A stretch of 64,000 bases of DNA from Alphaproteobacteria bacterium (GTDB lineage: Bacteria > Pseudomonadota > Alphaproteobacteria > UBA7887). The stretch spans positions 159,633-223,632 of the forward strand of contig JASLYQ010000001.1 in the NCBI GenBank assembly GCA_030739735.1. The letters are read 5' to 3'. The notes under the pieces are model-generated. The model was not told where the DNA came from. It made no database searches and was given only the letters and a program-made list of their open reading frames with translations. Position numbers and translations under genes: made by a program. This document shows, in pieces, positions 1-64,000 of this stretch. Positions within the stretch are counted from its first letter, which is position 1. Each line of letters opens with the position of its first letter.

Positions 1-1662
1 CGCAAAAAGCGCACTATCACGGTTAGCGATAATGGCATCGGCATGAGCCATGACGAGTTGATCGCTAATCTCGGGACGATCGCGCGCTCTGGCACCGCCG
101 CCTTCGTCGAGCAGATGACCGGCGAGGGCGCCAAGGATACGAGCCTGATCGGCCAGTTCGGCGTCGGCTTCTACAGCAGCTTCATGGTCGCCGATCGGGT
201 GACGGTGACGAGCCGCGCCGCCGGCAGCAACAAGACCTGGCGCTGGATCTCGGACGGCAGTGATGCCTTTACGCTAGAAGCCGTTCCGGAGCAGGCGCGC
301 GGCACCACCGTGAAGCTGCATCTGCGCCGCGGCGAAAACGAGTTTCTCGAGTCCGACCGCCTGCGCAGCATCGTCACCACTTATTCCGACCACATCGCTA
401 TTCCCATCTGCTTTACCAAGGACGATGGCGAGGCAGAGACGGTCAATACCGCCTCCGCGCTCTGGATGCGGCCCAAGAAAGAGATCTCGCAAGAGCAGTA
501 CACCGAGTTCTATCACCACGTGGCGCATGCCTTCGACGAACCCTGGCTAACCCTGCATAACCGCGCCGAGGGCAGACTGGAATACACCAACCTGCTGTTC
601 GTGCCGAAGACACCGCCGTTCAATCTATTCGATCCTGAGCGCAAGCATGGCGTCAAGCTCTACGTCAAACGGGTCTTCATCACCGACGAATGCGAGGGTC
701 TGGTGCCAGCTTGGCTGCGTTTCCTGCGTGGCATCGTGGACAGCGAGGACCTGCCACTCAATGTCAGCCGCGAGATGCTGCAACACAGCCCCGTGCTGGC
801 GCGCATCGGTAAAGCGCTTACCAAGCGCGTGCTGACCACCCTGGAAAAGAAGGCAGAGAAGGAGCCCGAGGCCTATGCCGAGTTCTGGGAGGCCTTCGGC
901 GCCGTGCTCAAGGAAGGCCTGTACGAAGGCGGCGATTGGCGCGATACGCTGCTCAGCTTATTTAGGGCGCCCGGCGCCCGTAGCCAAGGCCTGGTCGGGT
1001 TCGCCGATTATGTCGCGTGCATGAAAGACGGCCAGGACGCCATCTATTACATCACAGGCGAGGACCTGGAGGGCTTACGCCACAGTCCGCAACTCGAAGG
1101 TTTCGTCGCGCGCGGGCTCGACGTGCTCCTGCTGAGCGATCCCATTGACGAGTTCTGGGTCACCGCCGTACCTGACTACAAGGGCAAGCCCTTTAAGTCG
1201 ATTACCCGCGGCGACATCGACCTGTCTACCGTCAAGGGCGATGACGGCGATGTCAAGGCAGAGGAGAAGCCGCCGCTCGCAGAAGGCATGAGCGAACTCG
1301 TCGTGGCGCTGCGCGAAGCGCTTGGCGAGGCCGTAAAAGATGTGCGCACCTCCGAGCGACTAACCGACAGCGCGGTCTGTCTGATCGCCGACGAAGGCGC
1401 GCTGGACATGCGCTTGGAGCGCCTGCTACGCGAGCACAAGCAGCTCGGCCAGGCGGCCCAGAAAATTCTGGAGATCAACCCGCAGAACCCGCTCATTACA
1501 TCGCTCGCAGCGCGTGCCAAGGCCTCACCAACAGACCCAGCGCTAGCCGACGCTGCTCAACTCCTGCTTGACCAGGCCCGCATCATCGAAGGTGAACCGC
1601 TCCCGGACCCCGCCGCCTTCGCCAAGCGCATGACCGACGCCATGGCGCGTGGACTGGCATAA
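1..1662 (+). CDS. htpG: Molecular chaperone HtpG (Hsp90 family), 5'-truncated by window edge
   Basis: Frame is open from nt 1 (RKKRTITVSDNGIGM... upstream of the first Met at 43). Hsp90 middle and C-terminal motifs (IGQFGVGFYSSFMVADRV, dimerisation region) are present. TAA stop at 1660-1662. Confidence 0.9.
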   Translation, partial: RKKRTITVSDNGIGMSHDELIANLGTIARSGTAAFVEQMTGEGAKDTSLIGQFGVGFYSSFMVADRVTVTSRAAGSNKTWRWISDGSDAFTLEAVPEQARGTTVKLHLRRGENEFLESDRLRSIVTTYSDHIAIPICFTKDDGEAETVNTASALWMRPKKEISQEQYTEFYHHVAHAFDEPWLTLHNRAEGRLEYTNLLFVPKTPPFNLFDPERKHGVKLYVKRVFITDECEGLVPAWLRFLRGIVDSEDLPLNVSREMLQHSPVLARIGKALTKRVLTTLEKKAEKEPEAYAEFWEAFGAVLKEGLYEGGDWRDTLLSLFRAPGARSQGLVGFADYVACMKDGQDAIYYITGEDLEGLRHSPQLEGFVARGLDVLLLSDPIDEFWVTAVPDYKGKPFKSITRGDIDLSTVKGDDGDVKAEEKPPLAEGMSELVVALREALGEAVKDVRTSERLTDSAVCLIADEGALDMRLERLLREHKQLGQAAQKILEINPQNPLITSLAARAKASPTDPALADAAQLLLDQARIIEGEPLPDPAAFAKRMTDAMARGLA

Positions 1663-1849
1663 CGTGCAGACCTATCACTGCAGCTGCTACTGTGGCGCCG
1701 TACACTTCGAGATCAATCCCGACTATGTGCAGAATGCTTGGCCCGAGTTCGCGGCATTCAATTCGGTTAATTGGGTCGTCAAGTGCAACCGTGAGAGCCC
1801 GGTAAAAGTGAGGCTGAAGATCTCCGAGGGGCTGCCCATAGTTAATTAA
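1649..1849 (+). pseudogene. GFA-family (glutathione-dependent formaldehyde-activating / CENP-V-like) N-terminal gene remnant
   Basis: 66-aa ORF overlapping the htpG stop. Its N-terminus MDWHNVQTYHCSCYCGAVHFEI matches the N-terminal Cys motif of the intact GFA gene at 62305-62733 (GRCHCGAVSFDI). The second Cys cluster and C-terminal half are absent, and a convergent gene abuts at 1846. Confidence 0.3.
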
Positions 1850-2421
1850 ATCTCGTTGCGCACGCCAAGAATACCGCTGGCGGTTGCAATCTCTTCGGTC
1901 TTGAGACGACGCCCATCCGCCAGCGCTTCTTCGAAGGTCTCGCAGGCCTGATGGCGGGCGAGGCGGCGGGCAATCAGAGTATCGATGTCCTCGCCGCCCG
2001 TGGCAACGTGACCGGCGCGGTAGGCAGCAGCCATGATCTCGGCAAAAGGCGTACCCGTCTTCAGCAGATGCGCATTGGGTCCGAGCACGCGCTCATAGGC
2101 CTTGTTGTACCAGAGCAGTAGGTCGTCAGCCGTATAGATCACGATGACGGTGTCGAGGTCGTGCACGACGGCTTCGTCGAGTGGCGCCTCGTCTTCGGTC
2201 GACAGGCGCAGCAGCCAGACCGCAGCGATCCCCGCCGGCAAGGGTAGAGCCTCAACGTGCGCGCCTTCGACATCGAACGATGTCACAACATTGCCGGATA
2301 TCGCCCCGGCTAGCATCTCCTGCGTCACGTCAACGCCCATCTCGCCAAAGGCCGGACTGGTCCAGAGTCGGACGAAGTCGCCCGCCGTGCCATCGCAAAT
2401 AGCGATTGCCGGCTGGCTCAA
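1846..2421 (-). CDS. hypothetical protein, possibly a stand-alone PAS-like sensor domain
   Basis: 191-aa ORF overlapping the upstream SDR gene stop by 4 nt. Weak PAS-like pattern (…LLLWYNKAYERVLG…). No catalytic motif recognised. Confidence 0.4.
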   Translation of the reverse strand: MSQPAIAICDGTAGDFVRLWTSPAFGEMGVDVTQEMLAGAISGNVVTSFDVEGAHVEALPLPAGIAAVWLLRLSTEDEAPLDEAVVHDLDTVIVIYTADDLLLWYNKAYERVLGPNAHLLKTGTPFAEIMAAAYRAGHVATGGEDIDTLIARRLARHQACETFEEALADGRRLKTEEIATASGILGVRNEI

Positions 2422-3182
2422 AACTGTACACGCTGGGTCAACCCGCCATCAACGATGACATTGCTGCCGGTAATGAAGGCGGCGGCCGGGCTCGCCAGGA
2501 AGACCGCAGCGGCGGCGACTTCCTCGGGCGTGCCCATACGGCCCATGGGATTACGTGCCAGTGCACCCTGATAAATCTCGGGCTGGTTAAGGCGGCGGTC
2601 GTCCCAGACCCCGCCCTCGAAGAAGATGGTGCCAGGCGAGACTGAGTTGGCGCGCACGCCTTTCGGTGCCAACTCATTGGCGAGATTCGAGACATAGGTG
2701 ATCAGCGCCGCTTTAATGGCGTTGTAAGGGCGCGCGCCACCGAAGAACTCGAGCGCGGCGATACTCGAGATGGCGACGATAGCTCCCGCGCCTGCGGCCT
2801 CAAGATGCGCGCGCGTGGCGTCTACGGCATTGAGCGTGCCGAGAATATCGCCCTCGAAGGCCTGCCGCCAGCCGGCCTCATCCTGGGTCAGTCCGAAGCC
2901 GCTGACATTGGCCACGAGAATATCGATACCACCGAAAGCTGTGGCACTGTCATCAGCCCAGCCCACGACAGCATCTCGCTCGCGCACGTCGAGGGCACTA
3001 CCGCTAGCCTGGCCCGAACTGATGCCCGCCAAGGCTTTCACTTCCACCGCCACTGCGTCCGCATTGCGAGCACAGATAGCCACGTCGCAGCCCTCACCAG
3101 CGAGCCCACGCGCGATCGCCTGTCCGATGCCACGCGTGCCTCCAGTGACCAATGCTCGTTTTCCTGCCAGACCAAGATTCAT
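2418..3182 (-). CDS. SDR-family NAD(P)-dependent oxidoreductase
   Basis: N-terminal Rossmann motif ALVTGGTRGIGQAIA. Length 254 aa. Typical SDR catalytic YxxxK region (NAIKAALITYV). Confidence 0.85.
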   Translation of the reverse strand: MNLGLAGKRALVTGGTRGIGQAIARGLAGEGCDVAICARNADAVAVEVKALAGISSGQASGSALDVRERDAVVGWADDSATAFGGIDILVANVSGFGLTQDEAGWRQAFEGDILGTLNAVDATRAHLEAAGAGAIVAISSIAALEFFGGARPYNAIKAALITYVSNLANELAPKGVRANSVSPGTIFFEGGVWDDRRLNQPEIYQGALARNPMGRMGTPEEVAAAAVFLASPAAAFITGSNVIVDGGLTQRVQF

Positions 3183-3200
3183 GTGTCCCTGTCCTTTCTC

Positions 3201-4043
3201 TCAGGTGCCCTTTGTCGCCGGCTTTCTGGTCTCGAGAAAATCGTCGAACTCGGCCTGCGTCTTAGCCGCATTAGCTTTTATCTGCCGCGCCACGTCCTCA
3301 GTCTGAATCATCGCCGCCTGCCAAGTGGCGATGTGGTTTAGGCCGTCATCGATGCTGTGGTCACGGGCATAATTCAGCATTTGCTTGGTCCCGGTAATGG
3401 CCAACGGCGACTTGGCCGCGATATCTGCGCCCATCTCCATCGCCGCGGCGAGTAGCACCTCGGCATCGTCGTGAACCGAATTCACCAGGCCCACCGCGTG
3501 CGCCTCCTCGGCCGACAGTGGCCGGCCCGTATAGGCCAACTCGCGCACCAAGCCGGCGGGCATCAGATGGGGCAGACGCTGCAGAGTGCCTACATCCGCA
3601 GCCATCCCGATATTGATCTCCTGGATGCGGAAATAGGCATCCGCCGAGCACAGCCGAATATCGCAGGCCGAGATGAGATCTACGCCGCCGCCGATGCAGG
3701 CGCCCTGTACGGCAGCGATGACCGGAATGCGGCAACGGTCGATCACGGAAAAGCTCTTCTGCATGTCGAGCACGCTGCGCCGCAGCCGCTCGCCGCGCCG
3801 ACCGGCATCGCCTTCGCAGTCAGCGAAGGATTCCATGACACTGAGTTCGAGGCCGGCAGTGAAGTGGCGGCCGGTCGAGGAGATGATAGCGGCGCGCACC
3901 GCCGCATCGCTGTCGACGGCGTCGAACACCGCAACCATGTCACGCCAGAACGGCAGAATCATGGTGTTGAGCGCCTCCGGCCGGTTGAGTCGGATATGCG
4001 CGACGTGATCTTTGACCGTAAGGGTCAAGGTCTCATAGGGCAT
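3201..4043 (-). CDS. enoyl-CoA hydratase/isomerase (crotonase) family protein
   Basis: 280 aa. Crotonase-fold hallmarks (HIRLNRPEALNTM…, oxyanion-hole region AAVQGACIGGGVDL). Confidence 0.85.
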   Translation of the reverse strand: MPYETLTLTVKDHVAHIRLNRPEALNTMILPFWRDMVAVFDAVDSDAAVRAAIISSTGRHFTAGLELSVMESFADCEGDAGRRGERLRRSVLDMQKSFSVIDRCRIPVIAAVQGACIGGGVDLISACDIRLCSADAYFRIQEINIGMAADVGTLQRLPHLMPAGLVRELAYTGRPLSAEEAHAVGLVNSVHDDAEVLLAAAMEMGADIAAKSPLAITGTKQMLNYARDHSIDDGLNHIATWQAAMIQTEDVARQIKANAAKTQAEFDDFLETRKPATKGT

Positions 4044-4162
4044 GCTGGCTCGACCTTTTGGGACATACGACAGCGCTAATCATATCGCACGGCGCCAGAT
4101 ATTGAAGTCAACGAAGTCGAGGCAGTTGAGGCAGCGTCAGCGAGAGCTTGAGTCCGGGCGCC

Positions 4163-4666
4163 TCAAGCACGGTCGATCTCGTCGGAGGACAGCTTCACCC
4201 GCACCTCGCGCCCGAGCAGATGCAGCATGACAACCACGCGGTCCGTGTCACCCTCGACCTCCAGAATGCCTTCGAGAGCGCGCATCGGCCCGGATTCGAT
4301 GCGCACCTTGTCACCCGACTTCAGGCCACGGGCAAGCGTGTAGTGACCATCCTCATCGGCGCGCGCGCGCAGCGCATCAATCACCGCATCGGCTAGCGCC
4401 AACGGGCCGTCGCCGCTACCTACCAGATCGGCGACGCCATAAGTCGAGAGCACGGGGCGCCACTGCTCGCCATCGAGGTCCAGGACGACAAAGAGATAGC
4501 GCGGAAACAAAGGCCGCAGCACCTGTTCACTACGTCGGGCACGACGACGCTGCTTGCGGTAGAGCGGCAGCCAGGCCTCGAAGCCCTGGCGCTTAAGGTT
4601 CTCCAGCGCCCGCGCCTCCGCATGGAGCCTAGTGTGGACGGCATACCAGCGCTTTCCGGCGCTCAT
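4163..4666 (-). CDS. NusG-family specialised transcription antiterminator (RfaH/UpxY/LoaP-like paralog)
   Basis: 167 aa. NGN-domain start WYAVHTRLHAE. C-terminal KOW-like segment KSGDKVRIESGPMRALEGILEVEG. ATGA stop/start overlap with the upstream DUF218 gene. Confidence 0.75.
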   Translation of the reverse strand: MSAGKRWYAVHTRLHAEARALENLKRQGFEAWLPLYRKQRRRARRSEQVLRPLFPRYLFVVLDLDGEQWRPVLSTYGVADLVGSGDGPLALADAVIDALRARADEDGHYTLARGLKSGDKVRIESGPMRALEGILEVEGDTDRVVVMLHLLGREVRVKLSSDEIDRA

Positions 4667-5448
4667 GAACCAGGCTCCAAATCAGCCATGACGATGTGGC
4701 CGTTGATCAGGTACCAAAGAATGCCAAGATATTCGTGCAGGGCGGCACGGCTACCGGCCAGGCCTGCGGCACTGGGCAGATAGGGCGCTAGCACACCGAG
4801 TGGCTGTCGAGGTGATGCGTGCGGGGCCGGCGCATGGGCACTCACCGTGAGCCCCACATGGCGCAGGTTCGCCGCCATGCGCGCAACATGAACGGGCGAG
4901 GTGACGAGCACGATGTGCGTGCCGCCGAGACGCTCGGCGATGGTACGCGCTGCCGCTGCCGTCTCGGCGCTATTGCGCGCGCCAGATTCGAGCAGAACTG
5001 TCGGGTCATCAGGCCGGTCGGAACCGATCATGCCAAGTTGGCGAGCGACGCTGACAGCCTCCGTTTCCGCCTCGCCGAGTGGGCTGCCGCCGATCAGCAC
5101 CAGGGGCAGGCTGGTGCGCTCGGCCAGCGCCTGGCCGGCCACTGCGCGGCGGATGCTGGCCGACGACGGCCACCAGCCACCTTGCGAATCGGCGAAAATA
5201 CCGGCCGTCGGCACCACGATGGCCACGGCATCGCCTGGCGTTGCGACATCAAAGGACGGCGCCGCCTCGCCGAGCTGGGTCTCGAGCCAAGTCGCGACTA
5301 GTGGCACGCTGAGGCCGAGAAAGGCGAGCGTCGCACCTCCAATCAGCACCAGGCTCCAGCCGCGGTGCAACCACAGAACAAGGCCCAATAGCAGCATTGC
5401 CAGAATCGGCATAGGCAGGGTGAGCAGGGTCTCAGTCACCTCTCGCAT
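4663..5448 (-). CDS. DUF218 (ElyC/YdcF/SanA-family) membrane-anchored protein
   Basis: The six-frame ORF runs to 5865, but the credible start is the Met at 5448 (MREVTETLLTLPMPILAMLLLGLVLW, an N-terminal TM helix). The DUF218 core is present (LVLIGGSPLGEAETEAVSVARQLG…LLESGARNSAETAAAART…VLVTSPVHVARM). Confidence 0.7.
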   Translation of the reverse strand: MREVTETLLTLPMPILAMLLLGLVLWLHRGWSLVLIGGATLAFLGLSVPLVATWLETQLGEAAPSFDVATPGDAVAIVVPTAGIFADSQGGWWPSSASIRRAVAGQALAERTSLPLVLIGGSPLGEAETEAVSVARQLGMIGSDRPDDPTVLLESGARNSAETAAAARTIAERLGGTHIVLVTSPVHVARMAANLRHVGLTVSAHAPAPHASPRQPLGVLAPYLPSAAGLAGSRAALHEYLGILWYLINGHIVMADLEPGS

Positions 5449-5550
5449 TTCGAGCTTTTTCTCCCTCGGCGCCGCGTTGCAAGCTGCGGCCCGCTCCCAT
5501 ATGGTACAAGGGTCCTGACCACTCCCTGGTTCGCCCACACACTGCCAAGT

Positions 5551-7029
5551 ATGACTCAGCCGAGTGAAAATGCCGAGCCCAGCGGCAAACGCGCGAGCCT
5601 TAGCGCGCGCAAGCGGAAGGCGCTCGCCCTGGCCGAGGCGGTGGCCAGCGAGCGCACCGGTTGGATAGCCCGCAATCGGTATTTCTACGACGACCACTAC
5701 CGCTATCTGCGCTTCCTCGTGCCGGAAAGCTCGCACGTGCTCGACCTCAGCTGCGGTATTGGTGATTGCTTGGCGGCGCTGGCGCCGGAGCGCGGCGTCG
5801 GGTTCGACCTCAGCCCGGCCATGATCGAAGTAGCGCGCAAAGAGAACCCGCAGTTCGAGTATCATGTCGGCGACATCGAGTGCACTGCAGCCATCGCCGA
5901 CCTCGAAGGCCCGTTCGACGCCATTATCTTGTCAGACACCATTGGCAACCTCGAAGACATTGAGATCACCATTGAGGCCCTGCACGCGTTATGTGCCCCC
6001 GACACACGACTGATTCTCTGCTATTACTCGCGCGCTTGGCAGCCGCTACTGCGTCTGACCGAAAAGCTTGGCGAAAAGCAACAACAATTACCGCAGAATT
6101 GGCTCAGCACCGAAGATATCAGCGCCCTGTTGCAGCTTGCTGATTTCGAGGTGATCAAGCGCGAATGGCGGCAATTGCTGCCCAAGCGCTGGCTCGGTTT
6201 GGGTTATCTGATCAACCGTACTTTCGGCACGCTGCCTGTGCTGCGGCGCTTCTCACTGCGAAACTATATCGTCGCCCGCCCGCTTCCCAAGCGCACCATG
6301 CCTGCAGAGCTGCCCTCGGCGACCGTGCTCATCCCCTGCCGTAACGAGCGCGCCAATATTGCCGCCGCCATCAAGCGCATGCCACACTTCGCGCCGGAGC
6401 AGGAGATCCTCTACGTCGAAGGGCACTCCAGTGACGGCACCTGGGAGGAGATCCAGCGTGTCATCGAGACTTATCCTGACTGGACCATCCGCGCTGTGCA
6501 GCAGGACGGTAAGGGCAAGGGCGATGCCGTGCGCAAGGGATTCGACGTGGCCGCGGGTGAGGTGCTAATGATCCTCGATGCTGACCTTACCGTACCACCC
6601 GAGACGCTACCCAAGTTTTACCGCGCGCTGGTCGCCGGCAAGGGCGAATTTGTTAACGGCACGCGGCTCGTCTATCCGCTCGAGAAAGAGGCCATGCGGC
6701 GGCTCAACTTGATCGCTAACCGCACCTTCTCGCTGCTCTTCTCATGGCTGCTCAACCAACGCCTGACCGACACCCTGTGCGGCACCAAGGTGTTGACCAA
6801 AGCCCATTATCGCAAGATCGCCGCCGGGCGCGCCTATTTTGGCGAGTTCGATCCGTTCGGTGATTTTGATCTCCTCTTTGGCGCCGCACGCCTGAACCTA
6901 AAGCTGGTAGAGATTCCCATCCGCTATCAGGCGCGAACCTATGGCGAGACCCAGATCTCGCGCTTCGCTGACGGCTGGCTGCTGCTGCGCATGGTCATCT
7001 TCGCCTGGCGCAAACTGAAAGCGCTTTGA
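5551..7029 (+). CDS. bifunctional class I SAM-dependent methyltransferase / family-2 glycosyltransferase (polyprenyl-phosphate sugar synthase-like) fusion protein
   Basis: 492 aa. The N-terminal approx 240 aa carry SAM-MTase motif I (VLDLSCGIGDCLAAL). The C-terminal approx 240 aa are GT2/DPM1-like (TVLIPCRNERANI…, DAD motif in MILDADLTVPP, GTKVL). Confidence 0.8.
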   Translation: MTQPSENAEPSGKRASLSARKRKALALAEAVASERTGWIARNRYFYDDHYRYLRFLVPESSHVLDLSCGIGDCLAALAPERGVGFDLSPAMIEVARKENPQFEYHVGDIECTAAIADLEGPFDAIILSDTIGNLEDIEITIEALHALCAPDTRLILCYYSRAWQPLLRLTEKLGEKQQQLPQNWLSTEDISALLQLADFEVIKREWRQLLPKRWLGLGYLINRTFGTLPVLRRFSLRNYIVARPLPKRTMPAELPSATVLIPCRNERANIAAAIKRMPHFAPEQEILYVEGHSSDGTWEEIQRVIETYPDWTIRAVQQDGKGKGDAVRKGFDVAAGEVLMILDADLTVPPETLPKFYRALVAGKGEFVNGTRLVYPLEKEAMRRLNLIANRTFSLLFSWLLNQRLTDTLCGTKVLTKAHYRKIAAGRAYFGEFDPFGDFDLLFGAARLNLKLVEIPIRYQARTYGETQISRFADGWLLLRMVIFAWRKLKAL

Positions 7030-8018
7030 GCGCCCTGTTAGCGGGGCTCGTTGCTGCCGCGCTGGCCTGGGCCACGACCGGGGCGCTGCGAAAGCTGCTC
7101 ACGGCCAAAGAGATCCTCGATCACCCCAATGCGCGCTCGAGCCACGCGCACCCTATACCGCGCGGCGGTGGCATCGCCGTGATGGCGGTAATTTTGTTCG
7201 GCTGGCTGGCTCTCGGCCTCGCCGAGATCACGCCCTTGCGCCTGATTTGGCCGCTGCTCGGGCTGAGCTTCGGCTTGGCGCTGGTCTCCTGGGCCGACGA
7301 TTTGCGCGGGCTCTCGCCGCTACTGCGCTTTACGGCCCAGATCGCGGCCGTTTCCATTGCACTCTCGACCGTGCCACTCGGTCCACATTTCCCCGGACCC
7401 TTGCCGCTTTGGCTGGCGATCGGCAGCGCCGCACTGGCCTGGCTCTGGTTCGTCAATTTGTTCAATTTCATGGACGGTATCGACACCATCGCTGGTGTCG
7501 AGACTGTGACGATCGCAGGCGGAACCGCGGTAGTCGCAGCCGCCCTCGGCCTGCTCGACGGCAGCTCCTGGCTAGCCGCAGTCGTTGCCGGTGCGGCGCT
7601 CGGCTTCTTGGTCTGGAACCGGCCGCCGGCGCGCATCTTCCTCGGCGATGTCGGCAGCGTGCCACTCGGCTTTCTGCTCGCCTGGCTGCTCCTGTCGCTG
7701 GCCGCCCATGGTGCCTGGGCAGCAGCCTTGATTCTACCCGCCTATTTCCTTACAGATGCCACACTAACCTTGCTACGCCGCGCTTTGCGTGGCGAAAAAC
7801 CATGGCATGCGCATCGCGAGCATTTCTATCAGCAGGCGGTGCAGAAAGGTGCCGGCCACGGCCGCGTTAGCGCCAGTGTGGCGGTGGCTAATCTGGCGCT
7901 ATTCGCCTGCGCGTTGGCCAGCCTGCACGGCCTCAGCGCCGCTATCGCAGCGCTTGCCGCATCGCTAGTGATCGTGCTGGTTTTGTTGTGGTACCTTCGC
8001 CGCGGTGCCACCTGGTAG
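7026..8018 (+). CDS. WecA/MraY-family polyprenyl-phosphate N-acetylhexosamine-1-phosphate transferase (GT4/PNPT)
   Basis: 330-aa polytopic membrane protein with the diagnostic NLFNFMDGIDTIAG motif and the PNARSSHAHPIPRGGG loop. TTG start overlaps the upstream TGA (TTGA). Confidence 0.8.
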   Translation: MSALLAGLVAAALAWATTGALRKLLTAKEILDHPNARSSHAHPIPRGGGIAVMAVILFGWLALGLAEITPLRLIWPLLGLSFGLALVSWADDLRGLSPLLRFTAQIAAVSIALSTVPLGPHFPGPLPLWLAIGSAALAWLWFVNLFNFMDGIDTIAGVETVTIAGGTAVVAAALGLLDGSSWLAAVVAGAALGFLVWNRPPARIFLGDVGSVPLGFLLAWLLLSLAAHGAWAAALILPAYFLTDATLTLLRRALRGEKPWHAHREHFYQQAVQKGAGHGRVSASVAVANLALFACALASLHGLSAAIAALAASLVIVLVLLWYLRRGATW

Positions 8019-9659
<1,641 letters not shown>

Positions 9660-9765
9660 TGCCGATGACGAGCAAGATTCGCCACCGCTGTGGAGCACAA
9701 GGAGGATATCGGACCCGAGAGCTTGCGAATGTTCAGCGCCCGCAAGCCGGCATAGGACGCAATCC

Positions 9766-10596
9766 ATGAACGGCGTTATCTCTTATTACGACGAGCACCC
9801 GATCAACGAGGTACAGATCCGCACGGCGCTGGCGCGCGAGGGCAAGGCGATGCAGAACCTTGTGCCCGAAGACCTCTACGACCACGACCAGGACCATTAC
9901 GGCGGCATCGACGCCACCCGCCGTCTAGCCCTGGTCTGTGGCATTCAGGTGAGCGATCACGTGCTCGACATCTGCAGCGGTATGGGCGGGCCGGCACGCC
10001 TGATCGCGCACGAGTGGGACTGTCAGGTCACAGGCATCGACCTCAACCCCAACCGCACACCCTCAGCTGCCCGGCTGACCGCGCTTGTGGGCCTCGAGGC
10101 GCGAGTGCGCTTCGTGCGCGGTGATGCCACAAGCTTGCCGTTCGGTGCGGAAAGCTTCGACCGGGCGATCGGCCAGGAGGCCTTTCTCCATATCGCCGAC
10201 ACGCGGGCGCTGTTCCGCGAGTGTTTCCGCGTACTGCGGCCGGGCGGGCGGCTTGCCTTCACCAACTGGATCGCGCTCGGCGCTCTGTCGGACGAGGAAC
10301 GGAAAGACCTTGCCAAGGGCATAGCCTTTCGCGGTGTTCATCCTCTGGCAAAATACCGCGGCTTCGTCACCGACGCCGGGTTCGACCCGGTCGAGGCAGA
10401 GGATGTGTCTGCCCATTGGCGCTGCATTCTGCGCGCCCGACTAGAGATGTATCGCAGCATGGAGGCGGATACCGTGGCCCAGTTTGGCGCCGAGCGCCAC
10501 CGCGCCTACATCACCGGTTACGAAATCTTCATCAGTCGCATCGAAGGCAAGAAGCTCGGCGGAGCGCGCTTTGTCGCCACCAAACCGCTAGCATAG
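9766..10596 (+). CDS. class I SAM-dependent methyltransferase (type 11)
   Basis: Motif I ([16 protein letters not shown]), post-I acidic residue (GIDLNP) and motif III (LRPGGRLAF). 276 aa. Confidence 0.8.
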
Positions 10597-10918
10597 GAAG
10601 CACACCGCTGGGCGCTCGCTGACGGCCTCGACATCTTCCTCCGCCAGGAAGCGGCCGGTCACCAGCTCGTCGCCCGCAACCGGCCCCCAGGTGTAGGCCC
10701 GCCAGATCTCGAGAGGGTCAAACCAAACGCCGAATTTGCCCTTCGTCTCCCCACAGCATGAAAAGCCGGCAGCACACCTTTCCCCCCGGTGGCGCAGCTC
10801 GCCCGGTCGTGCTCAAGATAGATCGTCGCCCCGGCGCGATAGTCCTCGCACAGGCGCACGAAACCGCCCACGACAGAGACATACTCAGGCGTGAATCCCT
10901 CGAAGAACACAACGCCGC

Positions 10919-10927
10919 TTGGTATAA
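10919..10927 (+). promoter_or_regulatory. candidate extended -10 promoter element (TGGTATAAT) upstream of the oxidoreductase gene
   Basis: A perfect TGnTATAAT lies about 33 nt upstream of a GGAGAGGGGAG ribosome-binding site and the ATG at 10960. No convincing -35, which is usual for extended -10 promoters. Confidence 0.4.
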
Positions 10928-10959
10928 TGCTATCCGCATCCGCAAAAGGAGAGGGGAGC

Positions 10960-11982
10960 ATGAACGACGGCAATCGACAAGTGGTTCTGGCAGCCCGCCC
11001 CGTGGGAGCGCCCAAGCTCGGCGATTTTCACCTGCAGGAAACGCGGCGGCCCGAGCCCGGGACCGGCGAGATGCTGATACGTACCCTTTGGCTCTCGCTT
11101 GACCCCTATATGCGCGGGCGTATGAACGCGCAGAAATCCTATGCGGAGCCGATACCCATCGGCGGTGTCATAGAAGGCGGCACGGTAAGCGTGGTCGAGG
11201 CGTCCAACCATGGCGACTATGCCGTCGGCGACATCATCGTCGGCCGTGCCGGCTGGCAGGAATGGGCAGTGTCCGCAGGCACAGGCATGCGCAAGATCAA
11301 CCCCAACGCAGGACCGCTCTCCGCCTCGCTCGGCGTGCTCGGCATGCCGGGCATGACCGCATATACGGGCCTGCTCAACATAGGCCAACCCAAGGCGGGC
11401 GAGACCGTAGTCGTGGCCGGCGCCTCGGGCGCGGTCGGCAGCGTGGTCGGGCAAATCGCAAGGATCAAGGGCTGTCGTGCTGTCGGCGTCGCCGGAGGTG
11501 CAGAGAAGTGCACCTTCACCACGGGCGAGCTTGGCTTCGACGCCTGCATCGACCACCGCGCACCCGATTTTGCAAATCAGCTCGGCGCCGCCTGCCCTGA
11601 CGGCATTGACGTCTATTTCGAGAATGTCGGCGGGCCGGTGCTGGAGGCAGTGTTCCCACTCATGAACATGTGGGGGCGCATGCCGGTTTGCGGCATGATC
11701 TCACACTACAACGACACCGCGCCGTCGCCCGGCCCCAACATGTTGCCCAAAGCGATGATGTTGATCCTCACCCGGCGCCTGATCCTACGCGGCTTCATCG
11801 TCAGAGACTATACGAGCCAACTGGACGATTTTCTGCGTGACGTGGGTGGTTGGGTGCGCGAGGGCAGGATCCGCTATCGCGAAGACGTGCTGGACGGTCT
11901 GGACAAGGCGCCCGAAGGCCTCATTGGGCTGCTGCAAGGCAATAACTTCGGCAAGCTGGTGGTCAAGGTGGCGGAGCTATGA
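10960..11982 (+). CDS. NADP-dependent oxidoreductase, MDR family (YncB/CurA, alkenal/one reductase-like)
   Basis: The start was chosen at the Met preceded by a strong RBS; the ORF track begins at 10891. Nucleotide-binding motif VVAGASGAVGSVVGQIA. LSLDPYMRGRM N-domain. Confidence 0.8.
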   Translation: MNDGNRQVVLAARPVGAPKLGDFHLQETRRPEPGTGEMLIRTLWLSLDPYMRGRMNAQKSYAEPIPIGGVIEGGTVSVVEASNHGDYAVGDIIVGRAGWQEWAVSAGTGMRKINPNAGPLSASLGVLGMPGMTAYTGLLNIGQPKAGETVVVAGASGAVGSVVGQIARIKGCRAVGVAGGAEKCTFTTGELGFDACIDHRAPDFANQLGAACPDGIDVYFENVGGPVLEAVFPLMNMWGRMPVCGMISHYNDTAPSPGPNMLPKAMMLILTRRLILRGFIVRDYTSQLDDFLRDVGGWVREGRIRYREDVLDGLDKAPEGLIGLLQGNNFGKLVVKVAEL

Positions 11983-12013
11983 GACGGGCCTGCCGCCCTG
12001 CTGATCTCCCCGC

Positions 12014-13162
12014 CTACAAACCCATCTGCCGCGCCGCGAGGTCGCGCATGATTTCTTCGGCGCCACCGCCGATGGCATTCACGCGCACCTCGCGGTAGAT
12101 GCGTTCGACCTTCTGGCCCCTCAGATAGCCGGCGCCACCGAAGGTTTGCACGGCCTCGCGAGCGCAGAACTCCATAGTCAGCGTTGCCTGGTTCTTGAGC
12201 AGGCAAATCTCGGCGACCGGGTCTTCTCCGTGGTCGATGCGCCAGGCGAGGGCTTCCAGCCAGGCCTGGGTCGCCTTGATGCGCATCGCCATGTCGACCA
12301 GCTTATGACGAACCACCTGGTGATCGATGAGGCGCTTGCCGAAGGTTTCGCGCTCCCGAGCATAGCCAACCGTCTCATCGAAGCAGACCTGGGAGAAGCC
12401 GTTGCACCCAGCTGCCATCATCAGCCGCTCGAAGTTGAAGTTCTGCATGATGATCTTGAATCCCTGGTTCTCCGCGCCGATGAGGTTCTCCGCCGGCACG
12501 CGCACATCGTCGAAATAAAGTGTCGCGGTATCGGAGGCGTGCCAGCCCATCTTCTTCAGCGGTGTGCGCGAAAAACCCGGCATGTCGGCCTCTATCAGCA
12601 ATAGGGAGATGCCGTGCATGCCCGCGCCGCCGGTGCGCACTGCCGTGGTGATGTAGTCGGCCTGAAGTCCCGAGGTAATGAAGGTCTTACTGCCCTTGAC
12701 GATATATTGCTTGCCCTCGCGCCGCGCCGTGGTCCGTAGGTTGGCGACATCAGACCCGCCCGTCGACTCGGTGATTGCCAGCGCCGCGATCTTCTCGCCC
12801 GCCAGAACCTCAGGCACGACACGCGCCCTCACCGCGTCCGTCGCCGCCCGGATGACCGGCGGCAGGCCGATGGCATGGCTGCATAGGCTGGCCGACACGC
12901 CACCGGCGCCAGCGCGCGCGAGCTCTTGTGCAGCGATGATCATGCTGAAGTGATCTGCCATCGCGCCCCCAGCCTTGACCGGGTGATAGGCCGCGATAAG
13001 CCCAATCTCACCGGCCTTGCGGAAAAGCGTGCGCGGCAGGCGCTCGGCATCCTCCCAGGCTTCGACGTTGGGATCAACCTCCATCTCGACAAAGCGGCGC
13101 AGGCTATCGCGCCAGACCTCGTGATCAGCGGTGTAGTACGGACTTGGTATCATGACCGACAT
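12014..13162 (-). CDS. acyl-CoA dehydrogenase family protein
   Basis: 382 aa. ACAD N/M/C domains. C-terminal QTFGGAGY…YREVRVNAIGGGAEEI. Confidence 0.85.
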   Translation of the reverse strand: MSVMIPSPYYTADHEVWRDSLRRFVEMEVDPNVEAWEDAERLPRTLFRKAGEIGLIAAYHPVKAGGAMADHFSMIIAAQELARAGAGGVSASLCSHAIGLPPVIRAATDAVRARVVPEVLAGEKIAALAITESTGGSDVANLRTTARREGKQYIVKGSKTFITSGLQADYITTAVRTGGAGMHGISLLLIEADMPGFSRTPLKKMGWHASDTATLYFDDVRVPAENLIGAENQGFKIIMQNFNFERLMMAAGCNGFSQVCFDETVGYARERETFGKRLIDHQVVRHKLVDMAMRIKATQAWLEALAWRIDHGEDPVAEICLLKNQATLTMEFCAREAVQTFGGAGYLRGQKVERIYREVRVNAIGGGAEEIMRDLAARQMGL

Positions 13163-13366
13163 CCCTCCGATGAGCGGAAGTCACTATAGGACGGTTGCGA
13201 CTGCACGGCACTGTCTAACAGCTAAAATATTCTTACATATTACTAGTATGCCAATAGAATGCTCATAGAGGTCTGACTCAATTTTGGATTCCAATGGCTT
13301 GCCCACACTAGAAGCACAGTACAGTGTGACGCGATCGACGCGCGCGGCGGGATAGGCGAAAGAACC

Positions 13367-13996
13367 CTACCCCCGTTTCTCCTCCGTCCATTTCGGGCGA
13401 GGGTGGGTGATGATAGTTTCGACGGGAGAATAGTCGAGATAGCCAAGCCGGCCAACGGGGCGTAGCTTATTCCAGGCTACTATCCCGTTCTCGATCACGC
13501 GGTCGTCAATATGAATGCCTATGACCTCGCCAAATACCACGCTGTTGTCGGCCGGTGCGATTGAGCGCAGGCGCGTGGTCTGCACGTAGCGGCATTCGAG
13601 ATGCACTGGGCTACCGGCCACGCGCGGCGGCCTGACCACCTTGGACGCCTCGGTCTGTAGCCCAGCATAAGCAAATTCGTCGACCTCGTGCGGCGCCGGC
13701 ACTGAGGTGGCGTTCATGGCCTCGACAAGCTCTTGCGTGACCATGTTGACCACAAACTCACCCTGCGTTTCAACATTATGCACGGTGTCCTTGAGCCCGC
13801 CCTGCTCGTGGTGGCCAGAGGCCGCGAACATCACGTGCGGCGGCGTGTAAGAGAGCGCATTGAAGAACGAATAGGGCGCTAGGTTGACATTGCCGTCGGT
13901 GTCCATCGACGAAATCCAGCCGATCGGTCGCGGGACGACAAGGGCGTTAAACGGATTATGCCGCATACCATGCGGCTCGCCGGGCTTGTAGAACAT
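13367..13996 (-). CDS. flavin reductase family protein (NAD(P)H:FMN oxidoreductase-like)
   Basis: 209 aa. Flavin_Reduct domain signature PRPIGWISSMDTDGNVNLAPYSFF. Confidence 0.8.
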   Translation of the reverse strand: MFYKPGEPHGMRHNPFNALVVPRPIGWISSMDTDGNVNLAPYSFFNALSYTPPHVMFAASGHHEQGGLKDTVHNVETQGEFVVNMVTQELVEAMNATSVPAPHEVDEFAYAGLQTEASKVVRPPRVAGSPVHLECRYVQTTRLRSIAPADNSVVFGEVIGIHIDDRVIENGIVAWNKLRPVGRLGYLDYSPVETIITHPRPKWTEEKRG

Positions 13997-14060
13997 GCCT
14001 TCCCTCCCACAAAGAAAAGCCCCTCCCGCCGCGACGGCGGGAGGGACCGAATTTGTGCGC

Positions 14061-15245
14061 TTAGTTGACCTCGAACAGGCCGGCCGCGCCCATGCCGCCG
14101 CCGATGCACATGGTCACAACCACGTTCTTGGCGCCGCGGCGCTTACCTTCGATAAGCGCGTGGCCGGTCAGCCGAGCGCCGGACATGCCATAGGGGTGCC
14201 CGATAGAGATGGCGCCACCGTCGATATTGAGATTTTCGTTGGGGATGCCGAGCTTGTCGCGGCTGTAAATTACCTGCACCGCAAAAGCCTCGTTGAGTTC
14301 CCAGAGATCGATGTCATCCATGGTCAGGCCGTTGCGCTCCAAAAGCCGGGGTACAGCATAGACCGGCCCGATACCCATCTCGTCGGGCTCCAGCGCCGCG
14401 ACACTGAAACCGCGGAAAGTGCCGAGCGGCTCAAGGCCGCGCTGCTCGGCGAGCTTGGCATCCATCACCACGCAAGCCGAAGCACCATCCGAGAGCTGGC
14501 TGGCATTGCCGGCAGTGATGAAGCCACCCTCGCCGATCACCGGTTGCAGGCCCGCCAGGCCTTCCAATGTCGTGCTCGGTCGGTTGCCCTCGTCCTGCTC
14601 CAAGGTCACCGCCTGTTCGCTAGTCTCGCCGGTTTCCTTGTCGGCAACGATCTTGACGCTCGGTAGCGGCACGATCTCATCATCAAAGCGTCCAGCCTGC
14701 TGCGCCGCCGCTGTGCGCATCTGGCTTTGCAAGCCGTATTCGTCCTGGACCTCACGGCTAATACCATAGCGGTCGGCCACCACCTCGGCGGTCTGGATCA
14801 TGCTGTAGTAGATCTCGGGTTTGTGCTCGTCTAGCCATTCGTCATGGCCGCGATAACTGTTCTGGTGGTCGTTCTGCACCAGGCTAATTGAATCGAGACC
14901 ACCGGCAACCATCACCGGCACGTTGTCAACGATTACTCGCTGCGCCGCCATGGCAATGGTTTGCAGACCCGATGAACAAAAGCGATTGACCGTGGCACCG
15001 CTAGTGGTCACGGGTAGGCCCGCACGCAGCACCGCCTGGCGGGCAATATTGCCACCGGTGGCACCTTCCGGGATAGCACAGCCGAGCAACACGTCCTCAA
15101 CCTCCTCCGGATCGACGCCGGCACGCTCGACCGCATGCTTAATCACATGGCCGCCGAGTTCGGCACCGTGGGTGTTGTTGAAGGCACCGCGATAGGCTTT
15201 GCCGATCGGCGTACGTGCGGTTGAGACGATGACGGCTTCACGCAT
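14061..15245 (-). CDS. acetyl-CoA C-acyltransferase (thiolase I/II family)
   Basis: 394 aa. N-terminal [12 protein letters not shown]. Active-site regions NRFCSSGLQ and C-terminal CIGGGMGAA. Confidence 0.9.
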
Positions 15246-15275
15246 GACTGCACTCCCATTGTGATAGCGTATCGG

Positions 15276-17366
<2,091 letters not shown>

Positions 17367-17693
17367 GAGGCCCGCGTCCTTTGCAAGAATGGGAAAGCCC
17401 CGGCAAGAAAGCCCGCTGGGCACCCCGCGTCAATCGCTAATGCGGAAGGGCCGGTCTGCGCTCAGCGTATTGACACAGCCCACGCGGTTACATTGCGCGA
17501 GGCAGGAGCAAGCCGCGCCATCTGATGCGACTGCTTCAGGCGCCAGTAGGGAAGGGAACCGGCGTGACTGAGGACGAAGGGTAAGCGGGTATAACTGACC
17601 CCGTGCTCGCCGGATATTCGCCCCGCGGTTGGGACTTGCCGCCTGACCTAGGGCCGAATGTTGCGGCAAACTACTGATCTCAAGTAACACTTT

Positions 17694-18551
17694 CTACGCC
17701 GCACCCAGCCTTTTCAAATATGAGTAAACACGGGTGAAGTCGGCGCCCGGCATGGCGTCGTGCATGGCAGCGAGAGTCTCGCCCACTTGCCGCGCGACCT
17801 TTTCGCGGGCGCCGATGCGCTCGGCTTCAGCCAGATAGAGCGCCACGTCCTTGCTCAGGAGATCAACCGTGAAGCCAGCATCGTAGCGGCCGTTCAATAT
17901 GCGGGTCGGAAATTTATCTGACGTGGCCGTGTTTTGGCCGCTGGAGACGTTGAGCACGTCGATGATCACTTTTGGGTTGAGCCCGTGCGCCTCGCCGAAC
18001 AGCACGACCTCGCTGGTGGCAACCATAGCGACGCCCGAGAGCAGATTGTTGAGCAGCTTCATGGTCTGGCCCTGGCCCGGCGCGGGGCCGATGTAGAAGA
18101 GATTCTTGGCCATGGTCTTGAGCGCCGGCGTGGCGCGCTCAAACTCTGCGGACTCGCCCGAGACCATCATCGCCAGGGTGCCCCGCACCGCTCCGCGGGT
18201 GCCGCCCGAGACCGGCGCATCGAGATAGGTGATACCGGCTTCGGCCAGCAGCCCGTGTACGCGCACTGCCGCTTCCGGGCCGATGGTCGAATGGTCGAAC
18301 ACACAGCCCGTCCAGCCACTCTCCACGATCTCGCTTGCCACTGCCTCGACCGCCGAGCCATCAGGCAGTGACAGCAGCGCCACACCAGCACCGGCCAGCG
18401 CCTCCGCCACCGAGTCGGCGGCCGTGCCGCCATCGGGCAGCCGCTCGGCCGTGCCCGCGGCATCGTACCCGATCAGAGCATAACCGGCGTCCGCCAGCCG
18501 CGCCGCCATACGCGCGCCCATCTGCCCGAGCCCAATAAAGGCGGTGCGCAT
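17694..18551 (-). CDS. NAD(P)-dependent oxidoreductase, 3-hydroxyisobutyrate / 6-phosphogluconate dehydrogenase-like family
   Basis: Start at MRTAFIGLGQMGARMA (Rossmann motif). 285 aa. Confidence 0.8.
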   Translation of the reverse strand: MRTAFIGLGQMGARMAARLADAGYALIGYDAAGTAERLPDGGTAADSVAEALAGAGVALLSLPDGSAVEAVASEIVESGWTGCVFDHSTIGPEAAVRVHGLLAEAGITYLDAPVSGGTRGAVRGTLAMMVSGESAEFERATPALKTMAKNLFYIGPAPGQGQTMKLLNNLLSGVAMVATSEVVLFGEAHGLNPKVIIDVLNVSSGQNTATSDKFPTRILNGRYDAGFTVDLLSKDVALYLAEAERIGAREKVARQVGETLAAMHDAMPGADFTRVYSYLKRLGAA

Positions 18552-18625
18552 GGTTTTGCTCCTCACTTGCATGCTTGGTTCAGACCGTGCCAGCTTAGCA
18601 GCCGCATATTGCAGGGAGGAAGCCC

Positions 18626-19090
18626 GTGAGAGAGATCGAAAGTTTCGAGGCCATGCGCGCCCTGGTCGGCGAGGAGCTTGGCGTCAGCAGCTGGGTCGAT
18701 GTGACCCAGGAACGTATCGATAAGTTCGCCGAAGCAACGGGTGACTTCCAATGGATCCACGTGGACCCAAAGCGTGCCAAGACCGAGCTGCCGGGGGGCA
18801 AGACTATCGCCCACGGCTATCTCACGTTGTCACTGGTGCCGATGATGATGTACGAGATCTACAAGATCGTCAACGTCACCCACGGGCTGAACTACGGCGC
18901 CAATAAGATTCGCTTCACAGCGCCGGTGCCAGCGGGCGTGCGCGTACGCGGGCGCCTGCGCATCAAGAACACCGAGGACATGCCCAATAACGGCCTCAAG
19001 ATCTTCGGCGAGGTCACGGTTGAGATAGAAGGCGCTGAGCGCCCCGCCTGCGTGGCGGAAACAATCAGCGTGGCCTACAGCGCCACTTAA
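18626..19090 (+). CDS. MaoC-family (R)-specific enoyl-CoA hydratase/dehydratase
   Basis: 154 aa hot-dog fold. FQWIHVDPKRA…GKTIAHGYLTLSL motif. Confidence 0.85.
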   Translation: MREIESFEAMRALVGEELGVSSWVDVTQERIDKFAEATGDFQWIHVDPKRAKTELPGGKTIAHGYLTLSLVPMMMYEIYKIVNVTHGLNYGANKIRFTAPVPAGVRVRGRLRIKNTEDMPNNGLKIFGEVTVEIEGAERPACVAETISVAYSAT

Positions 19091-19136
19091 GCCGCGGCGA
19101 ATGTAGGTTGTGCCTTGGATCGAGTTACAAGAATAC

Positions 19137-20627
19137 CTAAGTCTGTAACCGCTCGCGTAAAGCGACCTTGACCACCTTACCATAGTTGTTCTTAGGGAGC
19201 TCGTCGATAGCAAGGTAGGACTTAGGGCGCTTGAAGCGAGCAATGTTTTCCAAGCATAGCACATCCAGCGCCACGGGGTCGATGTCGACCCCCTTTTGCA
19301 TGACCACGAAGGCCACTACCTCTTCGCCCCATTCGGGATGAGGGCGCCCAACCACCGCAGCTTCGCGCACATCGGCGTGGCGCAGCAGCACTTCCTCAAC
19401 CTCACGCGGATAGATGTTGCTGCCGCCCGAAACGATCATGTCCTTTGAGCGGTCACGCAACGTCAAAAAGCCATCTTCATCGAGCACCCCGACATCGCCC
19501 GTGCGCAGCCAGCCGTCGCGCAGGGCCTCGGCTGTCGCTTCCAGATCGTTCCAGTAGCCGAGCATAACCGCAGGCCCCTTGACTTCGATCTCACCCACCT
19601 CGCCCGCCTCCAGCGCCTGGCCATCCTCGCCGGTGATGCGCAGCTCGACCGCGCTTTCCGCGAGGCCGACCGATGACAGGTACTCACGCGACTCGTGCCA
19701 GCGGCGACTCAGCGCCGTGATGGTCATGGGCGATTCAGCCTGGGCGTAGATCTGGATAAAACGCTGACCCATGACTGCGATAGCCTTCTCGATATCGGCG
19801 AGATACATTGGCCCACCGCCATAGATCACGGACTTGATGCCGTCGCCGTCCATGCCGCGCACCTTGGCCGCATCCACTAGGCGACGCACCATCGTCGGGG
19901 CCGCAAACAGCGAGACGTTGCGCAAGGTTTGGGCTAGATCCAGAACCTCGGCTGCGTCAAAGCCGCCGGACGCGGGCACGACGTGGCGGGCGCCGGCGCG
20001 CACGTTCTGAAAATTGTAGACACCGGCGCCATGCGACATGGGCGCGGCATAGAGGATAGCGTCGCTGGGCGCGATCGCCTCGACGTCCATGACATAGCAC
20101 AGCGCCTGCACGACGAGATTGCCGTGCGACAGCATAACGCCCTTTGGCCGGCCCGTGGTACCGGAGGTATAGAACAGCCAGGCGAGATCATTCTCTTTGC
20201 GTGATAACGGCCGTGGTGGTCCCTTGCCTTCCCGCATCACAGCATGCGCCGACTCGTCTACGGAAAGGACGGTGGCGTCGGTATTCAGCACAGCCGCGGT
20301 GGTAGCGTCGCAATAGACAACCTTGCAGCCCGCATTATCGAGAATCCACTCCGCCTCGCGGGGATGCAGCTTGGCATTGATTGGTACCACCGCCGCGCCC
20401 AGCCACCAGATGCCGTAAAGCACTTCGAGATACTCGATGCGGTTCTTCATGAGGACGCCTACGCGGTCACCAGAGACAACGCCGTAATCACGCGCCAGCC
20501 CACCCCCCAGCGCCGAAGCGCGACGGGCAAATTCCTGATAATCCGCCACCATCCTCTGGCCACAAAACAGTGCTGGCGCCTCTGGGCGCGTGTGGGCGGT
20601 GCGATATAACCACTCAGCTAGATTCAT
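19137..20627 (-). CDS. AMP-dependent acyl-CoA synthetase/ligase
   Basis: 496 aa. AMP-binding motif LFYTSGTTGRPKGV. C-terminal KSYLAIDELPKNNYGKV. Confidence 0.85.
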   Translation of the reverse strand: MNLAEWLYRTAHTRPEAPALFCGQRMVADYQEFARRASALGGGLARDYGVVSGDRVGVLMKNRIEYLEVLYGIWWLGAAVVPINAKLHPREAEWILDNAGCKVVYCDATTAAVLNTDATVLSVDESAHAVMREGKGPPRPLSRKENDLAWLFYTSGTTGRPKGVMLSHGNLVVQALCYVMDVEAIAPSDAILYAAPMSHGAGVYNFQNVRAGARHVVPASGGFDAAEVLDLAQTLRNVSLFAAPTMVRRLVDAAKVRGMDGDGIKSVIYGGGPMYLADIEKAIAVMGQRFIQIYAQAESPMTITALSRRWHESREYLSSVGLAESAVELRITGEDGQALEAGEVGEIEVKGPAVMLGYWNDLEATAEALRDGWLRTGDVGVLDEDGFLTLRDRSKDMIVSGGSNIYPREVEEVLLRHADVREAAVVGRPHPEWGEEVVAFVVMQKGVDIDPVALDVLCLENIARFKRPKSYLAIDELPKNNYGKVVKVALRERLQT

Positions 20628-20633
20628 AGCCGG

Positions 20634-21410
20634 CTACATGGCCGTAATGCCGCCGTCGAGCACGAATTCGGTGCCGGTCATAAACTTCGATTCATCAGAG
20701 GCCAAATAGACGATACCCCAGGCGATGTCGTCGGGCTCGCCCATATGGCCGAGAGGAATCTGGCGCTCGAGCTTGGCCTTGGTCTTGGCGGGATCGGGTG
20801 AGCCCTCGTACATGGCCTTGACCATGGGCGTGTCGATAAAGGTCGGATGCACCGAGTTGCAGCGGATGTTGTAGCCCTGGCGCGCGCAATAGAGTGCGAC
20901 AGATTTGGTCAGCAGCCGCACCGCACCCTTGCTGGCGTTGTAGGCGGCGAGGTTGTGGCCACCGATCAGCCCCGAGACAGACGAGATGTTGACGATCGAA
21001 CCACCCGCCCCGTCCTCGCGCGAGGTCTGCTTGATCGCCGCGACACCGTACTTACAACCGAGAAAAACGCCGTCTGAATTGACCGCCTGGGTGCGTGTCC
21101 AGTCCTCGAACGAGGTCTCCTCGACATTGCCCATCTCTGCGATGCCGGCGCTGTTGACCAGCACATCGAGGCGGCCATGACGGGTTAGCGCCACCTCAAC
21201 CACCGCCTGCCAGCCGGCCTCGTGGGTGACATTATGCTCGAGAAACAGAATGTCGCCGCCTATCTCCGCCGCCACCGCATGGCCCGCTTCGGCCTGGATA
21301 TCGGTAATCACTACCCGCGCACCCTCCTCTACCATGCGCTCGGCACTGCGCCTGCCGATGCCCGATGCCCCGCCCGTGATCAATGCGACCTTGCCATCCA
21401 ACCGTGCCAT
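20634..21410 (-). CDS. SDR-family oxidoreductase
   Basis: VALITGGASGIGRRSAE Rossmann motif. NISSVSG…YNASKGAV catalytic region. Confidence 0.85.
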   Translation of the reverse strand: MARLDGKVALITGGASGIGRRSAERMVEEGARVVITDIQAEAGHAVAAEIGGDILFLEHNVTHEAGWQAVVEVALTRHGRLDVLVNSAGIAEMGNVEETSFEDWTRTQAVNSDGVFLGCKYGVAAIKQTSREDGAGGSIVNISSVSGLIGGHNLAAYNASKGAVRLLTKSVALYCARQGYNIRCNSVHPTFIDTPMVKAMYEGSPDPAKTKAKLERQIPLGHMGEPDDIAWGIVYLASDESKFMTGTEFVLDGGITAM

Positions 21411-21495
21411 GCCGACCCCCTATGCTGCGTCCGGGACCACGATACGCGCCTGCATAGCTTGACTCAATTGGCACCTCACGCCCAAATGTGCCGAC

Positions 21496-22392
21496 ATGAG
21501 GGACGCCGTGACCACAACACCATCAGCCGCAGACACACACCCGCGCCAGCGCGCGACGGTGCTCGATTCCGAGATCACTTATGTCGATACCGGCAAGACG
21601 GACGGCCGCCCGTTGGTGTTCCTACACGGTAATCCGACCTCGTCCTATCTCTGGCGCAATATCATTCCGCACCTGGCCGAGGGCAATCGGTGCTTGGCAC
21701 CGGATTTGATCGGCATGGGCGATTCCGGTGGCGCGTCGAACGACGACTACAGCTTTGCCACCCACGCGCGTTATCTCGATGCCTGGCTTGCAATCATGGA
21801 CCTGCGCGATACAGTCTTGGTAGTGCATGACTGGGGTTCAGCGCTGGGCTTCCACTGGGCCTATCGCAACCAGGACCGAGTCGCCGGCATCGCCTACATG
21901 GAAGCCTTGGTACGCCCGGTCCGCTGGGCCGACTGGCCCGACAGCGCACGCGAGTTCTTCCAGGCGCTGCGCTCGCCCGCAGGCGAGGAAATGGTACTGG
22001 AGAAGAACCTATTCGTGGAGGTGCTGCTGCCGCGCGCAATATTGCGCGGGCTGACGGATGCTGAGATGGCGCACTACCGCAAGCGCTACACGCAGCCCGG
22101 CGAGTCGCGCCGCCCGACGCTGACTTGGCCGCGCCAGATCCCTATCAATGGCGAGCCGGCAGACGTGGTGGCCATCGCCGAAGCCTATTCAGCGTGGATG
22201 GCGGCAAGCGACCTGCCCAAGCTTTTCATAAATGCCGAGCCCGGCAGCATCCTCGTCGGCGAGCAACGCGAGTTCTGTCGCGCCTGGCCCAACCAGACCG
22301 AGATCACGGTGCCTGGGCTGCATTTCATCCAGGAGGACTCGCCTGATCAGATCGGCGAGGCGGTGAGCGACTTCGTAGCGCACCTCGGCTAA
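21496..22392 (+). CDS. haloalkane dehalogenase, HLD-II subfamily (LinB/DhaA/DmbA-like)
   Basis: 298 aa. LVFLHGNPTSSYLWRNIIPH (halide-stabilising Asn-Trp), nucleophile HDWGSALG, GLHFIQEDSPD catalytic His. By my recollection of those sequences, it is near-collinear with LinB/DhaA over the cap and core domains. Confidence 0.9.
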   Translation: MRDAVTTTPSAADTHPRQRATVLDSEITYVDTGKTDGRPLVFLHGNPTSSYLWRNIIPHLAEGNRCLAPDLIGMGDSGGASNDDYSFATHARYLDAWLAIMDLRDTVLVVHDWGSALGFHWAYRNQDRVAGIAYMEALVRPVRWADWPDSAREFFQALRSPAGEEMVLEKNLFVEVLLPRAILRGLTDAEMAHYRKRYTQPGESRRPTLTWPRQIPINGEPADVVAIAEAYSAWMAASDLPKLFINAEPGSILVGEQREFCRAWPNQTEITVPGLHFIQEDSPDQIGEAVSDFVAHLG

Positions 22393-22782
22393 GGCGTTGC
22401 ACGAGACTGGCTGTTTTTCTCATCTTCGGCCAATACAAGTCTTTGACTATTAAACAAAAATCTGTACCTAGCTTATTTCGTAATTCCCGGTGCCACACGT
22501 TCGGTGACCAGGAGATAGACTCCGGCGAACAGAGAATTCACTGACTGGCACCTAGCCCCTCGTCCGGCAAATGAAGGGGCACGCGGAGAAACGGAGGATT
22601 CGCGTTTGACGGATTTGATGAGGGATGCCAGTCAACGGCGGTACCGATCAGACGCAATACCTTCGCGCTGCCACGAGGGAGGGCGCCGGAAGACGCCGAA
22701 TGTGATCGCCGGAATCGCAAATGGTACTCGCCCTTGCAAAGCGCCCGCGGCCCTGCCCACAATGTGCCACGGGAGGGCGATT

Positions 22783-23091
22783 ATGCGTAGTCATCATGAT
22801 ATGGGCGGTGAGCCGGCCGGGCCAGTCGAGATCACCGAGGACGACTACGACGTCTGGGAGAAGCGCATCGACGCGCTGCTTTCCTTGCTCATCCAGGAAG
22901 AGAAGATCATGCGCGTCGACGAGCTGCGCCGCGGCATCGAGGCACTGGCGCCAAATGCCTATGCGTCTTTGAGCTATTACGAGCGCTGGATTGCCTCCAT
23001 CGCCGCTATTCTCGTCGAAAAAGACGTGCTGGGTCAGGACGAGGTCGACGCGCGCGTGGCTGTAGTGGCGGCGCGGGAGGGCGAAGCATGA
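22783..23091 (+). CDS. nitrile hydratase-like beta subunit, N-terminal half encoded as a separate polypeptide (ScnB/ToyK/L-like)
   Basis: 102 aa from the ATG at 22783, preceded by a GGGAGGG RBS (the six-frame ORF extends upstream to 22606). MRSHHDMGGEP…WEKRIDAL…YYERWIASIA aligns with the NHase beta N-domain (YDVGG…WEK…YYWHWI). The stop overlaps the next start (ATGA). Confidence 0.75.
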   Translation: MRSHHDMGGEPAGPVEITEDDYDVWEKRIDALLSLLIQEEKIMRVDELRRGIEALAPNAYASLSYYERWIASIAAILVEKDVLGQDEVDARVAVVAAREGEA

Positions 23092-23387
23092 GTCGCTTTG
23101 CCGTCAGCGAGCGCGTACAGGTCGCCTTCCACGACCCGCCCGATACCCCGCGCAAGCCGCATCTGCGCACGCCCTGGTACGTGCGTGGCAAAAGCGGTGA
23201 GATCGAGCGCATCTGCGGCGAATTCCGCAATCCCGAAGGCCTGGCCTATGGTGAGGACGGCCTGCCCAAGCAGACACTGTATCGCGTACGGTTCTCCCAA
23301 TCCCATCTCTGGCCAGATTATGCGGGCCCGGCTCACGACTGCGTCGAGGTCGAGATCTACGAGCATTGGTTGGAGCGGACGTCATGA
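23088..23387 (+). CDS. nitrile hydratase-like beta subunit, C-terminal half as a separate polypeptide (ScnA/ToyL/K-like)
   Basis: 99 aa. WYVRGKSGEIERI…LYRVRFSQSHLW…DCVEVEIYEHWLE aligns with the NHase beta C-domain (YVRGKTGTV…LYTVRF…ELW). ATGA overlaps on both sides. Confidence 0.75.
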   Translation: MSRFAVSERVQVAFHDPPDTPRKPHLRTPWYVRGKSGEIERICGEFRNPEGLAYGEDGLPKQTLYRVRFSQSHLWPDYAGPAHDCVEVEIYEHWLERTS

Positions 23388-24007
23388 GCGACGAAGTCAG
23401 GCACCGTCACGGTGTCCACGATCCTCATTACCGCCACCTCGCGATCGCGGTGCACGAACTGCTTGTCGAGAAAGGCGTGCTGAGTGAGGATCGAATTGAC
23501 CGCCAGATCGTGCGCATGGATGCACGTAGCCCGGCCGATGGTGCTCGCATGGTGGCCCGTGCCTGGACCGACCAGGCGTATCGCGCCCGCATGCTCGCTG
23601 ACGGTAGCGCCGCGGCCGAGGAAATCGGTCTCGTCGTCGACGGTACCCTGTTGGTGACAGTCGAAAATACGGACGCGGTGCACAATCTTTTCGTCTGCAC
23701 ACTTTGCTCCTGCTATCCGCGCTCGATTCTCGGCTTACCGCCGACCTGGTACAAGGCGCCGGAATACCGCAGACGGGTGGTGCGTGAGCCGCGCAAGGTG
23801 CTGGCCGAGTTCGGCGTCAGCGTGGCGGATGACGTCGAGCTGCGGGTGCACGATTCCACCGCCGATATGCGCTATATTGTACTGCCACGCCGACCCGACG
23901 GCACCGAGGGCTGGAGTGAGGACGCGCTTGCCAAGCTTGTGACCCGGGACAGCATGATCGGCGTTGGTCTGCCTTTGTCGCCGGAGACCGCACAAGCGGC
24001 AGAGTAG
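23384..24007 (+). CDS. nitrile hydratase-like alpha subunit, cobalt type (VCTLCSCY metal-binding motif)
   Basis: 207 aa from the ATG overlapping the upstream stop. Matches NHase alpha: AWTDQAYRARMLADG, NLFVCTLCSCYP…LGLPPTWYK, EYRRRVVREPRKVL, LVTRDSMIGV. The Thr and Tyr in the Cys cluster are the Co-type signature. Confidence 0.85.
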   Translation: MSDEVRHRHGVHDPHYRHLAIAVHELLVEKGVLSEDRIDRQIVRMDARSPADGARMVARAWTDQAYRARMLADGSAAAEEIGLVVDGTLLVTVENTDAVHNLFVCTLCSCYPRSILGLPPTWYKAPEYRRRVVREPRKVLAEFGVSVADDVELRVHDSTADMRYIVLPRRPDGTEGWSEDALAKLVTRDSMIGVGLPLSPETAQAAE

Positions 24008-24016
24008 GGCACAAGC

Positions 24017-24637
24017 ATGCTCAAGGTTTGGGGGCGGCGCAACTCGTCCAACGTACAGAAGGTGCTGTGGTTTTGCGACGAGGCGGCGCTACGCTTCAAA
24101 CACGAGGAGATCGGCGGCGAGTTCGGCCGTACCGCCGATGCCGACATGCTGGCGCGCAATCCCAATGCCCGCGTCCCCACCATTGAAGATGATGGTTTCG
24201 TGTTGTGGGAGAGCAACGCCATCCTGCGCTATCTCGGAGCAAAATATGCCTCCGGTGCCATGTTTCCGACCGAGCTCAAGGCCCGGGGCGATGCGGACCG
24301 CTGGATGGACTGGCAGCAATCTACGGTACTAGCACCGCTGACCACCATCTTCTGGGGTCGGGTGCGAACGCCCGAGGCCTACACTGAAGAGCAGATCGCG
24401 CAAGCCGAAACGGCGGCCGTGCAGCTCTGGAAGATTCTCGATACCCGCCTCAAGGGACGTGACTGGATCATGGGCGATACATTTACCATTGCCGACATAC
24501 CGCTCGCCATCCTCGCCTGGCGTTGGTTTTCGCTGGCCAAGGAACCGCCTACCATGGCGGCGCTTGACGCCTGGTTCGTGCGTATCCGTGCGCGTCCCGC
24601 ATTTGAGGCCCGCGTCTCCAGCATACCGCTCACCTGA
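24017..24637 (+). CDS. glutathione S-transferase family protein
   Basis: 206 aa starting 9 nt after the NHase alpha stop. Thioredoxin-like N-domain (KVWGRRNSSNVQKVLW…RVPTIEDDGFVLWESNAILRYL) and helical C-domain. Confidence 0.8.
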   Translation: MLKVWGRRNSSNVQKVLWFCDEAALRFKHEEIGGEFGRTADADMLARNPNARVPTIEDDGFVLWESNAILRYLGAKYASGAMFPTELKARGDADRWMDWQQSTVLAPLTTIFWGRVRTPEAYTEEQIAQAETAAVQLWKILDTRLKGRDWIMGDTFTIADIPLAILAWRWFSLAKEPPTMAALDAWFVRIRARPAFEARVSSIPLT

Positions 24638-24678
24638 TAGCGTGGACAGACACCGTAGCTTGCGGCAGAGTTCTCCCT

Positions 24679-26358
24679 ATGCATGACTTGGTAATTAAAA
24701 ATACCGTCATTTACGACGGCAGTGGCGAAGCGCCGCAACATGCCGCGCTCGCCGTTAGCGAGGGCCGTATCGCGGAAATCGGTAGTGATGTTGGAGCCGG
24801 CCGCGAGGTTGTCGATGCGGAAGGCTTGGCGCTGGCGCCGGGTATCATCGACACCCACACCCATTACGACGCACAGGTCACCTGGGACCCCTGGCTAGAC
24901 CCCTCCTCACGTCTCGGCGTGACCACGGTGGTGATGGGCAATTGCGGCTTTACCGTAGCGCCCTGCAAGCCGCAGCACCGTGCGGCCACCGCACGCAATT
25001 TATGTAACGTAGAAGGCATGTCGATCGAGGCCTTGCGCGAGGGCATGCGCTGGGAGTTCGAGAGCTTTGGCAACTATCTAGATCATTTGGAGAGCCGTGG
25101 CGTTGGCCTCAATGTTGCGTGCTTTGCAGGCCATTCCTCGATTCGCACCTGGGTGATGGGCGACGACGCTACCGAGCGCGCGGCCACTGCGGACGAGATT
25201 GCGGCCATGGCAGACCTGGTGCGCGAGGCGATGGCAGCCGGCGCTATCGGCTTCGCTACCTCGACTTTCGAGGGCCACAACGGCGCCGGTGGCGTGCCCA
25301 TGCCCTCGCGGCTGGCAAAACAGGACGAGTTGCAAGCGCTCGTCGTCGCCATGGCCGAGGGCGACCGCGGCACCTTCATGCTCACGCGCGGCTCAGGCTC
25401 GCGGCTCAGCTTTCTCGAATCCCTTGCCGAAATGGCGCGGCGGCCGGTAATCGTCGCAGCGCTACTGCACAATCCTTTGAACGACCAGACAACGACGCGC
25501 GCAATGCAAAAGATCGCCGAGGCCAACAGCCGCGGGCGCGAGCTTTACGGCCAGGTCTCCTGCTGCCCGCTGACTTTGGATTTCACCTTGTACAACCCGT
25601 ACATGATGGAGGCGTTCGACTCCTGGAAGCCAATCATGGAAGCGGAGCCGGAAGACCTGCCACGCCTGTATCGCGACCCGGAGCTACGCGCCGCCGTGAA
25701 AGCCGAGATCGCCGAGCCGGGAAAAATAACCGCGTTCACCGGGGACTGGAGCGGCATCAAGGTCGCCGAGGTCGCGAACCCCGCCAACCGCGACAAGGAG
25801 GGTCGCGATACTGCCGACCTGGCAGCGGAGGCGGGCGTCGATCCACTCGACTGGATTCTCGACTTCGGTCTCAGCGAGGACATGAAAACGACCTTCGCCT
25901 CGGTGCTCTTAAACGCCGATAGCCAAGCGGTGGGTAAGCTGCTCAGCGACCCCTACAGCACGATCGCCTTGTCGGACGCCGGCGCACATCTCACCTTCTT
26001 TTGCGACGCCGGCTTCGGGCTGAATCTCTACGGCAGCTGGGTGCGCGAGCGTGGTCTGTTTTCGTTGGAGCGCGCAATCTACGAGATGACCGGCCGCCAG
26101 GCGGACATCTACCGTATTCGCGGCCGCGGGCGCCTCAGGCCCGGCGCTTGGGCCGACATGATGCTGTTCGACCCGACGACCGTAGCGCGGTCGCCCAACC
26201 TCCGCGTCCACGACCTGCCGGCCGGCGCCAGCCGCCTGGTCTATGATGCCAAGGGCCTGCACGGCGTCTGGGTCAATGGCAGCCACATTGCCGATGCTGG
26301 GGGCCTCATCACCAACGGCGCGTTGCCCGGCATGGTAATCCGTAAGTTCGATAGCTAA
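24679..26358 (+). CDS. N-acyl-D-amino-acid deacylase-family amidohydrolase (Amidohydro_3)
   Basis: 559 aa. Metal-binding GIIDTHTHYD…VTTVVMGNCG, characteristic of D-aminoacylase-type amidohydrolases. Confidence 0.8.
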   Translation: MHDLVIKNTVIYDGSGEAPQHAALAVSEGRIAEIGSDVGAGREVVDAEGLALAPGIIDTHTHYDAQVTWDPWLDPSSRLGVTTVVMGNCGFTVAPCKPQHRAATARNLCNVEGMSIEALREGMRWEFESFGNYLDHLESRGVGLNVACFAGHSSIRTWVMGDDATERAATADEIAAMADLVREAMAAGAIGFATSTFEGHNGAGGVPMPSRLAKQDELQALVVAMAEGDRGTFMLTRGSGSRLSFLESLAEMARRPVIVAALLHNPLNDQTTTRAMQKIAEANSRGRELYGQVSCCPLTLDFTLYNPYMMEAFDSWKPIMEAEPEDLPRLYRDPELRAAVKAEIAEPGKITAFTGDWSGIKVAEVANPANRDKEGRDTADLAAEAGVDPLDWILDFGLSEDMKTTFASVLLNADSQAVGKLLSDPYSTIALSDAGAHLTFFCDAGFGLNLYGSWVRERGLFSLERAIYEMTGRQADIYRIRGRGRLRPGAWADMMLFDPTTVARSPNLRVHDLPAGASRLVYDAKGLHGVWVNGSHIADAGGLITNGALPGMVIRKFDS

Positions 26359-26544
26359 GAGTCTGAGACAAAGGCCTTATAGGTCAGCGCCTCGGAGGTC
26401 TCCCAGAATCGTCGCGCCATAGTCTCGGGTTTCGAAGCGTGTAGCAGCCTTTACAGATCGTGCGCTCGATATCGTTACAGACCCCGTCCTCTCTTACTTA
26501 GACGTCCCCTCAGTACCGGGCCGCCACGGCGCATTTCACCCTGT

Positions 26545-27345
26545 TCAGCCGCCGCCGTGCCCACTAATGCCGTAATCGAATGCCCAGGCCATACCGTCCC
26601 GGGTGGCTCCGGCCGGGCTGTACTCGCAGCCGACCCAGCCACGATAGCCGAGACTGTCGAGCAAGTTGAACAGATAGGGATAGTTGATCTCGCCATTGTC
26701 GGGCTCGTGGCGACCGGGAACACCGGCGATCTGAATATGGTCGATTAGCGGCAGCGCTTCCTCCAGTTCCGCCGCCAGATTACCACCCATGATTTGGCGG
26801 TGATAAAGATCGAACTGCAAGAACAGATTGTCGCTCGCGACCTCATCCATGATGGCGCGTGCCTGATCGATGGTGTCGAGAAAATAGCCCGGCATGTCGT
26901 GCCGGGTATTGATCGGCTCGATCAGGGCGCGTACGCCGCGCCTAGCGCATTCCGCTGCCGCCCAACGCAGGTTGTCTATAAAGCACACATGAGCCGCCGC
27001 CGCATTGCCATCCGCCCCTAGCATGCCCGCCATCACGTGCAACCGCGGACAACGCAGGGTCTCGGCATAATCGAGCGAGCGGTGCACACCGTCACGGAAA
27101 TCCTCCTCCCGCCCCGGCACCGCGCCGAGCCCCCGCTCGCCCGCTGCCAGATCCCCAGGCGGCACGTTGAAAAGCACCAGTTCGAGCCCGTTGGCGAAAA
27201 GACGCTCGGCGATCTCGCCGATACGCCACTGGTAGGGAAACTGGAACTCGACCGCGCCAAAGCCGCAATTTGCTGCCCCCCGAAACCGCTCAAGAAAATC
27301 CAGCTCCGTGAACATCGTGGAGAGATTGGCGGCGAAGCGCGGCAT
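26545..27345 (-). CDS. hydroxypyruvate isomerase-like sugar-phosphate isomerase/epimerase (xylose isomerase-like TIM barrel)
   Basis: Start set at MPRFAANLSTMFTE (the six-frame ORF extends 144 aa further, overlapping the upstream gene, and is rejected). Hyi-like motifs FQFPYQW, HVMAG, NLFLQFDLYH. Confidence 0.8.
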   Translation of the reverse strand: MPRFAANLSTMFTELDFLERFRGAANCGFGAVEFQFPYQWRIGEIAERLFANGLELVLFNVPPGDLAAGERGLGAVPGREEDFRDGVHRSLDYAETLRCPRLHVMAGMLGADGNAAAAHVCFIDNLRWAAAECARRGVRALIEPINTRHDMPGYFLDTIDQARAIMDEVASDNLFLQFDLYHRQIMGGNLAAELEEALPLIDHIQIAGVPGRHEPDNGEINYPYLFNLLDSLGYRGWVGCEYSPAGATRDGMAWAFDYGISGHGGG

Positions 27346-27361
27346 TGGCGTAGCGGCGCCC

Positions 27362-28534
27362 TCAAGCCGCCGGGTTGCGCGGCAAGGCTGTCTCCACGAG
27401 CCGCGCAAAGAAGCTCGCCCCAACGGGCAGGATCTCATCGTTGAAGTCGTAGTGCGGGTTATGCACTGTGACGCAGGCGGGACCGTCGCCATTGCCGACG
27501 AAGGCATAGGCACCGGGCTTTTCCTCAAGAAAGAACGAGAAGTCCTCCGAGCCCATGACGGGCGGTTGTGCCGGCGCCTCCGCGCCCAGCACGTTGGCCG
27601 CAACCTCACGCGCAAAGGCGGTCTCCGCGTCGTGGTTGCACGTCGGCGGGTAGCCCTTGCGGTAGGAGAAAGCGACGCCGGCACCGTGCGCCGCGGCAAC
27701 GCCCTCGAGCACCTCACGCATGCGGCGCTCAGCCATCTCGCCGACGGCGCTGTCGAAATGCCGCACCGTGCCGCCAAACTCCACCGTATCGGGAATCACG
27801 TTGAAGGCATCGCCAGCGTGCAGCGTGGTCACCGATATCACCAGAGTCGCCGAGGGATCCGCATTGCGCGAGACGATGCCCTGCAAGGCCGAGATCATAG
27901 CTGCAGCAGCCGGCACCGGGTCGGTAGCCATATGCGGCATGGCACCGTGGCCACCCTTGCCCTGGACGGTGACACGGAACTCGTCCGCCGCGGCCATCAC
28001 CGGGCCAGGCGACAGCGCGATGGTGCCCGTGGGCAGGCCCGGCATATTGTGCACGCCGTAAATGGAATCTACCGGATAGCGCTCGAACAGCCCGTCGTCG
28101 ATCATCGCCTTGGCACCAGCGAAGCCTTCTTCCGCGGGCTGGAAAACGAAAACCACGGTGCCAGCAAAATTGCGGTTCTCGGAGAGATATCGCGCGGCTC
28201 CCAGCAGCATCGCCGTGTGCCCGTCATGGCCACAGGCATGCATCAAGCCATCCTTGGTAGACTGATAGGATAGGCCCGTCTCCTCCGTAATCGGCAGGGC
28301 ATCCATGTCGGCGCGCAAGCCGATCGCAGGCCCGTCGCCATTGTGGATGACCCCCACCACACCCGTCTTGCCTATGCCTTCCGCGACCTCGTCGAGACCA
28401 AACTCGCGCAGTCGCTCCGCGACCACCGAGGCTGTGCGATGTTCCTCGTAGGCCAGCTCGGGATGGCGATGAATGTCACGGCGCCACTCGCGCATGACAT
28501 CGTGGAATGCCGCTATTCGATTGACGACTGGCAT
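27362..28534 (-). CDS. M20-family amidohydrolase (hippurate hydrolase / N-acyl-L-amino acid amidohydrolase-like)
   Basis: Start at MPVVNR, preceded by AAGGAG. RRDIHRHPELAYEE, MHACGHDGH, FQPAEEG metal-ligand motifs. Confidence 0.8.
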   Translation of the reverse strand: MPVVNRIAAFHDVMREWRRDIHRHPELAYEEHRTASVVAERLREFGLDEVAEGIGKTGVVGVIHNGDGPAIGLRADMDALPITEETGLSYQSTKDGLMHACGHDGHTAMLLGAARYLSENRNFAGTVVFVFQPAEEGFAGAKAMIDDGLFERYPVDSIYGVHNMPGLPTGTIALSPGPVMAAADEFRVTVQGKGGHGAMPHMATDPVPAAAAMISALQGIVSRNADPSATLVISVTTLHAGDAFNVIPDTVEFGGTVRHFDSAVGEMAERRMREVLEGVAAAHGAGVAFSYRKGYPPTCNHDAETAFAREVAANVLGAEAPAQPPVMGSEDFSFFLEEKPGAYAFVGNGDGPACVTVHNPHYDFNDEILPVGASFFARLVETALPRNPAA

Positions 28535-28715
28535 GGCCACTCCTTGCTGGTTGAGCATCTCCAAAGTACCGGACGTTAGCACGGGATCAGCGACTTCGCT
28601 ACGCGCCATGTCGCGTGCCAGTGCGAGGCTATTTCACAAGACCCGAACGCGACTTCGATGCTATAGAGATTGGCAAATTTTGGGGCAGGCTTGCAGCTGG
28701 AGGCAAGTGGGAACC

Positions 28716-29783
28716 ATGATTCCCGGTATGGGCATCAGACTGGCGGGCAGAATCTCGGAGGCTAGTATTCTAGTGATCGAGAACGATGCCACCCAGATGC
28801 AGCTGGTGACAGCCATGCTGAAGAGCATCGGCGCTGGCCGTGTCGCCTGCGCGCAATCGGCCGAGGACGCCTTCGCGGTCATCGGCTATCCAGAAGCTGG
28901 GCCGAAGACGCACCCGGTGGATCTAATCCTGATGGATGTGGTCCTAGCTGACAGCAACGGCATTGATCTGTACCAACGACTTGCCGCATCGCCGGCGATG
29001 GCGCTGGTGCCAATCATCATCATCACTTCCCTCTCCGATGCCGAGACACTCAAGGACGCCTTCGATGCGGGAGCCGCCGACTTCATTACCAAGCCGATCG
29101 CCGATTACGAGCTTGAGGCACGCGTCAGTGCGGCTCTCGGCTGGCGGCGTTCAATGCTGATCCGCATAGAGCGGGAGAATGAGTTGGAAAAGCGGGAGAA
29201 GGAACTGGTCAAGGTTACCGAGGTCCTGCAGCAGACAAACGAGCGGTTACAACTCTTGTCGACACGCGACGCACTGACGGGTATCGCCAACCGCCGCGGG
29301 CTGAACGATTTTCTCGAGATGGAATGGCGCCGCGCCGCGCGCGAGGAAGGCAGCCTATCCCTGTTGATGATCGACGTAGACGATTTCAAGAACTTCAACG
29401 ACACCCATGGGCATCAGGCCGGCGACGAATGCCTCTGGATGGTCGCCCTCTGTCTTAAGGACTGCCTCCATCGCGGCGCCGATATGGTTGGCCGCTATGG
29501 CGGCGAAGAGTTTCTTGCCGTGCTCCCCGATACACCGATCGAGGGCGCGATGAATGTGGCCGAGGTCATGCGGCAAAGCGTGGAAGAGAAAGGTATTGCC
29601 CACACCGAGTCCCGCACGGGCGCAGGCGTGGTTACGGTAAGCGTCGGTGTCGCCTGCGGTAAGCCGAAAATGGCAATGGTCTCTGATAGTTTGCTAACCG
29701 CCGCCGACACCGCACTCTACGAGGCCAAAAGCCAGGGCCGAAACCGTGTCGTCACCGCGCCAGATTTGGTGACGGCGGCTTAG
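28716..29783 (+). CDS. response regulator receiver – GGDEF diguanylate cyclase (PleD/WspR-like)
   Basis: Start at MIPGMG (RBS GGAGG). REC domain (ILVIENDA…LILMDVVLADSNG…FITKP), coiled linker, GGDEF domain with an intact GGEEF. Confidence 0.85.
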   Translation: MIPGMGIRLAGRISEASILVIENDATQMQLVTAMLKSIGAGRVACAQSAEDAFAVIGYPEAGPKTHPVDLILMDVVLADSNGIDLYQRLAASPAMALVPIIIITSLSDAETLKDAFDAGAADFITKPIADYELEARVSAALGWRRSMLIRIERENELEKREKELVKVTEVLQQTNERLQLLSTRDALTGIANRRGLNDFLEMEWRRAAREEGSLSLLMIDVDDFKNFNDTHGHQAGDECLWMVALCLKDCLHRGADMVGRYGGEEFLAVLPDTPIEGAMNVAEVMRQSVEEKGIAHTESRTGAGVVTVSVGVACGKPKMAMVSDSLLTAADTALYEAKSQGRNRVVTAPDLVTAA

Positions 29784-31510
29784 GCTTTCTTGCGATAGAC
29801 GGCACCCTCGCTGACCACATAATCGACCCGGTCGTCAGCTAGCGCCTGCGCGCATTCTTCTGGCGCATTGATAATCGGCTCCTCGTGAGCGTTAAAGCTG
29901 GTATTGATCAGCACCGGGATGCCACTGGCCTGCTTGTAAGCAGCGAGGATATCGTAATATAGCGGGTTGGGCTCGCGCTCGATAATCTGTGGCCGAGCGG
30001 TGCCGTCAACATGGACGACCGCCGGGATACGCGCACGCCATTCGGAGCGCACCGCGCAGGTAATGGTCATGAAACGGGCGGCATAGGAGAGCCCGTCACC
30101 AAGGACGAAGATCTCGGCCGCATCATCGGCCGCAACGACGGGTGCGAAAGGCATGAATTCCGTGCGCCCGAGCCTGGCGTTGAGAACGTCGTTGATGCGA
30201 CTATCGGTTGGCGCTGCAAGGATGCTGCGCGAGCCGAGCGCCCGCGGCCCGTATTCGCCACCGTGGCTGAAAATAGCGACCGCAGCGCCCTCTGTCAGCA
30301 ACTTCACCGCGGTCTCGACCGGCGCCCCAGGCAGAGCTTCGAGGCGGGCATCGCCGGCAAGAACGGTATCGGCCTTGCTACCCCAATCCCTCCCCAGATA
30401 GAGCGTATCGAGACGCCAGCGGCTCGCAAGCCAGCGCTCGAAACCGTCGCGGGCGAGCAAGAAATCGAGCACGCCGCCAGCCGCCAAACCAGCATCGCTC
30501 ATCGCGGGATAGACGAAAATCTCATCGACGTCCGTTTCCTCGGCAAGGCGTTGATTGAGTCGCACATTGCCGAAGACGCCGCCAGCCAGGCCCAGATTGC
30601 GTACCGGATGGCGTGTCAGCAAGCGTCGCACCGCGGTCAATACGGTCTCTTCCAGCAGAGTCTGGACGGAAGCAGCAACATCGGCAGGCTTGGCTCCATC
30701 TGCCAAGGCGAAGATATGCCTACGCATCGCCGTGTAGTTCTCGAAGTCGCTATTAATACAGCCCTTATTATCTACAGAAAAATGTGTAGCTAATGACTGG
30801 TACAGCGTCGGTTCACCGAACGCGGCGAGGCCCGTTAACTTCCCCTCGTGACGGTTCATACGATAGCCGAGCGCCTGCGTAGCATAGCCATAGGCCAGAC
30901 CCAGACTGTCAATACGCTGCGGCTCGAGAAGCCCCGCATCACCACCATGCAAGGTCTCGATGGCACCATCACGAAAGACGCGATGGCTGTATTGTACGTT
31001 GTCGCCACCGCCGTCGGCGGTGTAGAGCAGCGCCTCATCCCAGTCCGTATGGAACAGGGTAGGCAAGGCATGGGCGCGATGGTGATTGTAGAAAGTGACC
31101 GGAATGTCAGCGCGAAAGCCCTGCTCGCTCCTGAAGCGCTCGACGTTGAAGATTCCTGCTGCGTCCGTGCACCTGGCGCGGATCAGCTCGCGCTCCATGC
31201 TCTTCTGTTTTTGCTTGCCGAGCGCCTGGCGAACTTTGCCTTCAACCCAGCGCCCGCCGGAGAAATGGTTGAAGTAGTGCCAGGGAAAGACGGCCCGGCC
31301 GAGTGCCACCGCATCAACATCAACACGGCCCGCACCGACTACATCAAGGCATGCGTCGATTGCCTCGCCGGGGATGCGGCCACCGTCGATCTTGCGCCGG
31401 GTCAGGCGTTCTAGCTGGATGGCCGCACGCATGGCATAGTCCTCGAAGAGAATCGCCACGGCATCGTGGTGGCCGGAATGAACGCCGAGAATGAGCATGT
31501 GTGATAGCAC
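29780..31510 (-). CDS. NodU/CmcH-family carbamoyltransferase
   Basis: 576 aa. ILGVHSGHHDAVA and YNHHRAHA (Kae1/YgjD-like N-domain). C-terminal NTSFNAHEEPII. Confidence 0.8.
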   Translation of the reverse strand: MLSHMLILGVHSGHHDAVAILFEDYAMRAAIQLERLTRRKIDGGRIPGEAIDACLDVVGAGRVDVDAVALGRAVFPWHYFNHFSGGRWVEGKVRQALGKQKQKSMERELIRARCTDAAGIFNVERFRSEQGFRADIPVTFYNHHRAHALPTLFHTDWDEALLYTADGGGDNVQYSHRVFRDGAIETLHGGDAGLLEPQRIDSLGLAYGYATQALGYRMNRHEGKLTGLAAFGEPTLYQSLATHFSVDNKGCINSDFENYTAMRRHIFALADGAKPADVAASVQTLLEETVLTAVRRLLTRHPVRNLGLAGGVFGNVRLNQRLAEETDVDEIFVYPAMSDAGLAAGGVLDFLLARDGFERWLASRWRLDTLYLGRDWGSKADTVLAGDARLEALPGAPVETAVKLLTEGAAVAIFSHGGEYGPRALGSRSILAAPTDSRINDVLNARLGRTEFMPFAPVVAADDAAEIFVLGDGLSYAARFMTITCAVRSEWRARIPAVVHVDGTARPQIIEREPNPLYYDILAAYKQASGIPVLINTSFNAHEEPIINAPEECAQALADDRVDYVVSEGAVYRKKA

Positions 31511-31732
31511 CGGAGAAGGGGCAAAAACGCGTCCCCCTCATGCCAAATTTTTGCTTCACTCGCAATGCGCCGCGATATTTTTATGTGCGAACGTACTGCT
31601 GCCCAGTTCCCCTGTCATGGCAGCCGATGAGCTATATATCGCTTTCGAAAGTGCGCCCCAGGTCAGCAGAGATGAGGCGTTGTTTCACGTCCCCACCGTC
31701 TGGCACGGGCGTTGCCGCGTGCCGATCTTGGC

Positions 31733-32665
31733 TTAGCCCTCGCGGATACCACGTGCAACCTCGGCGGCCCGCACCAGCGCGGTCAGCGTATCATGGGTCG
31801 GCGTGTCCACGCCTGCAGCCTTACCGGCGCCGGCGATGGCACCGTTGATGGCGTCTATCTCGCCCGGGCGACCCGCATCCATGTCCTGCCACATGGACGG
31901 CCGGCCATCGCGAATCTTGCTGCCGAATGCGTGTACATAGGCAACCGCGTCGTCGAAATCGAGGCTGATGCCTTTGGCGCGCGCTACCGCCGCGCCCTCG
32001 CTGGCACAAGCCGAAGCCACGGCCCAGGCATCGGCGTCGTCAAGCACGCCGCCCGCGGTCAGACCGGTCAGGGTGCAGACGGCGCTGAAGGTACCGTTGC
32101 AGATCAACTTCTCCCAGATTAGCTGGTGAATATCGTCGAAGCATTTCACGTGGAAGCCCGCGTTTCTCCATACCTTGGCGATGGCTTCGAGGCGCAACGT
32201 CACCGGGCCTTCCATCTCACCCAGGCGAATCATCTCCATGCCCTCATGGCGGGCATGTCCCGGCGCCAGCATCTTGGCGCCGAAGCCACCGGCTACGCCG
32301 ATGGTCACACGCGCTGCGCCGAGCGCCGCCGCCGCCGCATCACCACTGCCGAGACCGTTCTGGATGGTCAGCACGGGCGCCTCGGGCGCCAGCATGCCCA
32401 CCACGCTTTTAGCCGCGGCCCTAACGTGCCGTGCCTTGGTGGCAAGGATAACAAGCTCGCAGGCGCCCACCTCACTCGCTTCCGTGGTGGCGTTCAGAAC
32501 AACCGTATTGTCGCCGCTGGCACCCTCGATATGCAGGCCGTTCGCGCGAATCGCGTCGACATGCTCCTGCCAGACATCGACCGCCCAGATCTCGTTGCCG
32601 GCTTTGGCCAACAGCGCCGCATAGACCGAGCCCATGGCGCCACACCCCACCACCGCAATTTTCAT
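31733..32665 (-). CDS. 2-dehydropantoate 2-reductase family protein (ApbA/PanE)
   Basis: Start at MKIAVVGCGAMGSVYAALLA (Rossmann motif), preceded by GGAGGAAGG. 310 aa. Confidence 0.8.
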   Translation of the reverse strand: MKIAVVGCGAMGSVYAALLAKAGNEIWAVDVWQEHVDAIRANGLHIEGASGDNTVVLNATTEASEVGACELVILATKARHVRAAAKSVVGMLAPEAPVLTIQNGLGSGDAAAAALGAARVTIGVAGGFGAKMLAPGHARHEGMEMIRLGEMEGPVTLRLEAIAKVWRNAGFHVKCFDDIHQLIWEKLICNGTFSAVCTLTGLTAGGVLDDADAWAVASACASEGAAVARAKGISLDFDDAVAYVHAFGSKIRDGRPSMWQDMDAGRPGEIDAINGAIAGAGKAAGVDTPTHDTLTALVRAAEVARGIREG

Positions 32666-32762
32666 GCTTGCCTTCCTCCCGTCATAACGGCGCACAGTGT
32701 GTCCGAGCTGGCGGGCCACGGCAATGGCGTGCTATCGCTCAGGCCTCAGGTAGGAGTAAAAC

Positions 32763-33512
32763 ATGCGCGAATATGAGATTGAGCTCGGCACCGACGATGG
32801 CAACATGGACTGCTTCGTCTGCCATCCCGACGAGGGTGGACCTCACCCGGCGGTGATCCTGTACATGGACGCGCCCGGCATCCGCGAGGAGCTGCGCGAC
32901 ATGGCGCGGCGCATCGCCACGGTGGGCTATTTCGCGATGCTACCCAACATGTACTACCGCACCGGCCGCGAGAGTCATTACGGCTTCGATCTGTCGCGCA
33001 TCCGCGTCGACGATGGCGAGCAGAAAAAGATGTTCGGCGTCATGAACAGCTTGAGCAATGCTCGTGTGGTTGCCGACACCGGACCCATGCTCACGCATAT
33101 CCGAAGCACCGAGGCCGCTTCTGCAGGCGCCGTCGGCTGTGTCGGTTATTGCATGAGCGGGCAATATGTAGTCTCGGTCGCCGCGGCCTTTCCGGACGAC
33201 TTCGCCGCCATCGCTTCGTTCTACGGCGTCGGCATCATTACCGAGCGGGACGATTCACCACACCTCAAAGCGGAGCGCATCAAGGGAGAGCTTTATCTCG
33301 GCTTCGCCTCCGACGATCCTTACGTGCCGCAAGACCTGCTCGACCGCATGCCGGGCATCTTCAAGGCCGCTGGTGCCAATGCCCGTATCGAGGTCTACCC
33401 CGGCACCGAGCACGGTTTTGCCTTCCCGCAGCGCCCCGTCTACAACAAGCTGGCGGGCGAGCGTCACTGGCAGCGTATGCTGGCGCTGTTCGATCGCCGG
33501 CTACACGACTGA
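32763..33512 (+). CDS. dienelactone hydrolase family protein
   Basis: 249 aa. DLH-fold pattern with nucleophile elbow GYCMSG. Confidence 0.75.
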   Translation: MREYEIELGTDDGNMDCFVCHPDEGGPHPAVILYMDAPGIREELRDMARRIATVGYFAMLPNMYYRTGRESHYGFDLSRIRVDDGEQKKMFGVMNSLSNARVVADTGPMLTHIRSTEAASAGAVGCVGYCMSGQYVVSVAAAFPDDFAAIASFYGVGIITERDDSPHLKAERIKGELYLGFASDDPYVPQDLLDRMPGIFKAAGANARIEVYPGTEHGFAFPQRPVYNKLAGERHWQRMLALFDRRLHD

Positions 33513-33694
33513 GGGCTTACCGAAGATTGACGACAGGCTGTAAAGCTCTGCGCAAGCTCATCACCGCAAGGCCTCGACGAGAAGAAAATATCGACGAGGG
33601 CGGCGTCAATCTCGGCCGATTTCATCGATCCGACTCCAATTCAGCCCAACATGATCTAGCATAGCCACTCACTGGCAGAGCTCGCGAGGACGCA

Positions 33695-34867
33695 ATGATC
33701 CCCAACCGTTACCCTACCCTCGACTTCGGTCTCAGCGAGACCGTGAACATGCTACGCGAGTCGGTAGCCGATTTCACGGCCGAGGAGATTGCGCCACGGG
33801 CAGCGGCAATCGATGAGAGCAACAATTTTCCCAGCGATCTCTGGCGCAAGCTGGGCGATCTCGGCCTGCTCGGCATTACCGCCGATGAGGACTATGGCGG
33901 CACCGGCATGGGCTATCTCGAGCAAGTGGTGGCGATCGAGGAAGTGAGCCGTGGCTCGGCCTCCATCGGCTTATCCTATGGTGCCCACGCCAATCTTTGC
34001 GTCAATCAGATCAATCGCAACGCCACGCCAGAGCAGAAAGCGCGCTACCTGCCCAAGCTCATCTCGGGCGAGCATATCGGCGCGCTGGCCATGAGCGAGC
34101 CCAGCGCCGGCTCGGACGTTGTCGGCATGAAGCTGCGCGCCGAGAAACGCGGCGAACGCTACATTCTCAACGGCAGCAAGATGTGGATCACCAACGGCCC
34201 CGACGCCGATACCGTGGTGGTCTACGCCAAGACCGACCCGGAAGCGGGCAGCCACGGTATCACTGCCTTCCTTATTGAGAAGGGCTTTCCCGGCTTTTCC
34301 ACGGCCCAGAAGCTCGACAAACTCGGCATGCGCGGCTCCAACACCGGCGAGCTGGTGTTCGAGAACTGCGAAGTACCCGAGGAGAACGTGCTCGGCGAGG
34401 TCGGCGGCGGCGTCGGGGTGCTCATGAGCGGCCTCGACTACGAGCGCACGGTGCTAGCCGGCGGGCCGCTCGGCATCATGCAGGCCTGCATGGACATCGT
34501 CGTGCCCTATGTGCACCAGCGCGAGCAGTTCGGTCGGCCGATCGGCACTTTCCAACTCATGCAGGGCAAGCTCGCCGACATGTACACCACCATGAATGCA
34601 TGCAAGGCTTACGCCTATGTCGTCGCCAAGGCCTGCGACCGCGGCGAGACCACGCGCAAGGATGCCGCTGGCGTGATTCTCTATACGTCCGAGAAGGCGA
34701 CCTGGATGGCACTCGAAGCGATACAGGCACTGGGCGGCACCGGCTATATCAACGAAAGCCCCACGGGGCGCCTACTGCGCGATGCCAAACTCTACGAGAT
34801 CGGCGCCGGGACGAGCGAAATCCGCCGCATGCTCATCGGCCGGGAGCTTTTCGAGGATACCGCTTAG
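33695..34867 (+). CDS. isovaleryl-CoA dehydrogenase-like acyl-CoA dehydrogenase
   Basis: 390 aa. Strong IVD-type conservation ([21 protein letters not shown]…[22 protein letters not shown]…[10 protein letters not shown]). Confidence 0.85.
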
Positions 34868-35091
34868 CTATTAGCGACAGTGACCTATTAATTTGGGCAT
34901 GATTGACGCTGACGGACCGGCCATCCAGTCTACGACTGTGCGGCCGGATAGCCTCTCTCTATACTGACAAACGCTGAGACGAAATTCCACATCGTCAAAA
35001 CCCACATCTCGAAACACATGGCGATAGGCGTTGATATAGGTTGTTTAGGCTGCGAGCGAAGGCCGCAACACCATCTTGTTGCGGGCCACCG

Positions 35092-35607
35092 ATGAAGCTC
35101 GTGCGGGTGATCGAAAGCACCAGCCTGTTGTGTGGTTGGCTGGCAGCAGCAGCCTTCTTTACCCTCGGACTGATTGTCGGCTACGAGGTTTTCATGCGGT
35201 ACCTTTTCCTGGCGCCGACGCGTTGGGTAGAAGAGGTCGCGCGCCTGCTCCAGATCTATGCCGTCTTTCTAGCTGCAGCCTGGCTGGTGGCGCGACGCGA
35301 GCATATTCGCATCACCGTGCTCGCCGCCGCCCTGCCGCCGCGCCCGCGCCTTTGGCTGGCGCGCCTAGCTTTGGCCGTGGTTGCGCTGATCGCCAGCGCC
35401 GGCGCCTGGCATGCCGGTACCCTACTACGCTTCTCGGTGGAGATGGAGCAGTTCACCGATTCGACCGTCGGCCTGCCCATGTGGCTGCTTCAGGCGCCAG
35501 TGGTCGCCGGCCTCGGCCTCGCCAGCCTGCAGGCGCTCGCCACTCTGTGGCGCAGCTTCCTCGAGCCTGAGCGCCTCGTCGAAGCAGCGGATCCCGCGAG
35601 CGTATGA
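35092..35607 (+). CDS. TRAP transporter small permease subunit (DctQ family)
   Basis: Start at MKLVRVIEST (the track ORF begins at a TTG at 35041). 171 aa, 4 predicted TM helices. Confidence 0.7.
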   Translation: MKLVRVIESTSLLCGWLAAAAFFTLGLIVGYEVFMRYLFLAPTRWVEEVARLLQIYAVFLAAAWLVARREHIRITVLAAALPPRPRLWLARLALAVVALIASAGAWHAGTLLRFSVEMEQFTDSTVGLPMWLLQAPVVAGLGLASLQALATLWRSFLEPERLVEAADPASV

Positions 35608-35611
35608 CGCC

Positions 35612-36904
35612 ATGGAAGCGCTGCTCGTTTTTCTCGCTCTCTTCGCGGTACTGCTGATCGGCGTCGATATAGCCTTCGCCCTCGCGGGTCTCGGCCTAGC
35701 CTTGCTGCTGATCGGTGGCTTTTCGCCGCTGATTATGCCCCAAACCATGATGGCTAGCATGGACAACTTCATCCTGCTAGCGGTGCCATTATTCATCCTG
35801 ATGTCGAATGTTCTGTTGCGCGGTGGCGCTGGCGACGACCTCTTTGCCGCGGTGCAGAGCTGGGTCGGGCACTGGCCTGGCGGGCTCGCGGTGGCAACCA
35901 TTCTCTCATGCGCCCTTTTCGCCGCTATCTCCGGCTCCTCGGTGGCAACTGCGGCGACCGTCGGCACGGTAGCCATTCCGGCCATGGCGGCGCGTGGCTA
36001 CGACCGCCGCTTCACCTATGGTCTGCTAGCGGCGGGTGGGACGCTCGGCATTCTCATCCCGCCGTCGATCCCGATGATTGTCTATGGCGTGGTGATGTCG
36101 GAATCGATCGTCGATCTGTTCCGCGCCGGCGTCGTTCCCGGCCTTATGCTTACGGCCCTATTCGTGGCTTATTCCGTGCTGCAGGCGCGCTTTGGCGGTG
36201 CCTGCCAGCCCGAGCCGCGGGCCGATTGGCAAACCCGGCGTACCGCTAGCTTACGCGCGGCACCAACGCTAGCGCTGGCCCTAGTCATCGTGTTCGGCAT
36301 CTATTTTGGTGCCTTCACGCCGACCGAGGCAGCTGGCGTCGGCTTCCTGCTGGCAGCAGCCATCACCCTCGGCTGGCGGCGTAGCCTACTCCCGGCCGAT
36401 CTGGTGCCTATCGCGCTCGAATCAGCGCGTACCTCTGCCATGATCTTGTTCATCGTCGCCGCCGCCAGCGTCTTCGGTAAGGCGCTGACGCTCTACCGCA
36501 TCCCGCAGGAGGTCACAACGCTGGTGGTAGGCAACATCGCCTCGCCCGAGCTGTTCATAGCCGTCACCTGCGTCCTGCTGCTGGCCATGGGCTGCGTACT
36601 GGAAGCGCTTTCCATGATGCTGCTCGTGGTGCCCGTGGTGCAGCCGGCTCTATCTGACCTCGGCGTCGACCCGATCTGGTTCGGCGTCATCTTCACCATG
36701 ATGATCGAATGTGCTCTGATCACGCCGCCGGTAGGACTTAATCTCTTCGTTATCCGTGCCGTTGCCAGCCAGTCGCTCGGCGCCGGAGAAACAGCTACGG
36801 TCGGCGATGTCGTTCGCGGGACACTACCCTTTGTCTTGCTTATCCTATTCGCAGTCGTCTTATTGATTGTCTGGCCCTCGATTATTCTAGCCGTTATCCA
36901 CTAA
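35612..36904 (+). CDS. TRAP transporter large permease subunit (DctM family)
   Basis: Start at MEALLVFLALFAVLLIG, 5 nt after the dctQ stop. 430 aa polytopic membrane protein with a typical DctM start and length. Confidence 0.8.
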   Translation: MEALLVFLALFAVLLIGVDIAFALAGLGLALLLIGGFSPLIMPQTMMASMDNFILLAVPLFILMSNVLLRGGAGDDLFAAVQSWVGHWPGGLAVATILSCALFAAISGSSVATAATVGTVAIPAMAARGYDRRFTYGLLAAGGTLGILIPPSIPMIVYGVVMSESIVDLFRAGVVPGLMLTALFVAYSVLQARFGGACQPEPRADWQTRRTASLRAAPTLALALVIVFGIYFGAFTPTEAAGVGFLLAAAITLGWRRSLLPADLVPIALESARTSAMILFIVAAASVFGKALTLYRIPQEVTTLVVGNIASPELFIAVTCVLLLAMGCVLEALSMMLLVVPVVQPALSDLGVDPIWFGVIFTMMIECALITPPVGLNLFVIRAVASQSLGAGETATVGDVVRGTLPFVLLILFAVVLLIVWPSIILAVIH

Positions 36905-36914
36905 GGAGACACAC

Positions 36915-37826
36915 ATGTTCGCCGCTCCGCCAGTTATCGAGACCCGCGTCTTCAGCCGTATGCCCGAGCGCTTCCGTAAGCCCAATACGCGTAACGAGTG
37001 GACCGATATCATGTTGCTCGGCGGTACGGCGGACTGTTTTCTCGAAGGCCCATCCTTCGATGCCGACGGCAATCTGTGGCTAGTTGACATTCCCTTTGGC
37101 CGTATCTTCCGCGTCTCGCCAGATGGTGAATGGACCTGTGCAGCCGACTATGATGGCGAGCCAAACGGTCTCAAGCTCCATGCCGACGGGCGGATCTTTA
37201 TCGCCGATCACAAGCAGGGAATCCTGCAACTCGACCCGGCCACAGGCGCTGTCAACCCAGCACTCGACCGGCCACGGCTCGAACGCTTCAAGGGCTGCAA
37301 CGATCTTTTCTTCGGCGCCGACGGCACACTCTATTTCACCGACCAGGGGCAGACCGGTCTGCATGACGCCAGCGGGCGTCTTTACCGCTTGCGCACAGAC
37401 GGCGGCCTTGATCGCGTACTGGAAGGAATTCCGAGCCCGAACGGCCTAGTAACCAATCTCGACGAAAAAATTCTCTATCTCGCTGTGACCCGTGACAACG
37501 CGGTCTGGCGCGTGCCCATGTTGCCGGGCGGCGAGGTTACCAAGGTTGGGGTCTTCGTGCAGATGTCGGGCGGCCTTGCCGGCCCCGACGGCATGGCGCT
37601 TGATGTCGCCGGCAATCTGGCAGTGGCCCATGCGGGGCTGGGAACGGTGTGGCTGTTCAGCCCTCTTGGAGAGCCGGTCGCACGGGTGCGCAGCTGCGCC
37701 GGCGTCATGACCACCAATGTCGCCTATGGCGGATCCGACAACAAAAGCCTTTACATCACCGAATCCGAAAGCGGCAGCATACTCGTTGCCGAGATGCCAG
37801 AGCCCGGCCGCAAGATGTACGGTTGA
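36915..37826 (+). CDS. SMP-30/gluconolactonase/LRE-family lactonase
   Basis: 303 aa. Beta-propeller lactonase motifs (EGPSFDADGNLWLVD, NGL, DGMALD). Confidence 0.75.
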   Translation: MFAAPPVIETRVFSRMPERFRKPNTRNEWTDIMLLGGTADCFLEGPSFDADGNLWLVDIPFGRIFRVSPDGEWTCAADYDGEPNGLKLHADGRIFIADHKQGILQLDPATGAVNPALDRPRLERFKGCNDLFFGADGTLYFTDQGQTGLHDASGRLYRLRTDGGLDRVLEGIPSPNGLVTNLDEKILYLAVTRDNAVWRVPMLPGGEVTKVGVFVQMSGGLAGPDGMALDVAGNLAVAHAGLGTVWLFSPLGEPVARVRSCAGVMTTNVAYGGSDNKSLYITESESGSILVAEMPEPGRKMYG

Positions 37827-37853
37827 GGCCGAGCCGGAAGCGCCGCAACAAGT

Positions 37854-38654
37854 CTAACGCGCGTCGAGGAAATCCAGCACCGCCTGGGCGGCAGCGGTGC
37901 CGTGGCTCAACACCACACCATGGCGGGCACGGGAGAACAGCATCAACTCAGCGCCGGGCACCAGAGAATGAGTATCGGCGAGCGTTAGCGGCGACAGGAA
38001 GGGGCTCGAATCGCCGGCAATCATGAGTGTGGGCGTGTCGATACGTCCCAGCTCATCAGAGAGATCGACCTCGGCCAGCATGTCGCCCTGGCCGAGCACC
38101 ACATCGCGATTGCAGGCTGACTGAACGGCGTGGAACCAGTTCCATTCGCGTTCGCTTATGCCACCAGGGAAGAAGCGCCGACCCATCATGGTTTTGGACC
38201 AGGCGACCATGCCATCGTTTTCGATCTGCTGGCGCCAAGCAAGCAGCCCCGAGACAGCACCGCCTTTGTGCGGCGCGGTGCACGAGGTGAGGCTCAAGAG
38301 AGCCTCGCCGTGGTGGATGGCAAGGTAATAGCCGAGCGCGCCTCCCATCGATTCACCGACGTAATGGAACTGCTCGGTCCCAGCTGCTTTAGCCACGGCC
38401 AGGGTATCGGCGGCAAGACCCGGTATCGACCAGTCGTAGCCGACACCGGCGCTTGCCGAACGGCCATAGCCGCGCACGTCGAAGCGCACCAGGCGGAAGC
38501 GCCGCGACAGGACAGGCCACCACTTGCACCATATGCGGTGATCTATACCGACGCCATGGTGAAACAGAACCGTCTCGGGTGACTCCACCCATGGCGGGTT
38601 CAGATCGATAATGTCATACCAAATATCACCGTTGGCGGTTTGCAGCATGCTCAT
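37854..38654 (-). CDS. alpha/beta-fold hydrolase
   Basis: 266 aa. HGVGIDHRIW, nucleophile elbow GESMGG. Confidence 0.75.
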   Translation of the reverse strand: MSMLQTANGDIWYDIIDLNPPWVESPETVLFHHGVGIDHRIWCKWWPVLSRRFRLVRFDVRGYGRSASAGVGYDWSIPGLAADTLAVAKAAGTEQFHYVGESMGGALGYYLAIHHGEALLSLTSCTAPHKGGAVSGLLAWRQQIENDGMVAWSKTMMGRRFFPGGISEREWNWFHAVQSACNRDVVLGQGDMLAEVDLSDELGRIDTPTLMIAGDSSPFLSPLTLADTHSLVPGAELMLFSRARHGVVLSHGTAAAQAVLDFLDAR

Positions 38655-38761
38655 GCGCTGGCTCTCCCTGAAAGCTATCGACCACCTTTGGTATAGGCGG
38701 AAGTGGCATGCCTTGGCGAGCCCGCTATGATAGCGCTCCCCGCAACCCTGCCCAGACTGCC

Positions 38762-39436
38762 ATGCCCCGCTCGCCCCGCCCCAAGGATGCCGCCACGCTT
38801 ATACTGCTGCGTCACAGCCATGGCGCAGCGGAAGTGCTGCTGGGCCAACGTAACGCCAGACACGCCTTCATGCCCAACCGCTATGTCTTTCCCGGCGGGC
38901 GCGTCGACGCCTATGACCACCGGGTACGCGTCGCCAGCGAGTTGAGGCCCGAGGTGCGCGACCGCCTTGAACGCGCGACAACGCCGGCACGGGCGCATGC
39001 GCTAGCCGTAGCCGCGGTGCGCGAGACCTGGGAGGAGACCGGACTGCTTCTGGCCCAACCCCTGCCTTACGGCATGTCCTCAACCAAGCGGGCGCCGTGG
39101 GACGCTTTCACCGAGCGCGGCTTAGCGCCCGCATTGGATTGCCTTGACTACATCTATCGGGCGGTGACACCGCCGGGGCGGCCACGACGTTTCAATGCGC
39201 GGTTCTTCTTGGCAGATGCAGCCAATGTCAGCGGCGAGTTGGCCGGCGACGGGGAGTTGCTGGATTTGCGCTGGGTGGCGCTTGACGAAGCGCTTTCGCT
39301 GCCCATCCCCCAGGTCACCCATCTGGTTCTCGAGGAAGTGCGGCGCATCATGGACACACGGCCTGATACGCCCAAAAACCGGCCGTTGCCGCGCTTTCAG
39401 ACGGTCAACGGCCGCTTCGTCTTCGATCACGAATAG
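38762..39436 (+). CDS. NUDIX hydrolase
   Basis: Nudix box GGRVD…AAVRETWEETGL. The start could alternatively be 38708. Confidence 0.7.
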   Translation: MPRSPRPKDAATLILLRHSHGAAEVLLGQRNARHAFMPNRYVFPGGRVDAYDHRVRVASELRPEVRDRLERATTPARAHALAVAAVRETWEETGLLLAQPLPYGMSSTKRAPWDAFTERGLAPALDCLDYIYRAVTPPGRPRRFNARFFLADAANVSGELAGDGELLDLRWVALDEALSLPIPQVTHLVLEEVRRIMDTRPDTPKNRPLPRFQTVNGRFVFDHE

Positions 39437-39439
39437 GCG

Positions 39440-39874
39440 CTATCCGCTCTCAACCCGTCCGGCCTTGACCTCGGTGCCGGCGGGCATATCCTCGCCCGCC
39501 ACCAGCCAAAATCTATCGCCGCCGCACGCCCGGCCACGGCCGTTGCTGATCGGCTCCGCCAGGGTATAGATACGGTCGATATACTAGTCAGTGCGGCGGT
39601 TGAGGTCGGGACGGTCGTTCTCCACGTAATCGGGCCGCCAGGACTTTCGCCCTACACAAATACTGACGATCGACAGTGCTGAAAACACGAGCATCTGATA
39701 CCGCCAATCGAACTCGGGCATGGCCAGCAGCAGAAGCCCGGTAACGCCAGCCGAGACGCCAAACCAGAGGAACAGAGTTCCTGGTAGTAGGGCCCCGATA
39801 ATCATGAAGGTGACGCCGGCGATCCACCAATGCCAATACTGAACCTCGGTGAAGAAGGCGGGATCCATTTCCAT
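39440..39874 (-). pseudogene. NfeD-family membrane protein gene interrupted by an in-frame TAG (39584-39586)
   Basis: The 96-aa ORF 39584..39874 encodes the N-terminal TM part. The same frame continues after the TAG for 49 more codons, encoding an NfeD OB-fold tail (…ISNGRGRACGGDRFWLVAGEDMPAGTEVKAGRVESG*). Confidence 0.55.
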
Positions 39875-40221
39875 GGCTTAGGCTTCCCGATTCCAGGGCC
39901 CGTCGCCACCGCGCGTGACCCCAACCTGCTTGCCAAGCTCAGCGACACCGGCCACCGCTCCCATCACGTCTAAAGCCTTGAGCGGCATCAGCATGACCCT
40001 TTCGTTATTGGCATTCCCAATCGCTTCCAGGGCCAAGTCGCCGTTCTCAACGGATCCACACTTGCGGTTTATGCGGAAAAGGCAACCGCCACCACCGTTG
40101 CCACTGCTACAGGCCGTGTTTGCATGGTCCCGTCCACTACCAAATTTCGAATAATCTTTTCACTCGATGGCAGAATGGTCAAATAAACGCCGATATCGCG
40201 TTTTAGAGACGGAGGGAAAAC

Positions 40222-41310
40222 ATGGTCAAGATCGCAACTTTTGAGACTAACCTTTACCGTATTCCGTTGCCGACACCCGTGCGAGGTGCCAGCACGGGCA
40301 TCATGAGCGACTTCGACATGGTCATGGTTCGTCTAACCGATGACGATGGCGTCGAAGGCACAGGCTATACCGCCGTGATGCTGGGGCAAGGGGCATCCAT
40401 CGCCACCATGATCGACACGGTTTACGGCGACATCGTCAGCGAAGGCGATCCGCGCGCGATTGAAGGACTTTGGGCCAAGATGTGGAAGCGCCAGCACTAT
40501 GCTGGACGCGGCGCGCCGGCCAGCTTTGCCATCGCGGCGATCGACACGGCGCTTTGGGACTTGCGCGCCCGCGCTTTCGACGAGCCTCTCTGGCGCCTGC
40601 TCGGCGGCCACGATCCTGCGGTGCGCGCTTATGCCGGCAATATCGACCTCAATTTCCCGCTGGAGAAGGCCGTCGAAGGTGCCTGCCGCAGCGAAGCGGC
40701 AGGATTCCGGTCGATCAAGACGCGCCTGGGCAAGCCGACCTTGAAAGAGGACTTGGCGCGCATCACCGCCGTCCGCGAAGCGCTCGACCCTGACACGGAA
40801 CTCATGGCGGATGCCAACGAGGCCTGGCGGCCGGACCAAGCGTTGCGGGCCTTGCGGGCACTGCGCCCCCTGGATCTGGTATGGGTGGAGGAGCCTATCA
40901 CCCCTGACGATTTTTCCGGCTATGCGCATTTGCGCGCCCATGGCGGTGTGCCGCTGTCGGCCGGCGAGAACTTGCACACACTCGCCGAGTTTGCCCAACT
41001 CATCGGCGCCCGCGGCATCGACTTTCCCGAGCCCGACCTGACCACCTGCGGCGGCATCACCCCGTGGATGAAGGTCGCGCATCTGGCCGAGGCGAATGCC
41101 CTGCCGGTAACCTCCCACGGCGCCCACGATATTCACGTGCACCTGCTCGCGGCAGTGCCCAACGCGGCCTATCTGGAAGTGCACGGCTTTGGCCTCGACG
41201 CCTATATGGCCGATCCGCTGGAGATGCGCGATGGGCTGGCGATCGCGCCCGAACGTCCGGGACACGGCATCACCTGGAATTGGGGCGCACTGTCTGCCCA
41301 CCGGGTGTGA
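40222..41310 (+). CDS. mandelate racemase / muconate-lactonising enzyme family (enolase superfamily) protein
   Basis: 362 aa. Metal-ligand pattern (KTRLG…MADANEAW…VWVEEP…). Substrate not assignable. Confidence 0.8.
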   Translation: MVKIATFETNLYRIPLPTPVRGASTGIMSDFDMVMVRLTDDDGVEGTGYTAVMLGQGASIATMIDTVYGDIVSEGDPRAIEGLWAKMWKRQHYAGRGAPASFAIAAIDTALWDLRARAFDEPLWRLLGGHDPAVRAYAGNIDLNFPLEKAVEGACRSEAAGFRSIKTRLGKPTLKEDLARITAVREALDPDTELMADANEAWRPDQALRALRALRPLDLVWVEEPITPDDFSGYAHLRAHGGVPLSAGENLHTLAEFAQLIGARGIDFPEPDLTTCGGITPWMKVAHLAEANALPVTSHGAHDIHVHLLAAVPNAAYLEVHGFGLDAYMADPLEMRDGLAIAPERPGHGITWNWGALSAHRV

Positions 41311-41613
41311 CTCGCTATCAGATAGCTTCCGCTGTGAAGGCGAGCTTGTCTCCCGCAGTCAGCGCACGGTGCAAGAAAATAGCGTATTTTTCGGTTTTCA
41401 ACACCTCAGCCAGGCTCTCGGTCCTGGTCCGATCGGTGCTGGGCACAGGGAACTCGTGTTCAGCGAGGCCGTCGCGGAGTTGTAGTCGGCCGCCCAAGCC
41501 GCAACATTGCCGCGTAGGGTGTGTCGGCGAAGGCCGGCACGCCAAGTTCGGCAAGTGCACCGACCAGCGCGATTGTGCGGCTACCCTAGCCGCCAGCAAT
41601 GAAAAAAACAGCT

Positions 41614-42795
41614 TCACCCGGCGCGACGGTCGTTACGCCCATGGTCGGGCGGTTCGCAAAAAATACGACCCGGGTCGAGCTGCCCGAAATCACTGATCCC
41701 CGCCTGGCCCATGACCACGTCAATCTCACCACGCAGGATGTCTATGGCGTGCGTCGCGCCCGCCAAGCCGCCGACCGTCACGCCGTAGAGTGTCGAGCGC
41801 CCGAGGAAGACGAACTCGGCGCCGAGGCAGAGCGCAGTCAACACGTCCGAGCCGCGCCGGATACCACTGTCAAACATCACCGTCATACGCTCGCCGACTG
41901 CCGCCTTAATGGCAGGCAGTACGTCGAGCGGTGACGGCGCCCGGTCGAGCTGACGGGCGCCGTGATTGGAGACGATGATACCGTCCACGCCCATATCCGC
42001 AGCCCGCACAGCATCAGTCGTGCTCATGATTCCCTTGAGCACCAAAAAGTCGGGCCAGAGATTGCGAAAATTCTCGACATCGCGCCAGGTTATCGGCGCC
42101 GGCGTCTGCGTGGCGACCAGGTCTGCGACCTGATCAGATGTCGGATCGTCACCCGCATAAGCCGCCCAGTTGGCAAAGGTCGGTTTGCCGTTTTTGAGAT
42201 AGCCGGCCAGCCAGTGGGGATGGCGCAGCGCCTCGATCTTGGTGGCAAGTGATAGCTTCAAGGGCCGCGAGAAGCCGTTGCGCCGGTTGCGCTCACGTTT
42301 CGCATGGATCGGCACGTCAACGGTGAAGACCAACGTCTTCAGACCGGCCTCGTGAACGCGGCGAATCATATCTTCCGATATCGCCTTGTCGCGTGCCGCA
42401 TAGAGTTGGTACCAGCCGTGATCGGGCGCCAGCTTGCCCAAATCCTCAATCGAGCCCGTGCTCGCGCCCGACAGGATGAAGGGAATGTTCGCCTCGCGCG
42501 CGGCTTGGGCCAACATCATATCCGCGCCAGGGCGAAACAACGCCGCGAGCCCGGTCGGCGCGATGCCGAACGGCGACGCATAGTCATGCCCGAACAGCCG
42601 CGCCGTCTGATTGCGCGTGGCGATATCAACCAGATACTGCGGGATCAGCCGGTGCCGGCGAAACGCCGCCTGATTATGGTTGAGGCCGTCCTCGTCATCG
42701 ACGCCACCCTCGATGTAGTCGAAGGCTATCTTCGGCAGATAGCGCTTGGCCATGTGCCGCAGATCCTCGAGATTTATGGCGTCGCAAATGTTCAT
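41614..42795 (-). CDS. FMN-dependent alpha-hydroxy-acid dehydrogenase (L-lactate / (S)-mandelate dehydrogenase family)
   Basis: Start at MNICDAINLEDL (RBS GAGGAG). FMN_dh motifs (GIAPTG, SNHGARQLD, catalytic His/Arg region). Unusual approx 20-aa C-terminal tail. Confidence 0.85.
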   Translation of the reverse strand: MNICDAINLEDLRHMAKRYLPKIAFDYIEGGVDDEDGLNHNQAAFRRHRLIPQYLVDIATRNQTARLFGHDYASPFGIAPTGLAALFRPGADMMLAQAAREANIPFILSGASTGSIEDLGKLAPDHGWYQLYAARDKAISEDMIRRVHEAGLKTLVFTVDVPIHAKRERNRRNGFSRPLKLSLATKIEALRHPHWLAGYLKNGKPTFANWAAYAGDDPTSDQVADLVATQTPAPITWRDVENFRNLWPDFLVLKGIMSTTDAVRAADMGVDGIIVSNHGARQLDRAPSPLDVLPAIKAAVGERMTVMFDSGIRRGSDVLTALCLGAEFVFLGRSTLYGVTVGGLAGATHAIDILRGEIDVVMGQAGISDFGQLDPGRIFCEPPDHGRNDRRAG

Positions 42796-42858
42796 GACAC
42801 TCCTCAATAGGCCGGCGCTATAGCATGCATGGGCTTAGGCTGGTACCGCGAATCCGAC

Positions 42859-43852
42859 TAACAGATTTGCGCCCCGGGGATCAGGATTGTTGAGCCGGTC
42901 GTGCGACGGTCTTCAAGATCAGCATGCGCCCGGGCTGCGTCCCGCAAGCCATAACGCTGGTTGATCTCGATGCGCAGGGCGCCGTCCGCAATGAGCTTGA
43001 ACAGCTCCGCCGCGTTGCGCGAGCGCTGTATGGGGTCCTTGACAAAACAGGCAAGCCCGCCACACGGGTGACATTGAGCGCCTTGGGCGCCAGCCGCGTT
43101 GTCTGCAAGAGTGGCGTTGGGCCAGACGACTGGCCATAGCTCACCATCCAGCCGCGCTCGGCCAGGACATCGATGCCCTTGTCGAAAGTGTCCTTGCCGA
43201 TGGCGTCATAAATGGCATTGACGCCCTTGCCCTGGGTCAGGTCCATGGCTGCCTCGGCAAAATTTATCTTGCGATAGAGGATGGGATGGTCACAGCCGTG
43301 CGAGGCAGCAAGCGCAGCCTTGTCGGCATTCCCAACCGTGCCGATGACCGTGGCGCCGAGATGTTTGGCCCACTGGCAAAGCAACAGGCCGACCCCGCCC
43401 GCCGCGGCGTGCACCAGTACGGTGTTGCCAAGCTTAACAGGATACAGCTCACGCACCAGATAATGCGCCGTGAGCCCTTTCAGCGTCGCCGCCGCGGCGG
43501 TCTCGTCCGAGATGCCGTCCGCCAACTTGATCAGCCGGTCGCACTGGATGAGGCGCCGCTCGGCATAGCTGCCGAGCATCATACAATAGGTCACACGGTC
43601 ACCCTCGGCAAAATCGCTCACACCAGGACCGATGGCCTCGACAGCGCCCATGCCTTCCATGCCGAGCGTCACCGGAAGTTCGCGCAGAGGATAGGCGCCA
43701 GAGCGTTGGTTGACGTCAATGAAATTGAGCCCGATGGCACCGTGACGGATGCGCACCTCACCGGGTCCGGGATCACCGACCTCGACCTCCTCCCAGCGCA
43801 TCTCCTCGGGCCCGCCGGTCGCGTGGATACGTATCGCATGGCTCGTTGTCAT
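42859..43852 (-). pseudogene. quinone oxidoreductase (MDR/Zn-ADH superfamily, Qor-like) with an apparent -1 frameshift near 43055-43072
   Basis: Start MTTSHAIRIHATGGPEEM (RBS GGAGGA). The N-terminal 270 aa are a clean Qor match up to …LAPKALNVTR. The conserved C-terminus (…AAELFKLIADGALRIEINQRYGLRDAARAHADLEDRRTTGSTILIP*) is encoded in the -1 frame ending at 42859, whereas the in-frame continuation is low-complexity. Confidence 0.6.
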
Positions 43853-43943
43853 GTGCCGCACTCCTCCAAAGAATGGGACTGGACCATTGCCTAACCACAG
43901 GTCAGAATCGCAGCGCCACCGCAAGGACAAAAGGATCCAGCGC

Positions 43944-44576
43944 ATGAAGCTCTACGATTTCGGCCCTGCTGCCAACTCCAAACGCGTTCGAATGTTCCTG
44001 GCTGAGAAGGGCCTTAAGCTTCCCACCGTAGAGCTCAACGTCCGCGACGACGAGCAATTCAAGGAGCCCTTCACCTCGATGAACCCGTTCCACTGCGTGC
44101 CTTTCCTTGAACTCGACGACGGTACGGTGATCGCGGAATCGATCTCGGTATGCCGCTATCTCGAGGAGCTACATCCTGAACCCTCGCTATTCGGGCGCAC
44201 GTCAGCCGAACGCGGCATCATCGACATGTGGACCCGGCGAGTTGAGCTCGACGGCTTCCTGCCACTGCTTCATGCGACGCGTAACGACATGCCTCTATTC
44301 GCCGGGCGTGTCGTGCCCGGCACGCGCACCGATCTCGCCCAGCTGCCAGCCATGGTCGAGCGCGGCCAGGAAATGGCTCATGTCTTTTTTGGGCGCCTCG
44401 AGCCACACATGCAGGACAACGAATTCATTGCCGGCGCGAACGTAAGCAACGCCGACATCACTGCCTGGTTCGTGGTCAACATGGCCAACCGCTTCAAGAT
44501 GGGTATCGGAGAGCGCTATCCCGGCATCCAACGCTGGCACACCATGTTCTCCGCCCGGCCAAGCACAGAGGCTTAG
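43944..44576 (+). CDS. glutathione S-transferase family protein
   Basis: Start at MKLYDFGPAANSKRVRMFLAEKG (the track ORF extends upstream). GST N- and C-domains. 210 aa. Confidence 0.8.
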   Translation: MKLYDFGPAANSKRVRMFLAEKGLKLPTVELNVRDDEQFKEPFTSMNPFHCVPFLELDDGTVIAESISVCRYLEELHPEPSLFGRTSAERGIIDMWTRRVELDGFLPLLHATRNDMPLFAGRVVPGTRTDLAQLPAMVERGQEMAHVFFGRLEPHMQDNEFIAGANVSNADITAWFVVNMANRFKMGIGERYPGIQRWHTMFSARPSTEA

Positions 44577-44737
44577 CACCCTTACGACAACCGGCTAATG
44601 CATCGTGGCAAGCATTCCAGAAGACTTCCCGATTTCCGGTCTGAAAGCAGCCCGGATCGATGGTGCCCATATCGGCCTATCGGGCGAGACTATCACGGAC
44701 ACGGGCCACACTCACGAGGCAGGTTAGATTCTTACTT

Positions 44738-46381
44738 CTATTTCTGCATGACGAATAGTTGCCAGGGATTGGCTTCGCTATCGGGATCTATCATTATCTC
44801 GATCAGCGCGGGGGCGTTCCGTTCTATGGCGGCGGCAAGCACTGGGCGCAGGGCTTCCGGGTTGTCGACGCGCGCGCCGTGCACGCCAAAGCTCTCGGCG
44901 AGCGCCACAAAGTCCGGGTTCTCGAGCTCTGAGGCGATGATGCGGTCCTGGAAGCGAGTCCGCTGGTCACGGCGGATATTACCGTAGGCCGAGTTGTTGA
45001 AGACCAGCACCACGACGCCAAGGTCGTGCTGCGCCGCGGTCGCCAGCTCCTGCACGCCGAACATGAAGCCGCCATCCCCCGCCACCGAGATTACCACCCG
45101 GTCCGGGTTGGCCGCTTTAACGCCCAGCGAGGTCGGATAGCCGAAGCCGAGCGTGCCCTGGTAGCCGGCAGTGATATATTGCCGCGGCCCTGCCATGGGC
45201 AGGCCGTAATAGGACGCATAGCCGACTTGGCAGAGCTCCTCGACGAAAAAGCCGTCGGCCGGCATGATCTCGCGGATGACATCGAGATAGCCCATCTGTG
45301 GCTGCAATTCCTGCAGCCGCACCTGCGCACGGTCCTTGGCTGTAGCCGTCTCGGTCCGGCGCCCCGCGCCGGCCGGGCGAATACGCCCGGAAAGCGCCGC
45401 CGTGGCCTCGGCTGCATCGCCCAAAATGCCAACCTGCGGCACCAGGCGCGCGAGCTCTTCCTCGTCGATATCAATGCGAATGAGCGCCGGCGGCGGGCGC
45501 ACCTCGGTGATAGCATTCATGAAGCCGCGCCAGCGCATATAGGGCAGCTCGAGCCGCGTGCCGATGCCGAGCAGCACGTCGGTCTCGCGCCACAGCACCT
45601 GCGCCGCCAGCGCCGAGACCGCCAGCGCATGGTGCTCGTCGATGACACCACGTCCGGCGCGGAACGACCCTACTGGCGCGCCCAGCGCCTCGGCCAGCGC
45701 CAAGACCCCGGGCCCAGCATGGCGGGCGCCGCCACCGACCAGGATCAGCGGCGCGCGGGCACCGTTCAGCAGTGCCGCCGCCTCGTCGAGGGCAAGCGGA
45801 TCGGCGCGGGGCGGGCGGTCCGCGCCGGCGGGCGGCAGGAAACACACCTCGGCGCTCTCGCCCATGGTGTCCCAGCACATCTCCAGCGCCGCCGGGCCGG
45901 GCCGGCCCGAGAGCATGGCGCGGAAGGCGCCCTCTACCGCTGCCGGCACGTCCTCCGTGCGATCAATATGCGTCGCCCATTTGGTGATCGAGCGCAGAGT
46001 GGCAAGCTGGTCGGGGATCTCATGCAGGTGTCCGCGCCCCTTGCCGAGAAAGCCAGACGGCACCTGGCCCGTTAGGCAGAGCACCGGCTGGTTGGTGGCT
46101 AGCGCCGTGCACAATGCGGCGCCGGTATTCAGCACGCCGGGCCCCGGCACCACGGAATAGACGCTCGGCTTGCCGGTCGACTGCGCATGGCCAAAAGCCA
46201 TATAGGCAGCCGCCTGCTCGTGGCGCGTCACCACGGTACGAATTTTATCCCGGACGCCGTAAAGGGCGTCGAACAGGGGATAGGTCTGCACGCCGGGCAC
46301 GCCATAGACGGTGTCGATGCCGTGGGCAATCAAGGCTGCGACGATAGCCTCGCCGCCGCACACGGTCTCAGGTGCGCTCAT
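44738..46381 (-). CDS. thiamine-diphosphate-dependent enzyme (acetolactate synthase large subunit-like family)
   Basis: 547 aa. TPP_enzyme N/M/C domains. C-terminal ThDP motif GDGGFMF…NNSAYG. Confidence 0.8.
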   Translation of the reverse strand: MSAPETVCGGEAIVAALIAHGIDTVYGVPGVQTYPLFDALYGVRDKIRTVVTRHEQAAAYMAFGHAQSTGKPSVYSVVPGPGVLNTGAALCTALATNQPVLCLTGQVPSGFLGKGRGHLHEIPDQLATLRSITKWATHIDRTEDVPAAVEGAFRAMLSGRPGPAALEMCWDTMGESAEVCFLPPAGADRPPRADPLALDEAAALLNGARAPLILVGGGARHAGPGVLALAEALGAPVGSFRAGRGVIDEHHALAVSALAAQVLWRETDVLLGIGTRLELPYMRWRGFMNAITEVRPPPALIRIDIDEEELARLVPQVGILGDAAEATAALSGRIRPAGAGRRTETATAKDRAQVRLQELQPQMGYLDVIREIMPADGFFVEELCQVGYASYYGLPMAGPRQYITAGYQGTLGFGYPTSLGVKAANPDRVVISVAGDGGFMFGVQELATAAQHDLGVVVLVFNNSAYGNIRRDQRTRFQDRIIASELENPDFVALAESFGVHGARVDNPEALRPVLAAAIERNAPALIEIMIDPDSEANPWQLFVMQK

Positions 46382-47595
46382 AGCTGCTGTCGCAAGAAAT
46401 CGAGCACACTAATCACGGCATATTGCCGTACCCGGTCGCGATCGCCGGGCAGGCGCACGAGGCGACTTTCGGTGCCACGTTCGCGCGCCAGGCCGAGATA
46501 GACTGTGCCGGGCCTCTCTCCGCTGGGGTGATCGCGCTCGAAGATGCCGGTGGTCGCCAGCCCGATATCGGCGTCGAGCGTCTCGCGCACTGCCACCGCC
46601 ATGGCGCTTGCCGCCTCCGGCGTCGGTTGTGCCGCAGGTAGGCCAAGCGGCGGCTCGCCCTCGAGCGGGCTGACGACGGTTCCACGCAGCACATCGTCGG
46701 CGCCAGGCACCAGCGCCAGACGGGTACCGGCGATGCCGCCGGTAACCCCCTCGGCGACCGCCAGTGTCAGGCCCTTTTCGCGCATGGCCCCGATCACCAC
46801 CGATTCCATGGTCTCGTCATCGGTGCCAAAAATGATCGGCCCGAGCATGTCGCGCAACCGCGTTTCCTCTTCGGCGAGTACGGCTTCGGCAGCGGCCTCG
46901 TCGGCAGCCTTAGCCGTAATGCGCACCTTGATACCCTCGATGCCGCTAGCCTGAAACGCCAGCGTCGGCGAGCCGAGGCGGTCGAGCTCCGCGATACGCT
47001 CGGCTAGAATTTCAGCCAAGCCTGATTCTGTCTGGCCCCAGGTGCGCACGACGCGACTGCGGATCACCGCTGTGGTACCAGCTCGGCGCCGCAGGTCGGG
47101 CAGGATGGTGCCCTCCATCATCAAACGCATCTCGAAAGGCACGCCGGGCACGGCATAGATCACCTTGTCACCGACCGGGCAGATTAACCCCGGCGCGGTA
47201 CCGGGCATTTGCGGGATGGCGGACGCGCCTTCTGGCATGTCGGCTTGGCGTAAATTGTTAGCGGCCATGGGGCGACCGCGCGAGGCGAACAGATTGCGGA
47301 TGTGCTCGGCCATGGCCTCGTCGCGCAGCAGCGGCACGCTCATGATCTCGGCGATGGCCTCGCGTGTGATATCGTCCTGGGTCGGACCCAGCCCACCGCA
47401 GGTGATCACCGCATCGGCGCGCGACAACGCGAGGCGGATGGTCTCGACCATACGCACCTGGTTGTCGCCGACCTTAGTCTGGTAATAGGAGTCGATCCCC
47501 GCCAGGGCCATCTGGCCGCCGATCCAAGACGAATTCGTATCGACGACCTGGCCGAGCAGAAGCTCGGTGCCGACCGCCACCACCTCGCAGCGCAT
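46378..47595 (-). CDS. CinA-family competence/damage-inducible protein (MocF-like N-domain + NMN deamidase domain)
   Basis: Start at MRCEVVAVGTELLLGQVVDTNS (RBS GGAGGA). ATGA overlap with the downstream ThDP-enzyme gene. Confidence 0.8.
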   Translation of the reverse strand: MRCEVVAVGTELLLGQVVDTNSSWIGGQMALAGIDSYYQTKVGDNQVRMVETIRLALSRADAVITCGGLGPTQDDITREAIAEIMSVPLLRDEAMAEHIRNLFASRGRPMAANNLRQADMPEGASAIPQMPGTAPGLICPVGDKVIYAVPGVPFEMRLMMEGTILPDLRRRAGTTAVIRSRVVRTWGQTESGLAEILAERIAELDRLGSPTLAFQASGIEGIKVRITAKAADEAAAEAVLAEEETRLRDMLGPIIFGTDDETMESVVIGAMREKGLTLAVAEGVTGGIAGTRLALVPGADDVLRGTVVSPLEGEPPLGLPAAQPTPEAASAMAVAVRETLDADIGLATTGIFERDHPSGERPGTVYLGLARERGTESRLVRLPGDRDRVRQYAVISVLDFLRQQL

Positions 47596-47675
47596 GTTTC
47601 CTCCGCATCCCGAAGCCACGCGCCGGCATCTTAGCGGCGCACAAGCAAGGAAGCGAGGCTCGCCGAATGCGGTGT

Positions 47676-47833
47676 TATTAATTAGTGACTGCCACCTATT
47701 TACCCACACCTATTCAGGTGATTTCAATATGTTATATAAAACCAAAAATTTTTCTTTCTGTATAACTACGCTAATTATATGAATTCACGGAAAAAATAGA
47801 ACATTAATTAGTAACTGTTACCTTTATCTTGCG
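47676..47833. repeat. AT-rich intergenic segment carrying two imperfect approx 25-bp direct repeats (ATTAATTAGTrACTGyyACCTwT)
   Basis: Copy 1 at about 47679-47703 (ATTAATTAGTGACTGCCACCTATTT). Copy 2 at about 47806-47830 (ATTAATTAGTAACTGTTACCTTTAT). The surrounding 200 bp are under 35% GC in a 65% GC genome. Confidence 0.6.
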
Positions 47834-47946
47834 GTATATAAAGAAAATTATGGAACGAACTCAATCTCTCTTTTTGCCTGAATATCAATTTCTTGTATCG
47901 GACACACGGTGCCGGACACCGCCTCGCGACCGAGCGCATTAGGGCC

Positions 47947-49719
47947 TCAGTTGAAGTGTAGCGCTGCCGGGGGTAGGTGGTCGGCGTCAAGGCAGCACCA
48001 ATCGGCGACTTCAATGCCAAGGTCGGCGAACAGTGGACGCAGAATGGCAACGCGGCGAAAGGGGGCATTGCCGAGGGCGTCGCTGTCACCGGCGCGGCTG
48101 CGCGCGGCAAGCCCCTCTATCGCGGCCTTGAGCGTGGCGAAGTCGTCGGCCATGGCGACAGTCGCGGCGCCCTCGCCAGTGATGTTCCAGGACAGACTGA
48201 CGGAAAGCCAGGCATCGCCCGCGGCGGAGCGCGCGCCAAGGCCACTCACAGTGTCGCGCAGGGCAAAGGTCGCCCGCCAGTTTTCGCCGTCGCGGCGCAA
48301 ATTTCTGTCCTCGACGGCCAGGCCGGCAGGCGCCGCGGAATCGGAGCGCAGCCGCGCAACGCTGCCACTGCCATCGCCGCGCAAACGCCCGCGCAGCACC
48401 AGGCTACCGTCAGCAAAAGGCTCGCAAGTGAAGCCGAACTCGTCGCCGTCGGCGCGCACCGCGCACGGTGTCACCACCTCGCGGACCACTGTGGCGCCGT
48501 CGCGCAGGCGCGCATCGAGGCGCTGGATATCCACCAGGGCCATGAAGTTACCCAGCCCGGCAATGGTCTGGCTCACCCAGAAGGGCTCGACAGACGGCAT
48601 GCCGGCAAAGGACGCCGGCACTCCCCAAACGCTCTCTGGCCGCCGCTCATAGAGCGGCTCGTAGGTATCGTCGAATTGCAGCAGAGCGGGCGTGACCAGC
48701 GCCCTGAGCTCAGCGAGATCCATCTCGCCGTCCACGCGGCCAGTGCCGTAGCCGGCTTCTGCAAATGGGTCGTAGTCCGCGAGATCTGCGCTAGCGAGGG
48801 CGGCCCCTGCAGGGAAGCGTGCCTGCCAGCCCGCCACGACAGAGGCGGCGAAACGGTCGCGCGCGCCGTCGCCCGCCTCGGCAAGCTGGTAACCGCTGGT
48901 TAGACGGTAACGCAGCGCCGCCACCAGACCGTCGCGCCGGCACCCCACCGCATCCTCCGAGGCCTCGCACGCCTGTTGCCAAGCCGCCTGATAGGCGACG
49001 AAATAATTGGCGCGATTTGTCGACTCGTCAAAGGATTCGGGAATGTCGAATGGCACCGTGGCATCGATACCGTAGAAACGCTCGCTGGTATGGCGCAGCA
49101 ACGCCGCCACCTTAATGTTCGTATTGCTCTCGGCCCAGGGGCGGTCGGCATAGATCAGCGCATGGTTATGGTGGCAGGCGAGGCAGAGCCCGCGGTCAAC
49201 ATAGCCCACCGTGGGGTTACCGCCTTCACGGTAATCGCTGATGACCTGATAATCGAAGCGCCCGGCGGCCTCATTGTAGCTGATCGCCTCGACCGAGTTG
49301 GTGCGCGGCTGATAGCCGAGATAGAGCCTGTCCTTCATCATCAGACCCGATTCCCCCGCGGTGGGCGCCGGCTCTGTATCGACGGCACCGACCGCCCGCG
49401 GGTAGCGGAAGAAGTCCGGCTCAGCCTCGTGGCGGTGCAGAGAGCGGCCGATCGGGTGCAGTACCCGCTTTATGGGCTCCCGGAATCCGGGTCCAAGCCG
49501 CGCGGCGATGCGCTCGATTAACGCCTCAAAGGGATAGGGTGCGACGATCTGCCAATCGCCATCGACCTCCTCGGCCAGTACGAAGTCGAGCAGCGAGCGC
49601 CCGACCGGCGGCAGGTCCGGTCCGCGATTAGCTTCCGAGGTTAGCGCTTCGGGCTCGGCCAGTACCGGCGCCACAAAGGTTAGTACCAAGAGTATTGGGA
49701 AAAGTTGTCGCATCACCAC
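47947..49719 (-). CDS. exported hypothetical protein with a single CXXCH haem-c-type motif
   Basis: 590 aa. N-terminal signal peptide MVMRQLFPILLVLTFVAPVLAEP. CLACHH at about residue 186. No other family recognised. Confidence 0.6.
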   Translation of the reverse strand: MVMRQLFPILLVLTFVAPVLAEPEALTSEANRGPDLPPVGRSLLDFVLAEEVDGDWQIVAPYPFEALIERIAARLGPGFREPIKRVLHPIGRSLHRHEAEPDFFRYPRAVGAVDTEPAPTAGESGLMMKDRLYLGYQPRTNSVEAISYNEAAGRFDYQVISDYREGGNPTVGYVDRGLCLACHHNHALIYADRPWAESNTNIKVAALLRHTSERFYGIDATVPFDIPESFDESTNRANYFVAYQAAWQQACEASEDAVGCRRDGLVAALRYRLTSGYQLAEAGDGARDRFAASVVAGWQARFPAGAALASADLADYDPFAEAGYGTGRVDGEMDLAELRALVTPALLQFDDTYEPLYERRPESVWGVPASFAGMPSVEPFWVSQTIAGLGNFMALVDIQRLDARLRDGATVVREVVTPCAVRADGDEFGFTCEPFADGSLVLRGRLRGDGSGSVARLRSDSAAPAGLAVEDRNLRRDGENWRATFALRDTVSGLGARSAAGDAWLSVSLSWNITGEGAATVAMADDFATLKAAIEGLAARSRAGDSDALGNAPFRRVAILRPLFADLGIEVADWCCLDADHLPPAALHFN

Positions 49720-50008
49720 GGCCGCACCATAGGTCGTATTTACCGATTATACACAGGCTTTCTGTGCCGACGTCGGCTCATGGCGAAAGCCGCGTACAAG
49801 TTTTCTGGGTGCGATACCCCACACCTGGCATTTACACCATCAACAGTTGAAGATATTTGGGTATTGAAGGTTTACCAAAATGACGCCAAATTAAGGCTAT
49901 GTGACCCAATTCGCAGAAGATTTTGTTGGAGAAATTAGTGGACTTTGTGGCGTACTGCTTCGTAGTAAGCTAATGCAAAATAGTGTTAAATCTTTTATTT
50001 AATTGAAT

Positions 50009-50095
50009 GCCCCTGTGGTGGAATTGGTAGACACGACAGACTCAAAATCTGTTGTCCGCAAGGACGTGTCGGTTCGAGTCCGACTGGGGGCACCA
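50009..50095 (+). tRNA. tRNA-Leu (anticodon CAA)
   Basis: 87 nt. Acceptor stem GCCCCTG/TGGGGGC, D-arm GTGGAATTGGTAGAC, anticodon loop CT-CAA-AA, long variable arm (type II), T-arm GGTTCGAGTCC, encoded CCA. Confidence 0.85.
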
Positions 50096-50243
50096 CCGCT
50101 TAACTAGCTTTTTGCATCGGTATTAATGCTTTAGTGCGTAGTGGGCGCCGGTCTGTCGGCGCTAAGCCGCGTGGGTAAGTGCGACTGCTGCATCCGGATT
50201 CGTTTTTAGTCTCCGGAAATACTCGGTTTTCGAGACCCAACGC

Positions 50244-52691
50244 TCAACTTGTCACGCGCTCATGGGCCGGGTCATAAAACGGCCGAGCGCTCGCCTTAGC
50301 GGCGAATTGGCTACCGCCAATCTCTATCTCGTAGGAGGCCTCTTCGATCCAGGCTTTATCGGCGCCATCGGGCATGTCGAGATAGCCCATGCCCACGGAC
50401 CGACCCAGCGTGTAGCCGAAGGTGCCGGACGTCATCATGCCGGCCAGATCGCCATTACGAAAGATCGGCTCGTCATGCAGCAAGATCGGCTCGGGGTCGT
50501 CCATCAGAAAATGCGCGAGGCGCCGGCTCAGACCCTTCGCCTTTTGTTGCTCCAAGGCTGCGCGACCGATGAAGTCGGTAGTCTTCTTGAAAGAAACGGC
50601 GAAGCCGAGTCCCGCCTCGAGCGGCGTGTCGGCTGGCGTAATGTCGTGGCCCCAATGGCGATAGCCCTTTTCGCTGCGTAGCGAATCAAGAGCATGATAG
50701 CCGGCCAGGCGAAGGCCGAGATCCGCCCCATCGGCCATCAGCAGATCGAAAACCGGGCCGCTGAATTCCGTCGGCAGATAGAGCTCCCAACCCAGCTCGC
50801 CGACATAGGTGATGCGCATTGCGCGTGCCTTAGCATAGCCGATTTCGATCTCCTGGCTTGTACCAAACCGAAAAGCCTCGCTCGAAAAATCGGTATTTGA
50901 CAGACGCGACAGGAGCTGCCGTGAATTCGGGCCCATCACCGACAGCACGCCATAGGCCGAGGTCACGTCCTCGATGGTAACGAACGCCTCGTCATCGAGA
51001 TTGCGGCGGATCCAGTTGATGTCGCGCGCTTGCGAGGCAGCAGCCGTAACCACCAGGTACTTATTCTCGGCCAGACGCGTCACGGTCAAGTCGGCCTCGA
51101 TACCACCACCGGAATTGAGAAATTGCGTGTAGACCACTTTGCCGACCGCCACCGCCATATCGGCAGCGCAGATTCGTTGCAGTTGGACTTCGGCATCGCG
51201 CCCCTGAACCACGGCCTTGCCGAACGACGAGAGGTCGAACATACCGACGGCCTCGCGCACCGCCTTGTGCTCCTCGCCGACAGGATCGAACCAATTCTGC
51301 CTACCATAGGCGTATTCGTATGCAGTGCTAACACCGTTGGGTGCGTACCAGTTTGCGCGCTCCCAGCCAGCGACCTCCCCGAAGCTCGCATTATGTTTTG
51401 CCAAGCGACTGTGCAGTGGCGTCTCGCGCACAGGGCGCGCAGTCTCCATCTGCAGATGCGGCCAATGCATAGCGTAGAGGAGGCCAAGGCTTTCCCGCGT
51501 GCGGTCGTGCAAGTAGCGACAGTTGGCCTGAAAGCGCTGAAAGCGAACAATGTCGATCTCTGACAGATCCATGGTTGGTTGCCCCTCGACAATCCATTCC
51601 GCGAGGGCGCGCCCGACGCCAGCCCCACTGAGGATACCTTGGGAGTTGAATCCAGCGGCAACGAAGAAATTCTTCAACTCTGGCGCTTTGCCGAGAATGA
51701 AACGGTTGTCTGGCGTAAAACTTTCCGGGCCGTTCATAAAATGCCTGATACCTGCGTTCTCGAGTAGGGGTATCATCTCCATGGCGCGGCCCAGTGGCGG
51801 TCCGAACTGGTCCCAATCCTCCTGCAGTTCGCCGAACTCGAACTTGGCCGGAAGCGCGTCGAGCGACAACGGCTTAGCATTCGGCTCAAAGGCACCAACC
51901 AACAGCTTGCCGGCATCCTCTTTCACATACACGGTGCCGTCGGTATCACGCAGGACAGGCAAGTCAGAAGGTATCGCCGGATCGGTCTCGGTCGTCACAT
52001 ACATGTGCTCGGCGGCGTAAAGCGGCACGTTGACACCGGCCAGGCAACCGATATTGCGGGCCCAAACGCCGGCACAGTTAGCAACAACCTCACAGACTAT
52101 GTTCCCGTGGTCGGTTACGACCGCCGTGACCGCCCCGTCGACAATCTCGAAGCCTGTGACGCTAACCCCCTCGACAATTCGAATGCCACCTCGGCGCGCT
52201 CCCTTGGCGAGCGCCATGGTCGTATCGATGGCATTGGTCTGGCCGTCGCCCGGAATGAAACCGCCGCCGAGCACGCGGCCCTCGTCGAGCAGGGGGTAAA
52301 GCTCTTTGGCCTCGGCCGGGCCGACCATCCGCGTCTCGACGCCAAAGACCTTGCCCAGCGAGATCATGCGCGCAACCTCGGTTAGACGCTCTGGCGTGCG
52401 CGCGACCTGTAACGAGCCATTGGCCTTGAACCCCGTGGCCTGTCCCGTTTCCGCCTGCAACGCCCCATAAAGCAAGGGGCCGTAGCGGCAAAGCTCGGTC
52501 ATCGTATGGGTAGCGCGGAGCTGCGTGACCAGCCCCGCCGCGTGCCAGGTGGTGCCGCAGGTCAGTTTCCCACGCTCCAGCAACGTAACGTCGCTCCAGC
52601 CCAGCTTGGCGAGATGGTAGGCGATCGAGCAACCGGCGATGCCACCACCGATGATGACGACCCGGGACTGGCTGGGAAAGGCTTCGGCCAC
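50244..52691 (-). CDS. dimethylglycine/sarcosine dehydrogenase-family protein (FAD DAO domain + GcvT-like folate-binding domain)
   Basis: 815 aa. VVIIGGGIAGCSIAYHL FAD motif, covalent-FAD His region (GTTWHAAGL), C-terminal aminomethyltransferase fold. Confidence 0.85.
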   Translation of the reverse strand: MAEAFPSQSRVVIIGGGIAGCSIAYHLAKLGWSDVTLLERGKLTCGTTWHAAGLVTQLRATHTMTELCRYGPLLYGALQAETGQATGFKANGSLQVARTPERLTEVARMISLGKVFGVETRMVGPAEAKELYPLLDEGRVLGGGFIPGDGQTNAIDTTMALAKGARRGGIRIVEGVSVTGFEIVDGAVTAVVTDHGNIVCEVVANCAGVWARNIGCLAGVNVPLYAAEHMYVTTETDPAIPSDLPVLRDTDGTVYVKEDAGKLLVGAFEPNAKPLSLDALPAKFEFGELQEDWDQFGPPLGRAMEMIPLLENAGIRHFMNGPESFTPDNRFILGKAPELKNFFVAAGFNSQGILSGAGVGRALAEWIVEGQPTMDLSEIDIVRFQRFQANCRYLHDRTRESLGLLYAMHWPHLQMETARPVRETPLHSRLAKHNASFGEVAGWERANWYAPNGVSTAYEYAYGRQNWFDPVGEEHKAVREAVGMFDLSSFGKAVVQGRDAEVQLQRICAADMAVAVGKVVYTQFLNSGGGIEADLTVTRLAENKYLVVTAAASQARDINWIRRNLDDEAFVTIEDVTSAYGVLSVMGPNSRQLLSRLSNTDFSSEAFRFGTSQEIEIGYAKARAMRITYVGELGWELYLPTEFSGPVFDLLMADGADLGLRLAGYHALDSLRSEKGYRHWGHDITPADTPLEAGLGFAVSFKKTTDFIGRAALEQQKAKGLSRRLAHFLMDDPEPILLHDEPIFRNGDLAGMMTSGTFGYTLGRSVGMGYLDMPDGADKAWIEEASYEIEIGGSQFAAKASARPFYDPAHERVTS

Positions 52692-52780
52692 GACAACTTT
52701 CTCCTCAATAGGTCGACGGCGTGATCGCTCAGATCACGACGGTTTCGATCTCGCCGGGATTGCGATAGCGGTGCGGGAAA

Positions 52781-53893
52781 CTATGCGCCGTTGCGTGCTT
52801 CCTTCAGGGCTGCGGGTAGAGCTTCTTCAAGCAGGTCGAGGTCGCCGGGCAGGCCGGCGCTGATACGGATACACCGATTGAGAGGAGCGACGCCGGGCAT
52901 GCGAACGAATACATCGCGCCTGGCAAGTGCTTCGAGAACGCGTATCGCTAGGTTGCCGTCACCCGCGCAATCGACGGCCACGAAATTGGTCGCAGTCGGC
53001 AGGCTATCGAGCCCATTCGCGGCAGCGATGGAGGCAATGCGCTCGCACGCAGCAGAGACCTTGATAGTCACCTCGGCCAGATGAGCCGCATCGCCGAGCG
53101 ATGCCAGCGCCGCTACCTGGGCCATTCGGTTAACGCCAAAATGATTGCGCACCTTATCAAAAGCACCAACCAAACCAGCTTCGCCAAGCGCATAGCCGAC
53201 ACGCGCACCGGCCAGGCCGTGCGCCTTTGAAAAAGTGCGAAAGCGCAGCACCTTGCGGCAAGAGATATCGAGTGGCGGAACCGTGCCGGCCGGTGCGAAG
53301 TCCGAGTAGGCTTCGTCGAGCACCAGCACACAACCATCGGGTACAAGCGCGATCATGTCCTCGATCTTCGCCGCATCGGACCAACTGCCCATGGGATTAT
53401 CCGGGTTAGCGAGATAGATCAGGCGTGCCTTCTCGCGTACCGCCAGGTCGAGCAACGCCTCCGGATCCTCACGGTCCTCACGATAGTGAACCGTGGCTAG
53501 CCTGCCGCCAAAGCCAACAACATGAAAATTAAAGGTGGGATAGGCGCCGAGTGAGGTTGCCACGGTCACGCCAGGCTCGACGAACAGCCGCACCATATAG
53601 CCGAACAGCGCATCGATGCCCTCGCCCACGACGACATTCTCGGGCGCCACGCTGTGATGCGCGGCGAGCGCCACCTTCAGATCGTGGTTCTCGGGATCAC
53701 CATATTGCCACAGCGCGGTCGCTTCGGCCTGCATTGCCGCGACAGCCTTCGGCGAACAGCCGAAAACACTTTCATTAGCACCGATGCGGGCACAAAACGG
53801 CTTGCCACGCCTGCGCTCCAGCGCCTCTGGGCCGACAAAGGGCACGCTTTGCGGCAGGCTCCTGGCAAGCGGCGTGAAATCGTAATCTGTCAC
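52781..53893 (-). CDS. PLP-dependent aminotransferase, class I/II (HisC-like)
   Basis: 370 aa. LDEAYSDFA, PLP-Lys region RTFSKAHGLAGARVGY. Confidence 0.8.
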   Translation of the reverse strand: MTDYDFTPLARSLPQSVPFVGPEALERRRGKPFCARIGANESVFGCSPKAVAAMQAEATALWQYGDPENHDLKVALAAHHSVAPENVVVGEGIDALFGYMVRLFVEPGVTVATSLGAYPTFNFHVVGFGGRLATVHYREDREDPEALLDLAVREKARLIYLANPDNPMGSWSDAAKIEDMIALVPDGCVLVLDEAYSDFAPAGTVPPLDISCRKVLRFRTFSKAHGLAGARVGYALGEAGLVGAFDKVRNHFGVNRMAQVAALASLGDAAHLAEVTIKVSAACERIASIAAANGLDSLPTATNFVAVDCAGDGNLAIRVLEALARRDVFVRMPGVAPLNRCIRISAGLPGDLDLLEEALPAALKEARNGA

Positions 53894-53907
53894 GCCAGCC
53901 TCCGTTT

Positions 53908-54450
53908 TCAGTTAGGCTCTGGCCAGTATAGCAGGAAGCCGTCACGGTTCGGCATCTTCACACCAGGCAGGCTATCGGCATCCATGACCTGGCCGTCCTT
54001 GATGATGCCGTTCAAGCTCAACAGGTATGCCGTGACCGCATAGACATCGTCATTGCTGAGCGACATCGGCCGATCATAGGGCATGGCACGGCGCACGTAG
54101 TCAAAAATAGTGGTGGCATAGGGCCAGTAGCTGGCTATGGTTTTCACCGGCTTGTCGCCGGCTAGAGAATCGATGCCACCGGCAAGTGCATCAGCAAATT
54201 TCTCGCCGCCCCTGGCGCCCCCGCCATGGCAGCGCCTGCAGTGCTGATGGTAGACGTGAGCGCCGCGTTCGGCATCACCCCTACCGGGCGGCAAGGTGGC
54301 ACCGTCGGGCGCGATGCTGATATCCCATTTAGCGACCTCTTCCGCCGATACCGGCTCGCCCAGCTCTGGACCGGGCTCAGCGAGAACGGGACTGGCAACA
54401 AGCAGGACCACGGCCAAGGTCGAAAGCGTGCAACGATCAAATATAGACAT
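53908..54450 (-). CDS. monohaem cytochrome c, sulfite dehydrogenase partner subunit (SorB/SoxD-like)
   Basis: Start at MSIFDRCTLSTLAVVLLVASPVLA (signal peptide), overlapping the sorA-like stop by 14 nt. Single CRRCH haem site. Confidence 0.7.
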   Translation of the reverse strand: MSIFDRCTLSTLAVVLLVASPVLAEPGPELGEPVSAEEVAKWDISIAPDGATLPPGRGDAERGAHVYHQHCRRCHGGGARGGEKFADALAGGIDSLAGDKPVKTIASYWPYATTIFDYVRRAMPYDRPMSLSNDDVYAVTAYLLSLNGIIKDGQVMDADSLPGVKMPNRDGFLLYWPEPN

Positions 54451-55735
54451 TGCTGACCTCCCCGTTGCTTGCAATGCCCCAGGTTTGGATGGCGTTGCAG
54501 TGGTAGAGATGGCCTGCCGCATACTGCTCGGACCACACTTCGCGTCGTAGCTGGGTGTTACCTTTCTCGTCGGTCGCGCGGCTTTGCACGACAGCTGGCG
54601 CGCCGTCCCAACTCCAGGGCAGGCGGAAACGCGTCAGCGCCATCGGCTGCACCGGCCCGTCCAGCGCCGCCTCCGCCCAGCTCTTGCCGCCGTCGGCCGA
54701 GACCTCGACGCGGGCGATTCGGCCGTGGCCTGACCAAGCGAGGCCCGAGATCTGATAGAGCCCCGCGCCGCGCATCGTCAGACCCGTTGCCGGGCGTGTG
54801 ATGGTTGATTTCACATCCATGCGGAAAGTGAACTGGCGCGCCATGCCGTCGGGCATCAGGTCGGAATATTTCGAGGTCTCGTCCTTTGTGTGAGTTGGTC
54901 CCTCGGTGACCTTGATGCGGCGCAGCCACTTGACCGACATATTACCTTCGTAGCCCGGCAACACGAGGCGCATGGGGTAGCCGTTCTCGGGGCGTAGGCG
55001 CTCGCCGTTCTGATACAAAGCCACGATGGCGTCGTCGAGTGCCTTTTCCATGGGAATGCTACGGCTCATGGCGGCGGAATCAGCCCCCTCGGCAAGAATC
55101 CACTTGCCGCGCGGATCCAATCCAGCTTCATCGAGTAGGATCGAGAGCGGGATACCCGTCCACTCGGCACCGGAGATGAGACCGTGGATCATACCTACCG
55201 GCACCTGCATGGGCTCGGAGAACAGGTTGCTGTTGAAGAAACTATTGCCAGCGCACTCGATAAATAGAAGTCGGCTAGCCATCGGATAGCGCAGCAGCGC
55301 CTCTATGTCGAACTTAAGCGGCTGCACCACCAGACCATGGATCAAAAACTCATGCCTCTCCGAATCGATGATGGGTCGGCCGTTGTGGCTGCGCTCGAAA
55401 TGCAGACCGTTGGGTGTGATGGTGCCTTCAAGGTTCTGCAGTGGCGTCATGCCGACACCAGCGCCGGGCGCCAGATCGCCATAGGGCTGAAGCACGGTGC
55501 GAGCTGTCTCCCGTTCGGCGCGAGCAGGATCACCGTAGGGCCGAAACGTGATGCCCGGCACGGTCATCCAGCTCGGCGCTTCATCGCCGATGGATTCCGC
55601 GGCTACAGCCGCACCGGGCAGGGCCGCCGCAGCCACCGCACTGCCAGCGAGAAAGGCGCGCCGGTGCAGCAGACCACCGCTCGCGACTGGCTCGCCGAGC
55701 GCCTCGGCGGCGGGCACAGTGTTCTTCTTTGACAT
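54437..55735 (-). CDS. Tat-exported molybdopterin oxidoreductase of the sulfite-oxidase family (SorA/SoxC-like sulfite dehydrogenase catalytic subunit)
   Basis: 432 aa. Twin-arginine signal HRRAFLAGSAVAAAALPGAAVA. Moco domain (ECAGNS…). C-terminal Mo-co dimerisation domain. Strong RBS GAAGGAGGAG. Confidence 0.8.
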   Translation of the reverse strand: MSKKNTVPAAEALGEPVASGGLLHRRAFLAGSAVAAAALPGAAVAAESIGDEAPSWMTVPGITFRPYGDPARAERETARTVLQPYGDLAPGAGVGMTPLQNLEGTITPNGLHFERSHNGRPIIDSERHEFLIHGLVVQPLKFDIEALLRYPMASRLLFIECAGNSFFNSNLFSEPMQVPVGMIHGLISGAEWTGIPLSILLDEAGLDPRGKWILAEGADSAAMSRSIPMEKALDDAIVALYQNGERLRPENGYPMRLVLPGYEGNMSVKWLRRIKVTEGPTHTKDETSKYSDLMPDGMARQFTFRMDVKSTITRPATGLTMRGAGLYQISGLAWSGHGRIARVEVSADGGKSWAEAALDGPVQPMALTRFRLPWSWDGAPAVVQSRATDEKGNTQLRREVWSEQYAAGHLYHCNAIQTWGIASNGEVSNVYI

Positions 55736-55749
55736 CGGTTCTCCTCCTT

Positions 55750-57837
55750 CTATTTTGCTGCCACCGGCACGGCTTCCTCGCGCGGCCCAATACCGGAACT
55801 ACCCGACAGGCGCTCGCGGCGCTCCCTCCTGGCCACCAAGGGCGGACAGACCTGATCGTCCTGATAGGCCACCTGGCAGGCCAGACAGTGATAACACTCA
55901 TTGAAATTTATGCTGCCATCGTTGCCGATCGCCTGCACCGGGCAAAGCGGCTGACAAGTGTTGCAGCTACTGCCGCATTCGGGCCGACGCTTTAACCAGA
56001 GCAGCATGCGCCAGCGCCCGAGGATGGCAAGGCTGCCGCCCAGCGGACAGAGATAGCGGCAAAAGGCGCGCTCAACGAAGAGCCCTACACCGAGTATAGC
56101 GAGCGTAAACAGCACATAGGGCCAGGCGCGCACGAAGCCGAACAGGATCGCCGTGTCGAAGGGCTCTATCTCGACAGCGCGTATGACCGGGGTCCGATCG
56201 ATGAAGACCAGCGCGACTAGTGCTATCGCGACAACATATTTGAGCGCCCACAGCCGCTCGTTGAGCGCAGCCGGCAGTTGCCGCTGGCGCAGCCCAAGCC
56301 ACCGCGCAGCTTTGTTGAGCAACTCCTGCAAAGCGCCAAAGGGGCAAAGCCAGCCGCAGAATATGCCGCGTCCGAGCAGCAGCAGGGTAAGCCCCGCGAA
56401 GCCTAGCACGATCAGTGTCAGGGGATCGAGCAGCATTGCCTCCAACCCACCGCCTTCGAAGGGCGCCCGGGCAATCGTGAAGAGATGGCTGATCGACAGT
56501 TGCGCGCCTGCATACCAGCCGATCCAGCCCAGCGAAAAGACAAGAAAGACAGCGCGTAGCCAGCGCATACATTGGGCGTGTCGGACGAGCCGGTTTTGGG
56601 CCAATAGCACAGCCGAAAGGGTTGCCAGCGCCAGCAGCAGCACCGCGATCTTGGCTTCCTGGTCCTTCCACACCGAGAGCCAAAGGGCCGGCACCTCAGC
56701 GGCACGATTATCGACAGCGGCAACGAGCCGCGGAATAGGCTCGACCACCAGCTCAGCCGGCGGCGCGTAGTCAAGCCCGAACCGGGCTTCTCCGCCGAAG
56801 GCGATCTCCAGCAACCACGGCCGGCTACCATCGAAGCCGCTCGTCGCCGGAATTCGCAACAGAACTAGCTGCTCCATGGCCGGCGCACCACTCACGGCGA
56901 CACCGTTCAGGGCAACCGACTCAAACTCGTTGAGTGATAGCGTCAGCCCGCCTTGACGCAGGCTAAGCGCGCTTGACACCGGCGCTTCGGCAAGGGTCGC
57001 AACGCCCCGCCGCAGACTGGCCCGTCCGGCACTTGCGACGAGCAGAAGTGAATCACCTTCCGCGAGCCCGGCCGCGGCATGAGCTTCGGCGCCAAGCAGA
57101 TTGCGCCCGATCAGTGCCGGAGTCGCGAGCGCCGTAACGAGGTCAGCAAAAAGCATGTCGGCTGGACCGCTGCTAAGCTTTGCGGCATGGGCGGCGACAT
57201 CACCATTGCTGAGCGTCAGCCGGCGGACCGCACCAATGGCGCGCAGCCCTGCCCAATCGAGGGGGCGGAAGCTCACGAGATCGAGGCGGCGGGCCTCGCG
57301 GGCGCCGGGACCGAGCAGGTCACGCGAGACCGCGACCATGCGCCCGGCCCGGTAGATACCGTCGAGCAGCGCCAACACGCTGATATCAGCACGCCCGCCA
57401 TAGTCTTCGGGTGCGGCAGGCCGTGGCGCGAGCACATCAAGGCCGACCAGCCCGGTAAGCGCCGCTTCCAGCGCCGCGCGCCCACCGAGATTACGCAGTA
57501 GTGGCTCGTCCTCAGCAATCAGCACTGCGCCGGTGACGCGGGCGTGCATATCGAGGCCGAGCAGAATGTCAAAACGACTGCCGCCGTAGCCACGCGGCTT
57601 GGCCAAGTCGCCGACCGAAAAGACATAGCCCACAATGTCACCGTCGCGAAGAACCTCGGCAGCAGGCGGGCGCCCATCCGTCGGTTGAGCGCGATCTGCG
57701 CCGGGAAAGGCTTGCGCCAGGCGGTCCGGCGTCAAGCGGTCGGCCAGGGGGTCGGGTTTTGCGGCCGGGGATTCCGTTGCCATCCCAAGCCCGCAGAAAA
57801 GCCCCAAGATGACGAGCCGTCCGATCGATTTTCTCAC
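55750..57837 (-). CDS. NosR/NirI-family membrane polyferredoxin, paralog 1 (FMN-attachment motif degenerate)
   Basis: 695 aa, GTG start with signal-like N-terminus. Periplasmic N-domain, 5-6 TM helices with CGWLCPFGALQE and FCRYLCPLGG, C-terminal 2x[4Fe-4S] ferredoxin motifs (CGSSCNTCQPLCP, CYHCLACQ). The SGATxSS flavin site is replaced by ADISVLA. Confidence 0.8.
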   Translation of the reverse strand: MRKSIGRLVILGLFCGLGMATESPAAKPDPLADRLTPDRLAQAFPGADRAQPTDGRPPAAEVLRDGDIVGYVFSVGDLAKPRGYGGSRFDILLGLDMHARVTGAVLIAEDEPLLRNLGGRAALEAALTGLVGLDVLAPRPAAPEDYGGRADISVLALLDGIYRAGRMVAVSRDLLGPGAREARRLDLVSFRPLDWAGLRAIGAVRRLTLSNGDVAAHAAKLSSGPADMLFADLVTALATPALIGRNLLGAEAHAAAGLAEGDSLLLVASAGRASLRRGVATLAEAPVSSALSLRQGGLTLSLNEFESVALNGVAVSGAPAMEQLVLLRIPATSGFDGSRPWLLEIAFGGEARFGLDYAPPAELVVEPIPRLVAAVDNRAAEVPALWLSVWKDQEAKIAVLLLALATLSAVLLAQNRLVRHAQCMRWLRAVFLVFSLGWIGWYAGAQLSISHLFTIARAPFEGGGLEAMLLDPLTLIVLGFAGLTLLLLGRGIFCGWLCPFGALQELLNKAARWLGLRQRQLPAALNERLWALKYVVAIALVALVFIDRTPVIRAVEIEPFDTAILFGFVRAWPYVLFTLAILGVGLFVERAFCRYLCPLGGSLAILGRWRMLLWLKRRPECGSSCNTCQPLCPVQAIGNDGSINFNECYHCLACQVAYQDDQVCPPLVARRERRERLSGSSGIGPREEAVPVAAK

Positions 57838-57922
57838 AAGGATCCCCTACGTACCTGTCGCCCGCAATGGCAGTGGCCGTTGCATAGCAAAGATGGGTGG
57901 GCACGCAAAGCGCCGTTTTCCC

Positions 57923-59959
57923 TTATGTCGCCGCCGCCCGCGCAGCGCGCTTGCGCTGCTGGATCAGCGGCGGACAGCGCCCCTCATCGAAATACTCGAC
58001 CTGGCACTCCAGGCATTGGAAACATTCGTTCATATCGATGCTGCCATCGCCGCGGATCGCATCGACTGGACAAATCTGGCGGCAAACCGCGCAAGGGCTG
58101 CCGCATTGCGGGCGTTGCCTGAGCCAGCGCATCACGTGCCAACGCCCGAGAAGACTCAGCGCGCCGCCGAGCGGGCAGAGAAAGCGGCAGAAGAAGCGCT
58201 CAATGAAGAGACCGAGAACAAGGAGGATCCCAGCATAAAGCACGTAGGGCCAGTGACGCGCGAAGCCGACCACGATGGCGGTCTTGAAGGGTTCCACCTC
58301 CGCGGCCACCTGGGCGGCGTCGAGCGACCATATGGCGAGTCCGAAAATTACCAATGTCACCAGATATTTGGCAGTCACCAGACGTTCACCCAAGCTCTCC
58401 GGAATCTTGACACGCGGCAGGCGCAAACGGCGCGCGACGGCGCCAGCGAACTCCTGCAAGGCGCCGAAGGGGCAAAGCCAGCCACAGAAGACGCCACGAC
58501 CCCATAGCAGCAGCGTGACCAGCACATAGAGCGACAGCAGAAAGATTAACGGGTCGAGCAGTACCAGCGCCGGGTCGAGGCCGGAGACCATGATCCGCGC
58601 ATAGGTGACGATGTTGAGGATCGTCAGCTGTGCATCGACGATCCAGCCAAGCCATACCAGAACCACCGCCAGAAAGCCGAGGCGCAGCATGCGGTAAAGA
58701 CGGCGACCACGGACCAGGCGATCCTGCCACAGCAACATCAGCGTAAGCGTGGTGAGCAAACCTACAAGAGCCACGATATCGCCGGCCCGGGCCACCCAGA
58801 CCCTTTGCCAGTCATTGAGCAGGCTTCCGCGCAGCAGACCGAACAAGACATAGGTGGGCTCTTTGTAGCCAGCCTCCTCCAATGCAAAGTCGCTGCCGGT
58901 CACGAAAAGCGCGGGCAGCGTGTAGGGTAGACTGTGGGTTTCGTCCCCGATATCGAACTCGAACGCCCAGGGCTTGAACACGTCAAAGCCGTCGCGGGCG
59001 CCGAGGCGGAACATAACTCGCTCGCTGAAGCACGGCGCGCCGTCACCAATGATGGAGGGCTTACCGAGCTTGTTATCGCGGCTCAGCGGCAGGGTTTTGC
59101 CGTCCTGGACAATGCGCACATTGGGATAGGGTTCACCACCGCGCGGCCTTTTGCGGAACAGCGCCGGATTGCCGGTACCGGCGAGGACGAGCAGGTGCTC
59201 GTCAGTGCCGAGCTTCGAGACATGGAAGGTATGCCAGCTACCGCCAAAAAAATTGCGGCCGATGCCGGGCGGTGTGGTAATCGCGGCATAGACCTCCAGG
59301 GTCTCGCCAGCCTCGCTCGGCACGGCGAGTGTCGTCACCGCGCCCAGCGCAAGCAGGGTTTGCCAGTCGCGTGGCTCGTAGCTCCTCATATCAACGCTGA
59401 CGCCCGTTTCCAGCCCGTCGATCAAACCGTATTCCGTAGCAATCTTGCGCGCTGAAGACAGCACCGCCGAGCGCATCAGCTTGCTGCTCACCGTGGCACC
59501 CGAGATGGCATCGGTGGCCTCGCGTACATTGCGCAGCGATTGATCCACGGGAAAGCCGGAGAGCTGAAGCAAAAATCCATCCAGACGTGAGAGCGGGATG
59601 GCGTTGTGGCTGATGATCGGCTCGTGGTGCTCGATCACATGCACGCCGCGCAGGCGGCCATCCAGATCAATGCCGACCAGTAGATCGAAAGCGAGGCCGG
59701 TGAAACCACCGATGGGATCGATGTCGTAGGTCGAGAGCACGTAACCCGCCAGGGCATCGTCGATGAGCACTTCCGCCACCGCGGGCCGGCCGCTGATCTC
59801 GCCGACCTCGTCGGCCTCGGGAAAGGCCTGGTCGAGGGCGCGGACCGACAGGCGACGCTCCAGCGGATCCTCCTTGTCAATTGCCTGAGCATCGCCAGTG
59901 AGCACACAAAGCAACGCGGCAACAACAAGAAACAGGCGGTACGTCGGAAAGGCAACCAT
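57923..59959 (-). CDS. NosR/NirI-family membrane FMN-binding polyferredoxin, paralog 2 (intact FMN_bind motif)
   Basis: Start at MVAFPTYRLFLVVAALLCVLTGDAQA (the track ORF runs to 60016). FMN_bind signature DAISGATVSS. TM domain with CGWLCPFGALQE/FCRFLCPLGG. C-terminal CGSPCAVCRQICP and CFQCLECQ ferredoxin motifs. Confidence 0.8.
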   Translation of the reverse strand: MVAFPTYRLFLVVAALLCVLTGDAQAIDKEDPLERRLSVRALDQAFPEADEVGEISGRPAVAEVLIDDALAGYVLSTYDIDPIGGFTGLAFDLLVGIDLDGRLRGVHVIEHHEPIISHNAIPLSRLDGFLLQLSGFPVDQSLRNVREATDAISGATVSSKLMRSAVLSSARKIATEYGLIDGLETGVSVDMRSYEPRDWQTLLALGAVTTLAVPSEAGETLEVYAAITTPPGIGRNFFGGSWHTFHVSKLGTDEHLLVLAGTGNPALFRKRPRGGEPYPNVRIVQDGKTLPLSRDNKLGKPSIIGDGAPCFSERVMFRLGARDGFDVFKPWAFEFDIGDETHSLPYTLPALFVTGSDFALEEAGYKEPTYVLFGLLRGSLLNDWQRVWVARAGDIVALVGLLTTLTLMLLWQDRLVRGRRLYRMLRLGFLAVVLVWLGWIVDAQLTILNIVTYARIMVSGLDPALVLLDPLIFLLSLYVLVTLLLWGRGVFCGWLCPFGALQEFAGAVARRLRLPRVKIPESLGERLVTAKYLVTLVIFGLAIWSLDAAQVAAEVEPFKTAIVVGFARHWPYVLYAGILLVLGLFIERFFCRFLCPLGGALSLLGRWHVMRWLRQRPQCGSPCAVCRQICPVDAIRGDGSIDMNECFQCLECQVEYFDEGRCPPLIQQRKRAARAAAT

Positions 59960-60169
59960 GGGGCCCGGGACGGATACGGCTTTGCTGTGCCCTTGTCGAG
60001 AGTTAAGCCGGTGCAAGGATCGGCTGAGCGAGAATCCACAGGCTCAGGACCGAGTATGCGACCATCAGCAGCAGCAGTGGCAATTGCGCGAGATTGCGCG
60101 CGCCCCGAGGTGGGAAGAACGCCGGGTTGTCACGCCTAGAACCTAGGACCCGGCCAACCGATATCGTCG

Positions 60170-60379
60170 TCAGTCAATCACGCGCAGATTATCCGCTGCC
60201 ATCCGGCCGCGATTATCGGCAACCATGTCGAACTCGATCTTCTGTCCTTCGGACAGGGTAGACAGGCCCGCCCGCTCGACGCTCGAAATATGGACAAAAG
60301 CATCCTTGTCACCTGTCTCGGGTGTAATAAATCCGAACCCCTTTACGGAATCGAACCATTTCACGGTTCCCGTCGTCAT
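60170..60379 (-). CDS. cold-shock protein (CspA family)
   Basis: Start at [18 protein letters not shown] (RNP1-like KGFGFI, RNP2-like FVHIS). RBS GAGGAGG. 69 aa. The upstream part of the track ORF is rejected. Confidence 0.9.
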
Positions 60380-60559
60380 ACGTACCTCCTCGCACCAGTG
60401 TTTACCCCATCCCTTCGGACAGGGTCTCTCTATAGAGCTTCGACTTGCTATCCCGGAGGAGGCAGTCACGAAAACTCACACACATAACCATAGCAGTGGC
60501 GAGCCCTGCGTCACAAGCCAATGCGTGTAACACTTTCGTGACTTGCTGGAAAATGCCGC

Positions 60560-61378
60560 TCAACCGCGGCCGCGGAACAATTGCCGTGGCGCGGGACTGC
60601 TCCGCGAGTAGCCATCTGCGCAAAACGCGCCGCCCTGATAGCGCCTGGCGACGGGATTCATATCGTCCTCGCTGCCTTCGACGATCGAGCCATAGGCGTC
60701 AGCGCTGTCTTCGGACGAAAAACCGATCTGTTCCCGGGCCAGATCGGACCACCAGCGCCCGGTATTCTCGGATACACCCCAATAAACCGCATGGCCCAGA
60801 GTGTCGGCCGCGAGACAGCAGCGCACTAGTGCGGTCAGATCGGCAAAGCTCAGCCAGGTGTAAAGCTGGCGGCGGTCGACGGGCTCGGCAAAGCAGGAGC
60901 CGATCCGCAAGCAAGCGTTCTCCACCCCGTACTTATCCCAATAGGTGCGCCCAAGTAGCTCACTATAGGCCTTCGATAGACCATAATAGCTGTCGGGGCG
61001 GAGCTGGCAGTCCTCGGTCAGCGCCTCGTCGCGCTGGTGAAAGCCGATGGCGTGGTTGGAGCTTGCGAAGACCACACGCGCACCGTTACGCCGGGCGCCT
61101 TCGAAGATGTGATAAGTGCCGCGCAAGTTGGCCTCAAGGACTTCTTCGAAGCTCGCTTCCGTAGAAATAGCGCCGAAATGCACGATGGCATCGACACCTT
61201 CGCAGAGCGCCAGTACCGTGTCCTTGTCGGCGAGGTCCGCCAGCCGAAAAACCGCGCCATCCGGTATCTGGCGAGCGGTCACGATGTCCATGAGGCGTAA
61301 TTTGTGCTCATCAGCCAAGCCGGCGCTGAGTACACGCCCGAGATTGCCAGCGGCACCGGTCAGAAAAATGGTGGACAT
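60560..61378 (-). CDS. uronate dehydrogenase (Udh-like extended SDR)
   Basis: 272 aa. Near-collinear with Agrobacterium/Pseudomonas Udh from my recollection of those sequences: FLTGAAGNLGRV, VFASSNHAIGF, YGLSKAY, RIGSC, WGVSENTGRWW, RYQGGAF. Confidence 0.8.
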   Translation of the reverse strand: MSTIFLTGAAGNLGRVLSAGLADEHKLRLMDIVTARQIPDGAVFRLADLADKDTVLALCEGVDAIVHFGAISTEASFEEVLEANLRGTYHIFEGARRNGARVVFASSNHAIGFHQRDEALTEDCQLRPDSYYGLSKAYSELLGRTYWDKYGVENACLRIGSCFAEPVDRRQLYTWLSFADLTALVRCCLAADTLGHAVYWGVSENTGRWWSDLAREQIGFSSEDSADAYGSIVEGSEDDMNPVARRYQGGAFCADGYSRSSPAPRQLFRGRG

Positions 61379-61381
61379 GGC

Positions 61382-62281
61382 TTATTCTCCGAATTGGCCA
61401 ACGGGAACGCCTGCGACGTCGACCTGCAACATAAGAATGCTGCCGGACAGGGGATAGCGCTCGATGAGCTCGGGCGCGCGGCCATCGCGCAGGCTGCTAA
61501 CGAAGAGTGTGCGCATGTCTTCGCCGCCGAAGCAGCACATGGTCGGTGCTGGGACAGGAAGTGAGATCGACTCGATCACCTCACCGGTCGGCGAAAAGCG
61601 GTTGAGACGGCCGGCCGAGACCCCGGCGCTCCAATAGCCGCCTTCAATATCGCATGCGGCACCATCCGGACGGCCTTGCTCGGGTGTCGGCTCGGCATAA
61701 ACACGGCGAACGGCGATGGTACCATTGGCGGCATCAAACTCCCAGACATCGATGCGGTTGGCAGCGCTGTCGCTGTGAAACATCAGACTGCCCTGGGCGT
61801 TCCAGGCAAGGCCGTTCGAGACCATCAGGCCGTCAATCTTACGCTCGCAAGCGCCGTCCGCCGTGATGCGATAGAGCGCGGCAATAGGCTTGCGCTCGGG
61901 CCGGTCATCCATGCTGCCAATCCAGAAGGCGCCGTCGGGGCCAACCTTGCCGTCGTTAAGCCGAGTGTGCGGCATGTCCGCTTCGATCGCCACCAGCGGT
62001 TCCAAATCGCCACTGGCCGGATCGAAAAGCGAGACACCGTCGCGTAAGCCCACAACCAGACGCCCATCAGGGCAGAGCCCGAAAGCGCCGACCTCGCTGG
62101 GAAAGTTCCAGCCCTCATGCTTCGCCGAGGCTAGCGTGTAGACATGAATGCGCCGGCCCGTGATGTCGGCCCATAACAACCTGTCGCCAGCGGCATCCCA
62201 GACTAGGCTCTCCCCCAGTCGGCAGCGACAGTCGACCAGACAGGAAATCTCGTAACCCACGGCACCCCCTGCAATTTCCAA
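61382..62281 (-). CDS. SMP-30/gluconolactonase/LRE-family lactonase
   Basis: 299 aa beta-propeller lactonase motifs (ESLVWD, NDGKVGPDGAFW, SNGLAW, PDGAACD). Ends 3 nt before the udh-like start. Confidence 0.75.
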   Translation of the reverse strand: MEIAGGAVGYEISCLVDCRCRLGESLVWDAAGDRLLWADITGRRIHVYTLASAKHEGWNFPSEVGAFGLCPDGRLVVGLRDGVSLFDPASGDLEPLVAIEADMPHTRLNDGKVGPDGAFWIGSMDDRPERKPIAALYRITADGACERKIDGLMVSNGLAWNAQGSLMFHSDSAANRIDVWEFDAANGTIAVRRVYAEPTPEQGRPDGAACDIEGGYWSAGVSAGRLNRFSPTGEVIESISLPVPAPTMCCFGGEDMRTLFVSSLRDGRAPELIERYPLSGSILMLQVDVAGVPVGQFGE

Positions 62282-62304
62282 GATTCGTGTGCCGCCTACC
62301 CCGC

Positions 62305-62733
62305 TTAGTCCGCGTCGGGGACAGCTAAAACCTCTGGCGGCGGCCAGGCCTCGAAGGTGGGCGCCTCGCTCTGCCAGTTGCCGTAGTCGGCGCTTTCGCC
62401 GGTGAAGATGCGCGCGACCAAGGCCAGACCGCTTGGTCCTTCCAGGTTGCCGCCGGCGATGACCAGGCGGTCACCACCGTCGCGGCGGTAGAAGAGGCTC
62501 GAGCCGCATCTGTTACAAAAGCCCCTCTGCGCCTTGTCGGAACTGCGGTACCAAGTTAGTGCCCCAGCCGCGTCATGGATCTCAATATTGCTCAACTTAG
62601 CCGCTGTACCGTGCCAGAGCCCGCCACTGACACGTCGGCAGCTCTCGCAGTAGCACTCAATGACGCCCCGCATGGGACCATAGATGTCGAACGATACAGC
62701 ACCGCAATGGCAGCGTCCTTTGGTCTCGCTCAT
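62305..62733 (-). CDS. GFA-family (glutathione-dependent formaldehyde-activating enzyme / CENP-V-like) protein
   Basis: Start at MSETKGRCHCGAVSFDI (RBS AGGGAG). 142 aa. Both Zn-binding Cys clusters are present (CHCGAV…; CYCESC…; CNRCGSSLF). Confidence 0.8.
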   Translation of the reverse strand: MSETKGRCHCGAVSFDIYGPMRGVIECYCESCRRVSGGLWHGTAAKLSNIEIHDAAGALTWYRSSDKAQRGFCNRCGSSLFYRRDGGDRLVIAGGNLEGPSGLALVARIFTGESADYGNWQSEAPTFEAWPPPEVLAVPDAD

Positions 62734-62743
62734 GATCGCCTCC

Positions 62744-63895
62744 CTATGTCGTATCCTGGCCTCCGAGGATAGTCGTGACCTGGCTCGAGAAAACACCACC
62801 ATTGCCGTGCACAAGCGCCACCTCGGCGCCGTTGATCTGGCGCTCGCCGCATTCGTCGCGCAACTGGCGGACGGCTTCAATGAAGGGGAAGATGCCGTAC
62901 ATGCCGGGATGGCAACACGACAGCCCACCGCCATTGGTGTTCACGGCCACCTTGCCGCCGGGTGCAATGGCACCGCCTTCGACGAACGCCCCGCCCTCGC
63001 CCTTGGCGCAAAAACCGAGGTCTTCGAGGAACATCAGCGTGGTGATGGTGAAGGCATCGTAGAGCTCGACTATATCGACGTCGGCAATGTCCAAGCCTGC
63101 CATCTCGAACGCCCGTGCTCCGGATTCGGTGGCTGCCGAGACCGTGAGATCGGGCATGTTGGTGATGTAACGGTGCCAATGGGCCATGGCCACGCCGAGC
63201 ACATAGACCGGCACCTTGGGCAGATCGGGCGCGCGCTCGGGCCGGGTAAGCACCACGGCACCGCCACCGTCTGTGACTAGGCAGCAGTCGCGGACCGTGA
63301 AAGGATCGCTAATCAAGCGCGCCGCCAGCACCTCCTCCAGCGAAGTCGGCTCGCGGCAGAAGGCTTCCGGGTTCAACTGGGCCCACTGCCGCGCGGCAAC
63401 GGCGATCTCCGCCAGCTGCTCGCGCGTGGTGCCATATTCGTGCATGTGCCGCGCCGCAGCCAGCGCGTAGGACGTGATCGGCTGGCGCGGCCGGTAGGGC
63501 GCCTCATAGGGGTCCGGACGCGAGCTCGACACCAGGCGCCCCGCTGCCGAGCGCTGGTTGCTGGCATAGGCGATCAGAGCCACATCGCAGATACCGGCCT
63601 GCAGCGCCATGGTGGCGATCAGCACCTGGGAGAGGTTGGACGAGCCGCCGATCACCGTCGAATCGGAGAACTTCGGCTTGATACCGAGATATTCGGCAAG
63701 GCTGAGCGAGCCCATATTGAGCTGCATCGAGGTGCAGAACACAGCGTCCACGTCGCTGATGGCAAGGCCGGCATCGCCGAGCGCAGCCTGTGTCGTGGCA
63801 GCCAGCAGCTCGAGCTCGGACAACCCGGACATCTCGCCAAGGCCATAAGTGCCGGCGCCAGCGACGATGCTCGCCGCGCGCAAGGTGCCGCTCAT
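62744..63895 (-). CDS. thiolase-like protein (SCP2-thiolase / lipid-transfer protein family)
   Basis: 383 aa. Thiolase fold without a classic catalytic-Cys motif. Of the kind that pairs with a DUF35 OB-fold protein. Confidence 0.7.
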   Translation of the reverse strand: MSGTLRAASIVAGAGTYGLGEMSGLSELELLAATTQAALGDAGLAISDVDAVFCTSMQLNMGSLSLAEYLGIKPKFSDSTVIGGSSNLSQVLIATMALQAGICDVALIAYASNQRSAAGRLVSSSRPDPYEAPYRPRQPITSYALAAARHMHEYGTTREQLAEIAVAARQWAQLNPEAFCREPTSLEEVLAARLISDPFTVRDCCLVTDGGGAVVLTRPERAPDLPKVPVYVLGVAMAHWHRYITNMPDLTVSAATESGARAFEMAGLDIADVDIVELYDAFTITTLMFLEDLGFCAKGEGGAFVEGGAIAPGGKVAVNTNGGGLSCCHPGMYGIFPFIEAVRQLRDECGERQINGAEVALVHGNGGVFSSQVTTILGGQDTT

Positions 63896-64000
63896 TGCCC
63901 AGCTCCCACGGCTGGGCGGAAGACGAGTAGGGCCGCCTCGTCTTCCTGAATGATCTCGGCCTCGACGGCCATGCCAATGCTTACCTCTTGCGGCGCGATA
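63892..64000 (-). CDS. DUF35-type OB-fold/zinc-ribbon protein, C-terminal fragment (3' end only; gene continues past the window edge)
   Basis: Open frame from the window end to a TGA at 63892-63894 (…IAPQEVSIGMAVEAEIIQEDEAALLVFRPAVGAGQ*), ATGA-overlapping the thiolase-like start. Typical tail of DUF35 partners of SCP2-thiolases. Confidence 0.5.
   Translation of the reverse strand, partial: IAPQEVSIGMAVEAEIIQEDEAALLVFRPAVGAGQ

What the first reader, a model, noticed from the sequence alone, without database searches (positions are those of the whole stretch)
4163..8018. Specialised NusG/RfaH-like antiterminator + DUF218(ElyC) pair divergent from a lipid-carrier glycosylation operon (MTase::GT2 fusion + WecA/MraY-type transferase)
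The minus-strand genes for a DUF218 (ElyC/YdcF) protein and a NusG paralog overlap (ATGA) and are followed by crotonase, SDR and PAS-like genes. A 102-nt divergent promoter region separates them from a plus-strand pair whose stop and start overlap (TTGA).

That pair is a SAM-methyltransferase fused to a GT2 polyprenyl-phosphate-sugar-synthase-like domain, and a WecA/MraY-family phospho-sugar transferase with the NLFNFMDGIDT motif.

NusG paralogs typically license expression of long envelope-polysaccharide or secondary-metabolite operons. ElyC-family proteins and WecA both act on undecaprenyl-phosphate-linked intermediates. The arrangement looks like a small dedicated module for a (methylated?) lipid-linked glycan. 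I do not recognise a described system with this composition.
Basis: partly seen in the sequence, partly recalled or inferred. Interest (0 to 1): 0.6.

Follow-up and report, generated by a model that had tools for sequence, protein, structure and literature searches.

The report
RfaH gene beside a shrunken glycan locus
An ordinary RfaH-type transcription elongation factor sits next to the two-gene remnant of a surface-polysaccharide gene cluster that is much longer in related bacteria. The DNA signal that recruits this factor in those relatives is absent from this stretch.

Summary
Coordinates, the ATGA and TTGA overlaps, the 102-nt divergent spacer, all domain calls and the NLFNFMDGIDT motif are correct.

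The NusG paralog is an alphaproteobacterial RfaH, and NCBI already names it so. It is not part of a self-contained new module. In related uncultured Rhodospirillales-like genomes the same rfaH gene faces a 6-9 gene glycan operon. That operon runs from MT::GT2, often preceded by a UPF0104 flippase-like gene, through methyltransferases, a GT-C and a carbamoyltransferase to a WbpL-like GT4, a WbpM/PglF-like dehydratase and purH. The window keeps only MT::GT2, GT4 and purH.

Half of 80 related rfaH loci carry one E. coli-type ops element, consensus CACCC-N4-5-(G/T)GCGGTAGC(G/A)TG, always on the rfaH strand. It usually lies just after rfaH or before a partner wHTH gene. It heads a different polysaccharide operon, not the MT::GT2 operon.

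The window has no such element and no wHTH gene.

So synteny with glycan genes is real and conserved, but direct licensing of this two-gene operon is unsupported. RfaH genes next to envelope-polysaccharide genes are already described. The rfaH pairing with DUF218 is a minor trait of this lineage. Interest is low to moderate.

The parts
4163..4666 (-). rfaH-like gene (167 aa): NGN domain plus a KOW-type C-terminal domain
   Evidence: Pfam NusG 4e-22. NCBIfam scores are RfaH 120.5 bits, UpxY 81, NusG 63 and LoaP 59. The best PDB sequence match is E. coli RfaH. The AF2 model has mean pLDDT 87.6 and a beta-barrel C-terminal domain. NCBI names the identical protein 'transcriptional activator RfaH'.
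4663..5448 (-). DUF218 (ElyC/YdcF/SanA superfamily) membrane protein. Its stop codon overlaps the rfaH start codon (ATGA).
   Evidence: Pfam DUF218 2.9e-16. The ElyC equivalog scores 43.9 bits against a cutoff of 205. DUF218 lies directly 5' of rfaH only in the window, L007-L011, L013, L088 and L104-L106.
5449..5550 (.). Divergent intergenic region. It holds a sigma-70-like TTGCAA (5477-5482), a 17-nt spacer and TATGGT (5500-5505) facing the + strand operon. It has no ops element.
   Evidence: The promoter-like block is conserved in L007 and L008. The best ops PWM score is 0.7 bits against 15.4-21.7 for real sites. The promoter reading is my inference from the sequence. The scan tool lists no promoter-like site there.
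5551..7029 (+). Fusion of a class I SAM methyltransferase with a GT2 domain of the polyprenyl-phosphate-sugar-synthase type
   Evidence: Pfam and NCBIfam hits, with AglJ TIGR04182 at 1e-29. DPMS and ArnC are the best PDB sequence hits. The AF2 model has pTM 0.83, and the GT domain is nearest ArnC, DPMS and GtrB. The fusion is widespread, at 62-65% identity even in Sulfuricella.
7026..8018 (+). GT4 polyprenyl-phosphate phospho-sugar transferase (WecA/WbpL/MraY superfamily). Its TTG start overlaps the MT::GT2 stop.
   Evidence: Pfam Glycos_transf_4 9e-31. WecA TIGR02380 scores 68.8 bits against a cutoff of 326. MraY chains are the only PDB sequence hits. In relatives it is followed by a Polysacc_synt_2 (PglF/WbpM-like) gene and purH.
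8055..9659 (+). purH, the conserved right-hand boundary of the locus, probably co-transcribed with the two GT genes
   Evidence: AICARFT_IMPCHas and MGS domains. There is a 36-nt gap, a GGAGAG ribosome-binding site and no terminator-like site. purH follows GT4 or PglF in L007, L008, L013, L019, L027, L075 and L088.
4044..4162 (-). Spacer between rfaH and the crotonase gene. It has no ops element.
   Evidence: The best ops PWM score is 2.9 bits. In L008, L009 and L088 an amino-acid permease gene occupies this position.
29780..31510 (-). Orphan NodU/CmcH-type carbamoyltransferase, possibly a displaced member of the ancestral glycan operon
   Evidence: It is 63% identical over 582 aa to the carbamoyltransferase inside the MT::GT2...GT4 operon of L014. 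Pfam Carbam_trans_N and Carbam_trans_C match. Its neighbours are unrelated genes: a GGDEF response regulator and a panE-like gene.

Best explanation
The region is the reduced core of a surface-polysaccharide (LPS/O-antigen-type) locus that is conserved in this lineage of uncultured Rhodospirillales-like Alphaproteobacteria.

On one side, a DUF218 membrane protein and an RfaH orthologue are translated from one mRNA. On the other side, a sigma-70-like promoter drives a short operon of MT::GT2, GT4 and probably purH.

The GT4 enzyme primes undecaprenyl phosphate with a phospho-HexNAc, in the manner of WbpL and WecA. The MT::GT2 enzyme is an ArnC/DPMS/GtrB-like polyprenyl-phosphate-sugar synthase with a fused methyltransferase. 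It most likely supplies a lipid-linked, possibly methylated, sugar to a periplasmic GT-C transferase. That transferase lies in the operon in relatives but is not encoded here.

RfaH in this clade is an ops-dependent elongation factor. It should load onto RNA polymerase paused at CACCC-N4-5-(G/T)GCGGTAGC(G/A)TG. In relatives that element heads a wHTH gene and/or another long polysaccharide operon, not the MT::GT2 operon. In this genome both the element and the wHTH gene are missing from the window. So RfaH most likely acts in trans on a locus elsewhere, and the two GT genes are expressed independently of it.

Shown: the domains, the synteny, the gene loss relative to relatives, the ops motif in relatives and its absence here. 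Inferred: the enzyme substrates, the promoter, action in trans.
For: Conserved synteny with a longer operon in relatives:
- L014: LPG_synthase_TM, MT::GT2, methyltransferase, PMT_2 (GT-C), carbamoyltransferase, GT4.
- L088: DUF218-rfaH facing epimerase, Abhydrolase_7, MT::GT2, FkbM methyltransferase, PMT_2, GT4, Polysacc_synt_2 and purH.
- The full table of loci is, and L104-L106.

The LPS character of the locus shows in several relatives. A Wzy_C O-antigen ligase gene, a KpsF-like gene, or both precede rfaH in L019, L032 and L034. WbpB- and WbpD-like genes flank it in Bradyrhizobium L040.

The two-gene version is intact in L007 and L008. MT::GT2 is 87-89% identical, GT4 83% and purH 87-88%.

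The ops evidence:
- One motif copy occurs in 40 of 80 loci, and all 40 lie on the rfaH strand.
- There are 50 unique sites scoring 15.4-21.7 bits.
- The exact 22-mer is also found in 35%-GC contigs, each time next to the wHTH gene.
- The best score anywhere in the window is 12.9 bits, inside a coding region. None is found in L001-L008.

The window RfaH has the residue signature RRNRQRYR at the E. coli positions 10, 16, 20, 23, 24, 48, 73 and 138. The commonest signature among ops-linked relatives is RRNRQRFR.

A wHTH-bearing polysaccharide contig from the same samples has tetranucleotide correlation 0.984-0.985 with the window. The window's own pieces give 0.969-0.986.

Published work places RfaH clusters next to envelope-biogenesis genes and one cluster next to an HTH regulator (PMC7593976).
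Against: - Only about 74 kb of this organism was searchable, so an ops site elsewhere is assumed rather than shown.
- The candidate second locus (L107-L112) also lacks ops. It is linked to the window organism only by sample of origin and nucleotide composition. L008, a separate organism whose RfaH is 80% identical, scores 0.984 by the same measure.
- AF2 predicts a NusG-like beta-barrel C-terminal domain. E48 of the E. coli E48-R138 autoinhibition salt bridge is replaced by arginine. This fits the 'monomorphic', locally acting RfaH class of PMC13015549 better than a trans-acting autoinhibited one.
- One relative, L029, has an ops-like core GGCGGTAGTTGG in the leader of its MT::GT2 operon.
- No substrate of either glycosyltransferase was tested.
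- The MT::GT2 protein lacks the C-terminal transmembrane pair of ArnC and GtrB.
Confidence: 0.55

Rival explanations
1. The RfaH paralog is a dedicated local antiterminator for the divergently transcribed MT::GT2-GT4 operon, and the four genes form one regulatory module.
For: - The divergent rfaH | MT::GT2 arrangement recurs in at least 15 related loci.
- L029 carries GGCGGTAGTTGG about 95 nt upstream of its MT::GT2 gene.
- AF2 gives a beta-barrel KOW domain. RfaH homologues predicted in that state tend to sit in or next to their target operons (PMC13015549).
Against: - There is no ops-like site in the leader, where the best score is 0.7 bits.
- The leader is not conserved beyond the promoter block, even in L008.
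- The operon is only 2.5 kb, or 4.1 kb with purH, so it has little need for processivity control.
- In relatives the strictly conserved ops lies elsewhere, on the rfaH strand.
- A factor made from the opposite strand cannot be loaded co-translationally onto the polymerase transcribing the GT operon.
Confidence: 0.2
2. The RfaH gene is a relic. After the locus was cut down and ops and the wHTH gene were lost or moved, the gene persists with no target. Its adjacency to the GT genes is purely historical.
For: - ops and the wHTH gene are absent from the window, from L001-L006 and from the closest relatives L007 and L008.
- The candidate second locus has the wHTH gene but no ops.
- Relative to L088, L009 and L104 there has been massive gene loss.
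Against: - The ORF is intact and identical across at least 71 contigs.
- It is 80-82% conserved in L007 and L008, a level similar to the neighbouring GT4 (83%) and DUF218 (77%) genes.
- It keeps the ops-contact signature of ops-linked relatives.
- Translational coupling to DUF218 is preserved.
Confidence: 0.15
3. DUF218 and RfaH form a new functional pair. An ElyC-like sensor of lipid-carrier status would be coupled to an elongation factor, replacing the wHTH partner used by other Alphaproteobacteria.
For: - The 4-nt start/stop overlap, and the DUF218-rfaH order in the window and in L007-L011, L013, L088 and L104-L106.
- In most other loci the wHTH gene occupies exactly that upstream slot.
Against: - L009, L013, L097 and L104-L106 have both DUF218-rfaH and ops-wHTH, so DUF218 does not replace the wHTH partner.
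- The pairing is confined to one sub-clade.
- No evidence of physical or regulatory interaction exists.
- The ElyC equivalog score is far below threshold.
Confidence: 0.1

Closest known systems
E. coli RfaH and its ops element (GGCGGTAGCGTG)
   Same: - Same two-domain NGN plus KOW architecture, and the best sequence match in the PDB.
- Contact residues equivalent to R16, R23 and Q24 are kept, and K10 is replaced conservatively by arginine.
- Relatives of this protein are linked to an essentially identical ops core.
- The targets are envelope-polysaccharide operons.
   Different: - The score is below the TIGR01955 cutoff, 120.5 against 144.5 bits.
- Residues H20 and R73 are replaced by N and Y, and E48 by R.
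- AF2 predicts a beta-barrel rather than an alpha-hairpin C-terminal domain.
- The clade's ops carries a conserved CACCC extension on its 5' side.
- No ops is present in this window.
- The gene is translationally coupled to DUF218 rather than monocistronic.
RfaH sequence clusters CL2-CL8, especially CL4 'associated with an HTH regulator' (Wang et al. 2020, PMC7593976), and the 'monomorphic' RfaH homologues next to LPS operons (PMC13015549)
   Same: - An alphaproteobacterial RfaH beside glycosyltransferase and epimerase genes.
- A wHTH partner gene in most relatives.
- An AF2-predicted active-state C-terminal domain.
   Different: I could not check membership of CL4 itself, because no cluster list was consulted. 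The window lineage lacks the adjacent HTH gene and has DUF218 in its place.
wbpL-wbpM of the Pseudomonas aeruginosa O-antigen cluster, and wreU-wreV of Rhizobium etli (from my own knowledge, not tested here)
   Same: In relatives, a GT4 initiating transferase of about 330 aa is followed by a Polysacc_synt_2 dehydratase of about 650 aa at the 3' end of a variable glycan cluster.
   Different: The window has lost the dehydratase gene.
Three-component periplasmic glycosylation systems (ArnC/ArnT, GtrA/GtrB/Gtr type-specific transferase, DPMS/PMT)
   Same: - The GT2 domain's closest folds are ArnC, DPMS and GtrB.
- Relatives place a GT-C (PMT_2) gene and a UPF0104 flippase-like gene in the same operon.
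   Different: - An N-terminal SAM methyltransferase domain is fused on.
- The C-terminal transmembrane helices are absent.
- The GT-C and flippase-like genes are absent from the window.
ElyC / YdcF / SanA (DUF218)
   Same: A DUF218 domain after an N-terminal hydrophobic segment, with a weak full-length alignment to the ElyC model.
   Different: The score is 43.9 bits against a cutoff of 205, and there is no PDB relative by sequence. The function is untested.

Membership tests
RfaH (NusG specialised paralog) | NGN domain | tested here: met
   Pfam PF02357 4e-22, covering residues 5-99. The NGN superposes on RfaH structures at 1.5-2.7 A rmsd.
RfaH (NusG specialised paralog) | Score above the curated RfaH equivalog threshold | tested here: not met
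   TIGR01955 scores 120.5 bits against a cutoff of 144.5, and NF006534 scores 85.3 against 124. RfaH is still the best-scoring family, ahead of UpxY, NusG and LoaP. NCBI names the protein RfaH.
RfaH (NusG specialised paralog) | ops element on the non-template strand in the leader of a target operon | tested here: not met
   The feature is met in relatives, where 40 of 80 loci have one copy each, all on the rfaH strand. It is absent from the window, L001-L006, L007 and L008. The window maximum is 12.9 bits, in coding sequence, against 15.4-21.7 for real sites.
RfaH (NusG specialised paralog) | Residues that contact ops (E. coli K10, R16, H20, R23, Q24, R73) | tested here: inconclusive
   The window has R, R, N, R, Q and Y at these positions. 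Ops-linked relatives most often have R, R, N, R, Q and F. That these are the contact residues is from my knowledge of the RfaH-ops structures.
RfaH (NusG specialised paralog) | Autoinhibited alpha-hairpin C-terminal domain (fold switch) | tested here: inconclusive
   AF2 with a 23-sequence alignment gives a beta-barrel C-terminal domain with pLDDT 76-88. Full-length fold matches are only to beta-state RfaH and to NusG. E48 is replaced by R. A prediction cannot exclude a metamorphic protein.
RfaH (NusG specialised paralog) | Coexists with a housekeeping nusG elsewhere in the genome | not testable with these tools
   Only one NusG-like gene lies in the 64 kb window.
ElyC | Score above the ElyC equivalog threshold | tested here: not met
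   NF007794 scores 43.9 bits against a cutoff of 205. Only membership of the DUF218 superfamily is established (Pfam 60.1 bits against a cutoff of 27.6).
WecA / WbpL-type polyprenyl-phosphate HexNAc-1-P transferase | Glycos_transf_4 domain with the conserved NxxNxxDGxD motif | tested here: met
   PF00953 9e-31, and NLFNFMDGIDT in the translation.
WecA / WbpL-type polyprenyl-phosphate HexNAc-1-P transferase | Score above the WecA model threshold | tested here: not met
   TIGR02380 scores 68.8 bits against a cutoff of 326. It is therefore a GT4-family enzyme, not WecA proper.
Polyprenyl-monophosphate glycosyltransferases (ArnC / DPMS / GtrB) | GT-A fold with a DXD motif, closest to the known polyprenyl-phosphate GTs | tested here: met
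   The ten best GT-domain fold matches are ArnC or DPMS at E 2e-13 to 1e-11, and GtrB also matches. D343-A-D345 is invariant in 35 homologues. AglJ TIGR04182 scores 1e-29 but below its cutoff.
Polyprenyl-monophosphate glycosyltransferases (ArnC / DPMS / GtrB) | C-terminal membrane anchor (transmembrane helices) | tested here: not met
   The model ends in a single helix at 475-489, and the AglJ alignment stops at model position 213 of 293. No formal transmembrane predictor was run.
LPS / O-antigen gene cluster | Initiating transferase together with polymerase, ligase, flippase or ABC transporter genes in one locus | tested here: not met
   The window locus has only the initiating GT4 and MT::GT2. 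Among the window ORFs searched against Pfam none is a Wzx, Wzy, WaaL or GT-C protein. tblastn with relatives' PMT_2 and UPF0104 proteins finds nothing in the window. The ORFs at 12-24 kb and 37-44 kb were not searched against Pfam. Relatives do carry Wzy_C, KpsF-like, PglF-like and GT-C genes at the homologous locus.

The most novel reading that the evidence does not exclude
In this sub-lineage RfaH may have been uncoupled from ops and from its usual wHTH partner, and instead hard-wired by translational coupling to an ElyC-like DUF218 membrane protein. It would have a constitutively open, NusG-like C-terminal domain. It would then be an ops-independent elongation factor whose output tracks lipid-carrier or envelope status, acting on the neighbouring minimal glycan operon.
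Probability: 0.08. Interest if true: 0.6.

Novelty: new member of a known kind. Interest (0 to 1): 0.3.

Why it matters
For the window itself it matters little. The region is an already annotated RfaH gene next to two widespread, uncharacterised but recognisable glycosyltransferase genes.

The comparative by-products are more useful.
- They define an alphaproteobacterial ops consensus that is almost identical to the enterobacterial one, and is conserved from 35% to 70% G+C.
- They show its fixed relationship to rfaH and to a partner wHTH gene. The RfaH regulon of Bradyrhizobium, Nitrobacter and many uncultured Rhodospirillales can now be predicted from sequence.
- They show that the MT::GT2 fusion belongs to a recurrent cassette of a UPF0104 flippase-like protein, MT::GT2, a methyltransferase and a GT-C. 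That cassette is a sensible target for biochemical work on methylated lipid-linked sugars.

Tried and rejected
- The E. coli ops pattern with one mismatch gave 7 hits in the window against 5.5 expected, all inside ORFs.
- The extended 22-mer with up to 6 mismatches found nothing meaningful in the window or in L001-L008.
- Rfam at gathering thresholds found only a tRNA in the window. Rfam at E<=1 on three relatives with clear ops sites found no JUMPstart or other family, so Rfam does not capture this element.
- The promoter and terminator scan of 3900-9900 gave nothing above shuffled expectation.
- I tried to find the window organism's ops and wHTH locus.
  - The metagenome scan for the exact 22-mer gave 15 contigs, none from the window's samples.
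  - The wHTH homologue P0276 comes from the same samples and matches the window in tetranucleotide composition, but it is unbinned and has no ops. The link stays circumstantial.
- A first Pfam call failed because of a wrong frame.
- My simple GC3-based gene finder mis-called several genes on the wrong strand. I used it only as a guide, alongside tblastn, Pfam and public gene calls.
- Literature searches for an alphaproteobacterial ops and for a characterised MT::GT2 fusion found nothing specific.
- A glycolipid (GlcN-PG-type) role for the UPF0104-linked cassette was considered (PMC12713373). It was not pursued, because that system uses a different glycosyltransferase family and the window lacks the UPF0104 gene.

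Full report
**1. Observation.** The ORF map and translations reproduce the finding exactly.
- The rfaH-like ORF is 4163-4666(-), 167 aa.
- The DUF218 ORF is 4663-5448(-), 261 aa.
- The two share a 4-nt ATGA overlap.
- The divergent spacer 5449-5550 is 102 nt.
- MT::GT2 is 5551-7029(+), 492 aa, and GT4 is 7026-8018(+), 330 aa. They overlap at TTGA.

Independent gene callers on six public contigs that carry the identical locus give the same four gene models.

Pfam and NCBIfam confirm every domain.
- NusG NGN, 4e-22.
- DUF218, 2.9e-16.
- Methyltransf_23 plus Glycos_transf_2.
- Glycos_transf_4, 9e-31.
- Crotonase, SDR and PAS_7 on the left flank.

The NLFNFMDGIDT motif is present. It has its own GGAGAG ribosome-binding site, and no terminator-like site separates it from GT4.

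**2. What the NusG paralog is.**
- Among NCBIfam models RfaH scores best, at 120.5 bits. UpxY scores 81, NusG 63 and LoaP 59. The RfaH score is still below the equivalog cutoff of 144.5.
- E. coli RfaH is the top sequence match in the PDB.
- NCBI already names the identical protein 'transcriptional activator RfaH' in several MAGs.
- The closest named genomes are uncultured Rhodospirillaceae and Alphaproteobacteria MAGs.
- Published surveys report that 18% of rfaH genes are alphaproteobacterial. They also report that most RfaH sequence clusters sit next to envelope-biogenesis genes, and one cluster next to an HTH regulator (PMC7593976).

An AF2 model built on 23 homologues has mean pLDDT 87.6. 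It gives the C-terminal domain as a five-stranded beta-barrel, not the alpha-hairpin of autoinhibited E. coli RfaH.
- Full-length fold matches are to beta-state RfaH (8phk, 6c6s) and to NusG proteins.
- Autoinhibited RfaH entries match only the NGN domain.
- The E. coli E48 partner of the E48-R138 interdomain salt bridge is arginine here.

This resembles the 'monomorphic' class described in PMC13015549. It is only a prediction.

**3. The neighbourhood in relatives.** I fetched 80 genome loci encoding relatives of this RfaH. I then mapped window proteins, and proteins from two relatives, onto them.

In the nearer relatives (RfaH 52-65% identical) the gene again faces, divergently, an operon that contains MT::GT2 and ends in GT4. 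There the operon has three to five additional genes between the two.
- L014 reads LPG_synthase_TM (UPF0104, a predicted flippase; PMC12713373), MT::GT2, methyltransferase, PMT_2 (GT-C), carbamoyltransferase, GT4.
- L088 reads DUF218-rfaH facing epimerase, Abhydrolase_7, MT::GT2, FkbM methyltransferase, PMT_2, GT4, Polysacc_synt_2 (PglF/WbpM-like) and purH.
- L104-L106 are similar.

Overall 15 of 80 loci have MT::GT2, 24 have GT4 and 30 have one or both within 10 kb. purH is the recurrent right-hand boundary.

Other loci tie the region to LPS.
- A Wzy_C O-antigen ligase gene, a KpsF-like gene, or both precede rfaH in L019, L032 and L034.
- WbpB-like, WbpD-like and AsnB-like genes flank it in Bradyrhizobium L040.

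From my own knowledge, a GT4 gene followed by a Polysacc_synt_2 gene is the arrangement of wbpL-wbpM in Pseudomonas aeruginosa and wreU-wreV in Rhizobium etli.

The window is thus the minimal version of a variable O-antigen-like locus, and so are L007 and L008. In those two, MT::GT2, GT4 and purH are 83-89% identical to the window's and intact.

The MT::GT2 fusion itself is widespread. It is 62-65% identical even in a Sulfuricella contig, where it sits in an rml/gmd/wzx cluster with no NusG paralog within the 8 kb flanks read.

A carbamoyltransferase 63% identical to the in-operon one of L014 survives as an orphan at 29780-31510. None of the other window ORFs I searched against Pfam is a glycan-assembly gene. 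The ORFs at 12-24 kb and 37-44 kb were not searched.

**4. The ops test.** A plain search for the E. coli consensus is at chance level in the window.

Searching the relatives for the GGCGGTAG core gave a clear result. Many loci carry the complete E. coli ops GGCGGTAGCGTG, preceded by a conserved CACCC-N4-5.
- With a pattern allowing the observed variants, 40 of the 80 loci have exactly one copy, and all 40 lie on the rfaH strand.
- In most loci the element lies 40-200 nt after the rfaH stop codon and heads a co-directional polysaccharide operon. The first genes found were a Wzx-like flippase, a UDP-glucose dehydrogenase-like gene and a sulfotransferase.
- In the window's nearer relatives it lies 3.6-7.5 kb downstream of the rfaH start, directly in front of a wHTH (HTH_24) gene.
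- That wHTH gene is a near-universal partner. It sits immediately upstream of rfaH in most of L028-L086, matching the 'CL4 plus HTH' observation of PMC7593976.
- The exact 22-mer also occurs in metagenome contigs of 35% G+C, again next to the wHTH gene. The element is therefore under strong selection.
- Rfam does not detect it.

A PWM from 50 unique sites scores them at 15.4-21.7 bits.
- The best site in the window scores 12.9 bits. It is inside the panE-like ORF and has no CACCC.
- The best in 5449-5550 is 0.7 bits, and the best in 4044-4162 is 2.9 bits.
- L001-L006, which add 10 kb to the left, and L007 and L008 have no site either.

The window also has no wHTH homologue.

Only L029 has an ops-like core, GGCGGTAGTTGG, in the leader of the MT::GT2 operon itself.

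The window RfaH keeps the residue signature of its ops-linked relatives at the E. coli ops-contact positions, RRNRQ.Y against RRNRQ.F. I therefore expect it to recognise the same element somewhere else in the genome.

**5. A possible second locus.** A wHTH homologue (P0276) is 65% identical to the wHTH protein of L009. That is about as far as the window RfaH is from L009's RfaH (62%). It is abundant in the same sample series as the window contig.
- Its contigs never exceed 14 kb.
- The gene order is recR, an epimerase remnant, Abhydrolase_7, a 432-aa ORF and an aldo-keto reductase. Then come cysQ, cysNC and cysH on the opposite strand, then the wHTH gene. A convergent block of GT1, WbqC, formyltransferase, DegT and hexapeptide-transferase genes follows.
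- These are pieces that flank DUF218-rfaH in relatives but are missing from the window.
- Tetranucleotide correlation with the window is 0.984-0.985. The window's own pieces give 0.969-0.986. Most other relatives give 0.86-0.955. L008, a separate organism whose RfaH is 80% identical, also gives 0.984, and L007 gives 0.978.
- The contigs have no ops and no rfaH, and the protein is not in binned MAGs.

The link is plausible but unproven.

**6. The enzymes.** The AF2 model of MT::GT2 has pLDDT 82.9 and pTM 0.83. It shows a Rossmann methyltransferase followed by a GT-A domain.
- The GT-A domain's ten best fold matches are ArnC and DPMS, with GtrB further down. All are polyprenyl-monophosphate glycosyltransferases.
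- The DXD motif D343-A-D345 is invariant in 35 homologues.
- The transmembrane pair of ArnC and GtrB is missing. Only helix 475-489 remains.
- GT-C and UPF0104 genes occur in the same operon in relatives.

Together these favour a donor-synthase role, making a lipid-linked sugar that the fused and neighbouring methyltransferases may methylate. The window encodes no acceptor-side GT-C.

GT4 is a WecA/WbpL/MraY-superfamily enzyme, well below the WecA threshold.

DUF218 membership is solid, but ElyC identity is not, at 43.9 bits against a cutoff of 205. The DUF218-rfaH pairing is restricted to the nearest sub-clade. Several members of that sub-clade still have ops-wHTH, so DUF218 did not replace the wHTH partner.

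**7. Verdict.**
- The RfaH identity and the conserved linkage to these glycosyltransferase genes are real.
- The 'module' is a remnant of a known kind of locus.
- The recruitment signal expected for direct control of the two-gene operon is absent. In relatives it marks a different transcription unit.
- The most likely picture is that RfaH acts at ops sites outside this window, while MT::GT2, GT4 and purH run from their own promoter. A TTGCAA-17-TATGGT block at 5477-5505, conserved in L007 and L008, is my reading of that promoter.

Novelty is that of a new member of a known kind, and interest is about 0.3. The comparative findings on the alphaproteobacterial ops element and its wHTH partner are the most reusable result.

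Noticed in passing
L009:14776-14797, L013:17451, L014:13609, L029:14972, L036:10544, L069:10562 and 34 further loci; also L089-L103: An alphaproteobacterial ops element, (T)CACCC-N4-5-(G/T)GCGGTAGC(G/A)TG. One copy occurs in 40 of 80 rfaH loci, always on the rfaH strand. The exact 22-mer is conserved even in 35%-GC marine contigs. Rfam does not capture it, and I found no paper describing it.
   Followed up: yes
L040:9309-9986, L069:9333-9998, L009:14876-15487, L019:10638-11276 and most of L012-L086: A winged-helix (PF13412 HTH_24) protein of about 205-225 aa is the near-universal neighbour of this RfaH family. It lies either immediately upstream of rfaH or just downstream of the ops site. It has a conserved C-terminal domain with no Pfam match. 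The window has no copy.
   Followed up: partly
L029:9932-9943 (-): A second ops-like core, GGCGGTAGTTGG, lies about 95 nt upstream of the MT::GT2 operon in this one relative. It is the only case where that operon's leader carries an ops-like core.
   Followed up: partly
window 29780-31510 (-): An orphan NodU/CmcH-type carbamoyltransferase lies between a GGDEF response-regulator gene and a panE-like gene. It is 63% identical to the carbamoyltransferase inside the glycan operon of relatives, so it may be a displaced operon member.
   Followed up: partly
L107-L112 (for example L111:1-13929): A polysaccharide and sulfate-activation contig carries the wHTH gene but no ops or rfaH. It comes from the same samples as the window, has window-like tetranucleotide composition (r = 0.984-0.985), and never assembles beyond 14 kb in 81 data blocks. 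It may be the second, hypervariable glycan locus of this lineage. Upstream of the wHTH gene is an AT-rich stretch with the inverted repeat TGTTCAAAAAATGAACA.
   Followed up: partly
window 54437-60016 (-): Two tandem NosR/NirI-like membrane proteins (Fer4_5, one of them also with FMN_bind) sit next to a sulfite-oxidase-type molybdoenzyme. The region has an unusually strong AT skew of +0.21 to +0.23.
   Followed up: no
window 47947-49719 (-): A 590-aa ORF with no Pfam match.
   Followed up: no
L014:10492-13390, also L012, L015-L024, L029, L033, L099: Phosphonate-synthesis genes (PEP mutase fused to a nucleotidyltransferase, plus phosphonopyruvate decarboxylase) lie between rfaH and the ops-wHTH unit in many relatives. 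This suggests phosphonate-decorated glycans. The window has none of these genes.
   Followed up: no
L087:7043-12974 and L014:5256-9918: A recurrent cassette of a UPF0104 flippase-like gene, MT::GT2, a methyltransferase (with or without an FkbM methyltransferase) and a large membrane or GT-C protein. It occurs in both Alpha- and Betaproteobacteria and appears to be uncharacterised.
   Followed up: partly
window 50009-50092 (+): A single tRNA gene, the only Rfam hit at gathering threshold in the window.
   Followed up: no

Follow-up and report, generated by a model that had tools for sequence, protein, structure and literature searches.

Do a haloalkane dehalogenase (HLD), a nitrile hydratase (NHase), a glutathione S-transferase (GST) and an amidohydrolase (AH3), encoded side by side in the genome of a marine alphaproteobacterium, form one dedicated pathway for halogenated nitriles? 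A sequence-only reading of the 64-kb stretch of DNA analyzed here (the window) had proposed such a four-enzyme module. We recomputed the ORF boundaries and gaps from HLD to AH3 and found them identical to those of that reading. Its gene identities and positions are confirmed, with exact ORF matches and matches to family models (Table 1), NF002938 and TIGR01323 above their cut-offs. All genes from HLD through AH3 are co-oriented and closely spaced, with 9 nt between the alpha stop and the GST start and 41 nt between GST and AH3. In the Pfam annotation of the neighborhood, a beta-oxidation-type gene set (acyl-CoA synthetase, MaoC, FadB-like and thiolase genes) lies 5' of the locus.

Table 1. Features of the HLD-NHase locus (positions in the window)
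Feature	Position	Strand	Evidence or remark
Acyl-CoA synthetase	19137..20627	-	PF00501/PF13193; context only
SDR, classical, alcohol-dehydrogenase-like	20634..21410	-	adh_short_C2, 205 bits; divergent from HLD
Haloalkane dehalogenase (HLD), HLD-II, LinB-type	21496..22392	+	NF002938 equivalog
Intergenic spacer, 390 nt	22393..22782	.	between HLD and beta-N
46-nt conserved block, directly 5' of beta-N	22731..22776	+	blastn match to L011
NHase beta N-terminal half (beta-N; AnhD-like), 102 aa	22783..23091	+	PF21006
NHase beta C-terminal SH3-like half (beta-C; AnhE-like), 99 aa	23088..23387	+	PF02211
NHase alpha, Co-type, 207 aa	23384..24007	+	PF02979, TIGR01323
GstB-like glutathione S-transferase (GST)	24017..24637	+	GST_N + GST_C
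D-aminoacylase-family amidohydrolase (AH3, Amidohydro_3), 559 aa	24679..26358	+	PF07969

The dehalogenase and its oldest partner

The dehalogenase scores 424.8 bits against NF002938 (cut-off 241), 397 bits against 7pw1 and 368 bits against LinB (1iz7). As in LinB/DmbA-type HLD-IIs, its catalytic pentad is complete, and the alignment shows conservation of the motifs HGNPTSSYLW, HDWGS, YMEA and HFIQED. The divergent SDR, whose translation shows the motifs TGGASGIG and YNASK, is paired with the HLD in every member of the HLD-NHase clade described below, and the pair also occurs without any NHase in the related locus L174 (SDR 81%, HLD 69%). Among the conserved partners of the HLD, the SDR is the oldest. 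Clusters of HLD and alcohol dehydrogenase are a known haloalkane-catabolic arrangement (Rhodococcus dhaA-adhA-aldA). The window resembles them in the alcohol-dehydrogenase-like SDR that adjoins the HLD, but differs in that the Pfam annotation shows no aldehyde dehydrogenase within 10 kb on either side of the locus and no regulator gene near the HLD.

Conservation of the HLD-NHase pairing

The divergent SDR-HLD pair followed by beta-N, beta-C and alpha is present in all members of one clade of alpha subunits (60-100% identical), three further members of which were recovered by searching from the HLD side. The arrangement is missing from about 70 other loci of the alpha tree, and the split NHase trio has unrelated neighbors in about 70 other genomes. 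HLD-NHase is the only pairing of the proposed module that is kept in relatives, and it persists despite different flanks between lineages. The upstream beta-oxidation-type block is likewise kept in L171 and L172, and acyl-CoA/beta-oxidation genes border the HLD-NHase block in the window, L171, L172 and L024. We found no description of an NHase downstream of an HLD in 12 papers mentioning both enzymes.

The interval between HLD and beta-N differs among relatives. In five lineages it measures 1-118 nt: L016 has a single nucleotide, L172 has 39 nt, L171 has 63 nt, and L024 and L029 have approximately 105-115 nt. Other lineages have spacers of 390-745 nt or an inserted gene with an Oxidoreduct_C or a caspase/FGE-sulfatase domain. 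These inserted genes and long spacers imply that strict co-transcription is not required. Moreover, the linkage has a single evolutionary origin in one clade and could thus be inherited synteny without shared function. A functional link between HLD and NHase is plausible.

The 390-nt interval of the window had been taken as a leader. It matches no Rfam family, its minimum free energy of folding has a z-score of -1.16, and conservation in L011, the 87% relative, is limited to its final 46 nt, which led us to regard it as a plain intergenic spacer with no demonstrable leader or riboswitch. It holds no consensus promoter or terminator and no demonstrable hidden ORF, and no trace is left in it of the Oxidoreduct_C gene that relatives carry between HLD and NHase. 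In the blastn alignment, the terminal block is identical to L011 at 38 of 46 positions and the rest of the spacer is unalignable; the block shows no clear conservation in relatives more distant than L011. It carries TTGCAA-18 nt-CACAAT together with GGGAGG as Shine-Dalgarno sequence, and is a candidate promoter or operator of the NHase genes' own.

Such a promoter would suit a locus of chance neighbors, in which the SDR-HLD pair works with the beta-oxidation genes (haloalkane to alcohol, carbonyl, acid and acyl-CoA) and the NHase genes, with or without GST and AH3, form a separate operon transcribed from the 46-nt block. The SDR-HLD pair conserved without NHase, its likeness to known haloalkane clusters, the 390- and 745-nt spacers and whole genes inserted before beta-N, and the unrelated surroundings of the trio in other genomes all agree with it. 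Yet the HLD/beta-N junction shrinks to 1 nt in L016 and to 39-118 nt in four other lineages, the adjacency outlasts changes of flanks, and no aldehyde dehydrogenase occurs within 10 kb on either side. We consider mere chance proximity rather unlikely.

GST and amidohydrolase are recent neighbors

The GST scores 173 bits against 6nv6 and is 36% identical to Escherichia coli GstB from end to end (E = 4e-39). GstB has been reported to dehalogenate bromoacetate. Next to an NHase, the gene occurs solely in the window, in L011 and in the P0016 contig; it is confined to relatives with alpha subunits at least 86% identical and missing from all those below about 85%. The GST is a lineage-specific insert between alpha and AH3.

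AH3 scores 104 bits against PF07969 and 137 bits against the D-aminoacylase 1m7j, to which it aligns at the HxH and GNCG ligands, and is a putative amide-hydrolyzing step. In this respect the locus resembles NHase-amidase nitrile operons, where the NHase is followed by a hydrolase that can convert amide to acid. It differs from them in that its hydrolase is a D-aminoacylase-family metallo-amidohydrolase rather than a signature or nitrilase-superfamily amidase, and its linkage to the NHase is not conserved. AH3 is missing beside the NHase in six clade members (L011, L016, L024, L029, L172 and L173) and separated from it by an opposite-strand gene in L171. None of its 79 non-self homologs elsewhere has an NHase within the fetched flank of at most 5 kb. 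The tight packing of GST and AH3 3' of alpha could mean functional integration here even if the two are dispensable elsewhere.

GST and AH3 are recent, dispensable neighbors of the NHase in the window lineage, where they probably share a transcript with the NHase genes. A single halo-nitrile operon, in which HLD and/or GST take the halide, the NHase hydrates the nitrile and AH3 hydrolyzes the amide, is hard to reconcile with this distribution, and equally with the variable inserts between HLD and NHase, the SDR-HLD pair lacking an NHase and a literature search that returned no such cluster. The same holds for its variant, where haloacetonitrile passes through haloacetamide and haloacetate to a glutathione conjugate, the last step being catalyzed by a GstB-type GST. 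Gene orientation and spacing, the HLD-NHase adjacency kept across the clade, the similarity of the GST to GstB and the recruitment of AH3 beside split NHases twice independently (it adjoins the NHase independently in L072/L076/L083) are in its favor, as is the hydrolysis of the omega-halo-nitrile 4-bromobutanenitrile by HLDs including LinB (PMC3938430). We judge it improbable; the evidence does not support four enzymes dedicated to a halo-nitrile pathway. What survives of the proposed module is the same-strand adjacency of HLD and NHase, found in all clade members; the expected retention of the GST fails outside the closest relatives, and AH3 is patchy in the clade.

A three-subunit nitrile hydratase without activator

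Both junctions of the NHase trio are ATGA stop/start overlaps. beta-N matches positions 1-102 of the 115-position PF21006 model (76 bits), and its VDELRRGIE and YYERWIA are invariant among relatives. beta-C (60 bits against PF02211) corresponds in alignment to residues 129-217 of beta from the P. putida Co-NHase, including the motif H-x-R-x-P-x-Y-x-R-G-K. The alpha subunit carries VCTLCSC and scores 263 bits against PF02979. The beta subunit is split, and never fused, in all 79 nearest species-level genomes carrying both halves. L066 is the sole locus here with alpha between the two beta genes (beta-C, alpha, beta-N).

The trio can hardly be of the thiocyanate hydrolase (SCNase) type or another non-nitrile hydratase: it shares three-gene order (scnB-scnA-scnC), subunit sizes and subunit homology with SCNase (PDB 2dd4), its beta halves match SCNase beta and alpha chains about as well as NHase beta, and all alphas of its family read CSCYPR where the canonical Co-NHase aligned with them (P. 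thermophila, 4ob1) has CSCYPW, but alpha passes TIGR01323 (257.7 bits, cut-off 249.85) and fails the SCNase model TIGR03887 (206.5 bits, cut-off 291.45), is closer to 4ob1 (227 bits) than to SCNase gamma (165 bits), and those three-subunit relatives that have been characterized are genuine nitrile hydratases (PMC7329996).

As proposed earlier, the window lacks an activator gene. HMMs of beta-N and beta-C, run over all six frames of the 64 kb, match only those two genes. Pfam annotation of genes within 10 kb on either side and of larger ORFs elsewhere in the window turned up neither an accessory or COG0523 protein nor a cobalt transporter or aldoxime dehydratase; small ORFs beyond 10 kb were screened with the two HMMs alone. 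Related loci have no conserved fourth gene 3' of the trio. This absence had been read as a departure from the norm, but it is not anomalous, since three-subunit Co-NHases without activator are already published (PMC7329996, PMC11573777) and the split beta is universal among the relatives. The NHase belongs to this type.

By architecture, it is most readily likened to AnhD-AnhE-AnhA of S. canus CGMCC 13662 (PMC7329996), with which it shares the split beta, the order beta-N/beta-C/alpha, the cobalt type and the lack of an activator. The S. canus enzyme comes from an actinomycete instead of a proteobacterium, and an upstream HLD and downstream GST and AH3, features of the window, are not reported for it. 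Its beta-N acts as a chaperone (PMC7329996). By analogy with AnhD, the window NHase would mature without a separate activator, beta-N serving as chaperone. The toyocamycin NHase ToyJKL of Streptomyces rimosus is similar in architecture (three subunits, cobalt type, no activator); as cited in PMC7329996 and PMC9204691, its alpha alone can self-mature, and it acts on a nucleoside within a deazapurine antibiotic biosynthetic cluster, a context that the window lacks. The plasmid-borne three-subunit NHase of Microvirga flocculans (PMC11573777) is alphaproteobacterial and, as here, has a pair of beta genes and lacks an activator, but its alpha lies between the beta genes. Classical two-subunit Co-NHases (P. 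putida alpha-beta-P14K; R. rhodochrous J1 beta-alpha-NhlE), to whose structures the window alpha scores approximately 200-215 bits, share VCTLCSC and the conserved beta arginines; they have CSCYPW, a single beta polypeptide and then an activator gene.

A proposed locus of three layers

We favor, with moderate confidence, a locus of three layers of differing age that would convert organohalogens and nitriles, in which the four-enzyme route is not a conserved unit. The old layer would be the divergent alcohol-dehydrogenase-like SDR and the HLD-II. The second would be the Co-NHase trio, translationally coupled through its ATGA overlaps and inherited directly 3' of the HLD in one marine alphaproteobacterial clade. 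The third and recent layer, dispensable, would be the GstB-like GST and AH3 added behind alpha. Together they would turn small aliphatic organohalogens and nitriles into alcohols, carbonyls and amides and, with AH3 present, the amides into acids, and the products would feed the acyl-CoA synthetase and beta-oxidation genes next to the block. HLD and NHase may share one omega-halo-nitrile or hydroxy-nitrile skeleton, and their pairing offers a testable clue to the natural substrates of both enzymes.

Gene content of the dehalogenase and nitrile hydratase block

ORF mapping and translation reproduced exactly the gene coordinates and spacings of the sequence-only reading, which had grouped a haloalkane dehalogenase (HLD), a nitrile hydratase (NHase), a glutathione S-transferase (GST) and an amidohydrolase into one halo-nitrile catabolic module with a missing activator gene. 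The NHase is encoded by three genes, two for the halves of the beta subunit (beta-N and beta-C) and one for alpha, and both of their junctions are ATGA stop/start overlaps. The G+C content is even throughout the block. Upstream of HLD, the opposite strand encodes a classical short-chain dehydrogenase (SDR) and an acyl-CoA synthetase, and it also carries genes of beta-oxidation type.

Features of the HLD-NHase block and of other parts of the window
Feature	Position	Strand	Evidence or remark
SDR gene	20634-21410	-	divergent from HLD
HLD	21496-22392	+	ORF map and translation
Intergenic spacer HLD/beta-N	22393-22782		390 nt
NHase beta-N	22783-23091	+	PF21006 (NHase_beta_N), 76 bits
NHase beta-C	23088-23387	+	PF02211 (NHase_beta_C), 60 bits
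NHase alpha	23384-24007	+	PF02979 (NHase_alpha), 263 bits
GST	24017-24637	+	starts 9 nt past alpha stop
Amidohydrolase AH3	24679-26358	+	559 aa; 41 nt beyond GST
590-aa ORF	47947-49719	-	no Pfam match at E <= 1e-5
tRNA gene	50009-50092		only one in the window; 590-aa ORF lies just before it
Sulfite-oxidase-type molybdoenzyme, cytochrome c, two large Fer4_5 proteins (one also FMN_bind)	53908-60016	-	unconnected with the block

The HLD passes the curated model NF002938 (424.8 bits, cut-off 241) and aligns over its full length with LinB (1iz7). The catalytic pentad of HLD-II enzymes consists of Asp-His-Glu and the halide-binding Asn and Trp, and its motifs (HGNPTSSYLW, HDWGS, YMEA and HFIQED) are intact. 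The neighboring SDR retains the NAD(P)-binding TGGASGIG and YNASK motifs, which rules out a halohydrin dehalogenase. Haloalkane catabolic clusters, such as dhaA-adhA-aldA of Rhodococcus, combine HLD with an alcohol and an aldehyde dehydrogenase; the window shares the alcohol-oxidising enzyme adjoining HLD but has neither an aldehyde dehydrogenase nor a dedicated regulator within +/-10 kb.

With 257.7 bits on the curated model TIGR01323 (cut-off 249.85), alpha qualifies as an NHase alpha subunit, and it carries the metal-binding motif VCTLCSC of the cobalt type, as indicated by the Thr of C-T-L-C-S-C. It is closer to solved Co-NHases (227 bits) than to the gamma subunit of thiocyanate hydrolase (165 bits), and fails the curated model of the latter enzyme (TIGR03887, 206.5 bits versus a cut-off of 291.45). 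The beta halves are strongly diverged, with about 40 bits to any solved beta subunit, and keep the arginine-containing motifs. In beta-N, VDELRRGIE aligns with DEYRHGIE of 4fm4_B, and R49 and R50 are invariant in nine relatives; in beta-C, HLRTPWYVRGK aligns with HTRMPRYTRGK of 3qxe_B. Two conserved beta arginines hydrogen-bond the oxidised cysteines of NHases, and the alignments, read with this structural knowledge, indicate that both are present. We also observed that every alpha subunit of the split-beta family reads CSCYPR (window 23720-23732), where the aligned canonical Co-NHase of known structure (4ob1) has CSCYPW; this stretch adjoining the metal site is a possible family signature.

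Loci identical to the block occur in marine metagenomes, including one Tara Oceans scaffold, and in metagenome-assembled genomes (MAGs) of Alphaproteobacteria. Public annotations name a haloalkane dehalogenase, a nitrile hydratase subunit alpha, a GST family protein and an amidohydrolase family protein. HLD (MDP6012098) and alpha (MDP6012099) have consecutive accessions in one NCBI MAG, and the gene list of one NCBI locus (L003, 9009-10001) is empty between them. The genes corresponding to beta-N and beta-C (window 22783-23387) therefore seem to be uncalled there. Both seem to be left out of some public MAG annotations, perhaps because they were taken for one frameshifted beta gene.

A three-subunit nitrile hydratase without activator gene

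We ran an alpha-subunit scan with one genome per species and examined the best 80 loci (L011-L090), together with four distinct relatives fetched earlier. The two beta halves are in separate ORFs in all 75 of the best 80 loci that carry both, as well as in the four relatives (79 split, none fused; for example L021:7341-8561 and L034:7276-8570, in the order beta-N, beta-C, alpha). The hosts of these 79 loci, mostly one per species, include the cultured Rhodobacterales Cognatishimia, Yoonia, Roseovarius and Marimonas, and many Burkholderiales MAGs. Since all related loci are split, the separate, overlapping ORFs that match PF21006 and PF02211 in the window are no frameshift artefact, and the ATGA overlaps likewise speak against a pseudogene.

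Two variants of the arrangement were seen. Several Rhodobacterales-like loci (L054:7156-7662, L071:6465-6959 and L079:7102-7662) have a Cupin_2 gene between beta-N and beta-C, one of the encoded proteins with a faint DMSP_lyase-family match. Two others (L030:6967-7628 and L069:7137-7703) have two tandem ORFs before beta-C, each of which scores as NHase_beta_N, and the additional one may be an activator-like paralog.

The activator gene is indeed absent from the 64-kb window. HMMs of beta-N and beta-C, built from the sequences of relatives and run on six-frame segments, found no second beta-N- or beta-C-like ORF beyond the two genes. Annotation with Pfam, which covered the genes in the +/-10 kb around the block and the larger ORFs in the remainder of the window, turned up neither an accessory protein nor a COG0523 protein, and no cobalt transporter or aldoxime dehydratase either. 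Beta-N itself matches the accessory-protein model TIGR03889 weakly, with only 15.9 bits. The genes past alpha differ among relatives (lipid A acyltransferase, EamA, OYE, porin), and therefore the wider family has no conserved fourth gene at this place.

The sequence-only reading had treated the missing activator as an oddity. It is instead a known property of three-subunit NHases, given the published cases and the split in 79 of 79 loci. In Streptomyces canus, the genes are ordered anhD (beta N-half), anhE (beta C-half) and anhA (alpha), the genome is without any activator, AnhD acts as both metallochaperone and self-subunit-swapping chaperone, and alpha can take up cobalt directly when conditions are reducing (PMC7329996). 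Other three-subunit NHases without activator are encoded on a Microvirga plasmid (PMC11573777) and, according to a work cited in PMC7329996, in the case of the toyocamycin NHase. The window NHase shares with AnhD-AnhE-AnhA the gene order, the split beta and the lack of an activator. Matched on this described architecture, and with absence covering the 64-kb window, it is of the published three-subunit, activator-free type. By likeness to AnhD, beta-N is a putative chaperone. The literature on these enzymes calls the three-subunit organization unusual, whereas it is the rule among the nearest 79 proteobacterial genomes; its dominance there therefore seems under-appreciated.

Conservation of the dehalogenase next to the nitrile hydratase

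We mapped neighboring genes on a simple neighbor-joining tree of alpha, built without support values. SDR and HLD are present in every member of the clade containing the window (window, L011, L007, L009/L010, L016, L024 and L029; alpha identity 60-100%), and in none of the approximately 70 other sequences of the tree. HLD-centered look-ups added three loci to the clade (L171, L172 and L173; HLD identity 71-76%), and in each of them the NHase trio lies downstream. The divergent SDR-HLD pair is found in all clade members and also, without NHase, in L174 (SDR 81%, HLD 69%); the HLDs of L175 and L176 lie in unrelated contexts. A literature search for an HLD-NHase gene cluster found no description, and the papers naming both enzymes concern no cluster.

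The distance from HLD to beta-N is 1 nt in L016, 39 nt in L172, 63 nt in L171, about 105-115 nt in L024 and L029, 390 nt in the window and 745 nt in L011. An Oxidoreduct_C gene is inserted in L007-L010 and L173, and a caspase/FGE-sulfatase-domain gene in the P0016 contig, a relative with 86% identity. From these distances, the tight order looks ancestral and the 390-nt spacer of the window derived. The otherwise syntenic L171 has a SMODS nucleotidyltransferase gene (CBASS-type defence) and a 167-aa ORF between the MaoC gene and SDR (4617-6003).

The spacer had been read as a leader of the NHase genes, and this was not borne out. It contains no Rfam family (only chance matches with E up to 10), no significant structure (folding z-score -1.16) and only weak inverted repeats, which rules out a riboswitch or structured leader. 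A remnant of the Oxidoreduct_C gene of relatives is dismissed by the lack of any tblastn signal. A hidden activator or small ORF is also rejected, as the beta-N and beta-C HMMs match nothing there and the gap is unconserved except for its last 46 nt. These are shared with L011 and not clearly conserved beyond it; they contain TTGCAA-18 nt-CACAAT and GGGAGG, and may be an own promoter of the NHase genes. A scan for consensus promoters and terminators gave nothing informative between the genes.

Variable genes downstream of the nitrile hydratase

The GST has both GST domains and aligns end to end with Escherichia coli GstB (36% identity over 206 aa, E = 4e-39), which reportedly is active on bromoacetate; the window GST scores below the cut-off of every NCBIfam GST model. 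A literature search on PDB entry 6nv6 found nothing. GST is restricted to three loci, those of the window, of L011 and of the P0016 contig.

AH3 matches PF07969 above cut-off and is a probable member of the D-aminoacylase branch of Amidohydro_3; the family of this 559-aa protein is very large. D-aminoacylases bind metal through HxH, Cys, His and His, together with a catalytic Asp. The DTHTHYD and GNCG motifs of AH3 (HxH and Cys ligands) align with 1m7j; the middle 250 residues, where the other ligands would lie, did not align. A reading of AH3 as an N-substituted formamide deformylase-like enzyme, on an isonitrile route, is set aside since the best alignments are with D-aminoacylases.

Downstream of NHase, AH3 occurs in the window itself, in L007-L010 and on the P0016 contig. 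In L171 it lies beyond an opposite-strand glutamine-synthetase-like gene, and it is absent beside NHase in six clade loci (L011, L016, L024, L029, L172 and L173). In L009 (8644-10803) and L010 (6596-8300) it is in pieces in different frames, reflecting either a decaying gene or long-read assembly errors. A metagenome scan centered on AH3 found NHase within the available flank (up to 5 kb) of none of 79 non-self homologs with 41-59% identity. In an unrelated alpha clade, AH3 directly follows alpha in L072, L076 and L083. These linked proteins share 46-49% identity with the window AH3, versus 57-66% for non-linked homologs, which points to a second, independent recruitment; only two independent adjacencies are known. 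In L076 (5474-10294) and L083 (5441-10300), two D-aminoacylase-family paralogs flank the NHase trio, the upstream one on the minus strand with 35-36% identity to the window AH3 and the directly downstream one with 48-49%. An NHase-amidase operon for a nitrile-to-acid route would call for an amide hydrolase that is conserved beside NHase across relatives, and AH3 is not conserved in this way.

Possible function of the block

Of the proposed module, the HLD-NHase adjacency persists throughout the clade; GST is confined to three loci and AH3 is patchy. Our results favour three layers: an old SDR/HLD pair; a three-subunit Co-NHase, presumably self-maturing, whose conserved position right behind HLD is specific to the clade; and GST and AH3 as recent add-ons, dispensable in relatives. 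Both add-ons are probably co-transcribed with NHase in the window organism. A functional link between HLD and NHase is plausible because their junctions are tight, their adjacency has outlasted changes in the flanks, and HLDs including LinB turn over 4-bromobutanenitrile (PMC3938430); the adjacency goes back to one evolutionary origin and could also be inherited synteny. Several lineages repeatedly have genes for acyl-CoA synthetase, acyl-CoA dehydrogenase, MaoC, FadB-like protein and thiolase near the block, which suggests that its products are aliphatic acids passed to beta-oxidation.

Each enzyme is a further member of a known family, in an ordinary catabolic neighborhood with one mildly interesting and testable association. 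A complete four-enzyme halo-nitrile pathway is improbable in the window lineage, and it is not a conserved unit. We consider it similarly doubtful that the conserved HLD-beta-N/beta-C/alpha operon is a pathway devoted to halogenated nitriles of natural origin, extended to the halo-acid or acid by GST and AH3 in the window lineage. In such a route, HLD and NHase of this pelagic alphaproteobacterial clade would act on the same molecule, for example an omega-bromoalkyl nitrile or a haloacetonitrile, and the GstB-like GST and D-aminoacylase-family amidase would form the extension. If true, it would provide a first physiological substrate class for a marine HLD-II enzyme and for the widespread, functionally orphan three-subunit NHases.

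The three-gene NHase appears to be skipped by some public annotations, which is relevant to enzyme mining because its heterologous expression would need no activator. The retention of HLD before NHase across a whole marine clade bears on the natural substrates of HLDs and on the physiological role of bacterial NHases, and it offers a concrete and cheap hypothesis, namely that halo- or hydroxy-nitriles may be their shared substrates.

Follow-up and report, generated by a model that had tools for sequence, protein, structure and literature searches.

Can a nitrile hydratase (NHase) be encoded with its beta chain divided between two genes, or do two such genes mark a single one that has been broken? 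Three consecutive open reading frames (ORFs) in a 64,000-nucleotide stretch of alphaproteobacterial DNA (hereafter "the window") raise this question. According to the sequence and the ORF list, they run on the forward strand from ATG 22783 to TGA 23091 (betaN, 102 aa, 11.4 kDa), ATG 23088 to TGA 23387 (betaC, 99 aa, 11.6 kDa), and ATG 23384 to TAG 24007 (alpha, 207 aa, 23.1 kDa), and are linked by ATGA stop/start overlaps at 23088-23091 and 23384-23387. The initial annotation had placed all three ORFs and both overlaps exactly to the base. The locus is real and far beyond chance, as its domain assignments and its recurrence in independent assemblies attest; judged by its sequence, it encodes a member of the Co-type NHase family in which three polypeptides, betaN, betaC, and alpha, are translationally coupled.

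Each of the three starts has its own Shine-Dalgarno-like purine run, read from the sequence of the forward strand: GGGAGGG at 22771..22777, 5 nt 5' of the betaN start; GGGAGGG at 23075..23081, within the end of betaN and 6 nt 5' of the betaC start; and GGAG at 23372..23375, 8 nt 5' of the alpha start. The betaN start itself sits directly at a conserved HHDMGG motif. Promoter and terminator scans at the locus remained at background level, and in the 390 bp preceding betaN Rfam found no regulatory RNA, its only match being a distant tRNA.

Domain Assignments and Active-Site Residues

The product of the first ORF corresponds to a stand-alone N-terminal helical domain of NHase beta, matching Pfam family PF21006 (NHase_beta_N) at 2.8e-21 over profile positions 1-102 of 115 and the NCBIfam nitrile_beta model (TIGR03888) at 1.4e-18 over positions 1-100 of 226. 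That of the second corresponds to the SH3-like C-terminal domain, with matches to PF02211 (NHase_beta_C; 2.5e-16, profile positions 11-97 of 98) and to positions 138-225 of 226 in TIGR03888. Because the two proteins cover positions 1-100 and 138-225 of the same model, they represent two halves of one beta chain; the roughly 37 linker positions of canonical beta (TIGR03888 positions 101-137) are missing between them. Among structures in the PDB, NHase beta chains and the beta chain of thiocyanate hydrolase (SCNase) match betaN, while residues 129-217 of P. putida NHase beta and SCNase alpha match betaC; these searches returned no split-beta NHase structure besides SCNase. All of the best 120 betaN homologs are likewise stand-alone proteins of about 100 aa.

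The third ORF encodes the metal-binding catalytic chain. Alpha matches PF02979 (NHase_alpha) at 9.3e-79 and, with 257.7 bits, passes the cutoff (249.85) of the NHase alpha equivalog TIGR01323; its best PDB matches are Co-type NHase alpha chains, at up to 215 bits. The cluster VCTLCSCY occupies alpha residues 104-111 (23693-23716) and extends to V104-CTLCSCYP-R113 (23693-23722), with the metal-site residues Cys105, Cys108, Ser109, and Cys110 conserved. Threonine and tyrosine in this cluster are characteristic of Co-type NHases, serine and threonine of the Fe-type. Pfam and NCBIfam agree with the initial annotation on all three chains (a beta N-domain, a beta C-domain, and an NHase alpha with the Co-type VCTLCSCY), and the profile search it had proposed as a check places both small proteins in NHase beta.

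In the P. thermophila enzyme, betaArg52, betaArg157, and betaTyr68 contact the oxidized cysteines and the catalytic water. Equivalents of all three are found here, now distributed over two proteins. By HMMER coordinates, R49 of betaN (part of L48-R49-R50 in the DELRR motif, 22918-22932) aligns with betaArg52, and Y65, in SYYERW, with betaTyr68; R27 of betaC (codon 23166-23168), within HLRTPWYVRGK, aligns with betaArg157 and is, on this alignment, the second active-site arginine. These three residues are conserved across 77-83 homologs, the HLRTPWYVRGK motif is kept across the family, and the catalytic residues of betaN, betaC, and alpha taken together show little or no variation among 75-83 family members.

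One residue sets the alpha chain apart from those of two-subunit NHases, which in our alignment have a pocket Trp or Phe where this family has R113 throughout. An arginine of this type occurs in 4/4 aligned split-beta trios (Planktothrix, Streptomyces, Agrobacterium, and the present locus), so R113 appears to mark the split-beta clade and by itself to be no sign of thiocyanate.

Conservation and Spread of the Split Beta Chain

The division of beta is not peculiar to this genome. In 74/74 complete loci, each from a different species genome, betaN and betaC are separate ORFs in the order betaN-betaC-alpha. A 4-base overlap is present in 40 of the 74 and some overlap in 60; junction spacings range from -14 to +68, plus one of +1038, and in one family locus a gene of 1 kb separates the beta halves. 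Four independent metagenome assemblies contain an identical three-ORF layout, and the exact 102-aa betaN protein was found in 179 data blocks. Stand-alone relatives of betaN are spread over at least 539 species genomes, mostly of uncultured Proteobacteria, and fall into 285 clusters (E<=1e-10, clustering at 50% identity). Trios of this kind are also annotated by NCBI's pipeline on plasmids of cultured Streptomyces, Planktothrix, Agrobacterium, and Rhizobium; the nearest of those from cultured organisms that we compared are only 40-58% identical to the present proteins. In a tree of alpha chains, built without ToyJKL and AnhDEA sequences, an SCNase-like alpha from Roseomonas (named as such by PGAP) joins the alphas of split-beta enzymes and is separated from canonical alphas in 199-200 of 200 bootstraps.

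Gene Neighborhood

Pfam and NCBIfam also bear out the neighbors that had been named for this locus, a haloalkane dehalogenase, a GST-family protein, and an amidohydrolase. The dehalogenase (HLD-II type; 21496..22392, forward strand) lies 390 bp upstream of betaN, scores 424.8 bits against the equivalog NF002938 (cutoff 241), and shows the motifs HGNP, HDWGS, and GLHFIQED by eye. Since orthologs abut betaN in related loci (directly upstream in L005, L006/L092, L007, L018, L047, and L093), gene order identifies the dehalogenase as a lineage-specific operon partner of the NHase. Only one subclade, moderately supported at 131 of 200 bootstraps, shows this linkage, and synteny by descent could account for it. 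An SDR oxidoreductase gene on the reverse strand (20634..21410) diverges from the dehalogenase-NHase unit and is kept alongside it in that lineage, in which a beta-oxidation block also lies beside the NHase operon.

Downstream, and on the same strand as the NHase genes, the GST-family gene (24017..24637; Pfam GST_N and GST_C) begins 10 bp after the alpha stop and is probably co-transcribed with them; its product reached no NCBIfam equivalog at its cutoff, and the neighbor is conserved in L005 alone. It is followed by a gene for a 559-aa, D-aminoacylase-like metallohydrolase of the Amidohydro_3 family (PF07969; 24679..26358, forward strand), for which all NCBIfam matches were sub-threshold and which was not found adjoining NHase genes in the other genomes compared. 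We regard this protein as a candidate amide-hydrolyzing partner. The GST and amidohydrolase neighbors are specific to the source genome and its closest relative.

All-against-all clustering of 81 loci (80 related loci and one copy of the present one) revealed no universal partner gene: besides the three NHase genes, no ORF cluster occurs in more than 12 loci, and the top flanking clusters are found in only 8-12 of the 80. Recurrent neighbors are an SDR, a HIBADH-like protein, an acyl-CoA dehydrogenase, an acyl-CoA ligase, and a CoA-transferase III. Because the family keeps no common set of flanking genes, little can be learned about the substrate from context. Genes for cobalt supply and maturation were also sought; none for an NHase accessory protein, CbtA/CbtB, HoxN, an amidase, an aquaporin, or DUF302 was found at E<0.05 in the 64-kb window, and the rest of the genome may hold some. 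None of the split-beta loci examined has a separate activator gene adjoining the structural genes.

Alternative Explanations

A single beta gene might have been disrupted into the two small ORFs by a frameshift, by faulty assembly, or by decay as a pseudogene, or the pieces might be rejoined by programmed frameshifting; the different reading frames of the halves are the only point in favor. The identical layout in four independent assemblies, the 179 occurrences of the exact betaN protein, and the split in 74/74 species effectively refute a broken gene or pseudogene, and the varied junction spacings rule out a conserved frameshift site. The canonical linker is, moreover, absent and not merely interrupted, every ORF is preceded by a ribosome-binding site of its own, and all catalytic residues are conserved. 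A programmed frameshift fusing the halves was considered separately and rejected, as no slippery site is visible by eye at 23080-23091 and the junction spacing varies. We assign this explanation a negligible probability; the split is genuine, as the initial annotation had supposed, and not an error, mutation, or pseudogene. A different objection accepts the ORFs as they stand and takes betaN to be only an accessory or activator protein (NhlE/P14K-like), the mature enzyme consisting of alpha and betaC or drawing a full beta chain from elsewhere. Accessory proteins are of similar size, betaN does match the NHase accessory model TIGR03889 weakly (E 0.0098), and a Rhodococcus accessory protein aligns at 28-34% identity with betaN from 12 loci of the family; the matches of betaN to PF21006 and TIGR03888 are, however, far better, and betaN keeps the invariant equivalents of betaArg52 and betaTyr68. 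Structural and accessory roles can also coexist: in the Streptomyces canus enzyme ScNHase, AnhD belongs to the AnhD2E2A2 complex, and AnhD and AnhE are both needed (PMC7329996). A purely accessory betaN is improbable in our view.

The identity of the enzyme admits two further readings. One is a thiocyanate hydrolase-like enzyme (SCN- -> COS + NH3) instead of an NHase. The SCNase genes are ordered scnB-scnA-scnC, and the present locus has the same number of subunits and the same order of N-half, C-half, and metal subunit. The substrate-pocket arginines of SCNase, reportedly identified by Yamanaka and colleagues in 2013, are gammaArg136 and betaArg90, and alpha R113 lies at the gammaArg136 position. 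The surrounding CSCYPR is also carried by the P. thermophila mutant chain 3vyh_A and by a PGAP-named scnC from Roseomonas, and on this segment wild-type SCNase gamma (2dd4_C) outscores the mutant chain 3vyg_C. The bootstrap grouping of the SCNase-like alpha with split-beta alphas points the same way, and the betaN profile is about equally close to SCNase beta (47.6 bits) and to NHase beta chains. Yet the alpha chain, which passes the NHase alpha equivalog, scores only 206.5 bits against the SCNase model TIGR03887 (cutoff 291.45), and the same alpha arginine is found in all four aligned split-beta trios. The equivalent of betaArg90 is Leu48, a Leu in nearly all family members where Roseomonas has EERRR, a mapping that rests on HMMER coordinates and the Roseomonas SCNase-like homolog and not on the T. 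thioparus sequence. Nor does betaN have the N-terminal extension of about 40 residues with which the SCNase N-half builds its (alpha-beta-gamma)4 dodecamer; betaN residues 2-93 align with SCNase beta 45-136. Pfam and NCBIfam detected no sulfur-oxidation or COS-handling genes nearby in the window, and on balance we hold a thiocyanate hydrolase to be quite unlikely. The other reading, a toyocamycin/preQ0-type 7-deazapurine NHase analogous to ToyJKL and serving nucleoside or queuosine-related metabolism, is very improbable. The order of the genes is unlike toyJ(alpha)-toyK-toyL; Pfam and NCBIfam found no queC/D/E, GTP cyclohydrolase, or toy-like genes among the long ORFs of the window; and the family occurs in hundreds of proteobacterial genomes in unrelated, mostly catabolic contexts. 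What recommends it is the likeness to the three subunits of about 10, 11, and 21 kDa in toyocamycin NHase (TNHase).

Proposed Enzyme and Substrate

We return to the NHase reading, and consider it highly likely that the locus encodes a functional cobalt-type NHase built from three polypeptides. Co(III) would be bound by alpha Cys105, Cys108, Ser109, and Cys110, with Cys108 and Cys110 presumably oxidized, as throughout the NHases, to sulfinate and sulfenate. The function of beta would come from two separately translated halves, betaN giving Arg49 and Tyr65 and betaC giving Arg27, and these residues would hold the oxidized cysteines and the catalytic water as in two-subunit enzymes. The ATGA coupling and internal ribosome-binding sites may favor roughly equal amounts of the chains, and the most probable assembly is (betaN-betaC-alpha)2, a stoichiometry that we infer, the most probable reaction being the hydration of R-CN to R-CONH2. 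In ScNHase, AnhD is a part of the enzyme, and experiments showed AnhD2A to act as a swapping chaperone for metal and subunits (PMC7329996). The free betaN half is a homolog of NHase accessory proteins and, by analogy with AnhD, most likely doubles as a cobalt-insertion and subunit-swapping chaperone.

Suggestions about the substrate are more tentative. The arginine at position 113 in place of Trp or Phe, together with the dehalogenase, SDR, and beta-oxidation block nearby, leads us to guess at an aliphatic nitrile that is small and either polar or omega-substituted, perhaps with a halo-nitrile as its precursor, although we think this rather unlikely to be correct. More speculative still, and doubtful, is a dedicated substrate for the whole proteobacterial split-beta family with DELRR and CSCYPR, set by its SCNase-type pocket arginine: in the lineage of the present locus the enzyme might act in a pathway with the dehalogenase on halogenated nitriles (such as omega-haloalkanenitriles or haloacetonitriles), or its substrate might be some small cyano compound, anionic or polar. 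If true, this would amount to a previously unrecognized route of organohalogen-nitrile turnover in uncultured Alphaproteobacteria. We found no experimental work on any member of this subfamily.

The present locus is one more member of a split-beta clade. In the literature, three-subunit NHases (ToyJKL, ScNHase) count as oddities; here they make up an extensive, conserved clade that stands apart from the two-subunit enzymes and bears on the origin of SCNase. Its recognition is of use for annotation, where NCBI's pipeline calls the small subunits "SH3-like domain-containing protein" and other sources "hypothetical protein," and for biocatalysis, as a source of probably self-maturing cobalt NHases with a different pocket.

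Comparison With Known Systems

Canonical Co-type NHases (P. thermophila 1IRE, B. smithii 1V29, P. putida 3QXE, and R. rhodochrous-type enzymes) share the CTLCSCY site and the beta Arg and Tyr residues, and the two-subunit alphas compared, which were plasmid-borne examples, are 50-53% identical to the present alpha. Their beta chain, linker included, is one polypeptide of 217-233 aa, whereas here two proteins of 102 and 99 aa take its place and the linker is absent; their pocket residue is Trp or Phe rather than Arg113; and their loci have an adjoining dedicated accessory gene, often with CbtAB or HoxN, of which none adjoins the genes here. The locus does not have the two-subunit architecture of a single beta of about 210-230 aa with an adjacent accessory gene.

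ScnBAC of Thiobacillus thioparus (PDB 2DD4) resembles the present enzyme in having its beta equivalent as two chains, the same gene order, cobalt, and the pocket arginine, alpha R113 here corresponding to gammaArg136 of SCNase. Its N-half is 157 aa long with an N-terminal extension, in contrast to a betaN of 102 aa without one, and both halves are smaller here. As the initial annotation had remarked of their sizes, halves of 11.4 and 11.6 kDa fit ToyK/ToyL, and they likewise fit AnhD/AnhE, as against 157 and 126 aa in SCNase. The ToyJKL subunits are about 10, 11, and 21 kDa, the two beta halves being about 10-11 kDa, and the toy genes are ordered alpha first. By description, ToyJKL lies in the toy deazapurine nucleoside cluster, a context with no counterpart here. 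TNHase (ToyJKL) of Streptomyces rimosus is itself a three-subunit cobalt NHase (PMC12648386).

The view that a split beta had been described only for ScnABC and ToyJKL does not hold, as ScNHase has been characterized too and stand-alone betaN is present in at least 539 species genomes; the enzyme type is already characterized, is common in bacterial genomes, and is less unusual than was first thought. ScNHase, from S. canus, is encoded by anhD-anhE-anhA (10.4, 11.35 [about 11.4], and 21.3 kDa) and has been purified and assayed; it is cobalt-dependent, has no activator gene, assembles as AnhD2E2A2, and requires both AnhD and AnhE for activity (PMC7329996). A trio of ScNHase type on a Streptomyces plasmid, not ScNHase itself, has the alpha motif CSCYPR, as here, and is 40% (betaN), 56% (betaC), and 57% (alpha) identical to the present proteins. 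It differs in its betaN motif (EEKRR vs. DELRR here), in its actinobacterial host, and in the aquaporin and HoxN Ni/Co transporter that neighbor the ScNHase-type genes in Streptomyces and are both absent here. Compared by published description with ScNHase of S. canus CGMCC 13662, the present locus has the same gene order of beta N-half, C-half, and alpha without an activator, and chains of 11.4, 11.6, and 23.1 kDa where ScNHase has 10.4, 11.35, and 21.3 kDa; it shares the three-subunit NHase architecture of about 10, 11, and 21 kDa encoded by separate genes.

Subunit Organization and Domain Identity

Judging from its sequence, the locus is predicted to encode a three-subunit, activator-less, cobalt-type nitrile hydratase (NHase). 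Three consecutive forward-strand genes encode the N-terminal half of the beta subunit (betaN; 22783–23091, 102 amino acids, 11.4 kDa predicted; Pfam NHase_beta_N, 2.8e-21), its C-terminal half (betaC; 23088–23387, 99 amino acids, 11.6 kDa predicted; NHase_beta_C, 2.5e-16), and alpha (23384–24007, 207 amino acids, 23.1 kDa predicted; NHase_alpha, 9.3e-79). Adjacent genes share ATGA stop/start overlaps at 23088–23091 and 23384–23387, and each start follows a purine-rich putative ribosome-binding site on the same strand (GGGAGGG at 22771–22777 for betaN and 23075–23081 for betaC; GGAG at 23372–23375 for alpha). The ORF list and the sequence match exactly the ORF positions and overlaps reported in the initial annotation, and the Pfam and NCBI models support its structural interpretation of a split beta subunit in the order betaN-betaC-alpha. 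On the 226-position NCBI nitrile hydratase beta model, betaN covers positions 1–100 and betaC 138–225, so the two proteins represent the two domains of beta with the linker missing rather than an interrupted chain. Alpha passes the curated NHase alpha equivalog (257.7 bits, cutoff 249.85) and fails the thiocyanate hydrolase (SCNase) gamma model (206.5 bits, cutoff 291.45). For each of the three chains, the nearest solved structures are Co-type NHases.

Conservation of the Split Beta Subunit

The exact betaN protein is present in 179 data blocks, and the same three-ORF layout occurs in four independent metagenome assemblies. A word-indexed search returned 1285 betaN homologues, the best 120 of which are all stand-alone proteins of about 100 amino acids (96–143) with PF21006 only. 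Among genomes scanned at one per species, at least 539 encode a betaN relative; these are mainly uncultured Alphaproteobacteria (Rhodospirillales, Stellaceae), Burkholderiales, and Gammaproteobacteria, with Vineibacter terrae one cultured species among those listed. Separate betaN and betaC ORFs in the order betaN-betaC-alpha were found in all 74 loci with all three genes complete; with start codons chosen automatically, 40 of the 74 have the identical 4-base overlap and 60 some overlap. When 1.84 billion cluster representatives were searched exhaustively, 285 betaN clusters matched at E ≤ 1e-10, and the best 150 representatives are mostly 100–150 amino acids long. Because the split recurs in this way across assemblies, homologues, species loci, and clusters, a pseudogene, an assembly error, and a programmed frameshift are all excluded.

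In one comparison locus (L069), a 1-kb gene for a protein of about 270 amino acids (3075–4033), which by eye resembles a lysozyme or peptidoglycan-binding protein, sits between betaN and betaC; from this insertion, the halves evidently tolerate unlinking. Other architectures among the betaN relatives are a tandem betaN-betaN protein (P0121, 201 amino acids) and betaN joined directly to alpha (P0145, 283 amino acids), while P0126 and P0158 look like gene calls with frameshifts.

Genomic Context and Possible Substrate

The window is chromosomal, with 62% G+C and htpG, purH, and glycosyltransferase genes upstream of the NHase. A genuine haloalkane dehalogenase gene (NF002938, 424.8 bits vs. a cutoff of 241) lies upstream of betaN on the same strand, with SDR, acyl-CoA ligase, and beta-oxidation genes divergent from it; downstream, a GST-family gene starts 10 bp past the alpha stop and is followed by a metallohydrolase gene of the Amidohydro_3 family. 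The beta-oxidation-like block (12014–20627, reverse strand) is complete, comprising acyl-CoA dehydrogenase, flavin reductase, thiolase, FadB/J-like, HIBADH-like, MaoC dehydratase, and acyl-CoA ligase genes, and adjoins the dehalogenase-NHase unit in locus L093 as well.

In six related genomes a dehalogenase orthologue immediately precedes betaN, with a gap of just 1 bp in locus L092. Since the linked genomes form one moderately supported subclade of the alpha tree (131/200 bootstraps), the linkage is, on this phylogeny, lineage-specific. The GST neighbor is common only to the window and its closest relative, no amidohydrolase was seen beside the NHase in the related genomes compared, and no flanking gene is shared by more than 12 of 80 family loci. 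Scans of the window found no genes for deazapurine metabolism, sulfur oxidation, or aldoxime dehydratase, and none with an amidase signature. A reasonable but weak guess is that the substrate might be an aliphatic nitrile with a halo or hydroxy substituent that feeds into acyl-CoA metabolism.

Elsewhere in the window, a pair of membrane paralogues, each roughly 695 amino acids long (54437–60016, reverse strand), carry Fer4_5, one also FMN_bind; they resemble NosR/NirI and adjoin a sulfite-oxidase-like molybdopterin oxidoreductase. A tRNA gene (50009–50092, forward strand) is the sole Rfam match. A 590-amino-acid ORF (47947–49719, reverse strand), which lacks a Pfam match and overlaps forward-strand ORFs, may be spurious or encode a novel protein.

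Active-Site Residues and the Pocket Arginine

The alpha motif is V104-C-T-L-C-S-C-Y-P-R113, in which the Thr and Tyr of CTLCSCY are the Co-type signature. Positions were transferred to the P. thermophila enzyme, a canonical two-subunit Co-type NHase, from HMMER coordinates and by aligning the chains to annotated NHases with MAFFT. By alignment, betaN R49 and Y65 and betaC R27 correspond to P. thermophila betaArg52, betaTyr68, and betaArg157, and each is fully or almost fully conserved in 75–83 family members.

Three positions past the last cysteine, at R113, nearly all of 72 distinct family motif variants have Arg (the exceptions are two Lys and one Val), as do the split enzymes of the Planktothrix, Streptomyces, and Agrobacterium plasmids, whereas two-subunit NHases have Trp or Phe. 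We take this position to be SCNase gammaArg136, one of two arginines that, in 2013 work by Yamanaka et al., reportedly control SCNase selectivity. That identity fits the P. thermophila mutant chain 3vyh_A in the PDB, which has exactly CSCYPR, and the higher score of wild-type SCNase gamma over mutant chain 3vyg_C for the CSCYPR segment. The other arginine is betaArg90, equivalent to P. thermophila betaPhe51. There, the window betaN has Leu48 and nearly all family members Leu, the Streptomyces and Agrobacterium trios have Lys, and only the SCNase-like Roseomonas protein, among the groups aligned, has Arg. With R113 present and Leu48 at the betaArg90 position, the pocket is predicted to contain one of the two SCNase arginines. 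R113 appears to mark the clade rather than thiocyanate. Neighbor-joining of alpha sequences separates the three canonical two-subunit enzymes sampled, a small set, from all split-beta enzymes together with the one SCNase-like protein (199–200/200 bootstraps).

The Roseomonas marmotae plasmid p1318-8 locus (L087, 3011–6255) has a PGAP-named SCNase gamma (scnC) adjoining a single 283-amino-acid beta-like protein, carries EERRR and CSCYPR, and is followed by CbtB/CbtA and a TauE sulfite exporter; this arrangement suggests an SCNase-like enzyme whose beta is unsplit.

Maturation and Comparison With Known Three-Subunit Enzymes

The initial annotation had split beta subunits described only for SCNase (ScnABC) and toyocamycin NHase (TNHase, ToyJKL), but Streptomyces canus ScNHase is a further example (PMC7329996). 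In the order anhD-anhE-anhA, its locus specifies the beta N-half (10.41 kDa), the beta C-half (11.35 kDa), and alpha (21.33 kDa) and lacks an activator gene, and the AnhD2E2A2 assembly hydrates acetamiprid, thiacloprid, and benzonitrile; AnhD is also a metal and self-subunit-swapping chaperone, acting via an AnhD2A complex (PMC7329996). TNHase is likewise reported as three-subunit (PMC12648386).

In the canonical Co-NHase loci compared, an accessory protein adjoins the structural genes, often with CbtAB or HoxN; profile scans found none of these anywhere within the 64-kb window. BetaN matches the accessory-protein model weakly (E 0.0098), and the Rhodococcus Co-NHase accessory protein (L089, 3557–4003) aligns at 28–34% identity to betaN ORFs of 12 family loci (L009, L011, L015, L028, L038, L046, L052, L057, L060, L071, L074, and L083), an evolutionary tie between accessory proteins and free betaN halves. 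Given this match, this alignment, and the AnhD experiments, free betaN likely doubles as a cobalt-insertion chaperone.

Further trios are found on annotated plasmids from cultured bacteria. In Streptomyces sp. NBC_01176, aquaporin and HoxN transporter genes follow betaN-betaC-nthA, and Planktothrix agardhii has betaN-betaC-nthA. On P. agardhii PCC7805 plasmid p1 (L088, 80–5639), the split-beta NHase ends an apparent biosynthetic cluster with a TauD/TfdA dioxygenase, NADAR protein, GST, asparagine synthase, and methyltransferase. In NCBI pipeline annotations the small subunits appear as "SH3-like domain-containing protein" or "nitrile hydratase," and betaN matches on Agrobacterium, Rhizobium, and Burkholderia plasmids have the same kind of annotation. 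The only one of these inspected, Agrobacterium tumefaciens pAt1 (L086, 3972–7390), has the permuted order betaC-alpha-betaN. Its subunits (betaC-like, 111 amino acids; alpha, 219; betaN-like, 113) make up a circularly permuted NHase, with both small ones labeled just "SH3-like domain-containing protein" and aquaporin, DUF302, CbtB, and CbtA downstream.

With ScNHase, these trios, and the 539 or more genomes, the rarity initially implied for a split beta does not hold. We found no characterized member of the large proteobacterial subfamily containing the window NHase; what remains of note is its dehalogenase-NHase operon, the homology of betaN to accessory proteins, and the clade-wide SCNase-type arginine.

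Follow-up and report, generated by a model that had tools for sequence, protein, structure and literature searches.

The window (the whole stretch of DNA that was analysed, 64 kb in length) comes from an uncultured marine alphaproteobacterium. Six open reading frames lie on its minus strand in the order nosR-like-2, nosR-like-1, a SoxC-like molybdopterin enzyme, a cytochrome c, an aminotransferase and a DMGDH-like gene (Table 1). The gene order, gaps and overlap given for all six in a sequence-only reading made earlier proved exact to the base. The mechanical open reading frame of nosR-like-2 covers 57923-60016 with a TTG start; the gene called in identical contigs starts at the methionine at 59959, which is the probable start. 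The cytochrome c reading frame extends to 54522. The two nosR-like genes and the soxC- and soxD-like genes appear to be co-transcribed, and the aminotransferase gene is probably transcribed with them. The intergenic region 5' of nosR-like-2, likely the promoter region of the cassette, contains no recognisable FNR/NNR box.

Table 1. Features of the nosR-soxCD-like cassette and its neighbours, in window positions
Feature	Position	Strand	Description
nosR-like-2	57923..59959	-	678 aa, complete NosR-type; PF04205 28 bits, PF12801 57 bits
nosR-like-1	55750..57837	-	695 aa, NosR-type; 85 nt after nosR-like-2
SoxC-like molybdopterin enzyme	54437..55735	-	432 aa; 14-nt gap after nosR-like-1
SoxD-like monohaem cytochrome c	53908..54450	-	180 aa; 14-nt overlap with SoxC-like gene
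HisC-like class I/II aminotransferase	52781..53893	-	370 aa, co-oriented; 14 nt after cytochrome gene
DMGDH-like gene	50244-52691	-	89-nt gap after aminotransferase
Intergenic region 5' of nosR-like-2	59960..60169	-	210 nt
S153-G-A-T156 codons of NosR-like-2	59492..59503	-	predicted ApbE flavinylation site
Asp151 codon of NosR-like-1	57385..57387	-	aligns with flavinylated Thr of canonical NosR

Both NosR-like proteins match PF12801 and, in precomputed matches, PF27538 (NosR). Their scores of 503 bits (NosR-like-2) and 467 bits (NosR-like-1) on the NosR equivalog NF046105 fall below its cut-off of 1000 bits. A domain search found no DNA-binding domain in either protein. NosR-like-2 is made with a signal peptide. 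Its periplasmic FMN-binding domain contains DAISGATVSS as the flavinylation motif, CGWLCP and CRFLCP are found in the membrane part, and a pair of [4Fe-4S] cysteine motifs lies on the cytoplasmic side. The SGAT of NosR-like-2 aligns with the SGAT of nosZ-linked NosR and nirS-linked NirI.

The sequence-only reading had placed an FMN domain in both proteins, which stands for NosR-like-2 and fails for its paralogue, where PF04205 finds no match and neither an FMN domain nor the motif was detected. Each of the five NosR1-type orthologues (the window, L004, L007, L008 and L009) has Asp or Glu in the acceptor-threonine column and, judged by its sequence, NosR-like-1 is not a flavoprotein. The N-terminal domain nevertheless retains an RnfG-like fold, and the protein preserves CGWLCP and CRYLCP in the membrane as well as its two [4Fe-4S] motifs, with every Fe-S and CX3CP cysteine invariant in an alignment of 15 orthologues. 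All of these redox motifs are thus intact in both window paralogues, and both genes are under purifying selection (dN/dS of 0.17 for NosR-like-1 against L007).

The catalytic subunit had been labelled SorAB/SoxCD-type and SorA-like, and here the label narrows: it is of the SoxC type and not the SorA type, with 534.7 bits on the model TIGR04555 sulfite_DH_soxC (cut-off 420) and 353.8 bits against chain A of 2XTS over residues 62-431. Scores on the SorA and SorT models, whose cut-offs are 570-600, are only 118-131 bits (130 bits against 600 for the SorA model NF052245), and MsrP-type scores are negligible. The protein is about 46% identical to the product of a SoxC-like gene of Paracoccus pantotrophus (L094), carries a twin-arginine signal (HRRAFL, 55649-55663) and keeps the Mo-ligand Cys161 within FIECAGNS (codon 55253-55255). 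Its partner cytochrome has a Sec signal and the haem motif CRRCH (54226-54240), and matches chain B of 2XTS (SoxD) with 131.8 bits over residues 30-173. The TIGR04555 score, the Mo-ligand cysteine and the SoxD-homologous haem subunit make the enzyme resemble an oxidising SoxCD. The substrate of canonical SoxCD is SoxY-bound sulfur and not free sulfite; no soxYZ, soxAX or soxB was found near the cassette in the gene tables of the window and 10 kb past its end. Sulfite is the likeliest candidate substrate of the window enzyme.

The two genes downstream say little about where sulfite might come from, since neither is conserved. L007, the closest relative, is the only one to share the aminotransferase (579 bits on NF006014, cut-off 510; 84% identity in L007), which is absent downstream of the cassette in L004, L008 and L009. 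The DMGDH-like gene occurs only in the window species among the loci compared. Both are lineage-specific neighbours outside the conserved system, and the earlier hint that they mark an organosulfonate or amino-acid-derived source of sulfite is not borne out.

A neighbourhood survey of NosR homologues, proposed in the sequence-only reading, found that SoxC partners recur. The genome loci surveyed were the 80 best matches to NosR-like-1, not a random sample; a SoxC-like gene with its cytochrome is present at 12 of them, while 34 are linked to nirS, 18 to nosZ and 16 to none of these. L004, L007, L008 and L009 share the order NosR2-NosR1-SoxC-SoxD, with NosR1 identity falling from 73% to 49% across them. 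At L027, L043, L055, L058 and L080 a single NosR and ApbE adjoin the SoxC-like and cytochrome genes; at L045 a single NosR is found with them and ApbE was not detected. A neighbor-joining tree, calculated without support values, places the SoxC-linked NosR proteins away from the clades linked to nirS and to nosZ, and the SoxC tree is roughly congruent with the NosR tree. Beyond the SoxC-linked clades, NirI and NosR are the closest relatives, and the superclade also includes orphan members that have no redox partner close by. In three lineages the cluster lies next to a PQQ alcohol dehydrogenase system. NosR is not obligatory for the enzyme class, given that SoxC and cytochrome pairs lie without an adjacent NosR in Methylosinus, Methylobacterium, Paracoccus pPAN2 and Chelativorans; the soxCD-like genes of the window are closest to such stand-alone pairs (54-56% identity).

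The linkage takes four architectures, two of which join the SoxD-like cytochrome and a NapH/NosR membrane module in one reading frame. In the genome loci L062, L077 and L085, a single open reading frame of ~1160-1180 aa encodes a signal peptide, a SoxD-like haem domain, a NapH-like module, a transmembrane linker and a complete NosR with the FMN motif, and the predicted topology is consistent with this order. In the metagenome loci L095 and L096, SoxC is followed, with the same 14-nt overlap, by a dihaem SoxD::NapH module of 686 aa; the next gene in L095 is a complete flavin-motif NosR of 734 aa. Metagenome locus L097 has a similar fusion. The fusion clusters (P0050-P0058) hold from 1 to 136 member sequences each. 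Such fusions argue for direct electron transfer. Along with the gene order kept down to ~50% NosR identity and the distant linkages, they give strong comparative support to the earlier proposal that the NosR-like proteins and the molybdoenzyme act as one electron-shuttling unit.

Conserved synteny and fusions already contradict the idea that these are ordinary nos/nir accessory genes with a target elsewhere, or that they sit beside soxCD by chance, and we regard it as very improbable. The NosR/NirI family assignment is real and the orphans of the superclade would fit such a role, but neither protein comes near the NosR equivalog cut-off, and both fall in clades of their own and belong to a group linked to SoxC at 12 genome loci, with in-frame fusions at three genome loci and three metagenome loci. 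As the sequence-only reading had stated for the window, no nosZ, nirS or nirK was found, nor sox or apbE, in gene tables covering roughly 1-20.6, 23.7-44.9 and 49.8-64 kb (~55 of the 64 kb); the 10 kb past the window end, where a nosZ or nirS would have pointed to accessory genes, also has none of these.

A mainly regulatory or sensory role, in which the soxCD-like genes depend on the NosR-like proteins to be expressed and catalytic electron flow does not, is improbable. Regulation was the first role given to NosR and NirI, which were reportedly found to be required for nosZ/nirS transcription (work attributed to Cuypers 1992, Saunders 1999, and Wunsch and Zumft 2005), and the NCBIfam family is still named "transcriptional regulator NosR." Several lineages have the SoxD-like haem domain covalently joined to the membrane module, which is hard to fit to regulation alone. 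The lack of a DNA-binding domain, the invariant Fe-S and CX3CP cysteines and the co-occurrence of ApbE in single-NosR clusters also speak against it.

The reading we favor, with a probability of about 0.55, is that nosR-like-2, nosR-like-1, soxC-like and soxD-like form one respiratory module, a periplasmic sulfite dehydrogenase wired to a NosR pair. It builds on the observed gene anatomy, motifs, recurrent linkage and gene fusions. The Mo centre of the Tat-exported SoxC-like protein would oxidise sulfite, and electrons would pass to haem c of the SoxD-like protein, from which they would reach the NosR pair on its periplasmic side. There NosR-like-2 is predicted to hold covalently bound FMN, and the flavin-less RnfG-like domain of NosR-like-1 probably serves in cytochrome docking. 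The electrons would then travel by way of the CX3CP modules in the membrane and the Fe-S clusters to the quinone pool. We infer both the direction of flow and quinone as the acceptor. No apbE lies near the window cassette, an observation counted against the outlined route, as were the SoxC and cytochrome pairs that lack an adjacent NosR and the SoxY-bound substrate of canonical SoxCD. The PQQ alcohol dehydrogenase that adjoins some clusters is another periplasmic electron-producing enzyme, and was counted for it.

It is possible, if rather unlikely, that the coupling is real but reversed, with the NosR pair, acting as a quinol dehydrogenase or supplied by a cytoplasmic donor, feeding a SoxCD-like enzyme that is a periplasmic reductase of an S- or N-oxide or that needs reductive activation or repair. 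This would mirror proposals for NosR with NosZ and MsrQ with MsrP. To our knowledge, the NapH/NosR-type modules studied so far (NapGH, NosR-NosZ, PceC-RdhA) are all thought to carry electrons from quinol to a reductase. A SoxD-like haem of high potential, as in SorB, would have to pass electrons uphill to FMN or quinone, a point counted against the favored direction. The nearest relatives not linked to SoxC, NirI and NosR, and the fact that MsrP, the one SUOX-fold enzyme known to have a membrane partner of its own, is a reductase favor reversal, and the fusions are compatible with either direction. Weighing against it, the catalytic subunit scores above the SoxC equivalog threshold and resembles canonical SoxC in the 2XTS and L094 comparisons, with negligible MsrP-type scores; a SoxD-type haem subunit, a trait of oxidising members, is kept; and the neighboring PQQ dehydrogenases are oxidative enzymes. 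We know of no reductive activation for sulfite-oxidising enzymes, which was likewise counted against reversal. Outward flow from quinol in NapH/NosR-type modules is also described in the literature, where all characterised clients are reductases (PMC8238504; for NapGH and MsrPQ, PMC5449189).

If the favored module is real, its enzyme is a periplasmic sulfite:quinone oxidoreductase and not a sulfite:cytochrome c oxidoreductase, and the recurring pairing, sometimes in one fused gene, represents an undescribed electron route between enzyme and membrane. No publication on a NosR-SoxCD pairing was found in the literature, and a sequence search found no solved NosR structure. The general modularity of NapH-like systems is already published. 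Méheust et al. (2021, eLife; PMC8238504) proposed that PF12801 membrane proteins bearing an FMN-binding domain serve as modular conduits "to reductases or from oxidases," with partners including NosZ, PceA, NirS (133 genomes) and the PQQ alcohol dehydrogenase ExaA (172 genomes). The window module fits this concept, and in three lineages the cluster even has a PQQ dehydrogenase system as its neighbor. The main text of that study makes no mention of sulfite- or Mo-enzyme partners, and the part of its supplement considered has no PF00174 entries; as far as these portions go, cytochrome c fusions, the two-module design and a flavin-less paralogue are not described there.

Like NosR/NirI, the window proteins have a signal peptide, PF27538, about five transmembrane helices, two CX3CP motifs and a cytoplasmic 2x[4Fe-4S] domain, with the periplasmic FMN-binding domain and SGAT motif kept in NosR-like-2. 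They differ in being only 33-42% identical to nirS- or nosZ-linked members, in forming a tandem pair with one member lacking the flavin site, in having no adjacent ApbE/NosX and in their partner, a SoxCD-type Mo enzyme instead of a Cu or haem d1 reductase. The Mo-ligand cysteine, Tat signal and overlapping genes are shared with P. pantotrophus SoxCD (2XTS), but the window genes lie outside any sox cluster. The window cytochrome has a single CxxCH, whereas native P. pantotrophus SoxD is a dihaem protein. SorAB is likewise a periplasmic Mo and haem c sulfite-oxidising enzyme. SoeABC passes sulfite electrons to the quinone pool, the function proposed here, but it is a cytoplasm-facing member of the DMSO-reductase family with no sequence kinship to the window enzyme. 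MsrPQ (YedYZ) and NapGH also tie a periplasmic redox enzyme to a dedicated quinol-linked membrane partner, and their fused and split versions coexist across lineages (PMC5449189). There MsrQ is a haem b protein, MsrP a reductase and NapG a periplasmic ferredoxin, whereas the window system has a c-type cytochrome and/or FMN as its connector and an enzyme of the oxidising SoxC type.

The four core genes of the cassette encode a SoxCD-type periplasmic Mo–haem enzyme and two NosR-type transmembrane Fe–S proteins, followed on the same strand by an aminotransferase gene and a DMGDH-like gene (see table). ORF listing and translation reproduced exactly the order and spacings of these six genes that the sequence-only reading had reported; gene starts are those called on identical metagenome contigs. 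Judging by their spacing, the cassette genes are probably co-transcribed. A promoter and terminator scan over 49.5–61.5 kb gave counts at or below the shuffled expectation and is silent on operon boundaries.

Coordinates of the cassette and of other features discussed in the text (L numbers are loci in genome, plasmid or metagenome DNA)
Feature	DNA	Position (nt)	Strand	Remarks
nosR-like-2	window	57923-59959	minus	mechanical ORF to 60016; 85-nt gap to next gene
nosR-like-1	window	55750-57837	minus	14-nt gap to next gene
soxC-like	window	54437-55735	minus	14-nt overlap with next gene
cytochrome c	window	53908-54450	minus	mechanical ORF to 54522; 14-nt gap to next gene
aminotransferase	window	52781-53893	minus	89-nt gap to next gene; NF006014, 579 bits (cut-off 510)
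DMGDH-like	window	50244-52691	minus	815 aa; domains DAO, FAO_M, GCV_T
Unmatched ORF	window	47947-49719	minus	~590 aa
High AT skew	window	56001-60000
NnrS-family gene	L098	1165-2355
Dihaem fusion	L095	3248-5308
PQQ-adjoining region	L077	5427-14316
PQQ-adjoining region	L085	5430-14274
PQQ-adjoining region	L095	698-11125
PQQ-adjoining region	L058	4694-7732
Stand-alone soxC and cytochrome c pair with its neighbours	L089	8312-16580		180-aa cytochrome
ORF before nosR	L043	7301-7882
ORF before nosR	L045	7111-7656
ORF before nosR	L080	1032-1685
Tandem NosR-like pair	L061	7884-12040
Tandem NosR-like pair	L070	4022-8160
Tandem NosR-like pair	L074	1306-5372
Tandem NosR-like pair	L060	562-5097

The Mo enzyme contains PF00174 and PF03404 domains and scores 534.7 bits against TIGR04555 (sulfite_DH_soxC), above the cut-off of 420. 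Among solved structures, SoxC and SoxD of Paracoccus pantotrophus (2XTS chains A and B) match the Mo enzyme and the cytochrome at 353.8 and 131.8 bits, which identifies the pair as SoxCD-type and not SorAB-type. The earlier label, SorAB/SoxCD-type, therefore keeps only its second half: a SorAB identity was ruled out, the SorA model (NF052245) giving 130.7 bits (cut-off 600) and SorT 117.6 (cut-off 570). A twin-arginine signal (HRRAFL) marks the SoxC-like protein, whose Mo-ligand Cys lies in FIECAGNS, which aligns with FCECAANG of 2XTS. The overlapping gene directly downstream encodes the SoxD-type cytochrome, with a Sec signal and a single CxxCH motif (CRRCH). Unlike SoxCD, this member of the TIGR04555 SoxC family sits outside a sox cluster, with no soxXYZAB seen around it in the gene-table parts of the window or the 10-kb flank.

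Both NosR-like proteins match PF12801 and, by precomputed matches, PF27538 (NosR), and both fall below the cut-off of 1000 bits for NF046105 (467.4 and 503.0 bits). On their profile matches they are assigned to the NosR/NirI family in the broad sense and not to the NosR equivalogs. The paralogues share two CX3CP membrane motifs, CGWLCP and CR[YF]LCP, and cytoplasmic cysteine motifs seen as CxxxCxxCxxxCP in the translations and as CxxCxxC...CP by pattern search, the same pattern as in Sinorhizobium meliloti NosR. The CX3CP and Fe–S cysteines are invariant across an alignment of 15 orthologues of NosR-like-1 (the NosR1 type).

The two differ in the periplasmic domain, which the sequence-only reading gave as an FMN domain for NosR/NirI proteins in general. 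That assignment holds for NosR-like-2, which has an FMN-binding PF04205 match (28 bits) and the motif DAISGATVSS, which lines up with SGAT, the flavinylation motif in NosR (nosZ-linked) and NirI (nirS-linked). It fails for NosR-like-1, which has no PF04205 match and carries Asp in place of the flavin-acceptor Thr; the position is Asp or Glu in five of five NosR1 orthologues (the window, L004, L007, L008 and L009). By these motifs one member of the pair should be flavinylatable and the other not. The AlphaFold model of NosR-like-1 is confident in its periplasmic part, which in structural comparison comes closest to RnfG subunits (7ZC6 chain G, E = 7.7e-4); the membrane and Fe–S part has pLDDT below 50 and is hence unusable. 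The periplasmic domain has a dN/dS of 0.17 against the L007 orthologue, equal to the rest of the protein, an approximate value with dS near saturation. Together, the RnfG-like model and this dN/dS indicate that the flavin-less domain is not decaying. A sequence search found no solved NosR structure. The two NosR-like genes coincide with a region where plus-strand AT skew reaches 0.21–0.23, against −0.14 to 0.11 elsewhere, likely because codons for the hydrophobic membrane segments are T-rich at their second position on the minus (coding) strand.

The defining linkage is to nosZ for NosR and to nirS for NirI, usually with apbE, nosX or nirX. Gene tables from identical contigs, which span about 55 kb of the 64-kb window (roughly 1–20.6, 23.7–44.9 and 49.8–64 kb) and 10 kb past its 64-kb end, show genes of ordinary heterotroph metabolism around the cassette; no nosZ, nirS, nirK, sox or apbE gene was seen there, and the defining linkage was not found for this pair. 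The sequence-only reading had allowed that a nosZ or nirS gene just outside the window would make these ordinary accessory genes, and neither appears in the 10 kb past the end. The 210 nt upstream of nosR-like-2 hold no FNR/NNR box; the single match elsewhere is far from the cassette and at chance level, so there is no sign of denitrification-type regulation. Past the window end, about 12.8 kb upstream of nosR-like-2, the same contig carries a gene of the NnrS family, haem-copper membrane proteins connected with the NO response, which is not adjacent to the cassette and has no accompanying nir or nor genes. Downstream of the DMGDH-like gene lies a large ORF lacking any Pfam or NCBIfam match, called as a gene of 575–588 aa in three independent contigs.

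The linkage of NosR to SoxCD is recurrent. The order NosR2–NosR1–SoxC–SoxD is kept in a 'Rhodospirillaceae' MAG (L007; NosR1 73% identical, SoxC 90%), a 4.8-Mb JGI contig (L004; NosR1 57%) and two MarineAlpha9 bins (L008 and L009; NosR1 ~50%), and the genomes closest to the window cassette are MAGs of uncultured marine Alphaproteobacteria. Other arrangements use a single NosR: NosR–ApbE–SoxC–cytochrome in Beijerinckiaceae (L058) and Bauldia (L027), SoxC–cytochrome–(small ORF)–NosR–ApbE in L043 and L080, the same order with ApbE undetected in L045, and a divergent SoxC–cytochrome pair adjoining NosR–ApbE in L055. An apbE gene is thus adjacent in five of six single-NosR loci and was not seen next to the L045 and window cassettes. 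Carriers of the single-NosR type include MAGs of Bauldia, Beijerinckiaceae and Rhizobium. The clusters of L043, L045 and L080, which have the most divergent SoxC-like genes, carry an ORF of ~180–220 aa without Pfam match between cytochrome gene and nosR, and a second of ~175–190 aa, also unmatched, after NosR/ApbE.

The survey of NosR-homologue neighbourhoods that the earlier reading had proposed found SoxC partners at 12 of the 80 genome loci closest to NosR-like-1, alongside 34 nirS-linked, 18 nosZ-linked and 16 with none of these; as a set of best matches, the sample over-represents relatives of the query and is no census. Relatives 43% or less identical to NosR-like-1 are ordinary NirI or NosR with nirS or nosZ linkages. 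A neighbour-joining tree of 96 NosR-family sequences, which carries no support values, places the SoxC-linked group apart from the nirS-linked and nosZ-linked clades, and a SoxC tree, also without support values, is roughly congruent with it. Five SoxC-less NosR genes of the same superclade (L019, L038, L048, L076 and L083), treated as orphans, have unrelated neighbours: Nramp, LigT, amylase, ABC ATPase, amidohydrolase and RTX protein genes. Tandem NosR-like pairs also occur with no SoxC-like gene on the DNA examined (L060, L061, L070 and L074); SGAT is kept in both copies of the L061 and L070 pairs and in neither copy of L060 (RATTS/RATVS). L070 and L007 come from one MAG, whose organism thus possesses two distinct pairs of NosR genes.

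Within the assembly collection, the exact SoxC-like protein of the window is present in 136 blocks and its other proteins in 90–146; the organism is abundant in public assemblies, its best genome matches are all MAGs, and no cultured relative was found. Against plasmids, megablast of the region gave short soxC matches only, and tblastn with NosR-like-2 and the single-NosR type of L055 returned no close SoxC-linked NosR relative, cultured or plasmid-borne; all matches were at most 36% identical and annotated as NosR/NirI-type or generic, and the one inspected (H28) is a nos cluster.

In some lineages the haem domain is covalently fused to the membrane module. Three independent assemblies at two divergence levels (L062, L077 and L085, the last two complete MAG chromosomes) have one ORF of ~1160–1180 aa directly after the soxC-like gene. 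From its N-terminus it comprises a signal peptide, a haem domain of SoxD type (CLVCH), a NapH-like module (CGWLCP, CRYLCP, 2x[4Fe-4S]), a hydrophobic linker and, last, a whole NosR whose FMN motif reads GVRGATISATL. The out-in-out-in topology predicted for this protein is self-consistent. The low-GC marine lineage of L095 and L096 has a SoxC 60% identical to the window's, followed by a two-haem SoxD::NapH-module protein of 686 aa, whose gene begins with a 14-nt overlap, as in the window. In L095 two tandem SoxD-like domains (CISCH at residue 81, CLSCH at residue 261) precede the module, making this fusion a dihaem version of what is monohaem in the window, and the next gene, complete, encodes a flavin-motif NosR of 734 aa. 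L097 has a similar SoxD::NapH/NosR-type fusion, and a search with the cytochrome-plus-module part retrieved further ones (protein clusters P0049 and P0050–P0058, 1–136 member sequences each). The 136-member cluster and the 136 blocks holding the SoxC-like protein indicate that the system is not environmentally rare. Comparison did not establish orthology of NosR-like-1 to the cytochrome-fused module: BLAST scores to NosR1 and NosR2 are equal and the neighbour-joining tree puts the fused modules elsewhere.

Gene fusions of this sort are classic evidence of physical interaction. Conserved order, other arrangements, phylogeny and fusions together establish that the NosR–SoxCD adjacency exceeds chance; the same four lines contradict the very improbable alternative that the genes are neighbours by accident or serve a hidden nos/nir role. 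About 30 years after NosR and NirI became known, their mechanism is still unsettled between electron donor, activator and regulator. A purely regulatory role for the NosR-like proteins here is hard to square with the fusions and invariant redox motifs, and we consider it improbable.

Electron-transfer coupling of the SoxCD-type enzyme to the NosR-type proteins is, taken alone, very probable. To the full model we give a probability of about 0.55: the Mo centre of the SoxC-like protein would oxidise sulfite, electrons would pass to the SoxD-like haem and from there to the periplasmic face of the NosR pair, and the quinone pool would be the acceptor. Architecture and fusions suggest a sulfite:quinone oxidoreductase activity. 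The flavin-less RnfG-like domain of NosR-like-1 may dock the SoxD-like cytochrome, a proposal based on its position, which is that of the SoxD-like cytochrome domains in the fused proteins. The main rival reverses the flow, from quinol through NosR and haem to Mo, for reduction or reactivation. Outward flow from quinol to enzyme is what is assumed for NosZ, NirS, RdhA, NapGH and MsrPQ; we nonetheless regard it as unlikely here.

The inward model, from sulfite to the membrane, can be taken further. Tentatively, and at somewhat less than even odds, SoxCD–NosR would represent a novel kind of respiratory complex, carried by abundant uncultured marine Alphaproteobacteria, that injects sulfite electrons via a NosR/NapH-type transmembrane Fe–S conduit. 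The potential of the sulfite/sulfate couple is very low, about −516 mV. In the milder form the acceptor would be the quinone pool, and more energy would be conserved than by the SorAB cytochrome c route; in the boldest, electrons would get to the cytoplasmic polyferredoxin domains, and a low-potential cytoplasmic reductant could arise without reverse electron transport. Either would make SoxCD the first NosR-family client with the module running inward. It would also open the long-debated electron-transfer role of NosR to direct testing, through those lineages in which haem and module are covalently joined.

A PQQ alcohol dehydrogenase system adjoins the SoxC–NosR cluster in three lineages. 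In L077 and L095 the genes run SDR, SoxC, fusion (plus NosR), PQQ dehydrogenase (TIGR03075), small ORF and cytochrome c, the small ORF being MoxJ-like in L077 and without family match in L095; ORFs at the corresponding positions of L085 agree with these in size. L058 carries its NosR gene immediately after the beta-propeller, binding-protein and permease genes of a PQQ alcohol dehydrogenase system (TIGR03866, TIGR03863 and TIGR03861). The SDR gene precedes soxC-like in high-GC and low-GC fusion lineages alike. The window has no PQQ dehydrogenase. NapH-like proteins adjoin ExaA in 172 genomes, and the modules were proposed to serve 'reductases or oxidases' (Méheust et al. 2021, PMC8238504).

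The aminotransferase and DMGDH-like neighbours are lineage specific. Beyond the window's species, only L007 has the aminotransferase after its cytochrome gene. The DMGDH-like gene is confined to the window's species, and both were dismissed as conserved parts, being absent from L004, L008, L009 and every distant architecture. The earlier suggestion that they hint at the sulfite source therefore carries little information. Pairs of SoxC and a small cytochrome without NosR, with the same short overlap, occur on plasmid pOB3b1 of Methylosinus trichosporium OB3b, on Methylobacterium and Chelativorans plasmids and on pPAN2 of P. pantotrophus, which makes NosR an optional add-on. One such pair, on a plasmid of Methylobacterium sp. 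NMS14P (L089), has a monooxygenase, LLM-class flavin-dependent oxidoreductases and the binding protein of an aliphatic-sulfonate ABC transporter as neighbours. Such surroundings would fit oxidation of sulfite released by desulfonation, and they make free sulfite from organosulfonates a plausible candidate substrate of the stand-alone SoxCD class.

These observations bear on both the open question of NosR function and marine sulfite oxidation. In marine heterotrophs, periplasmic sulfite oxidation may be membrane-wired and not just directed to soluble cytochrome c, which would alter the energy yield expected from sulfite of organosulfonate degradation. The cytochrome-fused modules offer a natural construct for measuring transfer between a spectroscopically visible haem and a NosR module. 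For annotation, the separate labels 'transcriptional regulator NosR' and 'sulfite dehydrogenase' miss the NosR–SoxCD unit.

The full-text literature searched, which excludes subscription sources, contained no paper linking NosR, NirI or NapH-like proteins with SoxC or a sulfite dehydrogenase, in agreement with the sequence-only reading, and no earlier description of the two-module design, the flavin-less paralogue or the cytochrome fusions. Reuse of NapH-like flavinylated modules with differing periplasmic oxidoreductases is already published, with Mo or sulfite partners absent from the main text (PMC8238504), and the finding is anticipated in concept by that modularity. That paper defined a NapH-like system by a PF12801 membrane protein that contains or adjoins an FMN-binding domain and is clustered with a periplasmic oxidoreductase (PMC8238504). 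The window cassette is such a system: NosR-like-2 unites the two domains and shares a cassette with SoxCD, with NosR-like-1 in between. SoxCD is a third client class of the NosR family: the proteins linked to it form a third branch, apart from the others in phylogeny, and the enzyme to which they are tied, a Mo–haem sulfite dehydrogenase, is chemically unrelated to the other clients.
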